Shown one piece after another: positions 1 through 64,000 of a stretch of 64,000 nucleotides of DNA. The notes under the pieces are model-generated. The model saw nothing but the letters and a program-made list of their open reading frames with translations. It was not told where the DNA came from and searched no databases. Numbering within the stretch: the stretch's first letter is position 1; each line of letters begins with the position of its first letter. The position numbers and the translations under genes are program-made. The DNA is from an uncultured virus (IMG/VR IMGVR_UViG_3300044490_000560) (lineage: Duplodnaviria; Heunggongvirae; Uroviricota; Caudoviricetes): the IMG/VR virus record IMGVR_UViG_3300044490_000560. One strand, written 5' to 3'.

Positions 1-245
1 GCGACTCAGCTACGTCACCCGCCCTGACACGACCGCCAAGGCCCTTGCTGGGACCGCGGGATCGACTGGACATCGTCACGTCGTGACGAAGAACTGACGA
101 AGCAGGGGGCCCCGCCACGTGAGGAAACTCACGTGAGCCTTTTCCACCTGGGCTCACAACACGAATGCCCGATGGTGGACCCGACGCTGGTCAAAGGGGT
201 AACTCCCGAGACTGGCGCCGCCTTTCATCTGTTCCCCTCCCCACA

Positions 246-277
246 AAGCCCCGGGCACCACGCCGGGGCTTCCCTTT
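246..277 (+). terminator. intrinsic terminator-like hairpin
   Basis: AAGCCCCGG...CCGGGGCTT stem followed by TCCCTTT. Confidence 0.5.
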
Positions 278-315
278 CGTGCGACCAAACCGTCAACCAC
301 AACGGAGGCGACACC

Positions 316-405
316 ATGATCCCGAAAGACCACGTTTCAGCCTTCATCATGGGGATATGCGTCGGGCTCACGATCGCCTACGTCGGGATCGCATTCATGT
401 TGTGA
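316..405 (+). CDS. small hydrophobic (single TM) peptide
   Basis: GGAGG RBS, then ATG at 316; C-terminal hydrophobic stretch AFIMGICVGLTIAYVGIAFML. Confidence 0.45.
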   Translation: MIPKDHVSAFIMGICVGLTIAYVGIAFML

Positions 406-556
406 ACCGTCGATGGCTCACGGTCAGCCGATAGTCAGGACCTCTGCACAGAGGAACAACGGACCGTACATTTTCCCTGAGTCTGTAATCACGCCTCCGG
501 TGGATACTGCGTGATGCTTCGAAGAACCGAGCTGATTGCAGCTCAGGGAGTCACCC

Positions 557-754
557 ATGGCCTGGGATCAATCACACGTCTTCCAGTACGCGCGATCCTC
601 CGGACTGTCCTTGTCCGAGCTAGGACGTCGTGGCGCACTCGCGAAAGCTCGGCGCACTCAGAGAGAACGTCAACGACAGCTCAATCTGAACCGACTTCCG
701 CGCTGTCCGAAGTGCCAAGGACCAGTTTCCCTTGGTGTTTGCCTGTACTGTTGA
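557..754 (+). CDS. small protein with C-terminal zinc ribbon
   Basis: GGAG RBS in GGAGTCACCCATG; CPKC...CLYC motif. Confidence 0.55.
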   Translation: MAWDQSHVFQYARSSGLSLSELGRRGALAKARRTQRERQRQLNLNRLPRCPKCQGPVSLGVCLYC

Positions 755-1360
755 GCCTCCGACGCAATGTCGGAGGCTACATTTTTGTATTTTCGGCGTT
801 CTTCACAAGTCCTACAGCGGCACGCATTTATCGACCCAAACTCCAGCTTGATGGTGATCCATTAGTGCAGTTGAAGCGACCCCCTGAAATGTTAACATGA
901 CTAGCGTTAAACAAAATCGGCAGAGGAGTTTACGCGGGGTTTGCGATGAGCGAAAAAGTCCGTTTGCAGTTCGTAGGGAAAGTCAGAGCCATAGATGGCA
1001 TTTTGGACCTAGGGGGGTATAGGTCTAAAATGGGGTATATAGGAAAGAGGTAGGGGACCGACGACAAACGGACTTTTTCGCGAAAAAATTTTCGGGGTCT
1101 TTTTTCGTCATAATGTCGTCAGTACCAGGGACTACCGACGATTGACCACGTGTCTTTGTTAACTTGAGCCCTTTTTCAGACCTCGAAAAACGGTCTTTTG
1201 AGCCCTGTCTCATATATGCGAAGAAACACATTCTCTTGCCTTTTTCACTACGTCTGAATGCTTCAGACCACCTCTGGCATGGCAGTTGCCTGCACCAGAA
1301 CGCCCCTCTTGGGCACACCCTCTCCGGTTATCCCGTCAGTCACCCTCAAAGGAGTCACCC

Positions 1361-1645
1361 ATGAACCGTCGTCACGATCACTTCAGCGCCGGCCACCTGG
1401 CCCGGTGGATCCGCCGCAACCCGCGCCAAGCCATGCAGGAAGGCTACGAGATCGACCCGGCCGTCTCCCGTACCATCCACCGCGAAGATCAGCTGGCGCG
1501 CGGGGGCAGCCGCTCCGAACGCAAGTTCCACTTCCGGCAGGCCCGCAAGGCCGCCCACAAGGTCAACGCGTCCTGGCGCCGCTATGCCGACGCGTGGCTG
1601 GCCTGGGCCGCCAGCGTGCCCCACCCCTCCTCCGCGAGATCGTAA
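1361..1645 (+). CDS. hypothetical basic protein
   Basis: Same GGAGTCACCCATG initiation context as 557; GC3-rich codons. Confidence 0.6.
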   Translation: MNRRHDHFSAGHLARWIRRNPRQAMQEGYEIDPAVSRTIHREDQLARGGSRSERKFHFRQARKAAHKVNASWRRYADAWLAWAASVPHPSSARS

Positions 1646-1655
1646 GGAAACCACC

Positions 1656-2117
1656 ATGTCCATTCCTACGAAGATCGTCTTCCTGGACGTCGACGGCGTC
1701 ATGAACTTCGACGGCACCAAGACCCGAAACCGCCACGGCGCCTACGGCATCGAGCCAGTATTGGCAGAGCGTGTCAAACGCATCCTGCGTACCGCCAACG
1801 CGGGCTACGTCCTCAGTTCGGCCTGGCGCAAATACCCCGACCTGAAGGCCGAGGTGCATGCCGCGCTGCAGCCCGACGGATGGCGCTTCGGGTGTACAGA
1901 TTGTAGCCCCAGAGGAGATCGGGCCGACGAGATTCAGAACTGGCTGTACGTCTACGGCCCCCGGGGTCCGGTGTACTTCGTCATCATCGATGACTGGAAC
2001 CTGGAGTCCAACTTCCCCGGGCACTGCGTCACGACCCACTCCACGATCGGCATTACGGAAGACGACGTCTCGAAGGCCCTGCGGATCCTCGAACGGCCGG
2101 CTACGTGGTCCTTCTGA
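1656..2117 (+). CDS. HAD-family phosphatase (Swiss-Army-knife RNA-repair type HAD domain)
   Basis: IVFLDVDGV (DxDG motif I), VLSSAWR, RADEIQNWL, FVIIDD, GIT motifs; AAGGA RBS. Confidence 0.85.
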   Translation: MSIPTKIVFLDVDGVMNFDGTKTRNRHGAYGIEPVLAERVKRILRTANAGYVLSSAWRKYPDLKAEVHAALQPDGWRFGCTDCSPRGDRADEIQNWLYVYGPRGPVYFVIIDDWNLESNFPGHCVTTHSTIGITEDDVSKALRILERPATWSF

Positions 2118-2166
2118 TACCGGACCGCTCACGTCCAGTAACGAAACCCTTCACAAGGAGTCCCCC

Positions 2167-2835
2167 ATGTGTCGATTCGCCTCGTTCAAGCACAACCCCA
2201 AGCTCGTTGAGGTCGTCGTGGCCGACTGGTTCAGCCACGGCAACACCGAAAAGCTGACCGGCAAGACGGAATTACAGGGATGGTATGATGGTCACTACCT
2301 CATGGATGGTGACATCGAATGCCGTGTTCCTGTCGGGGTTGACCGCGTCATGAAGGACTGGGTAAAGCGGCAATGGCCGACCTTCACCGACTTCATCGCC
2401 TGGGCGATCAGGAATGGCGCCGACATTACCGCCCGCAACGAAGACGGGTATACGGCGCTACACAAGGCCGCTGAGGTCGGGTTTGCAGACGTCGTTCGGG
2501 CGCTGCTTTCCGCCGGCGCCGACGCCAATGTCCGTACTAAAATCGGACAAACCGCGTTGATCGTCGCGTCCTTCTTCGGCTATGCGGAAGTCGTCCGTCT
2601 TCTGCTTGAGTTCAAAGCAGACGTCAATGCCCGAAATCAGTGGGGAAACACCGCGCTTCACAGGGCGGCTTTCGCCAATGAGGCGGATGTCGTACGCCTG
2701 CTCATCGACGCTAAAGCTGATCTCAACCTTCGCAACCTTCGCAACGACCAAGGCGTAACCGCGCTTCACGAAGCTGAAAGAAGGAACAACTTCGCTGTCG
2801 CTGAGATGCTGAAAATCGCCGGCGCCACACTGTAG
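2167..2835 (+). CDS. ankyrin-repeat protein with non-ankyrin N-terminal domain
   Basis: Four GxTALHxAA/GxTALxxA repeats with GADxNAR/ADVNAR linkers; AAGGAG RBS. Confidence 0.92.
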   Translation: MCRFASFKHNPKLVEVVVADWFSHGNTEKLTGKTELQGWYDGHYLMDGDIECRVPVGVDRVMKDWVKRQWPTFTDFIAWAIRNGADITARNEDGYTALHKAAEVGFADVVRALLSAGADANVRTKIGQTALIVASFFGYAEVVRLLLEFKADVNARNQWGNTALHRAAFANEADVVRLLIDAKADLNLRNLRNDQGVTALHEAERRNNFAVAEMLKIAGATL

Positions 2836-2843
2836 CCCATCCA

Positions 2844-2879
2844 GGCCGCCCCTTAACCGGGGCGGCCCCCGCCCCTTTT
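2844..2879 (+). terminator. hairpin, probable terminator
   Basis: GGCCGCCCC-TTAACC-GGGGCGGCC, with TTTT a few nt downstream. Confidence 0.45.
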
Positions 2880-2919
2880 GAACGACTCTCTGCGTACAAA
2901 CTAACCACAAGGAAACAGC

Positions 2920-3513
2920 ATGAAGACCTTCACAGCCCGCCTGCGCGGCACCCGTCGGAACGCCCAAGAGCCGCTGATGCTCAGTCATCAGGAACTGTGG
3001 ATGATCATGCGGGCCGCCGCCCGCGCGATCACGTTCTACGGAACGTCAACCCTCGATGCGGAAACCGGACACCTGATCAACGGCCGTCTCGCCGACATCT
3101 TCGGGGCGCTGACGCTGGACCCGGAACTTCAGATCGCGCACACGGATACCGAGTGGCAGGTGACGGCCAAGCTGTCCGTCGGGCATGTCCGCCTGGAGAC
3201 GGCCACGCAGCACACGCTTCGGCGGTGCGACGTGCTGGACATCCTCCAGGGCGCCGGCCGGATCGGCTTTCGCCAAGGCGGCACCTTCCACGCCGCTCTG
3301 GACGGGGCGACCCACCTGTCTCTCCGTCGCCAGATCGTGCTCGACCACGTTCAGTTGGACTCGGCGGGCAAGATGCGCGTGATGACGTCAGATTTCGCCC
3401 TCTGGAACGCCGCCAAGCACCTGGAACACCAGGATGACGGCACCGACGCCGGCCGCCGGCAGATCGCCGCCAGCAACGAACGGCGCCTTCTCAGCGCCGG
3501 GAGACCCGCATGA
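2920..3513 (+). CDS. hypothetical protein
   Basis: AAGGA RBS; ATGA overlap with next gene. Confidence 0.7.
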   Translation: MKTFTARLRGTRRNAQEPLMLSHQELWMIMRAAARAITFYGTSTLDAETGHLINGRLADIFGALTLDPELQIAHTDTEWQVTAKLSVGHVRLETATQHTLRRCDVLDILQGAGRIGFRQGGTFHAALDGATHLSLRRQIVLDHVQLDSAGKMRVMTSDFALWNAAKHLEHQDDGTDAGRRQIAASNERRLLSAGRPA

Positions 3514-3953
3514 AAAAGAAGTCCCACGTCGCCGAACGAACCATCGAAGGATCCACGCTGCAGGCCGCGCATGTGAATCCCGCCGTGATCGCGTGGCTGA
3601 TACAGCGGAAGGCCGTCCGGCTTCGGCCGGCCGGACAGTGGAAACCGAGGGTCAAAGGGCTGGGTTGGACCTATGCGCCGCCCGTCAACCGCGATCCGGA
3701 TGATCCGGTAGAACGGGCCCTGGTCGCCCAGGCTGTTCTGCAGGCCAAGAGCCGCCAGGCCAAGGAGGAGTTCCGTACCGCCCTGCGGCACATCTTCGCC
3801 GAACATGACATCCTGACGCGCCTTTCGCGCTGTGTCGAACCCGAAGCCGAAGACGTCTCGCAGTTTGTCCCCACCACGTCTCGTCCGCGAACGCGTGACG
3901 ACTTCGTCGAACAACACCGCCGAGCGACTTCACGAAAGGAGACGCATGCATAA
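3510..3953 (+). CDS. hypothetical protein
   Basis: GGAG RBS; translationally coupled. Confidence 0.65.
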   Translation: MKKKSHVAERTIEGSTLQAAHVNPAVIAWLIQRKAVRLRPAGQWKPRVKGLGWTYAPPVNRDPDDPVERALVAQAVLQAKSRQAKEEFRTALRHIFAEHDILTRLSRCVEPEAEDVSQFVPTTSRPRTRDDFVEQHRRATSRKETHA

Positions 3954-4344
3954 CGAGACAACACCCGCCCCGAACGGAAAGATCTGTTCGGGGTGCCGCT
4001 TCTTCCTCTCATACACCAGAACGAACACGAATGTTCACACCTGTAGCTGCGGCGAGACCCACGAGGCCACCAGCGAAGTCCGTGTTCATTACTGCCGACG
4101 GTTCCCGCGCCCCGAACCGTGCGAACCGGACGGGTGGTGCGGGGAGTTTCAGCCCATCGGAGGATCGCTCAGCGCGACCGCCAGCAACGAAGGCGGAACG
4201 TCGGGCGGACAAGAACAGGGCGAGCGTAGATGCGCGACGTGTAGGCACTGTGATTGTCCTACGACTCTCCCGCCGTGCTCCGAGTGTTTCGAGGAGTGGT
4301 CACCCCCTAAGTGGGAGCCGAAAGCGAAAGGAGCGACGCCATGA
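3946..4344 (+). CDS. Cys-rich phage protein (CxxC...CRRFP...WCGEF)
   Basis: AAGGAG RBS; multiple CxxC motifs. Confidence 0.65.
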   Translation: MHNETTPAPNGKICSGCRFFLSYTRTNTNVHTCSCGETHEATSEVRVHYCRRFPRPEPCEPDGWCGEFQPIGGSLSATASNEGGTSGGQEQGERRCATCRHCDCPTTLPPCSECFEEWSPPKWEPKAKGATP

Positions 4345-4670
4345 ACTGGTACGTTGGACGATGTAGCACCCAGGGCCTCGTTCTCGAAGAAACCACCGGC
4401 CGTACGATCGCGGTCTCCTTCGATTCCGCGAACGCCAAGCTGATCGCACAGGCCCCCGCCATGCGTGAGGCGCTGCGTGCGACCGCCGAATTGGCACGGG
4501 ATCTGATGGCACGCGCAACGCGCGCCGATCAGCTCTTGTGCGCCGCTCGAGGGTACGAATCCGCGGCCGAGGTCTGTGAGGTCGTGCAGATGCGGGCCCA
4601 ACTCAGCCGCAATGCGGCGCTGATCGCCGAGACCACCGAACCCGTAGATCAGAAAGGGACACCAAGATGA
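4341..4670 (+). CDS. hypothetical protein (ANAxLIAxAP motif)
   Basis: AAGGAG RBS; ANAKLIAQAP motif common in phage early proteins. Confidence 0.7.
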   Translation: MNWYVGRCSTQGLVLEETTGRTIAVSFDSANAKLIAQAPAMREALRATAELARDLMARATRADQLLCAARGYESAAEVCEVVQMRAQLSRNAALIAETTEPVDQKGTPR

Positions 4671-4921
4671 AGAAGACCATCCGGCGCGCGAGCGCGACCC
4701 CTCAGGGCCATTGTTCAGCATGCCGGTTCGCCTATGACGCGCCGTGGTTGGAACAGTGCCGCGGAGCCGGCGGCGAGCCGCCGAGCGAGGACGAATGGGT
4801 GTATGAGTGCCGGCGATACCCGCCACCGGGGCGGGTCGCCGAGAATGACGGCGCTGGTAGCACAGACGCCTGGCCTATGGTGATGGCGTGTGACTGGTGT
4901 GGAGAATGGAGGAAGCGATGA
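4667..4921 (+). CDS. Cys-rich phage protein (CxxC...CRRYPP...WP...DWCGEW)
   Basis: ATGA coupling; motif shared with 3946..4344. Confidence 0.7.
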   Translation: MKKTIRRASATPQGHCSACRFAYDAPWLEQCRGAGGEPPSEDEWVYECRRYPPPGRVAENDGAGSTDAWPMVMACDWCGEWRKR

Positions 4922-5469
4922 AACACGACAAGATCCGAGTCTTCCTCGACGCCAATCGGCTCGCACAAGAGGCCGTGGACGACCTTCGCGCGGCCAGACG
5001 CAAGCGCAGTCGATACGCTTGGCGGTTCGTTGGTCGCGCAAACGGTCCGCTGACCGCACGCCAAGTGCGTGTCGACGTTATGGTGCGCCTCTGTACGATC
5101 GGCCGTCAGCCAAGTGGAGGGTGGGTCGTGCGATTGTCGCGCGATCGCTTGTCGCACGAGTCGTTGTTCTCCAAGGGACAGGACCTGCGACGGCGCTTTC
5201 CGGCGCCATTCTTGTATGCCCGGGCGTTCCAGACGATCGTTCGCATGATCGAGCAGTACGTGCCGACGCTGGACATCGCGTTTGCGCGATCAGCTTTCTA
5301 TGACCGCTGTCACAAGGCGAACGTGGACAGCCGGGCCGACATCGAAACACTCGTCGCAGAAGGCGAGAAACTCGGGCACACCGCTGATTACGCCTCGGTT
5401 TCGCTGGCGGACATCGAGTACTGGACCGGCGTGCTGTTTCCCGACGGCGCCGATCGGGCGAAAGGGTAA
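4918..5469 (+). CDS. hypothetical protein
   Basis: GGAGG RBS; ATGA coupling. Confidence 0.65.
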   Translation: MKHDKIRVFLDANRLAQEAVDDLRAARRKRSRYAWRFVGRANGPLTARQVRVDVMVRLCTIGRQPSGGWVVRLSRDRLSHESLFSKGQDLRRRFPAPFLYARAFQTIVRMIEQYVPTLDIAFARSAFYDRCHKANVDSRADIETLVAEGEKLGHTADYASVSLADIEYWTGVLFPDGADRAKG

Positions 5470-5580
5470 TCCGCCATCACGGCGGGCAGAAACACAGCCG
5501 TCAGATCAAATCAATCATCCGAAGCCCCCTCGCAGTCCGCCGTGGCCGGCGGTCGACGGGGGCTTCCAAAGGAAAAAGCC

Positions 5581-5910
5581 ATGGGTATCAAGCGCAACTT
5601 CTGGAAAAACTTGATCAATCGTGTAACGCAGCTGGTGCATCGGTCGGTCAAACGGCCGATCGTGATCGCCGAGGCAGACCGCCGGCTGGCCCACGCCTGC
5701 CGCGCCACCGCACGCCAGGTGAAGGGCGTCCGGCCGGCGCCGGGACTGCTAGCCATGCTGGAGTTTCATGCCAAGGCGGTGCTGGCGGGCCGGGGAAAGC
5801 CCGGTGAGCTGCACGCCCAGGCCGAAGCAATCAACACCAACGCCGTCGGGAACGACTCGCCCGCCCGGCACGTGCACCCGCGTCACAAGCGCGTCCCGGG
5901 GGTCGCATAA
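5581..5910 (+). CDS. hypothetical basic protein
   Basis: AAGGA RBS after structured intergenic region. Confidence 0.6.
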   Translation: MGIKRNFWKNLINRVTQLVHRSVKRPIVIAEADRRLAHACRATARQVKGVRPAPGLLAMLEFHAKAVLAGRGKPGELHAQAEAINTNAVGNDSPARHVHPRHKRVPGVA

Positions 5911-5949
5911 GACCGCGCTGAACGAGTGCGACGCGACGGAGAAAACCTT

Positions 5950-6330
5950 ATGACCGAACAACAGTGGGCCGCATTGACACCGGTCGACCAATTGACGGCG
6001 CTCTGCGAGGCGCTCGGCTACGAGCGTCGGCCGGACGGCAAGCGCTGGCGCTCATCGAACCGTCGTGCGTGGTACACGTGGCGCTGGTTCAATCCGCGCA
6101 GTGGGCAGTATCACTATAGTTCCGAGCTGCCAAACCTGCTCTTTAGCATGGACCTGCTGCGACCGCACGAGCTTCACGCAGTCTGGCCGCAACGGTATGG
6201 GCCGTGGCGGCAGCTGCTGGAATCCATCGTTGTGCGGAATGGTGGGCAGGGCGGAGTCCTGTTCGCCAACGCCGAAGAGCGCGCCGAAGCACTGGCGCGC
6301 CTGCTACTCACCGAGGCCAAGTCTGGTTGA
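5950..6330 (+). CDS. hypothetical protein
   Basis: GGAG RBS. Confidence 0.6.
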   Translation: MTEQQWAALTPVDQLTALCEALGYERRPDGKRWRSSNRRAWYTWRWFNPRSGQYHYSSELPNLLFSMDLLRPHELHAVWPQRYGPWRQLLESIVVRNGGQGGVLFANAEERAEALARLLLTEAKSG

Positions 6331-6349
6331 TCAAGAAAGGAGACTTTCG

Positions 6350-6727
6350 ATGCCGTACAAGACCGTCTGGGTAAACCCCGCCGTGGCGCTGCGGGTGCGA
6401 GTCTCCAACTCGTTACAGCCGATCGTCGTGTACCATGCGTATGCGGACGATGATTTCGAGGACAACTCGCTGACCAAGTATCGCTTTCTGTGGGACCGTA
6501 ACGGGTCATTCGTTGATTCGTTCGACGTCCGAGACTTACCTGGTTGGGTCGACTGTCCGCATCCGCCTTTCTGCACGGGTGACGGCAACACGCCCGAAAA
6601 TCGCGCCGCCTGGGACGTCTGGCACAAGAATCAGGTCGAACTGAAGTACATCCGGGCCTTTCTGCGCCGGGAGATCCTGATCGGCCGATTGCGGCCGCCC
6701 AAGGAGAAAGCCAATGACAAAGCGTGA
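6350..6727 (+). CDS. hypothetical protein
   Basis: AAGGAG RBS. Confidence 0.65.
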   Translation: MPYKTVWVNPAVALRVRVSNSLQPIVVYHAYADDDFEDNSLTKYRFLWDRNGSFVDSFDVRDLPGWVDCPHPPFCTGDGNTPENRAAWDVWHKNQVELKYIRAFLRREILIGRLRPPKEKANDKA

Positions 6728-7118
6728 AAAGGATCGCCGGCAACGCTTGATGCCACGCGGCATTCCGCGTTGGGTTCGGTGTTACGACAACGGCGGCCCC
6801 GGCGTGCCGGGCGGTTCCGGCGACCGCTACACCGTCTGCTTCACGGGGGCCGCCGTCGTAGGGCGGTCCCCCGGCTACTCGTCGGAGCACTACTTCCGCG
6901 GCATGAGTGCGGATCCGTTCTGGCCCCAGGGGATTGGCCTCTGGGGGTCGAATCCGAACTGCGCGTGCGACTCGCTCAACGGCAAGCGACCGCCGGCGCT
7001 CGGGCGCCGGTGTCATCTGGGGGTGCGGATCCGTTTTCAGGACCTGCCGCCGGATTGCCGCCGGTTGATCCGGCGGGACTACTGCGAGTTGTGGAACCTG
7101 AAAGGAAAATCGTCATGA
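6714..7118 (+). CDS. conserved phage hypothetical protein (YDNGG...DRYTV motif)
   Basis: AAGGAG RBS; RCYDNGG, DRYTV, HLGxRIxFxDLP motifs. Confidence 0.75.
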   Translation: MTKREKDRRQRLMPRGIPRWVRCYDNGGPGVPGGSGDRYTVCFTGAAVVGRSPGYSSEHYFRGMSADPFWPQGIGLWGSNPNCACDSLNGKRPPALGRRCHLGVRIRFQDLPPDCRRLIRRDYCELWNLKGKSS

Positions 7119-7576
7119 CCTTTGGAGTCATTTTCACCGTGGACATAATTGGCGACGACGAAGGACCGTTCTCGCCGCGCTCGGTACACTTGAGCGACTT
7201 CGATCCCAAGAAGCGGCTGAAGCACCCACGCGGGACGTGGCGTCGAACTGAAGCCGGCTCGCCTCAGCAGGACTATGACTTCCCGATTAGCGCCCACGGC
7301 AAGTGGGTGGCGCTGCTCACGAAAGAGCAGTTTCGGGAGTTCTGGGACATGGCCGGCTTTGAGATCCAATCACTGTCTGAGACCTGCGGCGCTTTGGGGA
7401 TGCCCGGGAGCGAGCTGTGGTACGGGTGCGTGCCGGCTTGGTCCGTCGACGCTCCGTGCCAAGACGCGCTGATCAATGCTTACTTCACGCCGTGGCCGAA
7501 CGTCCAAAGGAAGTCGGGTGTCGCCGACCGTCCGGCAACGTGGGGCCGAGTCAAGAAGGCCCTGCGGGCGTGGTAA
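7115..7576 (+). CDS. hypothetical protein
   Basis: AAGGA RBS; ATGA coupling. Confidence 0.65.
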   Translation: MTFGVIFTVDIIGDDEGPFSPRSVHLSDFDPKKRLKHPRGTWRRTEAGSPQQDYDFPISAHGKWVALLTKEQFREFWDMAGFEIQSLSETCGALGMPGSELWYGCVPAWSVDAPCQDALINAYFTPWPNVQRKSGVADRPATWGRVKKALRAW

Positions 7577-7586
7577 GGAGGACTCG

Positions 7587-8072
7587 ATGACCGCACAAAC
7601 TTTCGCCTTCGCCCGAAACCAGCTTCACATGGCCGTTGAGCGCCGGCGAGCACGCGAGTCCAGACCGTTGCCCACGTTGGACAGGATGGCGGAGCTGTAT
7701 ATCAAGCTGCGGCGGTTCCTGGTCGTAGACGGTGTCACGGACAAAACCCGCAACTTGATGGCCACAGAGAGGTTTCTGCAGGAGGGCATTGTACCGCGGT
7801 TCGCCCGGCCGGATTACGGCAACGCTTCGCCGCGCGGTTTCCAGTACGGCTCGTATTTTGGCCATGCCGTACGTTGGCGTCCGGAACAGTCGGTGTCGCC
7901 GGGACAAAGCACGACACGACCGCTGTTGTTCTGCGAGTTCTTGGCGGCGTACGACTACCCAGCCGGGAGTGCTTCTGTCCGGCTAACCGTAGGCGCAGAA
8001 GTTCACAGCCAGGACGACTCGGAGCGAAACGCCCGTGCCCAGTGGTATCTGAAGAGCAAAGGACTTCGTTGA
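7587..8072 (+). CDS. hypothetical protein
   Basis: TAAGGAGG RBS. Confidence 0.65.
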   Translation: MTAQTFAFARNQLHMAVERRRARESRPLPTLDRMAELYIKLRRFLVVDGVTDKTRNLMATERFLQEGIVPRFARPDYGNASPRGFQYGSYFGHAVRWRPEQSVSPGQSTTRPLLFCEFLAAYDYPAGSASVRLTVGAEVHSQDDSERNARAQWYLKSKGLR

Positions 8073-8097
8073 CGTCGGCGTCAAGAACGCGTATCAT
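8069..8097 (+). promoter_or_regulatory. sigma70-type promoter of tmRNA
   Basis: TTGACG (8069-8074), 17-nt spacer, TATCAT (8092-8097), 14 nt upstream of the mature 5' end. Confidence 0.8.
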
Positions 8098-8111
8098 CTG
8101 TACCAACCTAT

Positions 8112-8507
8112 GGGGCCGTACTGGTTTCGACCCGGTGTGACACGAACAGGTGCAGCGAGGCTTCGCCCGCAGAGCCATAATCTGCGAGCAACACCAAAGG
8201 CCAACGACAACATCGTTGACTTCCGCCTTCCTGGTCAGCTTCGGCTGGCCGCGTAAGCGCGGCCCACGCGTCGTCGCCGGTGCGGCGCGCGGGTACCTGA
8301 TCGCCGGACGATGCCCGGGTGGATCCCGGGACGCGCACGCCCGCCGGCGTGCTGGTGGAGGGTGATGCAGTCCCTACCAGGGACCGTTTCGCCCCCGGTC
8401 GCGCCCAGACCTAGAAATGGGCTGCCGCCCGAGCCGGGCGGCCAAGCTGTGGATGACCTGTGAGTTAAACGCTGGGGACGCGGGTTCGATTCCCGCCGGC
8501 TCCACCA
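8112..8507 (+). ncRNA. ssrA: tmRNA (transfer-messenger RNA), 396 nt
   Basis: 5' GGGGCCGTACTGGTTTCGAC; 3' T-arm GCGGGTTCGATTCCCGC and CGGCTCCACCA; acceptor stem GGGGCCG/CGGCTCC with the G3:U Ala identity pair; tag ORF 8200-8256 ANDNIVDFRLPGQLRLAA*. Confidence 0.95.
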
Positions 8508-8525
8508 ACCCAAGGAAGACCAACC

Positions 8526-9107
8526 ATGAACCCGATCATGTCATTCTTTGCCAGCCGGGCGACCCGCCACGCTGGCCCCTACACCGTGACGCGCGTGACC
8601 AGTCACCGCGGGCACGAAGGCGAGCCGTGCCTGCAGGGCTGGCTCTGCCGTGACGGCAAACGGATCGTCGAATTCGGCGAGGACGAGCACGGCGGCGAGA
8701 TGCGCCTGTTCTGGGCCGATCGGGATCAGCCGCGCGTGGAAGCGACCGGGATCGACTACCTCGGTGAGCCGCTGAAGTACAAGTGCTCGCCCGAGGAAGC
8801 CGCCCTGCTGGCCCATTGCGCGTCCATTCCGGCGGTCGACAGCGAGCACTTCTCCGGCAAGAAGGAGCACGTGACGATCGACCTGTTCATTTGCGACCTG
8901 GCCAACGACGAGCGGGAGTACGCCGCGATGCGCCGGGCGTGCAGCAAGAAGACCTGTTTCCGCCTGAAGACGGACGGGGTCGGTCTCTATCGTACCGTGA
9001 CCGGCCCGCTGGGCGAGAAGGCGCACGCCTGGTTGCGGCAGAAGTACGGCGATCAGCTCGATGTCATCTTCAACGAGATGCTGGTTCAGCAGGCCGCCGC
9101 GGGGTGA
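8526..9107 (+). CDS. hypothetical protein
   Basis: AAGGA RBS directly after the tmRNA CCA; strong GC3 bias. Confidence 0.75.
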   Translation: MNPIMSFFASRATRHAGPYTVTRVTSHRGHEGEPCLQGWLCRDGKRIVEFGEDEHGGEMRLFWADRDQPRVEATGIDYLGEPLKYKCSPEEAALLAHCASIPAVDSEHFSGKKEHVTIDLFICDLANDEREYAAMRRACSKKTCFRLKTDGVGLYRTVTGPLGEKAHAWLRQKYGDQLDVIFNEMLVQQAAAG

Positions 9108-9111
9108 CCCC

Positions 9112-9363
9112 ATGAAAACCGCGCTTCAGGCCCGGCGCGATCCGCGCCAAACGATGATCGATTGGAACGTCGCGAATCCGCCCGGCACGCCGGTGACGCG
9201 ATTCCGCCTGATGCACCCGCCGCGAGATCGCGTCGGGAATACGGTGACACGCTCGGAGGCCTGGGTGCTGAACGGGCAGATCGCCGTGGTCAAGGTGGAA
9301 GGCGTCGCCGGCGGAGTCGCGGTGGATTCGCTGAAGGTTGGCCACGACCAGCCGGAAGGGTAA
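9112..9363 (+). CDS. hypothetical protein
   Basis: WNxxNPPGTPV...TRSEAW motif typical of small phage proteins. Confidence 0.65.
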   Translation: MKTALQARRDPRQTMIDWNVANPPGTPVTRFRLMHPPRDRVGNTVTRSEAWVLNGQIAVVKVEGVAGGVAVDSLKVGHDQPEG

Positions 9364-9366
9364 AAG

Positions 9367-10296
9367 ATGAGATGCGTCGGAGTAGCATACGGATTGGGTG
9401 TGGACAGCACGGCCCTGCTGGTGGGACTCCACCAGCGGGGCTTGCGTCCCGATTTCATTATGTTCGCCGATACGGGCTCCGAAAAGAGTTCGACCTACGC
9501 CTACATTCCGGTCATCCGGTGCTGGCTTGGGGACATCGGCTTTCCCGACATTACCGTGGCGCGGTACCGGCCCCGCCATGCGCCGTACAAGACCCTGGAG
9601 GGGAACATGCTGAAGAACGCCACGCTTCCCGGGGCGACTTTCGGCATGTCCAGCTGTACGCTCAAGTTCAAGATCGAGCCGCAGAACCGGGCCTGCCGGG
9701 ACCTGGCGTGCTGTCAGGCCGCCTGGGCGGCCGGCGGCAAAGTGACCAAGATGATCGGTTTCGAGAGCGGCGAGGAGTATCGGAAACTGCGGGCGTCGGA
9801 CAAGGCGCACACGGCCGTCGATCCGCGGTACGAGTACGAGTATCCGCTGATTGAGTGGGGTTGGACCCGGGAGCGGTGCAAGGCCGAGATTGAGTCAGCC
9901 GGCCTGCCGGTGCCGCCCAAGTCGGCCTGCGTGTTCTGTCCGAACGTCCAGCCGGACGAGCTCCTGGACATGACCGAGGACGAGCGCGGCCGGATCGCCC
10001 GGATCGAGCTGCAGGCCGAGCCGTATAACAAGAAGGTCCACGGGCTCTGGCGGCGAGGCCGCAAGAGCGACAATCGGCCGGGCTCGATCACGCGATACAT
10101 GATCCAGCGGGGGATCCCGTTCACGCACCCGAAGACACTGGGGCTGGTGCCGCTCAACCCGAAGTCGGGCAAGGCGGTCCGCGGACACACCTTCCAGGGA
10201 CCGCACGATGCTCCGTCCATCGCGGCGGATCTAAACACACTCCCTTGCACACCAATCGAGAACGCTCAACATCGGGCGCTGATCGAAGCGCTCTGA
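9367..10296 (+). CDS. PAPS-reductase-like / PP-loop adenine nucleotide alpha-hydrolase family protein
   Basis: YGLGVDS PP-loop, FADTGSE, SCTLKFKIEP, YPL, KSACVFCP Fe-S motif. Confidence 0.85.
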   Translation: MRCVGVAYGLGVDSTALLVGLHQRGLRPDFIMFADTGSEKSSTYAYIPVIRCWLGDIGFPDITVARYRPRHAPYKTLEGNMLKNATLPGATFGMSSCTLKFKIEPQNRACRDLACCQAAWAAGGKVTKMIGFESGEEYRKLRASDKAHTAVDPRYEYEYPLIEWGWTRERCKAEIESAGLPVPPKSACVFCPNVQPDELLDMTEDERGRIARIELQAEPYNKKVHGLWRRGRKSDNRPGSITRYMIQRGIPFTHPKTLGLVPLNPKSGKAVRGHTFQGPHDAPSIAADLNTLPCTPIENAQHRALIEAL

Positions 10297-10306
10297 GGAG
10301 ATTGAC

Positions 10307-10540
10307 ATGACCGTGAACCACCGAACGACGTTCGAAGTGCATGCGTCTTGGAATCGAGAGACCGGGAGCTTGTTCTCGAGCTTTTCGAACTTTGCGAGCG
10401 CAGCAGCTTGCGCTGAGGAGTGGCGGAGGAATCGACCGACGCAACTCGTATGTTCCAGACGTCCGGCGCCGCCGTACGTTGTCTGGATCACCCGGACTGA
10501 TGAGGTCACATGCCGGCATACGGAGGAAGTCCCATCATGA
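10307..10540 (+). CDS. hypothetical protein
   Basis: GAGGAG RBS. Confidence 0.5.
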   Translation: MTVNHRTTFEVHASWNRETGSLFSSFSNFASAAACAEEWRRNRPTQLVCSRRPAPPYVVWITRTDEVTCRHTEEVPS

Positions 10541-10749
10541 ACGAGTTCTTGAGTCCTGACGAACTAGCGACCGTGTTGGCGGCGCTTCGCCACTGGCAGC
10601 GGTCGGTGGAACGCGGTACCGGCGGGGTGCCGGCCAAGGAGCGGGAGATCGCAACCCGCATGTCGCCCATGCACTTCGCTACGGCTGAGCCGCTCTCCCT
10701 GGCGGAGATTGACCAGCTGTGTGAGCGGTTGAATCGGAGCGAGCCGTGA
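10537..10749 (+). CDS. small conserved MGE protein (ELATVLAALRxWQ...EIDxLCERLN)
   Basis: GGAGG RBS; recognisable motif. Confidence 0.65.
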   Translation: MNEFLSPDELATVLAALRHWQRSVERGTGGVPAKEREIATRMSPMHFATAEPLSLAEIDQLCERLNRSEP

Positions 10750-10851
10750 GGCCGTTCATCCCGGATCCGACCGACCTGGATGACGGGTGGGACGAGGGTC
10801 CCACCCGTCTGGATCGTTACCTGACCTGTATGGACGAGCGAGGAGAGAGCC

Positions 10852-11319
10852 ATGGAGAACAGCGGCGAGAAGAAAAAGCGGCGGCTGAACGTCGCGAACC
10901 TGCTGCTGCCGGACACCATTCCGGCCGCGGTTCGGTATGACGTCGCGCGCATGACGGGCAAGAAGTTCCGAAGACGACCCTTTGAACGGCGGAACCGCGC
11001 GTTTAAGGATCCAAAACTGTGGGCCGTGATCGAGCCCCTGCTGATGGCCCTGCGGGAAACGCGGGCGCAGGATCGGCTGTGGCGCGGCCGGCCGTATCGG
11101 GTCCTGCCCACGAAAAAGCCGTGGACCGGAGCGCAACTGCGGGCGCACTTCAACGAGCCGCTCTGGCGGCTGGGCTGGTGCGTTCTGGTGACGACCGTTG
11201 ACATTCGAGCCTGGCTGGCGGAGCGCGGCATCCACCAGCTCAGACGGGACGGAAGCCGCTGGTATTTGCGGGCACAAGTGCCTGTCGGGAGTCACATCCC
11301 GGCCAAGGAGACAACATGA
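10852..11319 (+). CDS. hypothetical basic protein
   Basis: GAGGAG RBS; coupled to next gene. Confidence 0.6.
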   Translation: MENSGEKKKRRLNVANLLLPDTIPAAVRYDVARMTGKKFRRRPFERRNRAFKDPKLWAVIEPLLMALRETRAQDRLWRGRPYRVLPTKKPWTGAQLRAHFNEPLWRLGWCVLVTTVDIRAWLAERGIHQLRRDGSRWYLRAQVPVGSHIPAKETT

Positions 11320-12140
11320 GCGCAAGAGCAATGCTGAATGTCGACTGGACCACAATCAACATGAAGGTACTGGCAAGTCTGCCGCCGGCAAAGATAGGGG
11401 GCGGGTGCCGCATCGACAGAGACATGGGGTGCGGCTGCGCCGGAGACCCGCCTGGATACCCGACGTACTTCCTGCGGAATGTTTGGAATTCACACGGGAA
11501 CACGCCGCATACTGGGTCGAGCATGGTGATTGTCGGGCCGGTCGGAGTCGGTGGGCGTGAGGTCGAAGGGCAGGAATCCACACTGGAAGAGCGGGACGCG
11601 CTGATGAAGCGGCTGTACGTGCCTCTTCCGGTCACGCACCCTCGGACACAGGCGTGGATCAGGGAGACGTTCGCGCACCATCGGCACTGCTATCAGGTGC
11701 CGGAGTTGCGTGCGGCCGGGAAGAACTGGAGCGACGCCATGCTGATCTGGCCGGGCGGGTGCTGCGGCAATACGCCGTTTGGGCGGTTGTTGAACAGCGA
11801 ACATGAAATCGAGCACGCCAAGGCTAACCTGTGCTACGACAAGTGGACAGAGGAAGCCAAGCGTGACTTCTGCCAGAACATCGTCAGCAACAACTCACGT
11901 GTGATCGAGATGTGCCAGAAGGTCGCCGTGCCGGAGAACCACGACGCGACGATCCTCGTTCGCAAGGTCTACCCCGACTTCCAACCGACGGCCGAGTTGA
12001 TTGAAGCGAAATTCGACCGTCCCGGCAACTGGTGGGAAGTGCTGGCCGAGAATCCCGGACCGGACAACTGCCCCGGGCAGTACGGCCACTCCCATCCGGT
12101 GAACGGAAACTGGTGCCAGTTCTGCGGATGGAAAGCGTAG
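11316..12140 (+). CDS. hypothetical Cys/His-containing protein
   Basis: AAGGAG RBS; C-terminal C..H.H..CxxC. Confidence 0.7.
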   Translation: MSARAMLNVDWTTINMKVLASLPPAKIGGGCRIDRDMGCGCAGDPPGYPTYFLRNVWNSHGNTPHTGSSMVIVGPVGVGGREVEGQESTLEERDALMKRLYVPLPVTHPRTQAWIRETFAHHRHCYQVPELRAAGKNWSDAMLIWPGGCCGNTPFGRLLNSEHEIEHAKANLCYDKWTEEAKRDFCQNIVSNNSRVIEMCQKVAVPENHDATILVRKVYPDFQPTAELIEAKFDRPGNWWEVLAENPGPDNCPGQYGHSHPVNGNWCQFCGWKA

Positions 12141-12150
12141 GCGCAAACGA

Positions 12151-12190
12151 AAACAGCCGGCGGCCCTCACGGGCTGGCCGGCTGTTTGTT
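12151..12190. terminator. bidirectional intrinsic terminator
   Basis: AAACAGCCGGCGGCCC-TCAC-GGGCTGGCCGGCTGTTT between convergent genes; the primase stop codon lies in the loop. Confidence 0.8.
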
Positions 12191-14704
12191 CGGTCCCGTC
12201 GGCAGCAGAACGAATGACGACGCGCGCAGTTCAACGCCCGTCCACTGCATGCCGTCCCGCGTCTTGACGACCATCAGTCCCTTCTCGAGCAGCTTCGGCA
12301 GAAGAACTTTTGACGAGACCGGGAAGAGGCCGTTGTTGCGGCTCCACTCGTTGTACGCTTTGTACAAGACGGACGACATGCAGGTGAGTTGCGTGGCGGT
12401 GCGCGGCGGACCGTCCTTGGGTCCACCTTCGTCGTTCTGCACGGTGTTGCAGGACTCGTTCAGGAATGACGAGATGTGATCGTTCGCCTCTTTGAACTCT
12501 TCGTGGGCCCGCTTGACGCTCTCCGGTTCGGGGGCCAGGCCGCCGCGGGTGTAATACGCGTGGGCCTCCGAGAGGAGCCATGACAGAAGGCCGGACCCCT
12601 CTTTCGCGGCCACGTCCTGACGCCAGTTGGGATTGATCATGGATCTGGGGACGGTCCGCTTGAACGGCAGGAGTTTCAGCCGCCGCAGGATGCCTAGGTC
12701 GCTGCCGTGGATCCGCGGCTTGTAGTTCGTGTCCAGGATCAGTTTGGTGGAGAAGTGGAACTCGAAGGCATGCTCGTACTTGCGCATTGCGCGCACGACG
12801 TCGCCGCCCGTCAGGGCCTTGACGCGGCCTTCGCTGAGGAACTCCTGCGGCGCGCTCTCACTGTAGAACCCCCAGCGCCGACCGGCCAGATCCGCGACCG
12901 CGTCGCTGTTGACACTGTTGGAGTTGGTTTGGATCAGGACTTCCTTGGCGAGCAGCGCGCCGTAGTCGCCGGTGACATCCCTGACCGCCATCAGGCTGGA
13001 TGTCTTGCCGTTGAGGCCGTTGCCGTAGAGGATCAGGATGGCCTGTTCCTGGTTGGATCCGGTGAGGCAGTAGCCCAGCCAGGATGCGAAATACGCCTTG
13101 GCCACTTCCGCATCGGGTTCTTCACCGAAAACGAAGTCGAGATGGGCGTCGAACATTGGACTGCGGGCGCCGGGGACGTAGGTGTACGGGGCGCACTTCG
13201 TGATATAGCTGTCGCGGGCCGGTTCCCGCAGCTGGCCGGTGCGAATGTCGAAGTAGCCGTTCTGCACGCACACCAGCCACGGATCCGTGTCCAGTTGGGA
13301 CGCGCTGATCCCGAGACCCAGATGGCCGCTGGCACCACTGCTGCTGGCCCGAATCAGGCGCTCCGCCTTGCCAGCCGCGTCGCCGCTCTCCAGCTTGAAG
13401 TACCATTCGACCGCGGCCTTGGCGAAGGCCTTGTTCGGACAGCGGGTCGCTTCCCGCTGCGCCCACCGGAGAACATGCACCATGTCCCGGGCAACGGTTT
13501 CCGTGGTGACGGTCTCCCAGTAGAGCCCGTTCCAATAGAGCCACTTTCGATGCTCCTGCACGTAGCGGTAGAAGGAGTCCCACTCTTCGACCAGCAGATC
13601 GGCCAATCCTTGGGCGGACAGGCGGAACTTCTGGAGCCGGCACTTGCGCCGCGGGTTGCGCCGGCCATCGGCGACCGCCTCCAAAGTGGCTCGGGTCCAG
13701 ACCCGCAGGTCGATCGCCGGCGCGTCCATGTGCTCGGACGCTTCGAGGACCCGCAGCTTCAGTTGTTCGAAGGCCTCGTCCGGCGCATCGCCGCCAGCCA
13801 GTCGGGACGCGGCCGTGAAGACGATGCGGTTGACGCCATGGCGGCGGGAGCCCCCGGGGAGCTCTTTGACCTGCCGGACGGTGTCGGCCAGAAGGATCTC
13901 GATCTCTTCGGCCTGGAGGGGGCCAGCCTCTTCCGGTTCGCCGAGAGAACCGTCGGCGTGGCCCACGATGGTCTTCGTTCGGGCCGTCTGCTCGTCAGGC
14001 TTCCAGACCGGCGGCAGGCCGGTCCCTTTTGTCAAGGCGTGGTTGGGCGCCAAGGCGGCGACCTGCAGGCAGGCCTCGAACAGGACCTTGCAGTCGATGA
14101 TCGCCGGGGCTTGGTCTTTGTCCCAGACGTACCGGGTGCCGGTCTTGAAGTGGATGCTGGGTGGCACCAGCACCTGATGCCCGACCCGACCGGCCTTCGT
14201 CACCCCGAAGATCTCGATGACGGCCCCGACTGTGCCGTCGGTCCGAGCGCCGGACCAAGAGAAGGAATTGCAGGGGCCGCGGGTCAGGTAGAACCAGTGG
14301 TTCTGGCGGGCATTCTCCCGACCGCCGATCAGGCCGGTGGCCGGGAGGATCTTCGCGGCGGCGGTCAACAGGCCGGGGTCGTCAATGTCCACGACGACCA
14401 AATACAGGGGGTTGACGTCCTTATGGCAGTAGGACTGATCGCCATTACCGCCGGCGGCTTTCCCGTTCGTGAGCAGCGCCCCCGTCTTGAGGCCAACCTG
14501 AACGTGACCGCATCCCTCGGGAGGCACCAGGAACTCGGTCTCATGCCAGCCTCGCAGTCGGGGCCCCTTGCCGCCGCCTGAGACCATCTCAGCGGCCGTG
14601 ACGTTCCAGTGGACGATCGAGAAGCCCTGTTCGATGTACCGCTTGCAGAGGTCGCGTACGATGCCTTCCGTCAGCTGCGGCTGGGGGCGCGTCGGAGTTC
14701 CCAT
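12167..14704 (-). CDS. primase-helicase: Prim-Pol N-terminal domain + D5_N + SF3 helicase (P4/D5 family)
   Basis: N-terminal KGP, GLKTG, VVDID, H and PPSIH motifs; Walker A GNGLNGKT; SE, KALTGGD, TNYKP, RRL; AGAAAGGA RBS before ATG 14704. Confidence 0.92.
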   Translation of the reverse strand: MGTPTRPQPQLTEGIVRDLCKRYIEQGFSIVHWNVTAAEMVSGGGKGPRLRGWHETEFLVPPEGCGHVQVGLKTGALLTNGKAAGGNGDQSYCHKDVNPLYLVVVDIDDPGLLTAAAKILPATGLIGGRENARQNHWFYLTRGPCNSFSWSGARTDGTVGAVIEIFGVTKAGRVGHQVLVPPSIHFKTGTRYVWDKDQAPAIIDCKVLFEACLQVAALAPNHALTKGTGLPPVWKPDEQTARTKTIVGHADGSLGEPEEAGPLQAEEIEILLADTVRQVKELPGGSRRHGVNRIVFTAASRLAGGDAPDEAFEQLKLRVLEASEHMDAPAIDLRVWTRATLEAVADGRRNPRRKCRLQKFRLSAQGLADLLVEEWDSFYRYVQEHRKWLYWNGLYWETVTTETVARDMVHVLRWAQREATRCPNKAFAKAAVEWYFKLESGDAAGKAERLIRASSSGASGHLGLGISASQLDTDPWLVCVQNGYFDIRTGQLREPARDSYITKCAPYTYVPGARSPMFDAHLDFVFGEEPDAEVAKAYFASWLGYCLTGSNQEQAILILYGNGLNGKTSSLMAVRDVTGDYGALLAKEVLIQTNSNSVNSDAVADLAGRRWGFYSESAPQEFLSEGRVKALTGGDVVRAMRKYEHAFEFHFSTKLILDTNYKPRIHGSDLGILRRLKLLPFKRTVPRSMINPNWRQDVAAKEGSGLLSWLLSEAHAYYTRGGLAPEPESVKRAHEEFKEANDHISSFLNESCNTVQNDEGGPKDGPPRTATQLTCMSSVLYKAYNEWSRNNGLFPVSSKVLLPKLLEKGLMVVKTRDGMQWTGVELRASSFVLLPTGPNKQPASP

Positions 14705-14746
14705 GGACATGTCCTTTCTTACTGGCTTTTTTGGCACAACACGTGT

Positions 14747-14776
14747 AGCATACACGAGGCTGTGCAGGCTGTGCAA
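14747..14776 (-). promoter_or_regulatory. sigma70-type promoter for primase-helicase
   Basis: TTGCAC-18-TATGCT on - strand; -10 embedded in CGTGTA-N3-TACACG palindrome; tandem GGCTGTGCA repeats. Confidence 0.6.
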
Positions 14777-14852
14777 GTGGAAAGACAACATTTTTTCACC
14801 GGCGTCACAAGACCCGAAACACACCCACTTGACCACAAGAAAGGACCCACCC

Positions 14853-15272
14853 ATGTTTCACGTCATCAAAGAGTACAATCCGCCGCTCCTACGTTGGATG
14901 GCGAATGTCACACAGCTTCAACCGACGATCGTCGTTCGTTCGTTTTGGGTGAACAGCCGGGGCCGAATAACGTCCGGCGATACGAGTGACGGATTTCTGT
15001 GCCAGTGGACGCTGTCCGGGGACTTCTTCACGACGCGTATCGACGTGGTGAGCGCCACGACGATCGAAGCGGCCCTTACGCCAGAGCTGGCCCTGCAGCG
15101 CTTGCACCGCTCGTTGCTGTTGGAACGAGAGGGACTGGACGCGGAAATTGCGTACGCTACCGCGCGCCGTTCCGTTCTGATACAGCAGGAGCTTGACGTT
15201 TTGAAGCGCCTGATGAGCCATAAGCCCACCGAAGGAAGCGAGAATGAACGTAAAACGGAGAAAGCCAGATGA
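14853..15272 (+). CDS. hypothetical protein
   Basis: AAAGGA RBS. Confidence 0.6.
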   Translation: MFHVIKEYNPPLLRWMANVTQLQPTIVVRSFWVNSRGRITSGDTSDGFLCQWTLSGDFFTTRIDVVSATTIEAALTPELALQRLHRSLLLEREGLDAEIAYATARRSVLIQQELDVLKRLMSHKPTEGSENERKTEKAR

Positions 15273-15520
15273 AACCGGACGATCGGACGGGCGAAGTGCC
15301 CGTGGGTGACGAACAGGAACTGACTACTCGTGTCGTCAGCGCTTTCGTTCTGAGTGACGATCTGACGTGGTGCCAACCAAGTGTGCGCGTCCCGGTCACG
15401 TGGACGGATGAACAGATCGAAGAGCGGCTGTTGCGACGGTTCGGTGGTTTCGTCGTGTTCGGCCTTCAAGACGACGCCGACGCACCGGAAAACGCAATTC
15501 ACAACTGGACAGAGGAGTAA
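15269..15520 (+). CDS. hypothetical protein
   Basis: GGAG RBS; ATGA coupling. Confidence 0.55.
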   Translation: MKPDDRTGEVPVGDEQELTTRVVSAFVLSDDLTWCQPSVRVPVTWTDEQIEERLLRRFGGFVVFGLQDDADAPENAIHNWTEE

Positions 15521-15522
15521 CC

Positions 15523-16839
15523 ATGACGAAAGACCTGAACCTGGCGAAGACCTATGTTTCCAACTGGGGCCTGTGGGAAGTTCTCCGCGAGCTGCTGGCC
15601 AACGCCGAAGACGCCGGCCCGTACGACTCGCTGGTGGGCTCGGACGCGCTCGTGCTGACCAGTCCGTCGTTTCCGGCCCTGGAGCACATGCTGATCATGG
15701 GCCACGGCACGAAGCACACTGGCGGCGGCACGATCGGCCAGTTCGGCGAAGGCCTCAAGTTGGCCGCGCTCGTGGCGACACGGAACGAGTGGGGTCTGAA
15801 GTTCACGACGCCCACGCATCACGTGAGGTTCGAGTGGCGGACCGCCGAGGGTTTCGACGTCGAGACGCTGCACGCCGTGATTCAGTCGCGGGGGTCAGAG
15901 GTGACCGACCCCTGTTTCACGGTCAGTATGCAGGCCGACGGGCTGGGCGAGCTGATTGCGGCCAACGTGCTGCCGCGCGGCACGCCGGCCGGCCCGCTGC
16001 TGAACACCCAGCGGACTCACGAAGGTCAGACGTTGCTGCACCCGGTTGTAATCTATCATCGCGGCCTGCGGGTTTGCGAGCTGCCAGACAAGGGGATCTA
16101 CGACTGGAACCTCAAGGACCTGGAGCTGAACCGGGATCGCAGCGTCCCCGAGCGAGGCGGCCTCTTGACCGCCGTGGCGATGGAGATGCTGGAGCAGATG
16201 AAAGCGTCGGACATGCTGTGCGACCAGATGCTCTCCCATCCCGCCGCGTTCGAGACGGTCGCCGCGGGGTCCATCTGGTACGAGCGCGCCTTGCGCACCC
16301 GGATGACCGCCGCCTTCCGACGGGCCTTCGGTGACCGGGCGGTCCTGTCAGCTCAGGACACCACGCGGGACGGTATCGCTACCCGGCTGGGTTTCCGGGT
16401 GGTTTCGTTCGATGGCAACCTGCGGTACATGCTGGCCGGCACGGGGTTTGTCCAGACGGCGGAGCAGGTGCAGACCGCGTTTGACGGGCTGACCGAGACG
16501 CAGTCGGCGATCCCGGCGGCGGTACAGGCCGAGTTCGAGTGGCTGGTCGATTTCCTGGGGGTCCAGGGTCGGCTGGTACTGATGCGGGACGGACAGGACG
16601 CGCCGTTGGGTCTGGCGCGTTGGAGGGACACCGCGGTCGAGTTGTGGCTCAACGAGAGGTTGCTGCTTCCGGGCTGCCGAACGCAGCGGTGGGGGACCCT
16701 CTGCCACGAATTAGGCCACATTCAGGGGGCCCATCCGGACGGCAGCCTGGGGTTCGAGGACTCGCTGTCTTCGATCGCCGGCAAACTGGCCGTCGCCCTG
16801 TATGACCGCGGGACGCGCAGGCGTCGTGCGACCACATGA
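15523..16839 (+). CDS. GHKL-type ATPase fused to C-terminal HExxH metallopeptidase-like domain
   Basis: RELLANAED (ExxxNxxD box), IGQFGEGLK (G2 box), TLCHELGH. Confidence 0.8.
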   Translation: MTKDLNLAKTYVSNWGLWEVLRELLANAEDAGPYDSLVGSDALVLTSPSFPALEHMLIMGHGTKHTGGGTIGQFGEGLKLAALVATRNEWGLKFTTPTHHVRFEWRTAEGFDVETLHAVIQSRGSEVTDPCFTVSMQADGLGELIAANVLPRGTPAGPLLNTQRTHEGQTLLHPVVIYHRGLRVCELPDKGIYDWNLKDLELNRDRSVPERGGLLTAVAMEMLEQMKASDMLCDQMLSHPAAFETVAAGSIWYERALRTRMTAAFRRAFGDRAVLSAQDTTRDGIATRLGFRVVSFDGNLRYMLAGTGFVQTAEQVQTAFDGLTETQSAIPAAVQAEFEWLVDFLGVQGRLVLMRDGQDAPLGLARWRDTAVELWLNERLLLPGCRTQRWGTLCHELGHIQGAHPDGSLGFEDSLSSIAGKLAVALYDRGTRRRRATT

Positions 16840-16842
16840 CCC

Positions 16843-16875
16843 TAGCCCGCCGGTTCGCCGGCGGGCTACCCTTTC
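16843..16875 (+). terminator. hairpin, probable terminator
   Basis: TAGCCCGCCGG-TTCG-CCGGCGGGCTA then CCCTTT. Confidence 0.6.
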
Positions 16876-16937
16876 GACCATCGGGACAGAAACACACCCT
16901 GTGGCGAAGAAGCGTCGTAACCAACCAGGAGATTCCC

Positions 16938-17591
16938 ATGAGTGACGTCGTTGAACGAATCGAATACCGTGACCACACCATCCTGATCTGCACGGATGAA
17001 ATGTGCGACGATCCGACCGACAATGACGGTTGGATCAGCACGTTTTATCACTGGCACAAACGGTACACCTTTGCCAAATGCGCAAAGTGCGTCCGCACGG
17101 GCCACGTGAATTCGGCGGCCGCGGAACCCATGATCATCGAACTGCAGAAGGATTTGGACGCTGGTCGGGCAGTCGCCATTCCCGTCGCCATGCTGGACCA
17201 CTCGGGTGTGTCTCTGTGGGAGGGCACTAAGCCCCATTGGTCGGATGCGCAGGGGTGGGACAGCGGCCCAGTTGGGTTCCTCTGGACGGACCGGGCGCGG
17301 ATCAAGCAGCACCTGGGCATCTCGCGACTGACCACCACGACCCGGGAGCGGGTTCTCGAAGCGCTGCGGCAAGAGCTGAAGGTGTTGGCTGCTTGGGTAG
17401 CTGGCGAATGCTACGGCTACACGATCGAAACGAAAGACGGCCAGGAGCTGGAAGACGCCGCGTGCTGGGGTTACGTCGGCGACACGGAGTACCTGATCGC
17501 GGACGCCAAGGCGGCAATCGACGCGCAGATCAAGCGCGACGAAGAAGCCGCTGCGGTGGCCCGCAAGAACGAAGAAGAGCAACGCTCGTAG
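16938..17591 (+). CDS. conserved phage early protein (DHSG, WDSGxVG, GECYGY, CWGY motifs)
   Basis: AGGAG RBS; recognisable motif set. Confidence 0.75.
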   Translation: MSDVVERIEYRDHTILICTDEMCDDPTDNDGWISTFYHWHKRYTFAKCAKCVRTGHVNSAAAEPMIIELQKDLDAGRAVAIPVAMLDHSGVSLWEGTKPHWSDAQGWDSGPVGFLWTDRARIKQHLGISRLTTTTRERVLEALRQELKVLAAWVAGECYGYTIETKDGQELEDAACWGYVGDTEYLIADAKAAIDAQIKRDEEAAAVARKNEEEQRS

Positions 17592-17600
17592 GAGAAACCC

Positions 17601-17996
17601 ATGTATCTAACAAACCAGACGGTACTTCGCGATTACCTGGCGCACGTGCAGTCGCTGATTCGTCGCATGACGATGCTGCGCGGCGAACTCGCTGTTCGCG
17701 GGGCGCAGCAGCCAGCCTTTGACCCACACATGAAGGACCTGTGGGAGACGCTGCGGCGGGACTTGGCCAAGGTGCTGGACGTGCATCTCGTGCCGTTTGA
17801 AAGCATCGCCGAGGCCAAGCATCCGACCGGCGATCGAGACCCCGGGCGGTCCGGCCGCGACCCCACACGCATTCTACTCGGCGTGCTGAAGCGGAAAGCC
17901 GACAAGGCGCGCCTGAAGGATCCGACGATCACGCTCCTGAAAAGCTGGGTGATCGCGGACCACGAAGCGGAGGATTCCGATGATCGAGATGGCTGA
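17601..17996 (+). CDS. hypothetical protein
   Basis: AGGAG RBS. Confidence 0.6.
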   Translation: MYLTNQTVLRDYLAHVQSLIRRMTMLRGELAVRGAQQPAFDPHMKDLWETLRRDLAKVLDVHLVPFESIAEAKHPTGDRDPGRSGRDPTRILLGVLKRKADKARLKDPTITLLKSWVIADHEAEDSDDRDG

Positions 17997-19479
17997 TCTC
18001 TTTTGCGGCGCCGGTGGCACGTCCACCGGCGTCGTTCAGGCCGGGATGGAGCTGAACCTGCGGCTGAATCTGGTGGCGATCAATCATTGGGCCCGGGCCG
18101 TTGCGACCCACGAGCGCAACCACCCCTGGGCCCGGCACGTTTGCGCCGACCTGGCCAGCAATGAAGCGGATCCGAACCGGCTGGTGCCGGGCGGCCGCCT
18201 GCACCTGCTGGCCGCCAGTCCTGAATGCACACATCACAGCCGGGCGCGCGGCGGCAAGCCGTGTAGCGACCAGAGCCGCGCCAGCGCCATGCACGTGATT
18301 CATTGGGCGACCCGGCTGCGCGTCCAGGACATCCTGGTCGAGAACGTCCAGGAGTTCGAGGAGTGGGGGCCGTTGCTGAACGAGCGGACCTTCTTCAACG
18401 GCCGGTGGTATGCCAAGGACAGTCCGGACCCGCGCCGCAAGGGTGAGGCTTTCCGGGCCTGGGTCAACATGCTGGCGGCCCTGGGCTACAAGGTGGAGTG
18501 GCGGGTACTGAACGCCGCGGACTACGGAGAGGCAACGACCCGCAAGCGACTGTTCGTGCGGGCGACACTCGGGACCGGCATCGTCTGGCCGGTTGGCACG
18601 CATGTCGGCAAGTGGCGGGCCGCCCGGGAGATCATCGACTGGAGCCTGCCGAACCAGTCGATCTTCAACCGCGCCCGACCGTTGGCACCGAAGACGCTGC
18701 AGCGCATCGAAGCCGGGCTGCGAAAGTTCGGCGGCGAAGCGTTCATCGCGGTGCTACGGGGGACGCAGGAGTCGCAGGCGGGGGCCTGGGCGAAGCCGTT
18801 GAGTGAACCTCTTGGTACGATCAGCGCCGGCGGGATTCATGCCGCGTTGTGCGAACCAGAAAACACAACCTCTGGGCAAGCCTTCATAGTGCCGATGGAG
18901 CACAGCGGGCGCGGCGCGTTGCGCTCGACCGAGCAGCCCCTGCCAACGATCACGACGGCGAAAGCCGGCGCGATCGGGTTGTGCGAACCGTTCGTGGTGA
19001 ACGTGGCGCATGACGGAGCGGACGCGTCTCGGTGCCGGAGTGTCGAGCAACCGTTGTCGACAATTCCGGCTGGCCATCGCGGCGGGCACGCACTGTGCGA
19101 GCCATTTGTCCTCAGTCCGTCGTCGGGTGGGGTGCCTCGAAGCGTTTCGCAGCCTATCCCGACCATCTGTACGGAAGCACGCGGAATGGCTCTGTGCGAG
19201 CCGTTCGTGACGAAGTACTACGGGACGGGCATCGCGAAACCCGTATCGGCCCCATTGGACACGGTGACGGCGAAAGGCCGATTCGCTCTGGTTGAGCCGG
19301 GGCGGTTGGACATCCGGTTTCGGATGCTGCAGCCGCACGAATTGGCCCGGGCCATGGGGTTCGACGGGTACGAGTTCACCGGAAACAAGACCGAGCAGGT
19401 GCGTCAGGTCGGCAACGCCGTCAGTGTGCGGCAGGCCAAGGCCTTGGCGCGGACGATTCTGCGGCAGTATGCCGCTTGA
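17980..19479 (+). CDS. DNA (cytosine-5)-methyltransferase
   Basis: DLFCGAGG (motif I), SPEC (IV), ENV (VI), RKRLF (VIII), GNAV (X); repeated PLxTI...LCEP variable region. Confidence 0.95.
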   Translation: MIEMADLFCGAGGTSTGVVQAGMELNLRLNLVAINHWARAVATHERNHPWARHVCADLASNEADPNRLVPGGRLHLLAASPECTHHSRARGGKPCSDQSRASAMHVIHWATRLRVQDILVENVQEFEEWGPLLNERTFFNGRWYAKDSPDPRRKGEAFRAWVNMLAALGYKVEWRVLNAADYGEATTRKRLFVRATLGTGIVWPVGTHVGKWRAAREIIDWSLPNQSIFNRARPLAPKTLQRIEAGLRKFGGEAFIAVLRGTQESQAGAWAKPLSEPLGTISAGGIHAALCEPENTTSGQAFIVPMEHSGRGALRSTEQPLPTITTAKAGAIGLCEPFVVNVAHDGADASRCRSVEQPLSTIPAGHRGGHALCEPFVLSPSSGGVPRSVSQPIPTICTEARGMALCEPFVTKYYGTGIAKPVSAPLDTVTAKGRFALVEPGRLDIRFRMLQPHELARAMGFDGYEFTGNKTEQVRQVGNAVSVRQAKALARTILRQYAA

Positions 19480-19500
19480 AGGAAGGAAGGAAGGACCGCC

Positions 19501-19956
19501 GTGGGAAAATGCATGAACCATGAAGGGTGCGACTCATTCGGCTTTGCCGGCGAGTCGTGCCCTGTCTGCGCGGAACTGGGGGCGCTGCGTCGAGAGGCGC
19601 AGCGCCTGACCGACAAGATCGTGGAACTCGAGAGCGGGGCGCGTAAGCGGGTCCGATACGAGACCTGCGAACCTGGATACTTGCACATTCAGCACGCAGA
19701 GGCTAAGATCATGGTCTTGGATCTGCCGCTGGATGTGCGAATGAAGGTGTTCGACGCGCTTCGCGAACTGAACGACGAGGAGCGGGTCTTTCGAGGCCTC
19801 TGCCCCCTCACTAACCAGCTGGACCTGGCGGAAGGCCGGATCCGGCAAAGCGAGCAACCGGAGAAAGAATCATGTCCAACAAAGCCGCCCGTTTCCCCTG
19901 CCCCTTCGTCACCAATCCCGCCACCCACGGCCCCCGCGCACGCAAGCGGTGCATAG
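19501..19956 (+). CDS. hypothetical protein
   Basis: AAGGA RBS, GTG start. Confidence 0.5.
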   Translation: MGKCMNHEGCDSFGFAGESCPVCAELGALRREAQRLTDKIVELESGARKRVRYETCEPGYLHIQHAEAKIMVLDLPLDVRMKVFDALRELNDEERVFRGLCPLTNQLDLAEGRIRQSEQPEKESCPTKPPVSPAPSSPIPPPTAPAHASGA

Positions 19957-20198
19957 TCTGCCGAGGGGTTGGTAGCGTCAAGGTTCCCATGTCCGCCGGG
20001 CTGTACATCACGATGGCCGGCCAATACTGCCCCTGCTGCGGTTCCACGCAGATGAGCGGCGGAAGTATCGACATGGGCAGCGGTCAGACGTCTCAGTCTA
20101 TCTCCTGCCTCCATTGCGACGCCCGGTGGACAGACGTCTACGTGCTGTCGAACATGTGCGACCTGCAGCCGGGTGAAAGAAAGGAAGAAACGCGATGA
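19872..20198 (+). CDS. zinc-ribbon protein
   Basis: CxxC pairs: CIVC, CPCC, CLHC...W.DVY. Confidence 0.6.
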   Translation: MSNKAARFPCPFVTNPATHGPRARKRCIVCRGVGSVKVPMSAGLYITMAGQYCPCCGSTQMSGGSIDMGSGQTSQSISCLHCDARWTDVYVLSNMCDLQPGERKEETR

Positions 20199-20431
20199 CC
20201 GTTTCAATCGCTGTCGTGCACCACGAGCATGGCATAAACGTCTATGTCGCCAAAACGCCGAAGGGGCTGACGCGTCAGTTGGCGGATTACGCAGCTGACT
20301 GGTGGTCGGACATTTCCGACAAGCCACGTCCGCCGGCCTCTTGGTCGCCGGGTCGGATTGTTCGGGAGTACTTTTCGAAACAAGCGTCGGAATACTACGA
20401 TCGCTACGACCGCATGGAAGTGGAGGACTGA
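20195..20431 (+). CDS. hypothetical protein
   Basis: AAGGA RBS; ATGA coupling. Confidence 0.6.
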   Translation: MTVSIAVVHHEHGINVYVAKTPKGLTRQLADYAADWWSDISDKPRPPASWSPGRIVREYFSKQASEYYDRYDRMEVED

Positions 20432-20433
20432 TC

Positions 20434-21747
20434 ATGATTACGCCGTACGACTGGCAAGAGCCGCTGATTCAGACCGTCGTTGGATCGCTGACGAAGGACC
20501 GCGTCTTCGTTTCCGGTTACCCGACCGGCGCTGGGAAGACCGTCATCTCGTTGGCGGCGGCCAAGCGGTTCGGCGGTCCGCATCTGGTCATCGCGCCGAA
20601 GGTCTCGATCACGAAGTGGTGGCGGACCGCTGATGCGATGGCGATGCGAGACCAGCTCGTCGGCGTTCTCAACCCGGAACGGGTCAACGGTCCGAGAGGA
20701 TCCGAGTTCTACACCCGGGAACAGCGATGGAAATTACCGCCCGGCACCACGGTCATTTGGGACGAGCCCCACCGTGGTGCCTCCGGCCCGAAGTCGGTAT
20801 TGACCCGGGCGCTGGCCGAGCTGAAGGCCTACGCCCGGGCGTTGCACGCCATGTCGGCCACGGTGGCGGATTCGCCGCTCAAGCTGCGGGCGTTGGGTTG
20901 GTGGTGCGGGCTGCACCAGTTTCACGACTCCAGCTTCTACGGTTGGTGCCGGCAGAACGGCTGCAAGAAGGTGGAGATCGGCTGGGGGCCGATGTCGGCC
21001 GGGCGGACCGCCCTCAAGTTCACCGTGAACGCCAAGCTCGCCCAGGCCCACATGGCGGCCATCCGGCGGGCCATGGGGACCAAGTTCCAGTCACTGCGGG
21101 CGGACGACATCCCGGGCTTTCCGACCCAAACCGTGGCTATCAAGTTGGTCGACCTGGAAGACCGGCAACGCAGTGAGGTGGACGCGGCCTATGCGGCCAT
21201 GTCCGAGCGGATGACGACGTTGGCCCGGTCCCAAATGGCCGAGTTGGGGCGTGAACGAGAGCGCATCGAGTTCGTGGTCGCGACGGCCCTGGCCGACCTG
21301 GCCGCGGAGTATGTCGCAGCGGGCAACTCCGTCGTGACGTTTTTCAGTTTCACGGAGCCGCGGCTGCGTTTCGAGGCGGCGCTGCGGGAGCTGGAAGTGC
21401 CGGTCGTCAGTGTCCACGGGGACCAGAAGGAGACAGACCGGCAGGTCGCGATTGACGCCTTTCAACGTAACGAAATCCACGCCATTTCCGTTATGACCAA
21501 GGCCGGCGGTGTGGCCTTGGACCTACACGACTGCCTGAAGCAGCGGCCGCGGGTCTCGCTGATCACACCGACGTACGAGGCGGACCTGGTGAAGCAGAAC
21601 CTGGGGCGTATCCGGCGGTGCGAAGGCACGCACGCGACCCAGTTCATCGTTCTCGTGGCGGGAACAATCCAGGAGAAGGTGGTCCTCTCGTTGGAGAGGA
21701 AGATCAAGAACATCGACACACTCAACGACACGGACTTGATTCCGTGA
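20434..21747 (+). CDS. superfamily 2 DNA helicase
   Basis: PTGAGKT Walker A, DEPH (DExH), SAT, GGVALDL, QNLGRIRR. Confidence 0.92.
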   Translation: MITPYDWQEPLIQTVVGSLTKDRVFVSGYPTGAGKTVISLAAAKRFGGPHLVIAPKVSITKWWRTADAMAMRDQLVGVLNPERVNGPRGSEFYTREQRWKLPPGTTVIWDEPHRGASGPKSVLTRALAELKAYARALHAMSATVADSPLKLRALGWWCGLHQFHDSSFYGWCRQNGCKKVEIGWGPMSAGRTALKFTVNAKLAQAHMAAIRRAMGTKFQSLRADDIPGFPTQTVAIKLVDLEDRQRSEVDAAYAAMSERMTTLARSQMAELGRERERIEFVVATALADLAAEYVAAGNSVVTFFSFTEPRLRFEAALRELEVPVVSVHGDQKETDRQVAIDAFQRNEIHAISVMTKAGGVALDLHDCLKQRPRVSLITPTYEADLVKQNLGRIRRCEGTHATQFIVLVAGTIQEKVVLSLERKIKNIDTLNDTDLIP

Positions 21748-21757
21748 GGAGAAGCGT

Positions 21758-22270
21758 ATGACCATTCAGAACCTGTGTACGGCTTACCAGCGGCAAACGG
21801 CGGAACGGAATGCGTTGCAGGAACAGACCACAGTGTTGGTCCGGCGTATCGAAGACCTGCAGCGGACGTGGATCGAAATGATCATCCATCCGCTTGGCGC
21901 GTTGATCGCCAAGTACTTCAAGCACCGGGCGAAAAACGGCTACTACGCAGTGAAGATCCCGCTGTATCCGGTGCACGTGAACTACGGCGGGCCGTTCGGG
22001 CTTTGCGCCCGCGCGACGATCGAGGTGAAGCGGAAGTCGAACGTCCTGTTCGCCGCGTCATTCGAGACCCGGGATCTGTCGACGGAGCACCCGCGACTCT
22101 TGGTGGTGGACTGGAATCGGCCCATTCCGGTCGCGGAGCAGTATCCGGCCAACAGCGTCGAAGCTATTAATCGCATCGGACAGCCGACCATCGATGTGAC
22201 AAACTGGTCGGTGCCCAAGTTGATCCGGTGGGCTCAAACACAAACGCGTGCCGAAAGGAGAAGGGCATGA
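21758..22270 (+). CDS. hypothetical protein
   Basis: GAGGAG RBS. Confidence 0.65.
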   Translation: MTIQNLCTAYQRQTAERNALQEQTTVLVRRIEDLQRTWIEMIIHPLGALIAKYFKHRAKNGYYAVKIPLYPVHVNYGGPFGLCARATIEVKRKSNVLFAASFETRDLSTEHPRLLVVDWNRPIPVAEQYPANSVEAINRIGQPTIDVTNWSVPKLIRWAQTQTRAERRRA

Positions 22271-22584
22271 GCCGACAACCGAAGCTGACGAATGTGTCCA
22301 GTCCCCGCGGGGCGCCCATGGGGCGCCCCAACGTCCTGCCCGACCCGGAGGACGCTCGGCGGGTCAAGATGCGCCTGGTCTATCTGGCCATGGTCGACCA
22401 CGACTATGACCGGGGCGGCGCCTACTGGGGCGGATGGTCGCAGACGTCCGGCGGCATGTGGTGTGCCTGGAATGAGCGCCAGGGGTACTACGTGTTTGTC
22501 CGCGCTGTGGACCGCAAGAGCGCCCAAGCGGCCGTCAAGGCCGTGATGCCAACGGCTCGTTTCTACAACAGGAGCGTCGTATGA
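22267..22584 (+). CDS. conserved phage protein (GAPMGR...YDxGGAYWG)
   Basis: AAGGAG RBS; recognisable motif. Confidence 0.75.
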   Translation: MSRQPKLTNVSSPRGAPMGRPNVLPDPEDARRVKMRLVYLAMVDHDYDRGGAYWGGWSQTSGGMWCAWNERQGYYVFVRAVDRKSAQAAVKAVMPTARFYNRSVV

Positions 22585-22769
22585 GTGTACGCGAGCAGAT
22601 CATCGCCAAGATGCAGGCCGCCGGGTACGACGTCTTCACGGCCTGCGAAGAAACTGACCGAGTACTGGCCGAGTTCCGGGCCTCCGGGGAGAAGACCCGG
22701 AAGTTCGGCGTCATGGCCAACCGAACGTGCGTAGACGCGTTCGAACTGAGAAAGGAAACTGGGAAATGA
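22581..22769 (+). CDS. hypothetical protein
   Basis: AGGAG RBS; ATGA coupling on both ends. Confidence 0.6.
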   Translation: MSVREQIIAKMQAAGYDVFTACEETDRVLAEFRASGEKTRKFGVMANRTCVDAFELRKETGK

Positions 22770-23203
22770 AAAAGACCATCACGATCGCAGGCGGAACGTA
22801 CGTTCCCGACTGGTGCGATGACCATACCCACTTCGTCGCCACGGTCACACGAGACGGATTCGCTCACATGCAACGATTGGCCGCGCTCGTCAAACTGCAC
22901 AACCTGTACGCAGTAGAGCTGTTCGACTGGTCCTGCGAGTCGTTTCCCTGCTTGCCGGCGCAGCGTTGGGCGTCGTATGATGTTCTGACTACTGACCGGA
23001 GTGAACTGCAGCGACTTCGTCGCGGGCAACCCTGTCCCGCGCCCAGCCGAGCGGACTGCATGACGCTGATCATCACGGACGATTCTATCCGTTGGAACTG
23101 GGTGCCGAAACACGCGGATAGTCGTGACCTGTGCACAACGCATAACATACCGATCAAAGATCTGCAGCGCGCGTTTGAAGCGCCTGCCAAGAAAAGGAAG
23201 TAA
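22766..23203 (+). CDS. hypothetical protein
   Basis: AAGGA RBS. Confidence 0.6.
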   Translation: MKKTITIAGGTYVPDWCDDHTHFVATVTRDGFAHMQRLAALVKLHNLYAVELFDWSCESFPCLPAQRWASYDVLTTDRSELQRLRRGQPCPAPSRADCMTLIITDDSIRWNWVPKHADSRDLCTTHNIPIKDLQRAFEAPAKKRK

Positions 23204-23206
23204 CCC

Positions 23207-24514
23207 ATGAGTACCTTGTATCCCCGACCCTCTCACATGCCCTGGCTCGAAGCCTGTTCGCGATGGGTGTCGCGACCCAAGGCCGAGACTGAAGCCGATC
23301 AGGACGCGTTGGACGAAGCGGCCGCCGAGGGCACGATCGTCCATGCCGCCATGGAGCGGTTGGTCCTGAACCACGCGCCGGACGGCTGGGACGCCGCGAT
23401 CGAGGCGGACGGCGAGATCCTGCCCGCGCTCAAGCCGCTGGTGCGCGAGTGCGCTGCGCAGATCATGGACCTGTTCATCGCGCAGCCGAAGGTGTACGGC
23501 CGGGCCAGCTTCGGCTTGGAGACCGACGACCGGATGGAACTGGTGCCGCTGAAGTGCGTGACGCCGCCGGAAGGGTCGGACTGGTCCGCCAGGATCATCC
23601 TGTCGGACCGGGCGGGCAAGCTGACGGCCGTCGATTCGCCGGCCGTGCTGTGCGAGCTGGGCGTCGACCCGGACGTCACCCTGCCCGGCACGTTGGACCT
23701 GCTGTTCGTGCAGGGCAACCGCGCCGTCCTGGTGGACTTCAAGACCAACCGGGTGGTGCGGGCGCATGACCGGCAGCTCGAGGCGTACGCCGTCGGGGTC
23801 TTTGCGGCCCTGCCGTTCGTCGACTTCGTCGAGATCCGGATCGTCACGCCGCGCTTGGGCGAAGTGCACAAGCCGGTGTTGCTGACCCGCCAGGAAGACG
23901 AAGCCCGACTGATCGCCGAGCTGAAGCACATCGTGGAGCAGGCCGAAGACCCGTTCACGCCCGGCCATCCTGGCGAAGCCTGCGCGTTCTGCGCTGGCAA
24001 CGGCCGGTGTCCGTATCAGGCGGCCACGCTGCGGGACATCCCCGTGGCGGTGGAGGCGCTGGTGAAGCCCCACGAGTGGGCGGCCATGCTGGCGGAGGAC
24101 CTGACGCCCGAGCTGCGAGGGCAGCGCCGGCAGGTCGTCTCCTGGCTCAAGAAGTTCGCGGAGGCCGTGACGGACAACGACAAGGCGTGGGCGGAAGCCA
24201 ATCCGGACGCTGAGCTGCCGGGGTTCACCAAGGTGGTGCAGCAGGGCCGGATGACGCTCGACAAGGCCGACCTGGCCGCGGCGAACGAAAGTTTGCGCTT
24301 GGCGTTCGGCCTGGAATATCCGATACTGGTTGCGTTTCTGGTGCCGGACCGGACGCAGTTGGCGGAGTTCCTGGCCTTGCACCGAGGGCTCACGAATGAA
24401 GAGGCCAAGCGGCAGATCTCGCAAGCGTTGTCGGCGCACGAAAAGCGCGGGGCGCCGATCGTAGCGTTCCGGGCAGTCAAGAAGGAAGGCAAGACGCGGG
24501 TTCTGCGCGCCTAG
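23207..24514 (+). CDS. Cas4-like / DUF2800-type PD-(D/E)XK exonuclease
   Basis: AEGTIVH, GTLD, VDFKT, QLxAYA, CAFC...CP Fe-S cysteines. Confidence 0.85.
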   Translation: MSTLYPRPSHMPWLEACSRWVSRPKAETEADQDALDEAAAEGTIVHAAMERLVLNHAPDGWDAAIEADGEILPALKPLVRECAAQIMDLFIAQPKVYGRASFGLETDDRMELVPLKCVTPPEGSDWSARIILSDRAGKLTAVDSPAVLCELGVDPDVTLPGTLDLLFVQGNRAVLVDFKTNRVVRAHDRQLEAYAVGVFAALPFVDFVEIRIVTPRLGEVHKPVLLTRQEDEARLIAELKHIVEQAEDPFTPGHPGEACAFCAGNGRCPYQAATLRDIPVAVEALVKPHEWAAMLAEDLTPELRGQRRQVVSWLKKFAEAVTDNDKAWAEANPDAELPGFTKVVQQGRMTLDKADLAAANESLRLAFGLEYPILVAFLVPDRTQLAEFLALHRGLTNEEAKRQISQALSAHEKRGAPIVAFRAVKKEGKTRVLRA

Positions 24515-24584
24515 AAACACAATCTTCGGGACAAGATCCGGACATGGTGTCCGGATCTTTGTCCGGAAGCAACAAGGAGGCCAC

Positions 24585-24863
24585 ATGGCCGAGAGAACAA
24601 CGCCCAGGGACAACCCCGGGCCGATGACGACCTGGGTGGGTCGTTGGGGTACCGACGGACAGGGGCACAAAACCTTCACGGTGCTCTGGGAGAAGGTCGG
24701 CGCCAATCACAAGAACGTGAAGCATGCGATCATGGGCTTGCCTGCGACCGAAGACCAGCCCGCTGTTCCGGGCCTGGGCTACGGGATCTACGACACGCTC
24801 GTGGGTCGTCCGGGCGACAAGCCGCTGGAGTACAAGAAGGTCGAGCGGGACGTGCTCGGCTGA
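24585..24863 (+). CDS. hypothetical protein
   Basis: AAGGAGG RBS; strong GC3 bias. Confidence 0.7.
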   Translation: MAERTTPRDNPGPMTTWVGRWGTDGQGHKTFTVLWEKVGANHKNVKHAIMGLPATEDQPAVPGLGYGIYDTLVGRPGDKPLEYKKVERDVLG

Positions 24864-24907
24864 TCGCTGCGCGGCATTCGTAACAACGCAACAAAGGGAC
24901 AAAGCAA

Positions 24908-25828
24908 ATGGATAACCAAGAGACCAGCGGCGCGGCACCCGCCTCGCCGGCAAGTGGAACGGTCAGCCATATCGGCGCAGGCGGCTTGGCCGCTCCCGAT
25001 ACGGCGGCCCTGCAGACCATGGAAGGCGCGGGGGCCGTAGCGACCCGTGGCGCCCTGGCGCTGGATGGCACGTACACGCCCGCGGAAGCGCGCCTGTACA
25101 CGTCGTTCATGAAGATCTCCTACGGCGTCGGGTTCGGCGCCGAGCTGGGGGTCGCGCCGGGCTCGCTCGTCCTCGACAAGAAGGACGTCGTCGCGGGACC
25201 GCGCATCCCGGTGGTGGGCATCATCCTGCAAGCCCGCGGCTTCTGGCGCGAGTGGAAGGACTACGACGGGACGACCCTGCCGAAGGACTTCAACACGGAG
25301 GCGGACGCCATCAAGGCGGGCTTCCAGACGCAGAATCCGCCGTTCGGTTCCGGCCTGCCGCTGCGCAATTGCGCGCCGGCGGTGGACCTGGCGCTGTTCC
25401 TGCGCAAACCGACGACCGGGACGTCCAGCATGGCCTTCACGTACCTGCTGAATGGCCAGCTGTACGCGCCGGTGCGGTTCGTGGTGGACGGCGCCCGGTT
25501 CCAGAACATCGCGCGGGTGCTGGACCAGCTGCCCAAGCTGGATGCCGCCGACCGCGGCGTGCCGCCGGGTGAAGGCGTCACCAGCGCCTACTTCGTCACG
25601 TTCACGACCGACCCGATCGTGAAGCCGGGCAAGGTGCCCGGCGAGATGCCGAAGACGATCGTGAAGCTGTGGATGTCCCTGCTGCTGGATGCGAACCAGC
25701 GGCCCGTCAAGGTGGACCCGAAGACGGTCCAGGACATCGCGGCCATCACGGCGCAACTGAAGGCGGCGGCCTCGGCGCAGGCGGCGGTGTCCGCCGAAGA
25801 GCCGGCGGACGCTCCGATCCCGTTCTAA
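24908..25828 (+). CDS. probable single-stranded DNA-binding protein
   Basis: Between exonuclease and PolA; acidic tail ending IPF; high-expression codon bias; followed by a terminator. Confidence 0.55.
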   Translation: MDNQETSGAAPASPASGTVSHIGAGGLAAPDTAALQTMEGAGAVATRGALALDGTYTPAEARLYTSFMKISYGVGFGAELGVAPGSLVLDKKDVVAGPRIPVVGIILQARGFWREWKDYDGTTLPKDFNTEADAIKAGFQTQNPPFGSGLPLRNCAPAVDLALFLRKPTTGTSSMAFTYLLNGQLYAPVRFVVDGARFQNIARVLDQLPKLDAADRGVPPGEGVTSAYFVTFTTDPIVKPGKVPGEMPKTIVKLWMSLLLDANQRPVKVDPKTVQDIAAITAQLKAAASAQAAVSAEEPADAPIPF

Positions 25829-25851
25829 GGGCTCGGACCAACGAACCGATG

Positions 25852-25891
25852 ACAGGCCCGGGGAGTTCTCCCCGGGCCTGTTTGCGTTTTT
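25852..25891 (+). terminator. intrinsic terminator
   Basis: ACAGGCCCGGGGAG-TT-CTCCCCGGGCCTGT followed by TTGCGTTTTT. Confidence 0.8.
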
Positions 25892-25905
25892 CAGGAGAAA
25901 CGAAA

Positions 25906-26529
25906 ATGCTGTCATTGTGGATTAGCGACGGGAATCGGAAGCTGGGAAACATTCCGAACCTGAGCATGCTGCCGCTGGTGACCTGCGAGCCGGATGTGCC
26001 GTGTCGCCGTGAGTGCTACGCGTTGCGTACTCTCAGGGGCATGTACCGGAAGTCCGTGCTGCCGTCATGGGCGGAGAACACGCTGCTCTGGTCGGCGGAC
26101 CCGGCGCGGTTCGAGGACGAGTTCCATCAATGGGTCGCCAAGCGCCGAAGGCCGCCGAAGCAGTTTCGGTGGTTCGTCGGCGGAGACATCCCGGACATGC
26201 AGTTCCTGGACTTCATGGAGCGGGCCGCCGTTACGAACCCGGGGACGCAGTTCCGCGGGTTCACGAAGCGGTACACGCTCCTGCAGCGCCGGCTGGAGGA
26301 GCTGCGACCATTGCCCCGCAACCTGCACCTGGGGTTCAGTGCGTGGCCCGGCTGGAGGGACGAAGAGACGGAACTGCTGTCGCGCTTCTATCGGGTGGCG
26401 TGGTTCCAGCCGCGAAACAACCCGGATCCCCGCATGCCGAAGAAGACCTTCGTGTGCCCGGGGTCGTGCACGACGTGCAGCCATTGCTTCACGCAAGGGA
26501 CTGGCGACGTGGCTTTGCCGCAACACTGA
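25906..26529 (+). CDS. Gp88-like Fe-S (radical-SAM-like) protein
   Basis: GNxKLG, TC-x5-C-x3-CYA, FRWxxxGDI, FTK, C-terminal CPGSCTTCSHC. Confidence 0.75.
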   Translation: MLSLWISDGNRKLGNIPNLSMLPLVTCEPDVPCRRECYALRTLRGMYRKSVLPSWAENTLLWSADPARFEDEFHQWVAKRRRPPKQFRWFVGGDIPDMQFLDFMERAAVTNPGTQFRGFTKRYTLLQRRLEELRPLPRNLHLGFSAWPGWRDEETELLSRFYRVAWFQPRNNPDPRMPKKTFVCPGSCTTCSHCFTQGTGDVALPQH

Positions 26530-26543
26530 GAGGAGACGCAACG

Positions 26544-26762
26544 ATGAAGACGATCAGCGTCGTGCCGACCAACGGCCGTGACTACGCAAGCATTTCGGCC
26601 GCCCGGCGCGACTGGGACGAAGGGAAAGACTTCAAGGTCGCGGATCTGCACGACCAATGGGACGGGAAGCCGATCAACAAGGCCGACGCGGCGGGAGCCG
26701 CGGTGCGTGTCCGGTTCAAGAACCTGCGCCAGGTCGGCTGGTTGCAGAACGCCCCGAAGTGA
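26544..26762 (+). CDS. small conserved phage protein (GRDY...DW..GKDF)
   Basis: GAGGAG RBS; recognisable motif. Confidence 0.7.
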   Translation: MKTISVVPTNGRDYASISAARRDWDEGKDFKVADLHDQWDGKPINKADAAGAAVRVRFKNLRQVGWLQNAPK

Positions 26763-26786
26763 CAAACCCCGTCGTAAGGGTTTGGG

Positions 26787-26820
26787 AGAGCCAGGCCCGA
26801 AAGGGCTTGGCTCTTTTTTC
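26787..26820 (+). terminator. intrinsic terminator
   Basis: AGAGCCAGGCCC-GAAA-GGGCTTGGCTCT followed by a T-run. Confidence 0.85.
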
Positions 26821-26823
26821 TCG

Positions 26824-26853
26824 TTGCGTCGACCCGCCGCTTCGTGTTACTCT
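26824..26853 (+). promoter_or_regulatory. sigma70-type promoter of DNA polymerase operon
   Basis: TTGCGT-18-TACTCT with extended TGn; lies right after the terminator. Confidence 0.55.
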
Positions 26854-26878
26854 ACACGCGCAAGGAAAGGAAGGCTCG

Positions 26879-28942
26879 ATGAGTAATCGACTGGTGGCCG
26901 TGGACTTCGAGACGTTTTACGACAGCAAGGCCGGCTATTCGCTGACGGACATGAGTCCGTATACGTACGTGCACGATCGGCGCTTCGACCCGTACTTGGT
27001 GTCGATTGTCGATGAAACGGGTCCAAGCTATGTGGGTCACCCCCTACAATTCGACTGGAATAGCATTAGTACCGGCGCCACGCTGGTCATGCACAACGCC
27101 ACGTTTGACGGCATGGTCCTGCTGCGCCTGATGGAGCAGCGGCTGATTCCGTCCTTTCCGCTCCAGGATCTGTTCGACACGGCGGACATGGTGGCGTTTC
27201 TCGGCTATCCGCGGTCACTCAAGGCCGCTGTCAAGCACCTGCTCGGGATCGAGATCAGCAAGCAGGTGCGCAAGAACATGGACGGAAAGCGCTGGGCGGA
27301 CCTTACGGCCGCGGAGCAAACCGGCCTGCTGGACTACGCGCGGGATGATAGCCAGCTGAGCCTGCAGTTGGCACAGAAGCACCGCCACCAATGGCCCGAT
27401 TGGGAACAGGACATCAGTCGCCTGAACCGCGAGGTCTGCTGGCGCGGCATTCACATCGACCGCGCCGCCGTGTCCAATGGGTTAGCGATCTTGCGGGCTA
27501 AACGCGACGATGCGGCGAAGGCCATGCCGTGGTCTGAGACAACGGCCAGCGGCAACCGCGCGGCGTTTTTGGCACACGTCGCGAAGCTCGGATTGCCGGT
27601 CCCCAGGTCGCTGAACAAGAACGACCCGGAGATGCAGGCGTGGATCAAGCGCTACGCGCCGGAGCACCCGTTCATCCAGGCGCGCATGGTGTACGCTTCG
27701 ATCAACGGGCATATTGGCCGGCTGGAAGGCATGCTGGAACGCTCCGACCCGGTGGACGGGGTCATGCGCTACGAGTCGAAGTACTACGGGGCGCACACCG
27801 GTCGCTGCAGCGGCAAGGGCCGCGAGGGCGAAGAGGGCGGCCGGAAGGTCAACCTCTACAACGTCCCGAAAGGCGACAAGCAAGGTCTGGTGCACGGCGT
27901 GAACATTCGCGGCTTGTGCACGGCGCGCCCGGGGCGCAAGTATCTGATCTTCGACTACTGCCAGATCGAGCCCCGCGTGTTGCAGTGGATCGCGGGCAAC
28001 CGCGCCTTCTTGGCGGCGATCGAGGACGAGAACATCTATCAGGTCGCCGCAAAGCGCATGGGGTGGTGCTTACCGACGGAAACGGACCTGAAAGCGCACG
28101 ATCCCAGCACTTATCTGCGCAGCAAGGCCTCAACGCTCGGGCTGGGATTCCGCATGGGGGCAACCAAGTTCGTGGGCCGTTGTGAGCAGGACGGCATCAA
28201 GCTGGCGCCCGTTCCGCGCGAGCAGTGGAACCTGGACCGGCGGGCGAAGTTCATGCTGCGCAATGTTGCGCGGCTGGACTGGACCAACCCTGCGCTCGAA
28301 GCGGCAGTCGGCACGTTCCTTGCGTCCGACTCGGTCGTGCAGCAGTGGCGTGGGGCGAACGCGGAAGTCGTCCGACTGTGGGAGAATCTCGAACAGGCCC
28401 TGTCCGACGCGGCGCAGCGCGGCGTCCCGTTCCACGCGTTCCGTCTGCCGTCCGGCCGCATGAAGGTGTACTGGAAGCCGCACGTCGTCCTGAAAGCCAA
28501 CGTCATTCTGGACGCCGAGACGGGCGAGGCGTCCACGACGGTCGACCGCAAGCTCTCCGCTTCGCTGGAGTTCGGCAACATCCCCGAGCATATCCACGGC
28601 GGCGTTCTGGCCGAGAACATCGTCCAGTCCATTGCCCGGGACATCATGTTCTTCGGCGCTTTGGCGGTGGTGAAAGAGTGTCCGCGGTGGGACTACGGCC
28701 TGAACTGCTACGACGAACTGATGTTCGAAGTGGACCAGCAGGACGCGGTTCGCGCCAACGAAGTCATTCCATACCTGCTGTGCAACGCGCCGGCCTTGAA
28801 GGCCTGGACCGCCGGCCTGCCGATCAGCGTCGAAGGCGGGATCGCGGATCGGTACACCAAGTGGGAAAAGGACTGGCGGGTGTGGCCCGGGACGACGGGC
28901 TTCTCCCCGCAGATCGTGTCGCAGTACTCCATCAAGCCGTGA
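26879..28942 (+). CDS. family A DNA polymerase with 3'-5' exonuclease
   Basis: Exo DFET, HNATFD, YARDD; HTGR; motif A DYCQIEPR; motif B KASTLGLGF; ENIVQ; motif C YDE. Confidence 0.95.
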   Translation: MSNRLVAVDFETFYDSKAGYSLTDMSPYTYVHDRRFDPYLVSIVDETGPSYVGHPLQFDWNSISTGATLVMHNATFDGMVLLRLMEQRLIPSFPLQDLFDTADMVAFLGYPRSLKAAVKHLLGIEISKQVRKNMDGKRWADLTAAEQTGLLDYARDDSQLSLQLAQKHRHQWPDWEQDISRLNREVCWRGIHIDRAAVSNGLAILRAKRDDAAKAMPWSETTASGNRAAFLAHVAKLGLPVPRSLNKNDPEMQAWIKRYAPEHPFIQARMVYASINGHIGRLEGMLERSDPVDGVMRYESKYYGAHTGRCSGKGREGEEGGRKVNLYNVPKGDKQGLVHGVNIRGLCTARPGRKYLIFDYCQIEPRVLQWIAGNRAFLAAIEDENIYQVAAKRMGWCLPTETDLKAHDPSTYLRSKASTLGLGFRMGATKFVGRCEQDGIKLAPVPREQWNLDRRAKFMLRNVARLDWTNPALEAAVGTFLASDSVVQQWRGANAEVVRLWENLEQALSDAAQRGVPFHAFRLPSGRMKVYWKPHVVLKANVILDAETGEASTTVDRKLSASLEFGNIPEHIHGGVLAENIVQSIARDIMFFGALAVVKECPRWDYGLNCYDELMFEVDQQDAVRANEVIPYLLCNAPALKAWTAGLPISVEGGIADRYTKWEKDWRVWPGTTGFSPQIVSQYSIKP

Positions 28943-29622
28943 ATGTGCTTCCACAAGGCTGCCCCGTCATGCCGGCTCCACCCGTCCTGCCGGTGGACAA
29001 CCCGGGCCCCTTTACGCTCGCCGCCATCAACGCCGCGCCGGCGACGTACGCATACTACACGCGCGCCTTCCAGGACCGGTGGCCGTCGGCGTTTCGTTGG
29101 ACCGCCTACGCGTACCGCACGGCGCTGGTGGGCCTGTTGCCGACCTGCGACCCGTTCTTTCACCTGTACATGCCCACCTACGAGCCGGAAGGCGACCTTC
29201 TGTGGTTCCTCCGCGACTACCTGGGGGCACTGCTTCTGTCTCGGCCGGCCTGCGCGAATGAATGGGCGTGCTACACGTACGGGACGACCACGCAGTTGTA
29301 CGCACGGAACCCGCTGGTGCGGTGGATCCAGCCGTCCAACCGCCCGCCCGACGTGAGGCCGTCGACGGTCTGGATGGGCGTCGGATTCGTGCTTCACGCG
29401 GATCCCGGCCCGTACCGTTTTCGGGAACAGAGTTGGACACCGAAGTCACGACGAGCGTTGATGCAGGAGCAGGCGACTTTCGCTCGGATCCTGTGCGACG
29501 CCTTGGAGAACCCAGAATGCAGACCCCTGATGCACCCGCGCAACATAGCGATCGTGCGCGCGTTTGGACAGACTGCGCGACCTGTGCTCGAAAACATCTG
29601 GCAGCGGCTTACGCGTTCCTGA
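28939..29622 (+). CDS. hypothetical protein
   Basis: GTGA coupling to polymerase stop; alternative ATG at 28969. Confidence 0.55.
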   Translation: MNVLPQGCPVMPAPPVLPVDNPGPFTLAAINAAPATYAYYTRAFQDRWPSAFRWTAYAYRTALVGLLPTCDPFFHLYMPTYEPEGDLLWFLRDYLGALLLSRPACANEWACYTYGTTTQLYARNPLVRWIQPSNRPPDVRPSTVWMGVGFVLHADPGPYRFREQSWTPKSRRALMQEQATFARILCDALENPECRPLMHPRNIAIVRAFGQTARPVLENIWQRLTRS

Positions 29623-30101
29623 CCGCCGAGCCGCGCCAGTCGGTCGATGTGATTAGTGCCGACCCGGCGCCGATCTTCCTTGGCCGCGCCAGGATCGCCG
29701 AGTTCGAAGCGTACACCGGCTACCCTGGGAACCTCAGCCTGGCCCGGGGTTGCTTGGCCGCGATCGAGACGGACGGCGCTTGGCCGCTCACTGAACGCAA
29801 ACTGATCCGGCTTTCTCGGGTTGGTTGGGATCCGGGGAAGGTGAGTCCTGAGCGGTGCGGGGGCTGGCATCACGTGTCGGTCGTCGCCATGGCCGCGGCT
29901 CACCTGCTGGAGGCTGTTCGGGAATTGCCGACCGTGTGGGAGCATTTTCAGGACATGGACCTGTTCGACGATGGCGGCAGATTCATGTGTGACGAACGGG
30001 ACGAACTGTTGAATCGCGTATTGACCGCCCTGCGATGGGTGGAGCGCACGTACCTGCCAGTCACGGGAGAGGCCGATGAAGTCACGCCAACTCAAGTTTG
30101 A
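29517..30101 (+). CDS. hypothetical protein (CxxCxxKH motif)
   Basis: GGAG RBS; DCATCARKHL. Confidence 0.55.
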   Translation: MQTPDAPAQHSDRARVWTDCATCARKHLAAAYAFLTAEPRQSVDVISADPAPIFLGRARIAEFEAYTGYPGNLSLARGCLAAIETDGAWPLTERKLIRLSRVGWDPGKVSPERCGGWHHVSVVAMAAAHLLEAVRELPTVWEHFQDMDLFDDGGRFMCDERDELLNRVLTALRWVERTYLPVTGEADEVTPTQV

Positions 30102-30693
30102 GGAAGTTTCGGACTGCGTGCTCGTGGGCGTGGACCCAGGTTCGGTCCATTCCGCCATCGTGTGCATCTCCTACCAGAACCGTGCGGCGACGCTGTTGGC
30201 GGCCAAGTACCCCGCGAACCGGGTCTTGGCGCAGTTGACTGATTTCTGGACTTGCGTGGAACTCCCGGATCTGTCGAACGATCGTCCGACGTTCCTGTGT
30301 TACGAAAGCTGCGCCAATCAGGGGGTTGTCGCGGGCGCCGAGACGTACGAGACGGCGGCGATCGGCGGGGAAATCCGCCGGGCCTTGCGGCCGTTCGTCG
30401 ATGGGACGTATGTGTTCAATCCGTCCGACTGGCGGTACCACCTGACCGGGCAAGGGAATGCCAAGACGGCCCTGATCTACGCGGAGTGCTGCCGGTTCTT
30501 CCAGCCGTCCGGGGGCGGCAGCAACCCGTACCGTGGCACCAAAGGGAAGCCCGGTCCACTTGCGGACTTGCACAAGGCCGGCGCTGGCGATAACATGGAG
30601 CACATGAAGGACGCTCTGGGTGTCGCGCTGGCGTTGACCCGAGTGCGGTTTCGGGCCGCGCAGGACCCGGAGTACTTTCGGAGGCCGTGGTGA
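30076..30693 (+). CDS. RuvC-like Holliday junction resolvase
   Basis: LVGVDPG, YE, PSDWR...TGxGNAK, DALGVA. Confidence 0.8.
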   Translation: MKSRQLKFEEVSDCVLVGVDPGSVHSAIVCISYQNRAATLLAAKYPANRVLAQLTDFWTCVELPDLSNDRPTFLCYESCANQGVVAGAETYETAAIGGEIRRALRPFVDGTYVFNPSDWRYHLTGQGNAKTALIYAECCRFFQPSGGGSNPYRGTKGKPGPLADLHKAGAGDNMEHMKDALGVALALTRVRFRAAQDPEYFRRPW

Positions 30694-31358
30694 GCGACGA
30701 CTTCATCGCCGTGGACGAAGAGCTGCCGGAGGGGGAGTTGCTGCCCGAACCGGTCGGCAACAACGCGCCGGCGGACCGCATGCTGAGTCTGGTGCCGCTG
30801 CCGGACGAGGATGCGTATCCCCTGCTGTACGACGCCACCAAGCACCGGGCCGCGTACAAGCTGTTCATCGCGGAGCGGCGGGACTTCCCCACCATCTCGA
30901 CGGACTTGGGCATCCCGCTTGTGACGGTGCTGCGGTGGGCGCAGCTGGGCGACTGGCCGACCCGGCGATCGACGCTACTGCGCGTGCAGGAACGTGACGA
31001 AGCGCAGCAGATCTCGCTGCAACGGATGGCCAAGCGGCGGCAGGCCCTGGCGGACCAGGCGAAGGTGGGCGAGCAGCTGCTACGCCAAGTGAGCCGGGCC
31101 GCGGAAGACGTCTCCGATCCGGAAGCCCTGAAGTTCCTGGCAGACGCGGCCAAGTCCGCCAGTGTCGTCAGTGGGGCGGCCCTGGGGGTGGACGCGGCCG
31201 GGCGCGTCGAGTCCGAGGACCGGCGCGAACAGGAGGCCGCCGGCGGCGCCAGCGGGAAACAGCCGCTAGTGGTGATCGTGCAGGGCGGCGGCTTGCCGAC
31301 CGTGCGACGGGCCGCCAAAACACCAGTTGACGTTCCGGACGAAAGTGCGGTACAGTGA
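30687..31358 (+). CDS. HTH protein, possible terminase small subunit
   Basis: HTH-like ISTDLGIPLVTVLRWAQLGDW followed by coiled coil. Confidence 0.5.
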   Translation: MVSDDFIAVDEELPEGELLPEPVGNNAPADRMLSLVPLPDEDAYPLLYDATKHRAAYKLFIAERRDFPTISTDLGIPLVTVLRWAQLGDWPTRRSTLLRVQERDEAQQISLQRMAKRRQALADQAKVGEQLLRQVSRAAEDVSDPEALKFLADAAKSASVVSGAALGVDAAGRVESEDRREQEAAGGASGKQPLVVIVQGGGLPTVRRAAKTPVDVPDESAVQ

Positions 31359-31407
31359 TGCAATGCAACGGGAGATAGGCTCCCCGCGCACGAAAGGAAA
31401 GAAAGCC

Positions 31408-31977
31408 ATGCAACCACAGACGCTGCCGTGTTTGTTCCAGGTCAGTGATACGACGCCCAGGGCCGTCCTGCGCGTCGGGTACGAAGGGACGGGGATCGTA
31501 TTCTACTTGGTGCGTTGTCGCAACGCCGCGGCCTTTCGCGACTACACACAGACATTCCGGCTGGAGGCCCCCATGTCGACGAAGGCCGTCCCGGCAGGCA
31601 AGACGTATCGCCGCTGCGGCGAGGCATGGGGGGCGATCCTGCCGGAGGTCCTGAACGGCGTGCTGATCGAGATCCACTGCGTCGTCCTGGCTCAAGCGGA
31701 GGCGGACCGGCGCGAAGAGCTTCGGTGCTGGCGGCATGAGATCGGGCACGCCGCCGATCTGGCGAAGCCGGCCGTGGAGACGCTTCTGGCATTTGTGCAC
31801 ACAAATCCGAAGGGTTGTGTGCGGATGCACGAACGCGTCTTGGAGATCCCCGCACTCATTACGGAGCTGCTGTGCGACGCCGTGGACATCGGCTTCGCTC
31901 CGCGTACGGCGGACACGACCTTCCTCGCGCCGCAGTCCGGATTTCCGATGCTCTTCAAACCCGGGGCCTTGGCATGA
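31408..31977 (+). CDS. HExxH metallopeptidase-like protein
   Basis: RHEIGH with downstream E; AAGGA RBS; possible TTGACG-18-TACAGT promoter at 31327-31356. Confidence 0.55.
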   Translation: MQPQTLPCLFQVSDTTPRAVLRVGYEGTGIVFYLVRCRNAAAFRDYTQTFRLEAPMSTKAVPAGKTYRRCGEAWGAILPEVLNGVLIEIHCVVLAQAEADRREELRCWRHEIGHAADLAKPAVETLLAFVHTNPKGCVRMHERVLEIPALITELLCDAVDIGFAPRTADTTFLAPQSGFPMLFKPGALA

Positions 31978-32267
31978 ACGATCCCGTCGAATCCCGCCAC
32001 GTCAAAACCGTCCGCCGCCGCGCCGCGTACCTCAAACGGAAACTGGACGCGACCAGCGACGATTACAACGGACGGCTCTACGACCAGCACGAGTACGATG
32101 CGCTCGTGTGGCTGTTGGCGCGGGCGGGATTCGCGGAGGATCGTGGCGGCGATGAACAGCCGCCCCGGCGCGACGAAATCGCGCCGCCACGCTGGCACCG
32201 TAACCGCGCCGACGACCCGGATCGACCGCCCCGGGCGTCGCGCTACTTCCCCGGCGGTCACCCGTAA
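31974..32267 (+). CDS. hypothetical protein
   Basis: ATGA coupling. Confidence 0.55.
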   Translation: MNDPVESRHVKTVRRRAAYLKRKLDATSDDYNGRLYDQHEYDALVWLLARAGFAEDRGGDEQPPRRDEIAPPRWHRNRADDPDRPPRASRYFPGGHP

Positions 32268-32275
32268 GGAAAGCC

Positions 32276-32893
32276 ATGCACGAAGATCCGACCCAAGACC
32301 GCGGGCCGTGGCTGGAGACTGCCTCCGGCAATCGGTTCTGGCTGCTTGATCCTAAACCCGAAGAAGTGCACCTGTGGGACGTCGCAACGCACCTGTCGAA
32401 CATATGTCGCTTCGGCGGCATGCTCGATACGAACGAGTTCTATAGCGTCGCGCAGCATTCGGTGCTCGTCAGTCTCGACGTTCAAGACCCCGCCCATGCG
32501 TTGCAGGGTCTGTTTCACGACGCGGCGGAAGCGTACTGCCTGGACATTCCGCGACCGCTCAAGCGTGTATTGACTGGGTACAAAGCGATCGAAACCCGCA
32601 TTGCCGAAGCTGTGGCCTTGCGGCTTGGCCGGCCGCCGACGTGGCTGACGACTGGTCTTCCGGTCGACGTCCATCGCAGTGATAATCGGGTTCTACTCGC
32701 CGAGCGGCGGGATCTGCGCGTGCAGTCGGGTTTTCAATGGGGGATTGACGAAGAGGCGGCACAGCTCGGCGTGTTCTCGCGATCACCGTTGGAAGCGTTC
32801 CGGTGGTTCGTCGAGCGCGCCATTCAACTTGGCATCCCGGCGTACGAGTTTCGTCGTCCGGCAGTCCTACCGGCGCAAGAGGGAAGAGTGTAA
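32276..32893 (+). CDS. HD-domain deoxynucleotide phosphohydrolase (YfbR/YfdR-like)
   Basis: LSNICRFGG, YSVAQHS, HDAAEAY..DIPRPLK. Confidence 0.9.
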   Translation: MHEDPTQDRGPWLETASGNRFWLLDPKPEEVHLWDVATHLSNICRFGGMLDTNEFYSVAQHSVLVSLDVQDPAHALQGLFHDAAEAYCLDIPRPLKRVLTGYKAIETRIAEAVALRLGRPPTWLTTGLPVDVHRSDNRVLLAERRDLRVQSGFQWGIDEEAAQLGVFSRSPLEAFRWFVERAIQLGIPAYEFRRPAVLPAQEGRV

Positions 32894-32895
32894 CC

Positions 32896-33366
32896 ATGAC
32901 TACTGAATCACCCGCGTCCCTTGTGACCATACTGCCGGAAGACTCTAAGATGCGCAAGAGCTTCCCCGTCTATTCGGGGGTGCTGAACTACTTCCCGGAT
33001 GCAGTCGCGATCGTAGCGCGCGTGTCCTGGATGGGCAACGAGCAACACCATCCCGGCACGCCGCTCCACTGGGACAAGTCCAAGTCGCAGGACGAACCGG
33101 ATGCGCTGCTGCGCCACCTGCTCGAAGGCCGCTACGATCAGGCGGCCTGGCGGGCGTTGGCCCTGCTGCAGCGCAAGCTGGACGCCGGCTGGAGGCCGCC
33201 GTGGTGGTCAGACACGCGGGAGCCGTCGTGGCTGGCGGGGGTGATCGCCGAACAGCGGGCCGCGTTGGCCCAAAACGTCACTTCGTCGGTAGACCAGCCC
33301 GCACCTTGTCCAGGTACCACTTCGGCGCCGAGCCGTCCGGATTGCGCCACGTCCCGCCCAGCGTAA
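32896..33366 (+). CDS. DUF5664-like dATP/dGTP diphosphohydrolase domain protein
   Basis: YFPDA..VARVS..GNEQH, LHW, DALLRHL, AAWRALALLQ. Confidence 0.75.
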   Translation: MTTESPASLVTILPEDSKMRKSFPVYSGVLNYFPDAVAIVARVSWMGNEQHHPGTPLHWDKSKSQDEPDALLRHLLEGRYDQAAWRALALLQRKLDAGWRPPWWSDTREPSWLAGVIAEQRAALAQNVTSSVDQPAPCPGTTSAPSRPDCATSRPA

Positions 33367-34165
33367 CCGGGTCCGTCGTCCCGCGGTCATAACGGTGCTC
33401 CAGGATGACCTTGGCCATGGCCCTGGACAGTTGCGGGTTGGCGCGATCCTCCGGCGACCAGATCTTCCGGCCCACGACCCGGTTGGCCTCTTCCACGGCC
33501 GTTACGTGCATCTGGTACCGGCCGACGGCCCTCCCGTTGTCGCCGACGTCCGCGTCTGATCGCGCGCCCTCCGCGTACAGGAGCGCCGCCAGCACGTGAT
33601 CGATCGTGCGCTGGCGCCGATAGATGTCCATGGCCGTAGGCGGCGGGCGGGTCTTGCCGCCCTTCATCGCCGCCATGGCCTGCTCCGCCGGCGGCGCGGG
33701 CTCGACGGGCGCTTCGGGGGCGACCTGCTCGACCGGCGGCGCCGGCGGCTCGATGTCCGGGACCTCCTCTGGATCTGGTTGGATGGGCGCTTCGACCGGC
33801 CCGCGGGCGCCGCCAGCGGCGACGCTCTCGCGGAGCTTCTTGACCGACGCGGCGTCCGGGTGGGCCGTGCCGATCATCTCGTACACGCGGTCCAGGAACT
33901 GCACCGTCTCCTGCTCCTGTTCCGGTGTCGGCGTGACGGACGTGTCGTGCGTGGCGATACGCGCCACGATCGTCCGATTCAGGGCGACCGGATCGGTCGC
34001 GTAGGCAGTCCCCTTGAAGAACTTCGCCTGCGCGGCGGTCACGGCGAACTTCGGCGTGAACCGCATGTCCTCCATGGCGAGCCGGAGGGCCTCGTCCCAT
34101 GCGACGGCCAGAGCGTCCCGCTTGTCTTGAAACACGTCGGGGTTAATCAGGATTTCACCGGGCAT
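33278..34165 (-). CDS. virion protein with C-terminal lysozyme-like (SLT/destabilase-type) domain
   Basis: AE...VGDNGRAVGRYQM motif; Pro/Glu linker; last gene of virion arm. Confidence 0.75.
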   Translation of the reverse strand: MPGEILINPDVFQDKRDALAVAWDEALRLAMEDMRFTPKFAVTAAQAKFFKGTAYATDPVALNRTIVARIATHDTSVTPTPEQEQETVQFLDRVYEMIGTAHPDAASVKKLRESVAAGGARGPVEAPIQPDPEEVPDIEPPAPPVEQVAPEAPVEPAPPAEQAMAAMKGGKTRPPPTAMDIYRRQRTIDHVLAALLYAEGARSDADVGDNGRAVGRYQMHVTAVEEANRVVGRKIWSPEDRANPQLSRAMAKVILEHRYDRGTTDPVTLGGTWRNPDGSAPKWYLDKVRAGLPTK

Positions 34166-37100
34166 TGGCGTCCGCCTTTCGTCCAGTCAGCCGGAAGTGT
34201 CCGGCTGCTTCGGGGTTGTCTTTGAAGAACTTCAGGTCTTCGGGAGTCAGTTCCGCGGTCGGCACGATCCGATAGCCGAGGATTGTCTCGGGCACCTTGT
34301 CCGTCGCCAGCATGCCCGAGACGTCGCCGCCCAGGGCCGCCGACTGCTTCAGGCGCGGATCCGTCTTGCGGCCGTACGGGTTCTGGAACGCCTCGCGCAG
34401 CAGCTCCCGGGTCATATCCAGCGTCTTGCCGCGACGGTCGATGTTCTGCGACTTGTCGTTCGTGCGGATTGACGCCGCGAGGTTCTTGAAGATGACGTCC
34501 AAGCGGTACAAGGACCGGGCCACCTCCTCCAGTTCGCGCAGGTTACCAGTCCCTTCCGGGAACGCCGGCAGGGCGTTGTGGATGCGCCGATACAGCGGCG
34601 TGCGCGCCACGGACAGCGCGTCCTTCAACGCCTCTTGCGGGTTGTAGCCGTTGCGCCGGATCGCCTCCATCTCTTCGATCACCATGGCGCGCAGGTCGGT
34701 GAACGCCTGTTGCGGCGCATCGGCCTTGGAGCCGAGGGCGTACGGCCGCCCGCGCAGGAGCGCCATGTACGAGTCCGCGTTGGCCCACTCGGTGAACCGC
34801 TCGGCCATCTTCTTGATGGCGGCGGTCTTGGACATGCCCTTCGACGTCACGCCAACCGCGGACAGCAGGCCGGCCTCCGGCTTCTGGGCCACGCCCATGG
34901 CGGAGAACGGGGTGAACGCGCGAACCAGGTTCAGGGAGGCGGACTTCTCCGAGTCGATCGACAGCCACCGCTTCCAGAAGCTCACGTCCTTGAACGGCAT
35001 GTCCATGCCGGTGCCCGGGCTCTTGCCGAACACCCCTTCGATCATGCGCTGCGCGGGCATGGACATCTTGCCCAGGAACGTCGAGAACGGATCGGCGAAC
35101 CAGCCCGCGACTTCCCAGCCCTGCTTGCCGAGATTGAAGTAGTAGCGGCGCATCCGGGTCGTGGTGTTGGCCGGACCCTCCTGGCCGGTCAGGGCGGGGA
35201 TCAGATTCCCCACCGGCACCGCCAGCGGCCCTTGTCCGATCGCAGGCAAGGTCGTCTTTTTGACGTCGCCAAGGGTCTTCCCACCCCAACCGGCCATCGC
35301 GGCTGCCGCCGCGCCCGCGGCGGCATAGCCGGCGGCTCCAGGCAGCCCGCCCAGCATCGCGCCAGCCAAGCCCGCCCCGCCGACCGCGGTCGGCAGAGCC
35401 GGCGCCTTGGCCATCATGCGCAGCAGCGGCGTGATGTCCCAGGTCATGCGGGCCGCATCGCCCTTGCCGGCTTCGTTCTGCCACGCGAACCACTTGTCGT
35501 CGTCCGTCTTGACGCCTGCGGCCTTGGCCGCGGCGGTGGACATCATCTGCAGGAACACCGGCACGCCGAGCATCACGCCGCCGTACATTCGCACCCAGCG
35601 GCCGAAGAGGAACTTGCGGAACTCGGCGTTGTGAGTCTGGCCGAACAGCTTCTGGGTCAGCAGATTCCCGCCGCCGGCCTCCCATGCGCCTAGGGTCCAT
35701 TCCCACGAGAAGAGCAGCGTCTTCCAGGTCCGCTGCATCTTCGGGGTCATCCACGGATACATCGCCGGGTCGATGCCGCCGACTTCGCTGTTGATGTAGT
35801 GCGCCCAGCGCTTCATGTCGCGCACCGGGTCCCACCAGCGGCCGGCCTCGATCGCCTTCCGGCGAAGGATGTTGTTCATCTGCGTGAAGACGGCCAGCTT
35901 GGTCGCATTGATCACGTACTCGAAGGCGAGTTCCGAACTGTGCTCCAGCGCCCCTTCCAGCAGAGCCCGCGCGTTCCGAGCCGCCCGACTGCCCATGGTC
36001 GCCCGGACGTTGTCGACAACGCCCTTGATGTCACGCGCCAGGACGCGGCGGTCCGAATCGAGCATGTTGCGGGCACGGTCGTTGAACATCAGACCGGCCA
36101 GCATCGCTTGCGTCTTCATCTCCACCAGGCTCGGGTCGTCGGAGCCGATGGCCCGCAGGATCTCCCGCATCCCGGGCGCATTCGGATCCATGCCGCCGGC
36201 GCGGAAGATTTTGGCGAGGAACCCGTCGCCCTCCGAGGCGGAGCGCATGAACCGGGAACCGGACCGGCTGAACCCGAGGACCGTCGGCCAGAAGCCCGTG
36301 GCGGCCCACGGCGACTCGAACGCCGTGGCGATCGGGAAGAACAGCGATGCCATGACGGAAATGGACTTGGACCAGGACAGCGTGCTGTTCAGCCAGTGCA
36401 GTTGCGCGCCGGGGTTGCCGAAGTTGGGAATGGCCAGCGTCTGGCGCACGATGTTCGCGGCCTCGCCGCCGCCGAACACATCCATGACGGCCTTGGTGTC
36501 ATCACCAACAGGATTGGCAGCCGCGGCGATCTTCTCGAATGTCTCCATGCCGGGCGGAATGACGATCTTGTCCGTGAAGACGTAGCGGCGGACCCCGTGG
36601 GCGCTTTGCTGCTCGGACGTCGTGGTCAGCTTGCCGGGGACGATCAGGTCGTACAGGCGCGCCGCGTTCTCGCGGCCCGTCTGGCTTTCGTTGTACGTGA
36701 TGGTGTTGGCGGTCGGGTCGCCATGCACGCGCACCCAGCGCCGCGCGACCAGCTCCCACACGCGCTCCGGGACCGTGTCGTCATTCGGGTTGGCGCCCGG
36801 CTTCGCATAGACCAGCGGCCGGCCCGTCTCGTCGTTGGCGAACAGCAGCTGGTTGACGGCCTGACGGTAGCGAGTGGCGTTGGCAGTGTCCTGGGCATGC
36901 CGCGCCAGCAGTTCGTCCGCGCCCAGGTTCATCGGGAGCGCGCCCGTGATGTCGTAGATGGTCGAGTGCGTCACGCCGGCCGTCGCCTCAGCCTCGCCGC
37001 TCTGGGCGATCTGCTCGGCGATCGCGCGCGTGAGGGCGTGCAGGCCGGCATTCTCCATGGACAGGTTGTTTTCCGTCCCGCCCTGCCAGGCGGTCCGGTA

Positions 37101-40100
37101 CAGCTGGTTGACGCCCAGCCGGTACACCGCTTTCGCGACGTCCCAAGCCGTAGCGTCGGACGACAGGCCGAGGTCGGTCGCGCGGCCGTGCCGAATCGTT
37201 TCGGCGATTTCGAGTGCGGTCGCGTTCGCCTTGAACGGATTCGGCACGCCTTCCTGCGACGCGGCCAGGTCCGCCAGGAACTTGAACATGCCGACGAACC
37301 CGGGCTGCTGCGCGGCCTCACTGGCCGACAGGTCCCGCTTGTCCGTATACCCGATTACCGGTTGGATCTGCTGGCCCTCGGAGTCGACCTCCTCCGGCCC
37401 GTAGATCGGGCGGCGCTGGCGGGTCTTTTCCACCATGGGTCGCAGGCGCGCCATTTCATCGCTGACTGCCTGTGTGAATTCGGGTGGTTCCGGCTTGTGC
37501 AACTTCTGGGCCCAGTACTTCAGGGCACCGTAACCGGCGACAAACGGCGTGTAGGCCGACGAGCCGAACAGCCGTCCGTCCCCGTTGACCAACCAGCCCA
37601 TTGACCGGGCGTGCCGGGTGACGTTCTCCATCGCCGTGCGGATCTTGGTCGCGATGAACTGCATGTCGAGTTCGGTCGGATTGCGCCCGTTCTGCTCGAC
37701 AAGTTTGCGGTAGGCGGTGCTCGACTTGAACAACGCTTCTGACTCGCGGACCGGAATGGCCGGTCGCGGGTCGTACAGGGTGGGCGAGTCGTCGGACAGG
37801 GCGCCGCGGCGACGGCGTGTCACCGCCCAGCCGGTGCGTTCGAGTTCGCGAACCGCGGCCTGTTCCCGCGCCGCCACGTCGCCCATTTTGATATGCGGAT
37901 TCAGAACGGCAACCTTGATCGCCCCTTGCAGGGCCGCTTCGAATTTCCGGTACAGGCTCTCGTGCGGCAGTGCATTGCGCAGCGTCAAGAGGGTCTTGTG
38001 CACGGCCAGGAATTGATTTGCCCCCTGCTGTTTGTTGGCCGGCAGTTGACTGCGCCGGAGGGCTTCTTCCAACGATACGATCTTGGCGATGTTCGCGTCC
38101 AGCGTCTGAGGCGGCTGACCCGGCAGGAGCGAAACAGTCGGGTACAGGTCGTCCCACGGCAGCTGGCGCAGCTGGATCTCGCCCGCCGTCGCTGTGCGGC
38201 CGTTGTACCCGCCGTCACAAATGAAGGTCGAAACCACTGTCGAGAACCATTTGGCGATAATGAACTCTTCGTCGTTCAGCATGTGCGGCGATTCTTCGCC
38301 GCGATTGATGCGCACCAACTCCGCTCCGAGCGTCTGCCGATGGTTACGGGTCACCTTCTGGTCCGTCGGCCGGACGACCCAGGCGCCGTCCACCAGCGTG
38401 GCGCCCAGGCCGGACTGCACTTCCGCCCGAGTGATGTAGCCGTTTTCACCGCCGAGGCCCAGCAGTTGCGTTAACCAGTTCGACGCGGCGATCGCCGCCG
38501 GGATCGAACCCAAGGCCGTCTTGTCCAGCAGGAGCGATCGGATGTCCACGCCGTCGAAGTCGGGGAACACCGCCCCGGAGAACCAGACGTCGGGGTCCTG
38601 GAACGACACCAGGAACTCGTGCTCCGGGTCGACGCGGCCACGCTCCGGATTCAGCGCATGCACCTCGAGCAGATCGTGCTGCTCTTTCAGGGTGGGCGGT
38701 GTCGGCGGGACGTTCTTCGGCGGCGTCAAGGCCCGGTCGCGACCTTCCGCGACCGCGGCGATCGCCGGATCGCCCCGGAGTGCGGACAACGTCGCCCGAC
38801 CCAGCGAAGAAGCCGTCAACAGGGCCGTCTCCGCGGTCTGCACATAACTCAGCGCATCGGCGCGGCTGGTATCCGGCAGCGCCTCGGCGTCGGCGCGCAT
38901 TTTGGTCAGCTGTTTGGCAATCGTCACCTGTTGCGCGCTAAACCGGTTCATCAGGCGCGCGAAGGCCTCGTCCGGCATCCGCTGCGGATCGACCTGCACG
39001 AAGGTGCCGTCCGGCTGGACGACGGCGTCGATCAGCGCCTTGAGCGCCGACGCGACGGTTCCCAACCGGGGCGTTTGAACCAGCTGATCCCGCAGGCCGC
39101 TAAGAGCCGCGGCCAGTTCGGCCGCCGCGTCCATGCCGGCGCCAAGGAATACCCGGGCACGCAGCTTGGTGGCGTTCGAATTGTCCGCCCAGCCGGCGAA
39201 CTCCGGACGCGCCAGCGTGCTGTCCTGCCAGGCCGTGTACTCAGGCATCTCGGCGTGGATGGCGCGATCGAGATCCTGCGCCCGGCGCACCGCCGCGGCC
39301 TGTTGGTCGACCTGCGTCTCCGCCGTGGTGCGCGGGGGCGCCACGATGTCCTTGAAGGCCTGCCGCGTCGCAATGGCGGAGCGGGCCAGGTGGGCCGTGG
39401 CGCGAAACGCCTGGATGGCCGGGTCCGACGTATCGGACATGTCGGCCAGCATCCCGTAGGCCCGTTTCGTCCGCATGCTGATGCTCTTCATGGCCGTCCG
39501 GCGATCCGCCAGGCGGTCTCCCTGCAGGCTCGCGCGCAACACGGACCGGAGGGCCTCCTGTTGGGACTTCTCCAGCGGCGATTGGGCAATCATCAGGATC
39601 GTCTGCTGGACCTGACTGACGACCGTGCGCTCGAAGTCCGGCTCGTGCTGCCACAGCCAGCGGGTCTGTTCCGCCAGAGCCCCGGTCTTTGTGGCACGCA
39701 TCAGGCCGAGATACGCCAAGCGGCGATCCCGGTCCGACAGGGTTGTTCCACCCACCGGCCCGAGATTGTCCACCAGCGCCTGTTGCAGCGCGCTCTCGAA
39801 CGTGGGATTCTCCGCCAGCGAGGCGGTCATCTCCGGAGCACGCGGCCGCGCCGGGACGAAGCCGATCGCCGAGGCCTTCATCAGCTCGGCCCGGGCACGA
39901 TCCGCTGCCTTCTCCATGAGCGACTCGACCGGAATCCGATCCGCCGACGCGTCCGGTTCCGACAGGGACGCCGTGGCGCCGTCGGACAGGGGCCGCTCGA
40001 ACGCCTTGGCCAACCGCGTCGCCAAGCCCGCATTGACCTCCGGCACGAACTTGACTTCCGGACTAGCCGCCAACGCGTAGTGCAGTACCGACTCGTCCAT

Positions 40101-43100
40101 CACGCGACCCGGCGTCCCCGCGGCCGCCTTGGCTTCCTTGGCCGCCAGCGTGGGCGTGCGACCGTCCATCACGGTCCGGTAGAGCGCCGCGCCGGGGCCG
40201 GCCAGGGTTGACTGGATCTCCGTCATGGCGTTGGATTGGTTGGCGCGTCGCGCGGCTGCGATCGCCGCCAGCATCGTGCCGGTGATCACGGCCGGGTCCG
40301 GGTACCGCATGTTCTCGATGATGCGGGCGCCCGCTTCGAACGCGGTCCCGATCTCGCCGGTCGCCCAGTCCAGCTTCGCGATGGCGCGCAGCGCCTCCGC
40401 CGTCTCGGTCGCCGCGTTCGTCTCACGCACGCCGCGGTTATCCGCTTCGGCCTGCGGATCGGCCAGGTACGCCCGCAGCTTCGACTTGATCTTCGCGGCG
40501 TTCGCGGCGATCAGATCGAGGCCGGTGCGGGCGGCCGAATCCGCCGTCACGATCGGACGGGTCGGAGGCTCCAGTGCAGCCGCCGGCGCGGGGCGCTCGG
40601 TCAGCAGTTCTGCCAACGCACGGGCTTGCGACACGGGACTTGTGGCGAACTGGTCCGTCAAAACGCGTCCATTCGCCTGCGTCCGCAGATCCCGCTCCAA
40701 CGCCGGGTTCTCGTCCAAGAACCGGGCCCACAGGTCCTTGTACTCAGTGTACAACTGGTCGTAGGACTTGCCGTTAATGGCAGGTTTTCCTTTCCCCGCT
40801 TGCCAGTTATTGGACTGTGTCCGGTAGCCTTTAACATCCAGTTGATAAGCCTCTTCGATGGTCCGTCCGTCTTTCAAACGGGCAAACAACGCCGAAAACC
40901 GGCGATCGCCTTTGCTCGACACTTCGTACCCGTTCTGAGCGAAGCGCGCGTGTGTCCAGGCCGCGGGTTGGCTCGCTAGCGCCTCTGTTCTACGCAAGGC
41001 CTGTTCGTCGCCGTTCTCAAGGTACAGGCGTTCCGCTTCGGCCAGCGTCATCGTGTCGTAGCTGGGCTTCGGGACGTCCAGGACCGGCGGGGGCGCATCC
41101 TCTTTCAGCAGCGTGACGGGCACTGCCTCGCCGGTCGGCAGCCGCCCCTGGCGCTCCTTGACGTACCAGTCGCGCAGGGCCCCGGTCGTGTGCGTGCCCC
41201 AGGCCAGTGCGCCGTGATCGAGATTCAGCACGTCCGGCACTTCATAGTTTCGCGCCGTTCCGACCGTTGTCGACTGGGCGCCACGCGGCGGCGTGACCAC
41301 CGCCATGCGCGCCAAAGTGAGCTTCAAGGCCCGTCCGCCGATCGACCGGCCGTTCGGCTCGCCGTCAAACAGGTACTCGGCCTGCGGCCCATCCAGCGCC
41401 CGGGCCTGTGCGAAGTGCAGGTCCGCATTCGCGTCTGGCCCCATTGCGGCCATGAAGGACCGGGCGGACCGCGTCAGCTTCGGCGTCACCATCGTCACGA
41501 TGGAGCCGTACAGGCGTAGCAGGTAGTACATGTCCCGCGGGGTTACTGTCAGATTTCCGACTTTGACGTTCAACAGCTTGTTGTCGGGGTTCCACGTCCG
41601 CAGGGCCTCGAAGCCGCCGGCAAGGCGCGGCAGGGCGACGGTGGCGTCGTCCGCGGCCCGCAGCGCGATGAACGAACCGCCGTTCTGTGCGCACGGCGCC
41701 AGAAGGTTATCCAGAGCCGGGTTGATCACCGAATGCCCATTGGGACCGCGCAGCTTTCCGTCCCGGCGCGCTTGAGCGTACGCCTGGAACATGTCCGCAT
41801 AGATCCCTTCTACGCTTTGGATGAATGTTACGGTACGATCGGCATCCGCAACGCCCGTCAACAACGTCTCGACCATCTCCCCGATTTCGACGGGCGTCAG
41901 CCGCACGGCGGCGTCCGCCATGGCCGCCTTCTGCGCCCGCTGATCCATCGGGGTATCCGCGGCCTGCCGCTCCAGTTCGCCCTTCTTGATGTACCAATTC
42001 AGGACCGACTCGTCGTAATGGCCGCGGAAGGCCTGACGCGCCTGCCGCTCCCACCGGGCGCTCATGTGTATCCGCCGGTCCCAAAGGCCGTTCGGCTCGA
42101 ATCCACGATCCGCCGCCAGGCGCTTGCGAAACACCTCCGCAGATGTCACCCGTCGCAGGTACGACTCGAGCATAGCTGGGCCAGCGAAGTACTTGGCGCG
42201 CGGCTCGAACACGTCTGCGACCGCCCCGGCCCCGTGGCTAAACCCAAGAATCTCCACCAGGCCGTCAAACGTCCGCAGAGCCGCTTCCCTGGAGTCCCGG
42301 CCAGCCGCCTGCGCCAGCGAGCTTGCTTCGGCCACGGCCGCGGCGACGCTCGTCTGGACGGGGCCCGGCAACGCCTCCAGGGCCGTCATGCGCCGCGGGG
42401 ATCCCTGCAGCAGGGCCGCCATCATCCGCTCGGCCAGCTTCGAATCCTGGAACGTCGCCGGGTGTTGTGAGTCCTTGGCCTGCCAGGCTTGGTTCGCATA
42501 CGCCTGCATGACCTTCGTGTCCATCGCCGCCAGGTACGCCGCGTGGAACTTCTCGAACTGCTCCTGCGTCTTCGGCTTCGCCCGGTACAGCAGGGGGATG
42601 TACAGGTCCAGGTACGGATACCCGATCTTGTACAGGGCGCTCTCGCCGTTGCCCTTCAGGATGTCGAAGAGCATGTTGTTACCCGCGGCGGCAAACCGCA
42701 GGAATGCCCGCCACTCCTCGGGCTTATGCCCCTGCGTCAGATCGCCGTCGGGCAACGGGATCGGCGCGCCATCGTCCCCGAAGAACAGCGGCCGGCCAGC
42801 GTTCAGCGGCTTCTCCAGCCGCGCGCCCAGCAACGTGTGCATCACGGCGAGATTCGCCACCTGATCCACACCGGTACCACGATCGGTACTGCCAGTGATT
42901 CCTTCGTCCGACATGGCCGCCACTTGCCACGGGTCGCGGAAATCCGTGTCCGCGCGCCAACCCGAGCTTTTCTCCAGCGCGTCCGCTTCGGCCTTTTTGT
43001 CCTGCTTCCGCAGCGCCGCGACCGTCTTCTCCCGCACAGCCTGCACGAGTTGTCGCTTGTACTCCGGCGACATCGGGTCCGCGATTGTCGGAAAACCGCC

Positions 43101-46100
43101 GTCCGTCCCGTCTTTGTCGTACGCCACGCCCTGCTTCGGTTGTGGCCCTTCGACGCGCGTCGGGTCCATGTTACGCAGCCACGACACACGCGACTCCATG
43201 ATCGAGTTCTGCAGCAGCGCCATGTACATGTCGCGCTTCCACTCGGCGACGGCCTTGACACGCTGGGTGTACCGCGCCTCTGTCTCGTTGGCCCGCCGCT
43301 GCACGTCCGAAGACGTCATGTCCGCCAAGGCCTTCTCGAGATCCTCCAGGGACCACTGCCCGCGCATGATCCGCCCGAACGGGTCCATGCGAAACAGCGC
43401 CACCGCCGCCGTGTCACCGTCACGATCGTTGCCCGTCTGCCGCTCCATGCCCGGCACGTCGCGCACGATCGCCTCGTCTGCCGGCGCCAGCGCATCAATG
43501 GCAGGTGTGTCCAGCACCTGCAAGGTGCGCTCGCCCTTTTTCCCTCGCTGCGGTCGCGCCCACCGCTGCCGGCCACCGGCCGGCGCCGTGGTGGCGGGGC
43601 CGACGATACGAGCCAGGATCACGGCCGAGCCGCCGTCCCCGGACGGCGTCCGGGCCACGATCGCCAACCCGCCATGGAGCATCATTCCGCGCTTTGGCTT
43701 GCCCGGCCCGTCGAACTGCCCCCAGTCCAGCGCGTCCCAGTAGAACGATCCTTGCGCGTCGAACAGGTCGGAGAACGACAGCACCCGGCGGGCATCCATC
43801 GGCTTGCCGGACGGATCCAGGAACAGCGGCATGATGTCCTCGGCCAGCATCCGCAGATACTCGTCATGCGCCGCCGGGTCGCGCGCCAGCTTTTCGAGCA
43901 GCGTCAGCCGCTCCACCAGCATCTTCGCCGCGGCGTCGTCGGTCGCGCCCTTGAAGAACTGGTGCTGCAGGTTCACCCCCAGGGAGGTGCCACGGAACAT
44001 GGGGTGTGCGATGTTGGCCTGCAGCAAGGCCGGCAGGAACAAGAACCGCTTTCCGCCGTACGGCGTGGCCGTCTCGCCCTGGTCCACCCAGCGCGGAGGC
44101 CGCGTCAACGGATGATCCCCGCCGAACGGGTTGTCGACCAGCAGGTTTCCATCCGCGTCGTAAACAGGCTGTCCGTCCTGCAGCCGAACCTTCCCTTGTC
44201 CCTGATTGACCGCTTTGATGCCCCACACGAGCGGCATGGACGGCACGAGTTCGGACCCCAGGCTCTTGACCACTTGGGATTTGGCGGCTGGACCCTCTTC
44301 CGGAATGAGTCCACGGCGGACCAAGTCGCCCAGGATCGGATCCCGCTGGTCGTCGCCCAAGCCCTTGCGCGGCTTTGGGAACTTCGTGTCGAACGCCTCG
44401 TTCAGGCGCTCGGCCATCCAGTACAGCTCCGCCTGAGTGTACATGTCACCATCGCGCCGATGGTTCGCGTAGAAGTCGTGGTTCGACGGCACAGCGGAGT
44501 CATACAACGATGCGGCCTGCATGGCACGCACGTTGGTGTCATAGCTAATGATGATGGCGGGACGACCGCCTTCGCCGGTCTTGACATTACGCTCGATCGT
44601 CAGCCCCGGCAGGATCTTGCTCAGTGTCGTCTTTTTCCCGCGCCACGTCACCTCAGTTTCGGGCGTCACGTCCGGACTTCCTCGAATCCAGGCCGCCACG
44701 GTCTGGCCCTTCGCCTCGGCCAAGTCCCGCTTGTTGGCCAACGGGCCCTCCTTGGCGCCGTCCAGGTCGGACACGAGCGTCGAAGGCGACTGCTCTGTCA
44801 CGCGTGACAAAGCCAGACGCATCGCCCATTTATCAGCCGGCGTCCGGCTCGGGTCCGCCAGGGTCTGCTCGTCGGCCCGGATTGTGGTTCCTTTCCCCAT
44901 GAACCACTCGCCATCCATCGACAAGTAGTGCAGCTTCTCGATGTGCTGTTCACTGCGCCCCCGCAGTGTTCCAGTCAGCGTATGCGCCGTCCGCATGACG
45001 GCCCCGGCTCCATACAACGTGCCGTAGAAGGACGTGTCGCCCTCTTCTCCCGAATAGGTGTCGGGAATGACCACCAGCATCCGAAACCGTGTCGGCGCGG
45101 GAACGATCGGCCCCATGCCGTTGAACATCTGGCCCGAACGCTTCTGGTTGAACGGCAGGCGCCCGCGCTCGTCCACGCCCAGCAGCTCGGCGACGGTCCT
45201 GTACGTCTCCGCGTACGTGTCTCTCCCGGCCGTCAGGTGCGCCCGCGGGACCAGGATCGCCAAGGCGTGCTTCTTGTCCGCTTTGTGGAGCGGCAAGTAA
45301 GTGTAGGTAGACCCGGCATTATGCGCGGCGATCGCCGCACGAAGGACCGCGCGCTCCTGCGGCTCCGGCGACTCCACGCCCGCCGCATCCGTCATGCCGA
45401 CCGTGTTGGCGAAGATCGGCGTGCCGTCCGGCCAGACGGCGAACCGGCGCGCCTGCGCCAGCGCCTGCAGATAGCTGGCGTGCTCAGGGTGCGTCTGGGC
45501 CGACACCGCTTCGGCGGGGAAGAACGTCTGCACGCCGCGCGTCAGCCAATCCGACGCCAGAATGCGCGTCATGACCGGAGATTGGGTCGGCGCCACGACG
45601 TGCACCAGGCTGGCCGTCCGGCCAATCCCACGCACCTGCCCCATTGAGATCTTCGACGCGTACCGGTTCAATAGGCTCGGAAACGCCCCTTGGTTGGTCG
45701 CCTTGCCCGTGTGAATGTTGTCGGCGGTCAGTCGTGAAATCGCGTCCGCGGCGGAGATCTCCGGGAACTGGTATGCCAACGCCACGTCCCGAACCCACCG
45801 GGCCAACGCGCCGCCGTAGTTCTTGCCGCCGGTGAGCCACGATGCGAACCACATGTCCAACGACGACCCCGCCACCCCGCCGGCCTTTGACCGGTGCTCG
45901 GCCACCTCTCGCACCACGGCGGGATCCCGCAGGGCCGTCGCGAAGAAGTTGTCGACACCGAACAGCCGATCCGCCAGCTTGGCCACCTCTTCAAACCGCC
46001 GTGCCACTTCCACACGCCGGGCACTCAGGTCCAAAAGCGTCGGCATGGGCGTATTCATGTGACGGGTGATGACGGCCTCGGCGTCCTTGGCAATCTGCTG

Positions 46101-49100
46101 CAAAGTGGCCTTGGTCTGCGGCAAGCTCCGGTCGTGTGTGCGCGCTAGTCCCGTGGCGCCGGTGGACGGCGCGTCCAACGATCCGGACCGCCGGTGAACC
46201 CGCATGGAAGTCAGCTGCGACACAGCGTCCGCGTCGTCATCGTTTTCCCACGACGCTCCTGAGTCAGTCAGGTTTGCCCGCTTCGGCTGCGGCTCCCGGA
46301 ATGACACCCCCGCCACTTGCGTGGCACCACGCAACGTCGTCATTAGCCGCAACGAGCCTTCATACCCCAGGGTGTGTAGAAGCAAATAGAAGGCGCGGTA
46401 CTGTTGACTCGAGCCGTCGGCTCCTTCATGCCCCGCCCCCTTCTGCCGGCGGTCCCCCGTCTCGCCCTCCCGCGGCTCGACCAGCCCGTGCGCCAACAGG
46501 CGCGGACGCAGCCAAAGGTTGTACGACTCTTCATTGCGCAACAGCGCGTGGGTCCGCAGGTCTGTGTCCACGCCGCTCAACAGACCCGCGATGCTGTCCG
46601 GCAGAGCCCGCCCCATCACCAGCGACGGCCGGTACAGCAGCTCGAGCATCTTTGTTGCCTCGCCCATGGATCCAGGGGCGAAGAGTCGCATCAGGTTCAC
46701 CACGGCGCGCTTGGTCGAGTTGCGGCCGAACATGTCACGGGCGGCGTTGTCGCCCCACGTCGCGATTCCCTGCTCGGCGTCTGCGACAGCGGCGTCCGCA
46801 TCGTCGTTAAACGTCTGATAAGCCTGCAGCGATGCACGCCGCTCGTCCGCCTGGACGTACGCCAGCCGCATCTTGTCGATGTCCGTCGCCGGCATCGACG
46901 GCTCCAACCGGCGGTAAAACTCGAACGATGCGCGCAGTCCATCCGTACCGTAGTCGCTGGCACGCACCCCGAAGTTGAACCCCGGCGACCGCATGGCAAG
47001 CTCGGCGAACTTGACCATCAGTCCCACCTGATCCGGGTCATGCAACGCCTCCGCCACCGATGCGGATTTTCCTGCCGTAGGAGGCGTTGACTCCGCCGCC
47101 GCGACCGTTGCGGCCGAGGCGGTCGTGGCAGTCGATGCGGTCGCTGCGGCCGATGCGGCGGAAGTGGCGGATGCGGCAGCAGTGGAGGCGTCGCCGGCCG
47201 AAAGCGTTTCGGCCGCGGCGCGCTCTTTCACGACTTCCGCCGCGCCCTTGATCTCGAGCTTGCCCCTCTGCACCTCTGCAATCCCTCGCGCCAACGCCCG
47301 CCGATCCTCCGGCAAGTACGACGTGCGGGTGGCTCCGCCTGCGTACAAGGCGCGCAGTTCCGTTTCAATCACCTGCGTCGCCTGTTCCGGTGTCATGCTC
47401 TTGAGGGAGCTGATTGCGTCCGCCGGAATGGCGCTATTCGGCCCCAGAAATTCCGCGACTTCTTGGCTGGTGGGAAGCACGCGCAGCCGCGCCTGGTCCC
47501 GCTGCCCGGCCGGCGCCAACGCCGTGAGCGTTGCCGCCAGGACGCTATCCGCGTCCCGCAGCGATCCTGCCCCGAGCAGTTGATTGACCAAACTGTTAAA
47601 CGTCAGAAACGCTTCGCGCACCGCCGTGCCGTCGTCCGCCCGCCCGCGAACTTCATCGGCGATCAGGCCCAGGGTCGCGTAGTACTTGCTGCCACCGAAC
47701 CCGAGCGTCTGCGCCAGTGCCTCGTCCGCGCGGTAGAACACAAACCCGGCGATCGCATGACTGATCGCCTCCAGGTTGTATGCGTCCGGGTTGAAAATGT
47801 ACTCCGCCAGATAAGCGGCTTCGCGCAGAGTCGTGTCCGACACCCGGTTGGCGTTCTCGGACAACCGCTTCAACGCATCATGGATGTTCTTGATGAACTC
47901 ACGCGCCGCGGGGCGATACTTCTCCGCCAGACGCGGATCGCGGAACAGTCCTGCGATCACTTCACCCGCAACGCCCAGGCGATCCAGGCGCCGAACGGCG
48001 CTCTCGATCGCATCTTCGATCACGGCCGTCGTGTTGCCCACGTGCTTGAACGGAATGTACACATCGCCGCCAAAAGACACGGCGCCAGGCGTGACCAGGT
48101 ATCCATACTGCCCGCGGTCCCCGGGATTCTGCGCGATGTGACGCGCGGCACCCGACTCCTCCAGGGCCTGCCGGGCCAGCAACTCCGCCCCGAGCGGCCG
48201 GTCCTTCACCCCGCCCTCGGCTGTCGGATCGTTGAACAGCGCCACCCACGCCTTCTGGGCCGCCTGCGCCTCTTCCGGCGTGGCGAAAGCATCCGCGCGC
48301 CGGCCGCTCTCGTCCCACTTTTTCGCCAGCGCGAACTGCTCGTCCATCAATCGCCGGGCCTCCACGAGCGTCAGGCCGTCCGGCCCTGCCCGACCCACAC
48401 GCGCGTACGGCAGGTTCGCCAATGCCCGCGTCTTCTCCGTCTTGAGCATGTACGGACGAATCCACGGCACGGCAGCCAGCTGCAGCGCAGACGTCCCGTA
48501 CACGGCGTTCGTCGGCGTGAAGAAGATCCGTCCCTCGCGAGCGGTCAACCCGAGCGTCGTGGCTTGCGCCTGCGCCTCGGCGCGCGACTGGACGCTCCGC
48601 GCCCCCGGGGCGATTTCCCCCGTTTCGGGGTCGGCGAGAAGGAACGCCCCATCCGAACCGGTCACTTCATAGACCCGCGTCCCGTCCGCCGTTTCGTAAA
48701 CCGGTCGCAGCAGACGCTCGTTCAACGCCAGCAAGGTGCGGGCAAAATCGCTCACATAATTCCCGGCCCGCCGGATGTCGTGTTCCGTAAAGAGCGTCAG
48801 GTTCGAAACGCTCTCGCGCAGCAACTGCCGCTGCGCCGCATCGGACTCCACCGACCCGTCGTTTCGCGCCGCGGCTTCCAACAGCGCCCGGTCCATGCCC
48901 CGGCCAGAATAAGCGGTATGAAACGCACCGAAGTCACCGATCGTCGACACGTCCGTATACGTCACAACTCCACGGGAGGCCAGGAACTGCTCAAGCGCGT
49001 CAGTCACTTGCGACAGTGTGGTCTTCTCCGGAGCCGAGTAGACTGTACCCACGCGATCGCCGATGATGTCGAACTTCAACCGGCCCGACGCAGCCTGCAG

Positions 49101-51725
49101 CAACTCCGTCTCGAACTCTTTCTGAAACTCTTCCGGCGTTCGCCCCGCGATCTTCCCCTGCGCGTCTCGGGGCAGCCTCTTCAAGAATTCCCGGACCTCG
49201 CCCTCCGAAGCGACGAAAGCGCCGCGCTGCCGCAAGTAGACGTGCAGCATATCCGTCAACTGCTTCGTGAACTCCGGCGTGATCGCCGCCTCGATGCTGG
49301 GATCCACCAAGGTCGGCCGGTCCGGCTCCCTCCCGGGCGCGTCATGCACACCCTGCGCCCGCGCAGCCGAGCGCCGGCCCATCTCCGCCCGGTACAGATG
49401 CTTGTGCCACATCGAGGCTACAGTCAGTAGCGCCCGGCCGTCATTCCCCAGTCGCTCGTGCAGAATGGCCCGCATCGGATCACGGAACGCCGTCATCGGA
49501 TCGCCCGTAACCGCGGCGTTCACGAGCCCGATCACCCACCCCGCGGCCCGCTGACCAACGGTCCGCTCATCCTCAATGATTCGCTTGTACTCCGGGAAGA
49601 AGTCCCGGAACGTCTCGGCGAGCTGCTGGACGTCGGTCAGGTACTGCGCCCGACCCACCTTCGTCCGACTACCGGCGTAAAGCCGCTCGGCGATGTTATC
49701 CTTGGACCCCGTCGTGGCGACATCAACGATCGTCGGCGCCTCGGCGTCCCGGTAGTACTGCAAGCCCTTGATCGACGCCAGGTCATTCAGCCGGTCGGCG
49801 AATTCCCGCGCCCGTCCGAACGCGCTGGCATTCAGGCCGGAGTAGGCCTTCAACATCCCGGCGCGCAACACCGCGGGAACGGCGAACGACACGATCTCGG
49901 CGAACCCCTGCGACGTCGTCGGGATGGCCGCGTGCAGTCCGGCGGCCAGCCGCTCACGCACCGACTGCGGCTCTTCCCCGGTCAGCCCCATGATGCCCTG
50001 GATGAACCCGCCGTACCGGGCGCCACCGAACATTCCGAGCACCTCACCGTACCCCATCGACTCGAACAGCTTCTGGATCGACGTCGGCGTCACTCCGCCT
50101 TCGGTCATTTTCGACGCCAGCCAGTAACCCCAGATCGACTTCTGCTGGAACTGCAGCTTCTCCCGCAACAACCGTTGCGTCACTTCCGGATCGGCCAGGG
50201 CCTCCGGGACGGACAGGGTCTTCCCGGCGGCATTCTTGATGCCCCCCGGCGCCTTCGCGGCGTCCAGAACGGCGCGCTTCTGCTGATCCCGGACCGCCGC
50301 GCGCAACTGGTCGTCGGTCCCGTACACCGCGTCGATCAGCTCCCGCACGTACGTGCCCTGCTGCACGGCGTCCGGACGGGCGCGCAGCCCCTTGGCCACG
50401 GCGCGATTGCCGATCTGCTTCGCCGTGTCGGACACGATCCCGCCGAGAGCGTTGAACGCCCGCGCGCTCGTCATGGCCAGGTAGCTGGCCCAGGCCGAGC
50501 CGAACGCGTACATCTTGGCCGCCCGGTCCGTCTCTTCGTCACCCGACACCGCAAACCCCAGCTCCGACCGCGTCACCGTCTCGTCCGCGCCGGCCAGCGC
50601 GCCGATGATCGGGTGCGCCACGCCGTAATCGAACCCTGCGTACAGCCCCGCCCGGATCGGCCCCTCGATCAGCGCGATGCCGGCGGCTTCCCGCACCTTG
50701 GCACGAACGGTCGGAGGCAGGCCGTGAACCACTTCGTCCATGTGGTTCCGCAAGCCGGCCCTCGAGTACTCGGCCAGGAACCGGCCCGTCGCCCGCAGGA
50801 TCGACGGGTTGTTGTAGATCGCCAGAGCTTTCTCGGCGGCTGAGACGGCGCGCACCTTCAGCGCCGCCCGCGCCGTGGCGTCCAGTGTGGCACCGGCCAT
50901 GCGCGCCTCGCCATACTGCATCGCCTCTTTCACGATGTTGTCCAGCCCCACGTCCTCGGCCGTGACCATCGTCTTGCCGGTCTTGGCCGCCAGGGCCTTC
51001 GCGGTCATTCGCACACCGTACGCCGCGCTCTTCTCCACGATCGTTTCGGTCGTCTCCTTCACGGCCATCGTCGCGAGCTTCGACGCGCCTTTGAAGATCG
51101 CACCGGACGTGAAGAACTCGAACGCGAACGCCGGGCCCGCCCGCAGCATCGACCCGACGTTGCCCAGGAACGTCTGCTGCGCTTCCCGGTCCGAGTGCTC
51201 CAGAAAGAGCTTCGTCAGCACCAGGTCCTGCAATGACAGGCCCTCCGGGCCCTTGTCCCGCAACGTCGCCAACGCGTTTCGCGTGCGCGCCATGTTCTTG
51301 ATCGAAATGCCGACGGCCGCCACGTCCGACGCATACGGCACGAAATCCCAACCCGATCCAGAAACCATCGCCTCCCAAAAGCCCCGCCGACCCGTGCGCC
51401 GGGCGGCCATCAGCTTCGCCAGTTCCTCGCCGCCCTCCACCTGCGAGAATTGCGCGTACGGGACCACCTTGCCCCAGAAGTTCAGCTCTTCGACATGGTC
51501 CGACCCCCACGTCTGCCCCAGCACCTTGCCGGCCTGCGGCGTCAGATCGCCGAAAGTGTCCCGGTCAGTCTGGTCAACCGAGTCGTACCGGAACAGCGGC
51601 ACGTACTTTTCCTGGGTCGGCACGGCGGGCTTGGTCTGCGGTACCGGCGGATCCACCAGCGCCGGAAGGGACACGGGCGGTAGTGTCGTCTGCGGGCTGC
51701 CTGCGGTCAACGGTTGAGTAGCCAT
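34155..51725 (-). CDS. giant internal virion protein (5856 aa): putative two-barrel virion RNA polymerase + NADAR-like domain
   Basis: Uninterrupted 17.6-kb ORF; GGGAG RBS; RTP (aa ~2692) and GNDRDGD (D2767-D2771); NADAR-like block aa ~3600-3708; position among ejection proteins. Confidence 0.8.
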   Translation of the reverse strand: MATQPLTAGSPQTTLPPVSLPALVDPPVPQTKPAVPTQEKYVPLFRYDSVDQTDRDTFGDLTPQAGKVLGQTWGSDHVEELNFWGKVVPYAQFSQVEGGEELAKLMAARRTGRRGFWEAMVSGSGWDFVPYASDVAAVGISIKNMARTRNALATLRDKGPEGLSLQDLVLTKLFLEHSDREAQQTFLGNVGSMLRAGPAFAFEFFTSGAIFKGASKLATMAVKETTETIVEKSAAYGVRMTAKALAAKTGKTMVTAEDVGLDNIVKEAMQYGEARMAGATLDATARAALKVRAVSAAEKALAIYNNPSILRATGRFLAEYSRAGLRNHMDEVVHGLPPTVRAKVREAAGIALIEGPIRAGLYAGFDYGVAHPIIGALAGADETVTRSELGFAVSGDEETDRAAKMYAFGSAWASYLAMTSARAFNALGGIVSDTAKQIGNRAVAKGLRARPDAVQQGTYVRELIDAVYGTDDQLRAAVRDQQKRAVLDAAKAPGGIKNAAGKTLSVPEALADPEVTQRLLREKLQFQQKSIWGYWLASKMTEGGVTPTSIQKLFESMGYGEVLGMFGGARYGGFIQGIMGLTGEEPQSVRERLAAGLHAAIPTTSQGFAEIVSFAVPAVLRAGMLKAYSGLNASAFGRAREFADRLNDLASIKGLQYYRDAEAPTIVDVATTGSKDNIAERLYAGSRTKVGRAQYLTDVQQLAETFRDFFPEYKRIIEDERTVGQRAAGWVIGLVNAAVTGDPMTAFRDPMRAILHERLGNDGRALLTVASMWHKHLYRAEMGRRSAARAQGVHDAPGREPDRPTLVDPSIEAAITPEFTKQLTDMLHVYLRQRGAFVASEGEVREFLKRLPRDAQGKIAGRTPEEFQKEFETELLQAASGRLKFDIIGDRVGTVYSAPEKTTLSQVTDALEQFLASRGVVTYTDVSTIGDFGAFHTAYSGRGMDRALLEAAARNDGSVESDAAQRQLLRESVSNLTLFTEHDIRRAGNYVSDFARTLLALNERLLRPVYETADGTRVYEVTGSDGAFLLADPETGEIAPGARSVQSRAEAQAQATTLGLTAREGRIFFTPTNAVYGTSALQLAAVPWIRPYMLKTEKTRALANLPYARVGRAGPDGLTLVEARRLMDEQFALAKKWDESGRRADAFATPEEAQAAQKAWVALFNDPTAEGGVKDRPLGAELLARQALEESGAARHIAQNPGDRGQYGYLVTPGAVSFGGDVYIPFKHVGNTTAVIEDAIESAVRRLDRLGVAGEVIAGLFRDPRLAEKYRPAAREFIKNIHDALKRLSENANRVSDTTLREAAYLAEYIFNPDAYNLEAISHAIAGFVFYRADEALAQTLGFGGSKYYATLGLIADEVRGRADDGTAVREAFLTFNSLVNQLLGAGSLRDADSVLAATLTALAPAGQRDQARLRVLPTSQEVAEFLGPNSAIPADAISSLKSMTPEQATQVIETELRALYAGGATRTSYLPEDRRALARGIAEVQRGKLEIKGAAEVVKERAAAETLSAGDASTAAASATSAASAAATASTATTASAATVAAAESTPPTAGKSASVAEALHDPDQVGLMVKFAELAMRSPGFNFGVRASDYGTDGLRASFEFYRRLEPSMPATDIDKMRLAYVQADERRASLQAYQTFNDDADAAVADAEQGIATWGDNAARDMFGRNSTKRAVVNLMRLFAPGSMGEATKMLELLYRPSLVMGRALPDSIAGLLSGVDTDLRTHALLRNEESYNLWLRPRLLAHGLVEPREGETGDRRQKGAGHEGADGSSQQYRAFYLLLHTLGYEGSLRLMTTLRGATQVAGVSFREPQPKRANLTDSGASWENDDDADAVSQLTSMRVHRRSGSLDAPSTGATGLARTHDRSLPQTKATLQQIAKDAEAVITRHMNTPMPTLLDLSARRVEVARRFEEVAKLADRLFGVDNFFATALRDPAVVREVAEHRSKAGGVAGSSLDMWFASWLTGGKNYGGALARWVRDVALAYQFPEISAADAISRLTADNIHTGKATNQGAFPSLLNRYASKISMGQVRGIGRTASLVHVVAPTQSPVMTRILASDWLTRGVQTFFPAEAVSAQTHPEHASYLQALAQARRFAVWPDGTPIFANTVGMTDAAGVESPEPQERAVLRAAIAAHNAGSTYTYLPLHKADKKHALAILVPRAHLTAGRDTYAETYRTVAELLGVDERGRLPFNQKRSGQMFNGMGPIVPAPTRFRMLVVIPDTYSGEEGDTSFYGTLYGAGAVMRTAHTLTGTLRGRSEQHIEKLHYLSMDGEWFMGKGTTIRADEQTLADPSRTPADKWAMRLALSRVTEQSPSTLVSDLDGAKEGPLANKRDLAEAKGQTVAAWIRGSPDVTPETEVTWRGKKTTLSKILPGLTIERNVKTGEGGRPAIIISYDTNVRAMQAASLYDSAVPSNHDFYANHRRDGDMYTQAELYWMAERLNEAFDTKFPKPRKGLGDDQRDPILGDLVRRGLIPEEGPAAKSQVVKSLGSELVPSMPLVWGIKAVNQGQGKVRLQDGQPVYDADGNLLVDNPFGGDHPLTRPPRWVDQGETATPYGGKRFLFLPALLQANIAHPMFRGTSLGVNLQHQFFKGATDDAAAKMLVERLTLLEKLARDPAAHDEYLRMLAEDIMPLFLDPSGKPMDARRVLSFSDLFDAQGSFYWDALDWGQFDGPGKPKRGMMLHGGLAIVARTPSGDGGSAVILARIVGPATTAPAGGRQRWARPQRGKKGERTLQVLDTPAIDALAPADEAIVRDVPGMERQTGNDRDGDTAAVALFRMDPFGRIMRGQWSLEDLEKALADMTSSDVQRRANETEARYTQRVKAVAEWKRDMYMALLQNSIMESRVSWLRNMDPTRVEGPQPKQGVAYDKDGTDGGFPTIADPMSPEYKRQLVQAVREKTVAALRKQDKKAEADALEKSSGWRADTDFRDPWQVAAMSDEGITGSTDRGTGVDQVANLAVMHTLLGARLEKPLNAGRPLFFGDDGAPIPLPDGDLTQGHKPEEWRAFLRFAAAGNNMLFDILKGNGESALYKIGYPYLDLYIPLLYRAKPKTQEQFEKFHAAYLAAMDTKVMQAYANQAWQAKDSQHPATFQDSKLAERMMAALLQGSPRRMTALEALPGPVQTSVAAAVAEASSLAQAAGRDSREAALRTFDGLVEILGFSHGAGAVADVFEPRAKYFAGPAMLESYLRRVTSAEVFRKRLAADRGFEPNGLWDRRIHMSARWERQARQAFRGHYDESVLNWYIKKGELERQAADTPMDQRAQKAAMADAAVRLTPVEIGEMVETLLTGVADADRTVTFIQSVEGIYADMFQAYAQARRDGKLRGPNGHSVINPALDNLLAPCAQNGGSFIALRAADDATVALPRLAGGFEALRTWNPDNKLLNVKVGNLTVTPRDMYYLLRLYGSIVTMVTPKLTRSARSFMAAMGPDANADLHFAQARALDGPQAEYLFDGEPNGRSIGGRALKLTLARMAVVTPPRGAQSTTVGTARNYEVPDVLNLDHGALAWGTHTTGALRDWYVKERQGRLPTGEAVPVTLLKEDAPPPVLDVPKPSYDTMTLAEAERLYLENGDEQALRRTEALASQPAAWTHARFAQNGYEVSSKGDRRFSALFARLKDGRTIEEAYQLDVKGYRTQSNNWQAGKGKPAINGKSYDQLYTEYKDLWARFLDENPALERDLRTQANGRVLTDQFATSPVSQARALAELLTERPAPAAALEPPTRPIVTADSAARTGLDLIAANAAKIKSKLRAYLADPQAEADNRGVRETNAATETAEALRAIAKLDWATGEIGTAFEAGARIIENMRYPDPAVITGTMLAAIAAARRANQSNAMTEIQSTLAGPGAALYRTVMDGRTPTLAAKEAKAAAGTPGRVMDESVLHYALAASPEVKFVPEVNAGLATRLAKAFERPLSDGATASLSEPDASADRIPVESLMEKAADRARAELMKASAIGFVPARPRAPEMTASLAENPTFESALQQALVDNLGPVGGTTLSDRDRRLAYLGLMRATKTGALAEQTRWLWQHEPDFERTVVSQVQQTILMIAQSPLEKSQQEALRSVLRASLQGDRLADRRTAMKSISMRTKRAYGMLADMSDTSDPAIQAFRATAHLARSAIATRQAFKDIVAPPRTTAETQVDQQAAAVRRAQDLDRAIHAEMPEYTAWQDSTLARPEFAGWADNSNATKLRARVFLGAGMDAAAELAAALSGLRDQLVQTPRLGTVASALKALIDAVVQPDGTFVQVDPQRMPDEAFARLMNRFSAQQVTIAKQLTKMRADAEALPDTSRADALSYVQTAETALLTASSLGRATLSALRGDPAIAAVAEGRDRALTPPKNVPPTPPTLKEQHDLLEVHALNPERGRVDPEHEFLVSFQDPDVWFSGAVFPDFDGVDIRSLLLDKTALGSIPAAIAASNWLTQLLGLGGENGYITRAEVQSGLGATLVDGAWVVRPTDQKVTRNHRQTLGAELVRINRGEESPHMLNDEEFIIAKWFSTVVSTFICDGGYNGRTATAGEIQLRQLPWDDLYPTVSLLPGQPPQTLDANIAKIVSLEEALRRSQLPANKQQGANQFLAVHKTLLTLRNALPHESLYRKFEAALQGAIKVAVLNPHIKMGDVAAREQAAVRELERTGWAVTRRRRGALSDDSPTLYDPRPAIPVRESEALFKSSTAYRKLVEQNGRNPTELDMQFIATKIRTAMENVTRHARSMGWLVNGDGRLFGSSAYTPFVAGYGALKYWAQKLHKPEPPEFTQAVSDEMARLRPMVEKTRQRRPIYGPEEVDSEGQQIQPVIGYTDKRDLSASEAAQQPGFVGMFKFLADLAASQEGVPNPFKANATALEIAETIRHGRATDLGLSSDATAWDVAKAVYRLGVNQLYRTAWQGGTENNLSMENAGLHALTRAIAEQIAQSGEAEATAGVTHSTIYDITGALPMNLGADELLARHAQDTANATRYRQAVNQLLFANDETGRPLVYAKPGANPNDDTVPERVWELVARRWVRVHGDPTANTITYNESQTGRENAARLYDLIVPGKLTTTSEQQSAHGVRRYVFTDKIVIPPGMETFEKIAAAANPVGDDTKAVMDVFGGGEAANIVRQTLAIPNFGNPGAQLHWLNSTLSWSKSISVMASLFFPIATAFESPWAATGFWPTVLGFSRSGSRFMRSASEGDGFLAKIFRAGGMDPNAPGMREILRAIGSDDPSLVEMKTQAMLAGLMFNDRARNMLDSDRRVLARDIKGVVDNVRATMGSRAARNARALLEGALEHSSELAFEYVINATKLAVFTQMNNILRRKAIEAGRWWDPVRDMKRWAHYINSEVGGIDPAMYPWMTPKMQRTWKTLLFSWEWTLGAWEAGGGNLLTQKLFGQTHNAEFRKFLFGRWVRMYGGVMLGVPVFLQMMSTAAAKAAGVKTDDDKWFAWQNEAGKGDAARMTWDITPLLRMMAKAPALPTAVGGAGLAGAMLGGLPGAAGYAAAGAAAAAMAGWGGKTLGDVKKTTLPAIGQGPLAVPVGNLIPALTGQEGPANTTTRMRRYYFNLGKQGWEVAGWFADPFSTFLGKMSMPAQRMIEGVFGKSPGTGMDMPFKDVSFWKRWLSIDSEKSASLNLVRAFTPFSAMGVAQKPEAGLLSAVGVTSKGMSKTAAIKKMAERFTEWANADSYMALLRGRPYALGSKADAPQQAFTDLRAMVIEEMEAIRRNGYNPQEALKDALSVARTPLYRRIHNALPAFPEGTGNLRELEEVARSLYRLDVIFKNLAASIRTNDKSQNIDRRGKTLDMTRELLREAFQNPYGRKTDPRLKQSAALGGDVSGMLATDKVPETILGYRIVPTAELTPEDLKFFKDNPEAAGHFRLTGRKADANAR

Positions 51726-51783
51726 GAGAGTCTCCCGTGAAAGGAAAACACCTACTGGTTTCTTTCAGAAAGAGGAGCGGGAA

Positions 51784-54700
51784 CTACTTCTTCCCGCCAT
51801 CCTCCGGCGTTGACGTCGTGGGTTTCTGGTCTTGGCTCTGCGACCCTGACCCGCGGGACGTAAACGGACTGTCATCCTGCGACTGTTCGTTGCGGAACTG
51901 GATCATCCGCTTCATGTACTCTTCCTTCGTCGTCCCCAGAGTCTTCGCGTGCTTCTCCAGCTCCGTGTCATACGCTTCCAACAGCAGACGCCGCGCTTCG
52001 GGAATCGTCTGCCGTTTGGATTGGTAGAGCTTCGTGATGGCCGCCGCCTGAATCGCCGCGAACTTGCTGCCGATGCCCTCCTGCAAAGCCCGCCGTTCCA
52101 GGTTCGGATCGAAGAACAGATCCCGCAGGGCCTGATCCTCGGCCGGCCGCCGGATGTTCTTCTGGACCGCCACGAGCGTGTCAATCGCCTGACGCCATGA
52201 GAAGTCTTTCTGATTCAACATCACGGCCGTCACCGCGGCGCTGGTGGCGCCGGCGGCGGTTTCCGGCGTTGTGGCACGCGCACGCGCCTGCAACCCCGGT
52301 CCCTGGGCAACCTCGGGAACACCCGTAGCCGCCGGCGCAGCCGCCGGCGCGGGCGTTGCCAAGCCTGCAAACACCGAGTTGGCGTACACGCGCGCCGCTC
52401 GCTGAGCAGGAACGCTGAACCGCTCCGCAAGCCACTCGTCGTGCGGACGCTGGTCCACGTTCGGATCGGGTCGAGGCGCCGCAGCCGCCTTTGTCGTCGG
52501 GTCGTCCCCGCCCCAGCTGTCGCTGTTCCAAAAAATCGAACCGAGGATCTCCGCCTCACCAGCAGCGTCCGGCGCGTACTTGCCGAGAACACGCGATGCC
52601 ACCAACGCCGCCATGGATTGGAATACAGCCCCCCGAAGCCGTTTCGCCCGCCGATCTTGGTCCAGCCAAGCCAACGCGCTTTCGTCCGCACCGCGCGTCA
52701 AGTAAGATGCCTGAGCCGGATTCTCCTCACCGGGCAGAGCCGAAGGCCTTCGTGATCTCATTTGCTGCACGACATACCAAACGTACGGGCGAACCGCGGC
52801 TTTGATCCCATCGTCGGTAATCGCGCGCACAGTACGATCGGCCCCGGGCGTATGAGCAACATCATGTGCGACCTCGTTTACCAGCTCCGTCACAAGCGGG
52901 CCGTTCACACCTTCGATGACCATCGCACGATGCGTGCCGAGAGGCAATTCCAACAACCGCTTCACCCACGGGGCACTCGCCTGGAACTGCCCGCCGAACG
53001 CCGCGTCCATCTTGCCAGGCAACAGCTGGTTCCGCAACTCCTGGTACTCCCGCAACCCACGCGACTGTGGCGAATTCCAAAAACTCGACTGAATCCCCGC
53101 TACTCCGGTCAATGCGCGGTACACCGCTTCGTCGGTCGATCCGGCCGCCATGGACGCCAGAGCCGTCTGCTCCCGCAGCTTCTCCGCGGACACCGCTGCG
53201 GGAGACGGGGCCGCAGGAGCAACCGCTTCGACCGTCTGCGCCCCTTCGGCTTTCAGCTGTTCCTTGATGACCGGGTCATGCTCCATCAGTTCCGGCAAGC
53301 GCGCCAGGTCCGTCCCGCCATGCGCGACGAGATAGGCGACCGCGGCGTGCGCCGCGTCCAACGCCTGTTCCTTCGTCACGGCCTGCCCGTCCACTGTGCC
53401 GGACTGGGCAAACAGGATGTCAGCCAACGGTTGCGCCGCCGCCTGCATGGCGCTCGCCGCGTCCGCCCGCCCGCCGTCCGCAACCGCCGCCGCCATCTCG
53501 ACCTGGGCCCGCTCGACGACGGCTCGTACGGCATGTCCCTGAACAGACAGACCAAACGGGACCGTTGTCGGACGGCCCTTCTCGTCCGGCTCCCCCGGCT
53601 GCAGCACCGTCGCCACTCCGTACTTCGGTCCAAGATCGATCGGCGTCGCGGTCGTCATGCTGTTCAACATGGCGTCCAGCCGCGAAGACTCACGCTGCAA
53701 TGCCTGCTCCGGGGCCGTGAGTTTCCCGTCACCGCCGACGGCGGTCGCCACGGACAGACGGATCAGCAACGAGCGCGCCGCCGGACTCAGGTCCCGTCCG
53801 GCCTGCGTCGCGTAGCGCTGGGCCTTCTGCACGCCCTCCGCCACGGCCGGCACCACCGTCGACCGCTTGCTGAGCAGGTTCGTGCCGGTGTATGTCGGCT
53901 CGATCGCGAGCAGACCCTCCTCCATGGCGCGTCGGCTCAACCGCGTGCCGTCCGGCGCCGCCCGCATGGCGTCCTCCATCAGCAGAGCCGTGTCCAGCAT
54001 CGCCGTGCGGACCGCCTCCGGATCAGCGCTGGGGCCCGCCGCGGCCTGCGCGATTCGCCGCACCGCCCCCAGGCCGGTCAACGACACTCCCTGCTGCTCC
54101 AGACCGTGGATCAGATGAGCCGCCGTCCCGTAGCCCAACAGCTTGTGCACCTGAGCGCCCTGTTCATCTCCAAACAGCACCTTTTTCGCTGCGTTGTCGA
54201 ATTCAGCGCGGCGGTTGAAGTCCCCGCCCTGCACGACCGCGGGATCCTGGCCCCGCGCCGCGGGACTCCGGTCCCCCTGCGTCGGATTGTCCCGCACGGC
54301 TGCCGGCGCCAGGACGGCCATCACGGCGGTCGCCTCGGGGTCCCCTTGCTGCCGGCGTTTGAAGAGGTTGAACCCCGCCATGCCAGGCGTCAAACCGAAC
54401 ACTGCGGCCTTGCGCGTCAGAGCGGCTTCGTTTGTGCGCGGGTCCAGCTTCCCGCTGATCTGCGGGTTCGACTCCCACGCATACGTCAGAGCCGCGTACA
54501 CGGCCGGCTTGGAAGTCAGCACCATCGGGTCCTGGCCCGTGTAGTTCATCGCCTCGACCAGCCGCGCCCGGTTCGCGTCAACCATGCTGCGCATGGTCGC
54601 CATGAGCGATTTCGCCTCGTCCAAATACCCGGCGTCCACCAGCCCCTGGACCTCAGTCTGCATCTTCGGCAGCCGGGAAGTGACCATGCTGAACAACGAC

Positions 54701-54843
54701 TCCGGCCCGAAGTCCCCGACCGTCGCGGCAACGGGCGGCGCTTCCGCACCCTTGGCGGCTGGACGAACATACACCGTTCCGTCCATGTTCCGGAACTCTC
54801 GCTGGCCGTCACCAACGGCGAACCATTCAGCTTGCCGTGCCAT
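51784..54843 (-). CDS. probable internal virion (ejection) protein, 1019 aa
   Basis: Ala-rich helical; lies between adaptor and giant protein. Confidence 0.6.
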   Translation of the reverse strand: MARQAEWFAVGDGQREFRNMDGTVYVRPAAKGAEAPPVAATVGDFGPESLFSMVTSRLPKMQTEVQGLVDAGYLDEAKSLMATMRSMVDANRARLVEAMNYTGQDPMVLTSKPAVYAALTYAWESNPQISGKLDPRTNEAALTRKAAVFGLTPGMAGFNLFKRRQQGDPEATAVMAVLAPAAVRDNPTQGDRSPAARGQDPAVVQGGDFNRRAEFDNAAKKVLFGDEQGAQVHKLLGYGTAAHLIHGLEQQGVSLTGLGAVRRIAQAAAGPSADPEAVRTAMLDTALLMEDAMRAAPDGTRLSRRAMEEGLLAIEPTYTGTNLLSKRSTVVPAVAEGVQKAQRYATQAGRDLSPAARSLLIRLSVATAVGGDGKLTAPEQALQRESSRLDAMLNSMTTATPIDLGPKYGVATVLQPGEPDEKGRPTTVPFGLSVQGHAVRAVVERAQVEMAAAVADGGRADAASAMQAAAQPLADILFAQSGTVDGQAVTKEQALDAAHAAVAYLVAHGGTDLARLPELMEHDPVIKEQLKAEGAQTVEAVAPAAPSPAAVSAEKLREQTALASMAAGSTDEAVYRALTGVAGIQSSFWNSPQSRGLREYQELRNQLLPGKMDAAFGGQFQASAPWVKRLLELPLGTHRAMVIEGVNGPLVTELVNEVAHDVAHTPGADRTVRAITDDGIKAAVRPYVWYVVQQMRSRRPSALPGEENPAQASYLTRGADESALAWLDQDRRAKRLRGAVFQSMAALVASRVLGKYAPDAAGEAEILGSIFWNSDSWGGDDPTTKAAAAPRPDPNVDQRPHDEWLAERFSVPAQRAARVYANSVFAGLATPAPAAAPAATGVPEVAQGPGLQARARATTPETAAGATSAAVTAVMLNQKDFSWRQAIDTLVAVQKNIRRPAEDQALRDLFFDPNLERRALQEGIGSKFAAIQAAAITKLYQSKRQTIPEARRLLLEAYDTELEKHAKTLGTTKEEYMKRMIQFRNEQSQDDSPFTSRGSGSQSQDQKPTTSTPEDGGKK

Positions 54844-54853
54844 CGTTGCCCCC

Positions 54854-55156
54854 TTACAGCATCAGATCCGTCAGGTTCTGCGGCGGTGGCGTCCTCGCGG
54901 TTTCCACAAACCGCGGAGGCTGCGCCGGCGCAAACAGGTCCACGTGCACCCGGACGTTGGCGAAGGCCCGCTGCTGGGCGTCCTGCGCCGCGGCCTGGTC
55001 AGCCCCCTGGATCACCGCCGTCATGAGACTCGGCGGTGCATCTTCGCGCGCCGCGGCAGGCAGACCGAACCGGTCCGCCAGGCGGGACACCAACCCGGGC
55101 GTCCGACGCGCCAACCGCGTCGCAACGGCCTCACGCGCTAACGTCGGAAGACTCAT
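54854..55156 (-). CDS. hypothetical virion-module protein
   Basis: TAATG coupling with upstream gene. Confidence 0.6.
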   Translation of the reverse strand: MSLPTLAREAVATRLARRTPGLVSRLADRFGLPAAAREDAPPSLMTAVIQGADQAAAQDAQQRAFANVRVHVDLFAPAQPPRFVETARTPPPQNLTDLML

Positions 55157-56355
55157 TACATACCCTCACCGAGTAGGGACCCGAAACGCCGTGTCAGCGC
55201 GGATTGTACCGCAGTCCGGTACCGCCGCACCAGCTCAATTCCCGTTCTGGGGATCAAATCCGCACTGCGTACGATCTCTCCCGCCGTTTCGCGCGCCCAC
55301 CGCTGCGACGGCGTCTCCCCCGTATCCACGTACCGAATCGGCAACGGCATCCCGTTGGCGTCAACCCGCCCCGGATAATTCGTGCCCTTCTGATCAGGGT
55401 CGATCGGCGCGTTCGGGTTGTACCCGGCCAGTATGTTACCCGGACTGTACACGACCGTTTCCTTCTCCGAGTCGTAAATGGCCATTTGCCCCCGAGCGAA
55501 GTTCGGCGGAATCGGCTTGCTGTCAATATGCCGCTGGCGCAAAGCGTTGAAATCAGAAAATCGCTGCATCTCCGCCGGCGACAGCTCGATGCCCGAACCG
55601 GGCCGGATCTCCTGATACGCCGGGGCTGGCTTCGCTCCACCCACTTCGGTGCCGCCCACCCGCGGTGTCCGCGCATCGGCCAAGAAAGCCTGGTACTCTT
55701 CGGCGGACATGTCCGGCCGCCACTCCGGGGCCGGCGCCGCCACTTTCCATTCGGGCGGCTTAGAGGAATGCATGACCGGGATCGGACCTGCGGCGTCCGG
55801 ACCAGGAGCTGCCGGACCAGGAGCTGCCGGACCAGGAGCGGCCGGACCAGGAGCGGCCGGACCAGGAGCGGCCGGACCAGGAGCAGCCGGATTCGCGGGC
55901 CCGCCAAGACTGCCGCCCTTCGCCGCCCACTCCACCGTCCCGCCTTGCATCCGCATGACGCGCGATCGATACAGATCCGCGTCACGCTGCGGCGTATAGG
56001 CCCGTAACGTCCTCGGCGTTTCCTCCGCCACTCGTCCGGTCTGCCGCACCTGTTCCAAAAACTGCTGCTGCGCCTGCGGCGCCCGGTTACGCGATCGCAA
56101 GCCGCTCAAAACCCGCTCGCCGACCCCCGCCTGACCCAACGCAACATCCAGGCCGAGCGCAGCATACTCCGAGCGCGTTCCGTACCGCGTACGACCCGCG
56201 ACATCCGTGAAGGAAATCCGCTCCCCGGCGTAAGCCGGATCGCGCGAAATGCGGTACAGCTCTTCAGCGTCCAGCGCGCCGCTCGTCGATGCGCCGACTC
56301 CGAAGTTCATCGCCCGCGGGTCCGTGAAACCCTTCGCTGACCACTGCTTCGCCAT
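55156..56355 (-). CDS. probable internal virion protein with PAAPG repeats
   Basis: AAAGGGG RBS; position in module. Confidence 0.6.
   Translation of the reverse strand: MAKQWSAKGFTDPRAMNFGVGASTSGALDAEELYRISRDPAYAGERISFTDVAGRTRYGTRSEYAALGLDVALGQAGVGERVLSGLRSRNRAPQAQQQFLEQVRQTGRVAEETPRTLRAYTPQRDADLYRSRVMRMQGGTVEWAAKGGSLGGPANPAAPGPAAPGPAAPGPAAPGPAAPGPAAPGPDAAGPIPVMHSSKPPEWKVAAPAPEWRPDMSAEEYQAFLADARTPRVGGTEVGGAKPAPAYQEIRPGSGIELSPAEMQRFSDFNALRQRHIDSKPIPPNFARGQMAIYDSEKETVVYSPGNILAGYNPNAPIDPDQKGTNYPGRVDANGMPLPIRYVDTGETPSQRWARETAGEIVRSADLIPRTGIELVRRYRTAVQSALTRRFGSLLGEGM
55797..55886. repeat. six tandem 15-bp units CCGGACCAGGAGCNG (encode PAAPG)
   Basis: Directly visible. Confidence 0.95.
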
Positions 56356-56368
56356 CGCGCGCCCCTTT

Positions 56369-57358
56369 CTACACGTCAGAGTACTGCGACGAAACCGCGG
56401 CCTGCGCCTCCGCCTCGGCCAGCCGGTTGACCACCACCAGCGTCTGGCGCTCCCCTTCCGTATCCTCGCGCCGAATCAACGCCAGCTCCGCGCGGTTCCG
56501 GAAATCGTCCGCGGCCTTGATCTCGCCCGCGTCCATGTTCCACATCGCCTGCATCATGTACTGGACGGCCGTCAGCGAGTCGAGCGGAAGCACGTCGTCG
56601 TCTTCCACTAGCGGCAAAAACCGAACCGCCACTTCCGCCAGCAGCCGATACGTCTTGTCAGCCGTCGCCGTATCGAACCCCGGCAGGCGGTAGCGAGTGA
56701 ACTCGGGGAACTGCTGCCCTGGATGGACGACGGCCAGCAGCTGCGCCGACGTGGCCCCGACGCTGAACAGGTACAGGTGGCCCGTCGCATCATCCGGCGT
56801 CGTGATGTTGTCCACCAGCGCGAAACTGTCCGTCGTCTTGGAAATCGACGCCCAATCGATGGACGCCAGGTCGGATGGGCCGGCCCACGTCGTGATCGGC
56901 ACGTCGTCCTCGATGATCGTCTCGCCGTTCCCGTTCCGGCCCTTGACGACGAACTTGGCTGTCGGAGCGGCCGTACTCAGCACCGCCAGAGGCCGTACGT
57001 CGGTCGGATCGACCATGGTCGCAAACACGCCCAGCCGCTGGATGCCGAACACAGGAGCGAGGCCAGGCGTCTGAAAGTCCAAGTCCCCGGGGCCGGCATG
57101 GAGAAACTCGTAATCCGTTCCGTGGATCGACACCGGCTGGCTGTCGATCGCCGCGCGAATAATCGCCCCGCAATCCTCGGGCAGGCCGAACTCTTCCGAA
57201 GTCACCTGCAGCCGCACCACCTTCCGCAACCGCTGCCAGTTTCTCAGGTGCGACAGCTCGTCCAAGGCTGTATTGACCGTCAGCCCGATGTCGGCCAACC
57301 CATACCCGCTCGCGAACCGAGACAGCGTGTCTTTCGCCTGCTTGAACGTGTACCGCAT
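56369..57358 (-). CDS. probable head-tail adaptor / tail tubular protein A
   Basis: Directly downstream of capsid gene; N-terminal TF..AK...VNxALxEL...W pattern; TAAGGAGG RBS. Confidence 0.6.
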   Translation of the reverse strand: MRYTFKQAKDTLSRFASGYGLADIGLTVNTALDELSHLRNWQRLRKVVRLQVTSEEFGLPEDCGAIIRAAIDSQPVSIHGTDYEFLHAGPGDLDFQTPGLAPVFGIQRLGVFATMVDPTDVRPLAVLSTAAPTAKFVVKGRNGNGETIIEDDVPITTWAGPSDLASIDWASISKTTDSFALVDNITTPDDATGHLYLFSVGATSAQLLAVVHPGQQFPEFTRYRLPGFDTATADKTYRLLAEVAVRFLPLVEDDDVLPLDSLTAVQYMMQAMWNMDAGEIKAADDFRNRAELALIRREDTEGERQTLVVVNRLAEAEAQAAVSSQYSDV

Positions 57359-57370
57359 TGGCCCCTCCTT

Positions 57371-57407
57371 ACAAAAACGGCCCGCCGCCGAAGCGGCGGC
57401 GGGCCGT
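57371..57407 (-). terminator. intrinsic terminator after capsid gene
   Basis: - strand ACGGCCCGCCGCCG-CTT-CGGCGGCGGGCCGT followed by TTTT. Confidence 0.9.
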
Positions 57408-57424
57408 ATCGATGCACGCCGCGG

Positions 57425-59218
57425 TTACACCACCGCAACGCTGTCCAGGACCAGGGACGTCACCGTCTCGCCGGTCTTGTACTTGAGCACGCCATCCTCG
57501 ACGTAGTAGCCCGCGCTTCCCACGGCCACGATGTCCATCACGCCAGAGGCGGTAATGAAGATCGTGTAGGTCGGCGCGGCGCTCGTCTTGGTGAGGTACC
57601 CTTCCACCACGACGTCTTCCGCCAGGCCCGAGAACGTCGCTTGGACCGTCTTGCCGGGCGGCGCCTCCTGCAGCTTCTTCTCGAGCACCGCAGTCAGCGT
57701 GAACGTGTCAGCGCTCGTGTCGGCGCCGGAGGCCGTGTAGTCCGCGGCGTCGGCGCTTCCACCCTGCGCGATGTCCGGGTTGACGTCGGCGTTGTCCACC
57801 GGGCAACGCGAACGAATCGACTCCGTGCACCGGCGGTACAGCAGCGCCGTGGAGAAGACCACGTGCGGCTCGACCTTCGGCCAGATCCGGAACTCGCCGG
57901 CGAAGTTACCAATCTTCCCGTGCGGGTTCGTGGTGCGGTCGAGGATGTTGATCCAGGACCACTGGCCGTTGAGACCGAGCTGCGGCCCGAAGGAGGTCCC
58001 GCTGCCGAGCGTCGACAGATCCGAACCCATCAGGTTCGTGAAGACGTCCTTCAGCTGGATCGGCGCGACCGCCAGTTCGGCGGTGCCGTACTCCGGGTTC
58101 CACTCGGGGATCTGCTGGCCGTTCTCGCCCGTCCGGCCGGCGATCAGCGGGTCGACCGCCTGCGCGATCATCACCGTCTCGCCGTCCAGGTCCGACGCCA
58201 CGCCGCCGTAGTCGTCGCTGTCGTAGTCCGACACGACCTTGGCGATCTTGAACCGCAGCTGGTTGCCGTCGAAGGGCAGCGCCCAGTCACGGTGGGACCG
58301 CACGTCGGTCACGCCGGAGATCAGCTTCGAAGCCGCGGCTTCGCGCCAGTTGGCCAGCTCGTAGGTGTTCCCCTTGATGAACCGCTCGAAGTCGAACTTC
58401 GAGATCGGCAGACCGAACAACGGCGAGCCGCCGTTGCTTCCGATCGCCGCCCCGCGGCACGACACCTCGAAGTCCTGGTGCAGCATGTCCAGAACGTCGA
58501 AGTTGAGCATCTCGATTTCCGTCCCGGCCTTCCACACGATGAAAGGCTTCGTGATGCCCGTCGCCGGCGCCACTTCGCCGGAGCCATTGCCGAACTTCAC
58601 GAACGGGTCGTAGTAGAACTTCGGCGCGCTCGCGTTGCCCAGGTACTCCGAGGTCATCAGGTACCCGCGGTCGGCGTCGATCGCCGTCTTGATCAGCATG
58701 TCGCGGTTCCAGACTTCCTGCATGCCGATGCCGTAGTTGGCACCAACCTGCAGAATCCACGCCAGCTGTTCGATGCCCTGCGGCGTGTACTGGATGGAGT
58801 CGACGCAGATCGGATCCGAGCCCCAGTAGGCCACCTTGCCGGACCACTGGAAACGCTCCCAGGCGTACGACACCGTGTTGTAGGCGCCGCGCACGCAGGG
58901 GTTGTTGCCGGAGGTCGGGTTCGGATTGATGTCGGCCCACTCGTCGAGGCCCGCGTACTTCTGCAGGCCGCCACGGAAGACGCGCGTCTCGTGGGTCGTG
59001 CCGGAGAAGTTCGGGAAGACGCCGCGTCGGATCACGTTGTACCAGTGGCGCGGGCTCTCGATGAGCGCGGCCTGGATGAACGGATCGAAGTACTCGGCGT
59101 ACTTCATCATCACCTGGTTGAACGCGGTGACCGCCTGGTTCACCGTGCTGGTGTACACGCCAGGAATTACGGCGTTGGCGCCGACCTGGACGTTCAGGGT
59201 GTTGTTCGGGGAGAGCAT
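57425..59218 (-). CDS. major capsid protein (597 aa, likely with C-terminal beta-rich extension)
   Basis: Follows scaffold; own promoter and terminator; extreme GC3 codon bias. Confidence 0.75.
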   Translation of the reverse strand: MLSPNNTLNVQVGANAVIPGVYTSTVNQAVTAFNQVMMKYAEYFDPFIQAALIESPRHWYNVIRRGVFPNFSGTTHETRVFRGGLQKYAGLDEWADINPNPTSGNNPCVRGAYNTVSYAWERFQWSGKVAYWGSDPICVDSIQYTPQGIEQLAWILQVGANYGIGMQEVWNRDMLIKTAIDADRGYLMTSEYLGNASAPKFYYDPFVKFGNGSGEVAPATGITKPFIVWKAGTEIEMLNFDVLDMLHQDFEVSCRGAAIGSNGGSPLFGLPISKFDFERFIKGNTYELANWREAAASKLISGVTDVRSHRDWALPFDGNQLRFKIAKVVSDYDSDDYGGVASDLDGETVMIAQAVDPLIAGRTGENGQQIPEWNPEYGTAELAVAPIQLKDVFTNLMGSDLSTLGSGTSFGPQLGLNGQWSWINILDRTTNPHGKIGNFAGEFRIWPKVEPHVVFSTALLYRRCTESIRSRCPVDNADVNPDIAQGGSADAADYTASGADTSADTFTLTAVLEKKLQEAPPGKTVQATFSGLAEDVVVEGYLTKTSAAPTYTIFITASGVMDIVAVGSAGYYVEDGVLKYKTGETVTSLVLDSVAVV

Positions 59219-59371
59219 GGGTCACGTCCTTTGCCGTCAACGACGGCTGTAACAGCATTGCGATCAAGCACGGGCCGCTACGTGCGTCCCACCGCCGACC
59301 GGGCTGTCGGAATAGACCCGAAGGTTCGCGGGAAGGGTCGCGAGCAACTACACCTTCCACCAACACCGCGC

Positions 59372-59400
59372 ATCATAACACACGGGGGTGGAAGGTGCAA
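59372..59400 (-). promoter_or_regulatory. strong sigma70-type promoter of capsid gene
   Basis: TTGCAC-17-TATGAT with extended TGn. Confidence 0.75.
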
Positions 59401-59418
59401 GGGCTATTTTCGCCGGAC

Positions 59419-60771
59419 TTACGACGGCTGCGCCGCGCGCCGTCCCTGCTCGAGGGCCGACAGCGCTCCAGCGGCGGCCCGCTGCGCCACTTCCGACGCG
59501 GTCATCGGCTCAGCCGGAGCCTGGGGCGCTGCCGGGACCGGCGTGACGGGTGCAGTCGGGAACGACGGGAACATCGGCACGTTCCGTGCCTGCGTGTATG
59601 CCCGCACTTGCGCCTCCAGGGCGACGATCCGCTCCTGCTGTTCGCCGATCGTCTGGTAGAGCAGCGGCGCCCCGAACCCCTCAGCGGCGGCTCGGGCCAG
59701 CTGTTCCGGCGTGGCGATCTGCATGAACCCCTGGAAGGCCGTCTCCAGCTCCTGCGCCTGCTGGACACCCGCGGCGTCCGACGTCGTAAACAACGGGTTG
59801 CCGGCCGCACGAGCCGCGGCCAACGCCTCCGTTGCGATCCGACGACGGTCTTCGGCGGTTCGCAGGACCTCGGTCCGCGCGGCCTCCACACCAATCGCCG
59901 CCGCGGTCTGCCGCCAGTTCTTCAGCTCCAGCGCCCGCTGCTCGGCCAGCGCGGCTGCGTTTGAGGCCGCCAGCGTCACCGCCCCTTGGACCGATGGGTG
60001 CAGATCGGCGACCGCCTCGGCCAGCCGGTCCGTCGGAAGGGCCAACAGTTCCTTGGCGCGCGTCTCGGCCTTCTGCGGGTCCGAGCCGCTGAACCGAACC
60101 AAGAGTTGGGCCACCTGCGCCTGCAGCTCGCCCGCTTTCGCCGTGTAACGGGCCTGGAACTCGGGACTTTCCTCCAGACTGAGGCGGCCGACCTTCTCCT
60201 GCAGATCCGCCTTGTCTTTGGTCGCCTGCTGGAGCTGCGCCACAACCTCGCTGTGCTGCTGGGCCAGCGTCTGCCGGGCCGTTTCCGCGGCGGCGGCGCG
60301 CTCATCCGCGGCACGCACCTGCCGGGTCAGCACACTGTTATTGTGACGCAGCTGCGCAAACGCGTAGGCCCCCTTGTCGGGCGTCCCGTCCGCATTCCGA
60401 AACGCAGCGGGATCCGGAGGGGGGACATCCGCCGGCGGCGCGGGCGGTGCGGCGGGTGGGGTGGCTTGCCCGGGAGGGGCCGTGAACCGATCGGCGAGCT
60501 TACTGATGTCCACCGGCGCGGGCGCGGCGGGCGCGGCGGGCGCGGTGGGCGCGGGCGCGGTGGGCGCGGGCGCGGTGGGCGCGGGCGCGGTGGGCGCGGG
60601 CGCGGTGGGCGCGGGCGCGGCGGGCGCGACGGGTGCGGCGGGCACGACGGGTGCGGCGGGCGCGGCAGGCTCAAGCCCCGATTGCAGACCCCGTAGCACC
60701 GTCTCGGCGGCTGAACGCGCGTGAACGGCGGCGGCTCCTGTGGCGGTCGCCCTGACTGTCTCTTCGCTCAT
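59419..60771 (-). CDS. probable capsid scaffolding protein
   Basis: Pro/Ala-rich N-terminus, AFAQLR motif then coiled coil; directly upstream of MCP; GAGGAG RBS. Confidence 0.7.
   Translation of the reverse strand: MSEETVRATATGAAAVHARSAAETVLRGLQSGLEPAAPAAPVVPAAPVAPAAPAPTAPAPTAPAPTAPAPTAPAPTAPAAPAAPAPVDISKLADRFTAPPGQATPPAAPPAPPADVPPPDPAAFRNADGTPDKGAYAFAQLRHNNSVLTRQVRAADERAAAAETARQTLAQQHSEVVAQLQQATKDKADLQEKVGRLSLEESPEFQARYTAKAGELQAQVAQLLVRFSGSDPQKAETRAKELLALPTDRLAEAVADLHPSVQGAVTLAASNAAALAEQRALELKNWRQTAAAIGVEAARTEVLRTAEDRRRIATEALAAARAAGNPLFTTSDAAGVQQAQELETAFQGFMQIATPEQLARAAAEGFGAPLLYQTIGEQQERIVALEAQVRAYTQARNVPMFPSFPTAPVTPVPAAPQAPAEPMTASEVAQRAAAGALSALEQGRRAAQPS
60515..60666. repeat. G-rich tandem repeats (GGCGCGGGCGCGGTG units) encoding PTAPA/PAA
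   Basis: Directly visible. Confidence 0.9.
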
Positions 60772-60807
60772 GACTCACTCCTCCCCTGTTTCGTCGCGTC
60801 GACCCGG

Positions 60808-61197
60808 TTAACTGCCGGTGTCTCCGTCCGGAGGCACAGGATACGGCGTGTCCGGTTTGGCCGGCGCAACACTGCCGGGGGCGGCAGAGAATAGTTCGGG
60901 GAACAACGTCGTAGGGTCGTCCAGCACCTGAGAGGCCAGCGCCAATCCGGACGACACTCCATACTGTAGCGCGATGTCGTCGTGTTCCAGGTACATGGCT
61001 GGCGGAACGACGCCCATCTCCCGCAAGACGTCCAGCAGCAGGACCGTCGTGGGGTTCTGGCGCCACTCCACGAACGTCCCGCGCGACTCCATCGTCGAGA
61101 ACCGAAGCCGAAGCTCGTCCAGCGCACTCCCCAACGCGTTCCGGCGGTTTCGCACCACCGCCAGCCGTTTCTTCGCCGGGGTCACTTTACCAGCCAT
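60808..61197 (-). CDS. hypothetical head-module protein
   Basis: AAGG RBS; lies between portal and scaffold. Confidence 0.65.
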   Translation of the reverse strand: MAGKVTPAKKRLAVVRNRRNALGSALDELRLRFSTMESRGTFVEWRQNPTTVLLLDVLREMGVVPPAMYLEHDDIALQYGVSSGLALASQVLDDPTTLFPELFSAAPGSVAPAKPDTPYPVPPDGDTGS

Positions 61198-61224
61198 TCC
61201 TTGCCTTCCCTTCCGCTGTGAGCA

Positions 61225-61254
61225 GGCCCGAGAGGATTAGCGTCCTCTCGGGCC
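61225..61254. terminator. 12-bp perfect hairpin downstream of secreted-protein gene
   Basis: GGCCCGAGAGGA-TTAGCG-TCCTCTCGGGCC; no clear U-tract. Confidence 0.5.
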
Positions 61255-61286
61255 GTGCAGCCATGGTCGAAACGAAGCTCGTACCG

Positions 61287-61877
61287 CTACCACTGCCACG
61301 CCGTCAGCGTGCACGTGTTGGTGCCATCCTTGTAGGCGTAGAGGGCACCTTGGTAGCCGTCGAAGGTGGTCACGTCGTTTGCCGTGGCCGAGTAGGACCA
61401 GAAGTTCACACCGCCGCCGTCGGTCAGAACGACCGAACATGCGGCGCTGCCTCCGATCGCCACCTGGAGCGGCACACGACTGCGTGCGGCCGGCATTCGC
61501 ATCCAATACACCGACCCGTCGATCGCCGATCGGCCAGACGTTGGGACGGTAATCGGCTGGACCACCGTAGTCGTGTTGGTTGTGACCACGCCCAGACCGT
61601 TGGTCCTGACCGTCACCGTGACCACCGTCGCGGTCGTCACGATGCCCGAGCACGTTGCCACGCACGGCACCGTGCCGATCAGGAACCGGTCGCCAACCGC
61701 CACGGCGAGGTTCGTCGTCCGGGTCAACAGCTGCGCGCGACTCGCGCCACTGAAGACCGGCGGAACCACAATCGCGCCGTACGGAGCCCCGGCGTTCGTC
61801 GCCGTGATCGCGTTTGTCCACGCCTGCGCCACCGTGGCCAGGCTCACCGCCACCATCGCCAGTACCGACCGCTTCAT
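61287..61877 (-). CDS. signal-peptide-bearing, Thr/Val-rich beta protein
   Basis: AAGGAGG RBS; MKRSVLAMVAVSLATVAQA-W Sec signal with AxA site. Confidence 0.75.
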   Translation of the reverse strand: MKRSVLAMVAVSLATVAQAWTNAITATNAGAPYGAIVVPPVFSGASRAQLLTRTTNLAVAVGDRFLIGTVPCVATCSGIVTTATVVTVTVRTNGLGVVTTNTTTVVQPITVPTSGRSAIDGSVYWMRMPAARSRVPLQVAIGGSAACSVVLTDGGGVNFWSYSATANDVTTFDGYQGALYAYKDGTNTCTLTAWQW

Positions 61878-61911
61878 GATCGAATCCTCCTTCGTTGATG
61901 AAGTTGACAAC

Positions 61912-61940
61912 AGGTTAACACACAGCCGTTCCCGTGACAA
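61912..61940 (-). promoter_or_regulatory. sigma70-type promoter
   Basis: TTGTCA-17-TAACCT with extended TGn; shares GTGTGT before the -10 with the capsid promoter. Confidence 0.65.
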
Positions 61941-61948
61941 GGGGAATT

Positions 61949-64000
61949 TTACATCGCTCCCGGAGACTCCAAACCGACCCCCATTTCCCCTCCGCCACCA
62001 AGGGCATCCGTCGACGGCGTCGTCTGCCCCACGCTACGACTCGCGGCCACCAGCGACCGGTACCGCGCCGACAACCGCTGGATCTCCGCCTGCGTCCGCG
62101 CCCGGAACGCTCCGATCTGGGCGTTCGACGTCTCAGCCGCCATGCGGGCCTCGTGCATCTTATCGACCTTGTACATTTGCACGGCAGCCTGGTTGTCCGC
62201 CTCGTGCATTTGCACGGCAGCCTTGGTCTGATCGGCGGCATCCCGCAACTTCTGCTGCTCGGCGGCCTGCGCCTGGGCCTGCGCCTCGCGCTGCCGTTCC
62301 GCCGTCTGCACCATCATGGTCAAGGCCTGCGCCACCGGCCGCAAGCTCCGCAGGGACGCCAGCGCCTGCTTGGCCTCCTGTTCCTTGCCGATCTGCCGGC
62401 CGCCGGCCTCGATGTGGGTCTGGACGTGCTCCGAGACCAGCTGGAACGTCTTGAACATTGTCTCCGGATCCGGCACGTTGCCGCTCTCGACAGCATCCTT
62501 GATCTGCGTCAACAGCTGCGCGTGAACCGGCACGTGCGACCAGTGCAACTGGTCGTAGCCGACGAGCGTCGCGGAGCCTTCCATCATGTCGTTGTTCTCG
62601 ATCACCGCATGCGAAGCCGCGTCCGTGGGCATCTGATCACGCCCGATCACCGGCCGGTACCGCAACGCCGCCGCGGCGCCCGCGCGGGCCCGGATATAGT
62701 CGTGCGTGGCGTGCACCCGCCCCATTTCATCCAGGTTGCCACCGAGCTCCAGCACGTTGGCCAGGATCCCCGCCTTGACCTCCGCGCCGCCATTCACCAA
62801 GTCGCGGCACATATACACCGTGAAGAGCTCGGGGATCTGCTGCAAGTGCTTCTTCGTCACCCCACGGCGCTCACAACGCCGCAGGAACTCCGTCACGCCC
62901 GGGTACCGGGCCTGCGTCTCCGGCGGCTGATCCAACACCAACGCCAGGAACCGGCGGAAACATTCACGAAACAGCGCATCCATGACAGTTGAGCGCAAAA
63001 CAAACAGGGCCTGTTCGGCTTTTGCGCCGGCCGACGCCTCGAGCTGCACCTGCTCTTTCGTCTTGCGATCCGCGCCGGCGTACACCCGCTCCGCCACGGC
63101 CGACACGCCGCTGGCCCCGAGCGCGTTGTTCGTCGCCGTGCGACTGATCATCTCGTTCACGGCCGCCAGCTGCTGGAAGTCGGGGTCCACGCGCGCCGAC
63201 ACCGGCTTCACGCCGCCCGTGAAGAGCGTGTACCGACCCTGCTCCACGATCGTGTTCTTCAGGCTCTCGCCCACCGTCGGGCCTTCCAGCCGCACCGACG
63301 CCGCGCTCGCCACCGCATCCATGAGCCGACAGAAGTTCCGGTTGCGCAGATCCTCGAACGGCATCAGCTTCGAGGCCACGCCGCGCAACCCGCGCGCGTG
63401 CCGCTCCGTCACCGAGTAGGGTAGCCACATCACGCACTGGTCCATGGAGTCGTACGCCTGGGGCCGCAGAAACAGGAACTCCACGGGCGTCCCCTTCGCC
63501 GGCACCATGTAGTGCGACACCTTCTGCGGGGCCGCCACTTCCCGGACAAAGGCGTTGATCACCGTGACCTTCTCGAACTGCCGCGTCTCGTACGCGCGGT
63601 TCTGCCGCGCCAACGCCAGGCGCGCCTCTTCGACCGAGGTCTCGGTCGAATTCCCCGCCTGCGACTCCGGCGACTCCCTGGACAGGAAGATGTCCGTCAG
63701 CAACTGCCGCACCGCCGACAGGTTCCAGCCGGCCGCCGCCGCGGCGTCCGGATAGTCCAGCAGCCCTACCAGATAGGCCGCCGGCAGCGGGGTCTCCACG
63801 AAGATCAGCTCGTTGTCCACGCTGAGGGCCGGCGCGTCGGACGGGAACTTCACCTGCCCGCGCTCCAACGCCACCAACTGGAAGTCCGTCGCATCACGCC
63901 AGGTAACCGGGCCGAGCCCGTACAGCTCCGCCTCCCGCACCATCATGGCGACCGCAGGCAGGAAACTCCGCCCTTCGCGCAGCACCGTCGAGAACTCTTC
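61949..64000 (-). CDS. portal protein (5' end beyond window)
   Basis: >678 aa, upstream of scaffold/MCP; DxxHxxHxxxH segment and Gln/Ala coiled-coil C-terminus as in podovirus portals. Confidence 0.7.
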   Translation of the reverse strand, partial: EEFSTVLREGRSFLPAVAMMVREAELYGLGPVTWRDATDFQLVALERGQVKFPSDAPALSVDNELIFVETPLPAAYLVGLLDYPDAAAAAGWNLSAVRQLLTDIFLSRESPESQAGNSTETSVEEARLALARQNRAYETRQFEKVTVINAFVREVAAPQKVSHYMVPAKGTPVEFLFLRPQAYDSMDQCVMWLPYSVTERHARGLRGVASKLMPFEDLRNRNFCRLMDAVASAASVRLEGPTVGESLKNTIVEQGRYTLFTGGVKPVSARVDPDFQQLAAVNEMISRTATNNALGASGVSAVAERVYAGADRKTKEQVQLEASAGAKAEQALFVLRSTVMDALFRECFRRFLALVLDQPPETQARYPGVTEFLRRCERRGVTKKHLQQIPELFTVYMCRDLVNGGAEVKAGILANVLELGGNLDEMGRVHATHDYIRARAGAAAALRYRPVIGRDQMPTDAASHAVIENNDMMEGSATLVGYDQLHWSHVPVHAQLLTQIKDAVESGNVPDPETMFKTFQLVSEHVQTHIEAGGRQIGKEQEAKQALASLRSLRPVAQALTMMVQTAERQREAQAQAQAAEQQKLRDAADQTKAAVQMHEADNQAAVQMYKVDKMHEARMAAETSNAQIGAFRARTQAEIQRLSARYRSLVAASRSVGQTTPSTDALGGGGEMGVGLESPGAM

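Follow-up and report, generated by a model that had tools for sequence, protein, structure and literature searches.

The middle of one giant open reading frame in the DNA of an uncultured Caudoviricetes virus raises the question whether a giant phage protein conceals an RNA polymerase, as the first-pass annotation had proposed from a set of short motifs. We followed up this proposal in the window, i.e. the whole stretch of 64,000 nucleotides that was analysed. The reading that we favour, and that we consider probable, is that aa about 2160–3060 constitute a single-chain DNA-dependent RNA polymerase with two barrels (beta/beta-prime-like), very divergent and of the crAss-like kind, which is embedded in a cysteine-poor virion protein. 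Both the fold and the enzymatic activity of this core are predictions from its sequence.

The giant gene and the parts of its protein that lie outside the candidate core are located as follows.

34155..51725, minus strand: giant gene (P0001), 5856 aa with an ATG start, from the open reading frame list and translation
47043..47228, minus strand: low-complexity linker rich in Ala, Ser and Thr, aa 1500–1561
40596..40955, minus strand: embedded domain matching phrog_9995, aa 3591–3710
34158..37328, minus strand: best-conserved module of the giant protein, aa about 4800–5856

Translation of 34155–51725 runs through 5,856 aa with zero internal stops, and the gene can be taken as real because two homologues of 5574 and 5584 aa, both collinear with it, come from independent assemblies. 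The whole protein contains 2 cysteines, compared with 11 in the 3996 aa of its minus-strand neighbours and 100 in the 5152 aa of the plus-strand replication proteins, and its gene sits in a cysteine-poor minus-strand module apart from the replication genes. Searching the giant protein against Pfam, PHROGs and NCBIfam returned phrog_9995 as the only match, a family that elsewhere consists of a small stand-alone protein (phiKZ-like, Achromobacter and Rhizobium phages) and whose members hint at Proteobacteria as hosts; two Pfam hits below the cut-off, PepSY (E 0.02) and RNA_pol_Rpb1_7 (aa 4027–4091, E 0.046), were taken as chance. No tape-measure family of Pfam or PHROGs was matched. The Ala/Ser/Thr-rich linker may represent a domain boundary, while the C-terminal module is 40–61 % identical to the two full-length homologues and gave a language-model lead to the LPD38 'large polyvalent protein' domain (score 0.94, in 33 % of one cluster).

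All conserved polymerase-like motifs fall inside the core, with about 2,150 aa of the protein lying N-terminal and 2,800 aa C-terminal of it.

42546..45248, minus strand: candidate RNA polymerase core, aa about 2160–3060, from the alignments A5 and ext6 and the block-chain tests described below
44721..44963, minus strand: candidate DPBB-B segment, aa 2255–2335, a weak assignment by by-eye resemblance
43371..43838, minus strand: candidate DPBB-A segment, aa 2630–2785, the best-conserved stretch of the core with 17 of 32 invariant columns
43644..43652, minus strand: RxP motif R2692-T-P2694, R and P invariant in six of six sequences
43413..43433, minus strand: candidate Mg2+-binding loop G2765-N-D2767-R-D2769-G-D2771, the G and the three D invariant in six of six
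42831..42896, minus strand: candidate bridge-helix motif, aa 2944–2965, R2949 and V2953 invariant
42636..42698, minus strand: candidate trigger-loop motif NxxFDxxK, aa 3010–3030, N3017, D3021 and K3024 invariant in six of six

The motifs quoted in the first-pass annotation were located by script in the translated reading frame and lie in the order and at the positions given there: HIEKLHY at aa 2261–2267 (K2264), FMGKG at 2275–2279 (K2278), SDLDGAKEG at 2319–2327, IVARTP at 2689–2694 with R2692 encoded at nt 43650–43652, and QTGNDRDGDT at 2763–2772, of which DRDGD takes up residues 2767–2771 (nt 43413–43427). The 5856-aa protein has no DxDGD other than DRDGD, and its only other DxDxD is DDDAD at 1829. 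Two further readings of this loop were ruled out, namely an EF-hand, as loop position 12 is F, and a HAD motif I, as the loop has no preceding hydrophobic run.

We found five relatives, all of them giant proteins or fragments of giant proteins, and the family is very rare. Five metagenome loci were detected, only one of which (L007) reaches the core, and a single short genome contig matched, the genome behind which then gave a further member (C61). Additional relatives were retrieved neither with the core alignment from viral, metagenome and genome contigs, nor with the C-terminal alignment from viral contigs, nor from 5.8 billion clusters by the 'shorter' search; tblastn of aa 1900–3200 matched none of 50,697 phage records, and a profile search with A5 across five phage records gave no candidates on a first look. 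One relative, P0004, was considered as a stand-alone enzyme of 823 aa and rejected as such, being labelled partial on a contig of 3,048 nt. Kinship with a Cys-free 2270-aa protein of Stenotrophomonas phage StenR_269, a guessed virion polymerase, was likewise dismissed, given that tblastn matched no phage record.

Alignment A5 comprises six sequences over 900 columns, with the relatives 18–33 % identical to the window protein, and only 32 columns (3.6 %) are invariant, 17 of which cluster within aa 2635–2784. Among the invariant residues are K2278, D2322, R2692, P2694, G2765, D2767, D2769, D2771, R2949 and V2953, joined by H2266 and G2272 in the candidate DPBB-B segment and, in the extended alignment ext6, by N3017, D3021 and K3024. 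Five of six sequences keep K2264, and five of six keep K2325. Of the six catalytic-type residues named beforehand, five (K2278, R2692, D2767, D2769 and D2771) are invariant. Loss of the loop in homologous giant proteins had been named in advance as a refuting outcome; instead, the D-x-D-G/W-D frame is kept in all five relatives, as is the order of RxP followed by DxDxD with lysines upstream. The six loops read DRDGD, DHDGD, DNDGD, DEDWD, DNDGD and DLDGD. Their second residue is not constant (R, H, N, E, N and L in turn), and five of six have G as the fourth. The DLDGD loop of one homologue has what we take to be the eukaryotic RdRP form. At the level of sequence, the core thus carries the RxP motif of the two-barrel superfamily as well as its DxDxD loop, with all three aspartates kept in six of six.

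The closest model for such an enzyme is gp66, the virion RNA polymerase of the crAss-like Cellulophaga phage phi14:2 (KC821624, Phi14:2_gp077), for which the bridge helix is given as residues 1529–1559 and the trigger loop as 1598–1636 (Drobysheva et al., bioRxiv 10.1101/2020.03.07.982082). In a block-chain test, eight blocks chosen automatically by conservation were each scanned over 704 offsets of a profile built from ten crAss-like sequences, and for five of the eight the best of the 704 offsets falls in collinear order (2171 to 986, 2350 to 1122, 2683 to 1313, 2764 to 1358 and 3010 to 1601). Block 2683–2697 lands best on gp66 1313–1327 and places R2692 on R1322, the D-loop block lands best on TGSDFDIDK at 1358, which contains the DFDID loop, and the trigger block lands best on 1601–1615, within the published trigger loop; the expected place of the bridge block ranks second-best. 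The chain score of 26.1 compares with a null of −10.1±5.0 and was reached by none of 300 column shuffles, and without the D-loop block, which contributes 17.7 of the 26.1, the score was reached by none of 1000. Permutation of the segment order reached the score in 6 and 7 of 1000 cases, while the collinearity test without the D-loop block is marginal (27 to 49 of 1000).

Spacing downstream of the loop agrees closely, with 254 aa between D2767 and D3021 of the trigger motif compared with 251 aa between D1361 and D1612 in gp66, and with 185 aa in both proteins between the loop and the bridge-motif GV (D2767 to G2952-V, D1361 to G1546-V). Like gp66, the core is a single chain in which RxP, GxDxDxD, a bridge-helix-like and a trigger-loop-like motif follow each other in this order, the positions of its invariant K, R, P, D, D, D, D and K are likewise invariant across the ten crAss-like sequences, and its gene belongs to a group of late, virion-type genes encoded on the other strand than the replication genes. 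The lysines that the first-pass annotation had assigned to DPBB-B fared less well. K2278 is invariant and the segment with K2264, K2278 and K2325 resembles K-G-[TV] by eye, the counterparts being PLK1012G and LDGVK1065VG in gp66, LKGTVI in gp96 of phage P23-45 and GNKGVI in E. coli beta, but the block scans place none of these lysines on K1012 or K1065, and the by-eye matches of K2278, K2325 and SFSDLF were not top-ranked.

Other traits set the protein apart from gp66. Sequence similarity is not significant by HMMER or hhalign, the distance from K2325 to R2692 is about 367 aa compared with 257 between K1065 and R1322, and R and D are 75 aa apart instead of 39. The loop is DxDGD with the glycine of the cellular type and a non-aromatic second residue, in contrast to the DFDID/DFDVD of crAss-like phages, whose ten loops read DFD[IV]D in eight cases and DYDID and DLDVD in one each. 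Furthermore, the phage studied here is of high GC content (60–68 %), and PHROGs of known function have no match among its minus-strand genes.

In the glycine of its loop and in its fusion into a giant protein, the candidate resembles gp96 of Thermus phage P23-45 (EU100883), described as a tape-measure-fused virion RNA polymerase (Chaban et al., bioRxiv 10.1101/2022.12.01.518664), where the two-barrel polymerase is part of a giant virion protein of 5,002 aa and carries the glycine loop DFDGD. By eye, FRNPVMGHGGALLQARV and TGVDFDGDT of gp96 resemble ARTPSGDGGSAVILARI and TGNDRDGDT here, and LKGTVI resembles GKGTTI. The family HMM aligns the candidate loop to DFDID of gp66 and DFDGD of gp96, for the latter with E=0.011, a value that holds for a single comparison; once the search is widened, the similarity does not rise above noise. 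The polymerase of gp96 is N-terminal in the tape measure protein, whereas the core discussed here lies mid-protein, at aa ~2160–3060 of 5856. The cellular enzymes offer a similar picture, E. coli beta-prime having NRAPTLH with NADFDGD 33 residues on, where the window protein has RTPS and then GNDRDGD, and beta having GNKGVI, where GKGTTI lies upstream of RTPS. No Pfam model of cellular beta/beta-prime or QDE-1-type enzymes is matched, and relative to these the candidate is a single chain, phage-encoded and interrupted by far larger insertions.

Formal homology searches do not reach significance, and it is here that a different explanation finds its footing: the conserved GxDxDGD and RxP might belong to another metal-dependent enzyme or to a structural cation site, in a polyvalent ejection protein devoid of polymerase activity whose likeness to RNA polymerases is confined to short motifs, an explanation that we regard as unlikely. 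Pfam, PHROGs and NCBIfam gave nothing for the core region even at E up to 10, and phmmer and profile searches against PDB sequences gave chance matches only. hhalign against gp66 or the crAss profile stayed at E 0.13–0.24 with a probability below 1 %, and in none of the local, greedy, global and sub-region modes was it significant, its top matches being the D-loop, RxP and the trigger motif in the right order. The reverse search with the crAss HMM against the giant proteins was non-significant and for the relative P0003 matched elsewhere. When 443 six-frame pieces served as decoys, neither the gp66 nor the gp96 match ranked among the top 12, therefore the HMM E-values are valid solely as pre-planned single comparisons. 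By Smith-Waterman alignment, the best of 18 pairs was P0003 with rpoC 429–469 (reached by 1 of 200 shuffles), four others aligned at the expected place (12 to 27 of 200), and the remaining 13 were at shuffle level or aligned elsewhere. In a protein-language-model comparison the 900-aa region has viral clusters as its neighbours, among which the RdRP family PF05183 is the nearest with a name (0.86), to be read as a lead only; hmmscan of four members of the alignment, with E allowed up to 10, did not list PF05183.

Absence of double-psi beta-barrels around the motifs had been named as the other refuting outcome, and the structure tests aimed at this fold were equally empty. AlphaFold2 models of 900 aa with 4 sequences and of 606 aa with 6 sequences had mean pLDDT values of 37.7 and 45.3, falling below 30 around the loop, and on these low-confidence models Foldseek reached a best E of 0.23 against the PDB and, together with VIA-align, no meaningful match for either model, for which reason we draw nothing from them for or against the fold. 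The rival explanation would also accord with the dominance of one short acidic block in the chain statistic, with the LPD38 lead of the C-terminal module and with the presence of the unrelated phrog_9995 domain in the same protein. It would have to account, however, for the four further blocks that are best-placed collinearly on the crAss polymerase, two of them on RxP and inside the published trigger loop, for spacings that agree within 0–3 residues, and for a score that persists against all column shuffles when the acidic block is left out. The loop is no EF-hand, and no alternative family of Pfam, PHROGs or NCBIfam was matched either. The two-barrel polymerase remains the preferred reading.

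On this reading, D2767, D2769 and D2771 would hold the catalytic Mg2+ and R2692-x-P2694 would lie in the same barrel, DPBB-A, with K2278 and K2325 as candidate NTP/RNA-contacting lysines of the second barrel. RGxGV near 2950 would form the bridge helix and NxxFDxxK near 3020 the trigger loop. The polymerase would form one part of a giant virion protein that is poor in cysteine and made from the late (minus-strand) arm; this protein may be packed in the particle and delivered along with the DNA, whereupon the polymerase would start host-independent transcription of the plus-strand arm. Packaging, injection and early-arm transcription are suggested by analogy, by gene position and by cysteine depletion. 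As to the analogy, giant proteins holding a polymerase are annotated in crAss-like phages (PMC7886860) and in P23-45 (bioRxiv 10.1101/2022.12.01.518664), with the polymerase embedded in much larger proteins in crAss-like phages other than phi14:2. The virion RNA polymerase of N4-type phages (Schitoviridae) is described as giant, cysteine-poor, ejected and starting early transcription (PMC13434306); it is a T7-like single-subunit enzyme of another fold, with the same role as is proposed for the candidate. The first-pass annotation had seen no T7-type polymerase, and our search agrees, with no T7/N4-type match of Pfam, PHROG or NCBIfam in 25 open reading frames and four pieces of the giant protein; the reading frames scanned gave no match to another polymerase family either. 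The plus-strand arm was also searched for direct repeats that might act as early promoters, with nothing convincing.

The core could also be a genuine two-barrel homologue that does not act as an injected early transcriptase, being instead a proteolytically released non-virion domain, an RNA-dependent or primase-like polymerase or an inactivated structural relic. QDE-1-type enzymes accept both DNA and RNA templates (PMC9508822), the second residue of the loop is non-aromatic, and P23-45 is described as a single phage with two enzymes of the two-barrel type, one of the virion and one non-virion (bioRxiv 10.1101/2022.12.01.518664). We nevertheless consider this quite improbable: homologues that have diverged very far all keep the three aspartates, R and P, which argues for retained catalysis, the gene is placed with the cysteine-poor minus-strand genes and not among the replication genes, and the characterised phage polymerases embedded in giant proteins are virion enzymes in the literature covered. 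Mere coincidence of motifs without specific function in a very long protein is scarcely credible, for although short motifs are easily over-read and the single DxDGD is on its own only mildly unusual (~0.1 expected in 5856 aa from a composition of D 0.059 and G 0.081, by hand calculation), the motifs exceed chance by their conservation across relatives, and the invariance of the named residues in six sequences, in an alignment where only 3.6 % of columns are invariant, leaves this reading close to refuted.

Very few lineages of phage-injected two-barrel polymerases are known from the sources covered, and they diverge so fast that every further lineage has to be proved by structural or biochemical work (PMC7886860; bioRxiv 10.1101/2022.12.01.518664). 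The locus might add to Crassvirales and the P23-45 group a third, independent lineage in which the virion delivers a single-chain two-barrel RNA polymerase, a proposal that could equally well hold or fail. Such a lineage would combine a crAss/QDE-1-like post-loop architecture with a cellular-type DxDGD loop, in the largest polyprotein of this sort so far, and its phages would be of high GC content with an entire virion module that resists annotation. If true, it would provide a new calibration point for the relatedness of these enzymes, perhaps including the eukaryotic RNAi polymerases, and a non-crAss lineage joining the cellular-type glycine loop to the post-loop spacing of gp66 would help to order the evolution of the single-chain forms. 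The motif set KG, DGxK, RxPS, TGxDxDGD, RGxGV and NxxFDxxK offers a handle for genes that Pfam, PHROGs and NCBIfam miss. As for the host protein, which had been called unusually large, the description stands in relative terms, next to polymerase-holding proteins of 4,098 to 4,551 aa in crAss-like phages and the 5,002 aa of the P23-45 fusion.

A single uninterrupted minus-strand ORF (34155..51725) was found by ORF listing and translation to encode the giant protein of 5,856 aa. The first-pass annotation had placed a candidate single-chain two-barrel virion RNA polymerase inside it, and a script search of the translation recovered all the motifs quoted in its support at the residues given:

aa 2261-2267, minus-strand giant ORF: HIEKLHY
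aa 2275-2279, minus-strand giant ORF: FMGKG
aa 2319-2327, minus-strand giant ORF: SDLDGAKEG
aa 2689-2694, minus-strand giant ORF: IVARTP
aa 2763-2772, minus-strand giant ORF: QTGNDRDGDT, with DRDGD at nt 43413-43427

We consider a two-barrel polymerase the best explanation for the core of this protein (about aa 2160-3060), and a fairly likely one, because hallmark residues are invariant and the motif matches to gp66, the virion RNA polymerase of the crAss-like Cellulophaga phage phi14:2, are collinear and equally spaced; the reading draws neither on a significant homology score nor on a fold. DRDGD is the sole DxDGD in the giant protein, and since about 0.1 would be expected by chance at such length (hand calculation from the protein's own composition), the motif alone is little proof.

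The giant-protein family is very rare. With aa 2101-3000 as query, a phmmer search across 1.84 billion cluster representatives returned three relatives, P0003 (5,584 aa), P0002 (5,574 aa) and P0004 (823 aa), while a word-indexed search returned P0002 as the sole relative; the 50,697 phage records and the viral contig collection yielded none. P0004, which is labelled partial, lies on a 3,048-nt contig, so that we regard it as a fragment rather than an enzyme standing alone. Collinearity runs the whole length of the three full-length proteins; conservation is highest over the last 1,000 aa (40-61% identity in 200-aa windows), and the polymerase-like region is about 30% identical. Searching contigs with the conserved C-terminus added P0005, a more remote relative of 4,111 aa (L007) that is cut at its N-terminus, and a search of the genome behind another match added P0006, a 3,111-aa fragment on contig C61 of G001. 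Two contigs of one metagenome-assembled genome, L019 (C61 of G001) and L008, carry pieces of a homologous giant gene, the C61 translation including a masked stretch read as X, and P0004 is assigned to a Bacilli MAG; all of these are apparently phage contigs that were binned along with bacteria.

In the six-sequence alignment of the core, the relatives share 18-33% identity with the window protein, and invariant columns number only 32 of 900 (3.6%), 17 of them within aa 2635-2784. They include H2266, G2272, K2278, D2322, R2692, P2694, G2765, D2767, D2769, D2771, R2949 and V2953, while K2264 and K2325 are retained in five of six sequences each. The expected conservation of DRDGD in homologous giant proteins was borne out for the D-x-D-G/W-D frame: the loop reads DRDGD, DHDGD, DNDGD, DEDWD, DNDGD and DLDGD, with three aspartates fixed in all six, glycine as fourth residue in five and the second residue free. 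As the residues had been chosen beforehand from one sequence alone, their invariance against a background of 3.6% is strong and fair evidence of function. Extending the alignment revealed a further invariant motif, N3017-x-x-[FY]-D3021-x-x-K3024.

The family was then compared with gp66 (KC821624 45265-51807; loop DFDID at 1361, in agreement with the gp66 paper), nine other crAss-like polymerase segments, gp96, the tape-measure-fused virion RNA polymerase of Thermus phage P23-45, and E. coli rpoB and rpoC. A block-chain test took the family's most conserved ungapped windows, selected automatically, scored them on a profile built from the ten crAss-like sequences and chained them in order. Eight 15-column blocks scored 26.1, where the null gave -10.1 ± 5.0 and none of 300 column shuffles reached the score (z = 6.2 and 6.4 under two alternative settings). 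With the loop block left out, column shuffling never reached the score (0 of 1000); permuting the order of intact target segments reached it in 6 and 7 of 1000 cases with the loop block and in 27 to 49 of 1000 without it. Five blocks take the best of 704 offsets on gp66 in collinear order:

aa 2171: gp66 986
aa 2350: gp66 1122
aa 2683: gp66 1313, placing R2692 on R1322
aa 2764: gp66 1358, loop on loop
aa 3010: gp66 1601

Invariant residues of the family coincide with positions at which the crAss-like set does not vary either, namely K of xKx, K of xKVG, R and P of YRxPT, the three D, and D and K of VDxxKD. According to the gp66 paper, the bridge helix spans 1529-1559 and the trigger loop 1598-1636 (bioRxiv 10.1101/2020.03.07.982082); the NxxFDxxK block falls inside the latter, D2767 to D3021 spanning 254 aa and D1361 to D1612 of gp66 251 aa. 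Six positions match between GVDQVANLAVMH (2952-2963, giant protein) and GVGITANMLVDH (1546-1557, gp66), both beginning 185 aa past the first loop aspartate of their own protein, a placement that ranks only second-best in a profile scan.

Conventional homology measures stayed below significance. Curated models gave no match on the polymerase-like region, hhalign never did better than E 0.13, and with the crAss HMM the loop of the giant proteins gave no significant match, the hit in P0003 lying elsewhere. The family HMM aligned loop to loop with gp66 alone (E = 0.0023) and with gp96 residues 1-1200 alone (E = 0.011), values valid only as pre-planned single comparisons because gp66, gp96, rpoB and rpoC are all missing from its top 12 in a six-frame set of 443 pieces. 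Smith-Waterman scores for the RxP-to-loop segment lay at shuffle level in most of 18 pairwise comparisons, the best pair (P0003 and rpoC 429-469) being reached by 1 of 200 shuffles. The weakest part of the polymerase reading is the putative DPBB-B assignment, since the by-eye pairs K2278-K1012, K2325-K1065 and SFSDLF-PGQIF were not top-ranked in block scans.

AlphaFold2 models reached a mean pLDDT of 37.7 (aa 2101-3000, four sequences) and 45.3 (aa 2225-2830, six sequences; loop region below 30), and Foldseek and VIA-align returned nothing usable with them. The predicted beta-strands around the motifs (IVAR, AVILARIV, IVR, AVALF) and the helix between K2278 and D2322, where an extended helix is described for gp66 and QDE-1 (bioRxiv 10.1101/2022.12.01.518664), are given little weight.

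In its layout the window (GC 60-68%) resembles a portion of a phage genome built from two convergent arms. The arm on the plus strand (about 1-33 kb) encodes a family A DNA polymerase, helicase, PD-(D/E)XK exonuclease, C5 cytosine methyltransferase and ankyrin-repeat protein; the giant gene sits in the minus-strand arm (33-64 kb) together with eight or nine other ORFs, which gave no Pfam or functionally named PHROG match even at E up to 1.

1858-2835, plus: ankyrin-repeat protein, 325 aa (Pfam Ank, E 2e-30)
9367-10296, plus: PAPS-reductase-like protein (phrog_424), replication arm
12167-14854, minus, though inside the plus-strand arm: D5-type primase-helicase
17980-19479, plus: C5 cytosine DNA methyltransferase (PF00145), replication arm
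26657-28942, plus-strand arm: family A DNA polymerase

The ankyrin-repeat protein also matches positions 3240-3379 of 4,700 in the phrog_9049 profile, which itself belongs to some other giant phage protein.

We infer that the enzyme would be packed in the virion and injected, based on precedent, gene position and cysteine depletion. Every case of a phage polymerase embedded in a giant protein described in the reports consulted is a virion enzyme (bioRxiv 10.1101/2020.03.07.982082; bioRxiv 10.1101/2022.12.01.518664; PMC7886860). The replication genes occupy one arm and the giant gene the other, beside other large unannotated ORFs; phi14:2 is arranged likewise, its gp66 neighbours being virion proteins by proteomics. 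Cysteine content splits sharply between the arms: the giant protein contains 2 in 5,856 aa and the nine other minus-strand ORFs (33278-64000) 11 in 3,996 aa, with zero in six of them; twelve plus-strand replication-arm proteins (1-33000) have 100 in 5,152 aa (1.1-4.4% each). The StenR_269 paper takes cysteine absence as a hint of a virion polymerase.

Giant fusions around a crAss-like polymerase are already on record, as the CDSs containing the polymerase segment in L009, L016 and L017 measure 13,656, 12,297 and 13,260 nt (4,551, 4,098 and 4,419 aa); such CDSs go under labels like 'hypothetical protein', 'structural protein' and 'DUF1768 domain-containing protein'. If correct, our reading would add a very divergent virion two-barrel polymerase within a giant protein, of known kind and in new form, whose loop contains glycine, whose connector is longer and whose host protein is the largest so far, in a phage lineage otherwise unannotated.

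Outside the core, the giant protein carries further features:

47043-47228, minus (aa 1500-1561): Ala/Ser/Thr-rich low-complexity stretch
aa 5445-5479: Gly/Ala-rich low-complexity stretch
40596-40955, minus (aa 3591-3710): phrog_9995 domain (E 1.7e-45, function not known)

The low-complexity stretches could be linkers or polyprotein cleavage regions, and the entire protein lacks any strongly hydrophobic 19-aa window (Kyte-Doolittle 1.6 or more). A Pfam match to RNA_pol_Rpb1_7 at aa 4027-4091 (window piece 38226-42125, minus; E 0.046, 14.2 bits against a cut-off of 23) lies far from the polymerase-like core and was taken as chance. In a protein-language-model search, the nearest neighbours of the C-terminal module were viral clusters, one of which partly carries a 'large polyvalent protein' domain, a pointer we treat as a lead only. 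Tblastn relates the phrog_9995 domain, at 38-58% identity, to small free-standing proteins encoded by phiKZ-like jumbo phages (e.g. PHIKZ082.1), by Achromobacter phage phiAxp-3 and by Rhizobium phages, whose hosts are Proteobacteria throughout.
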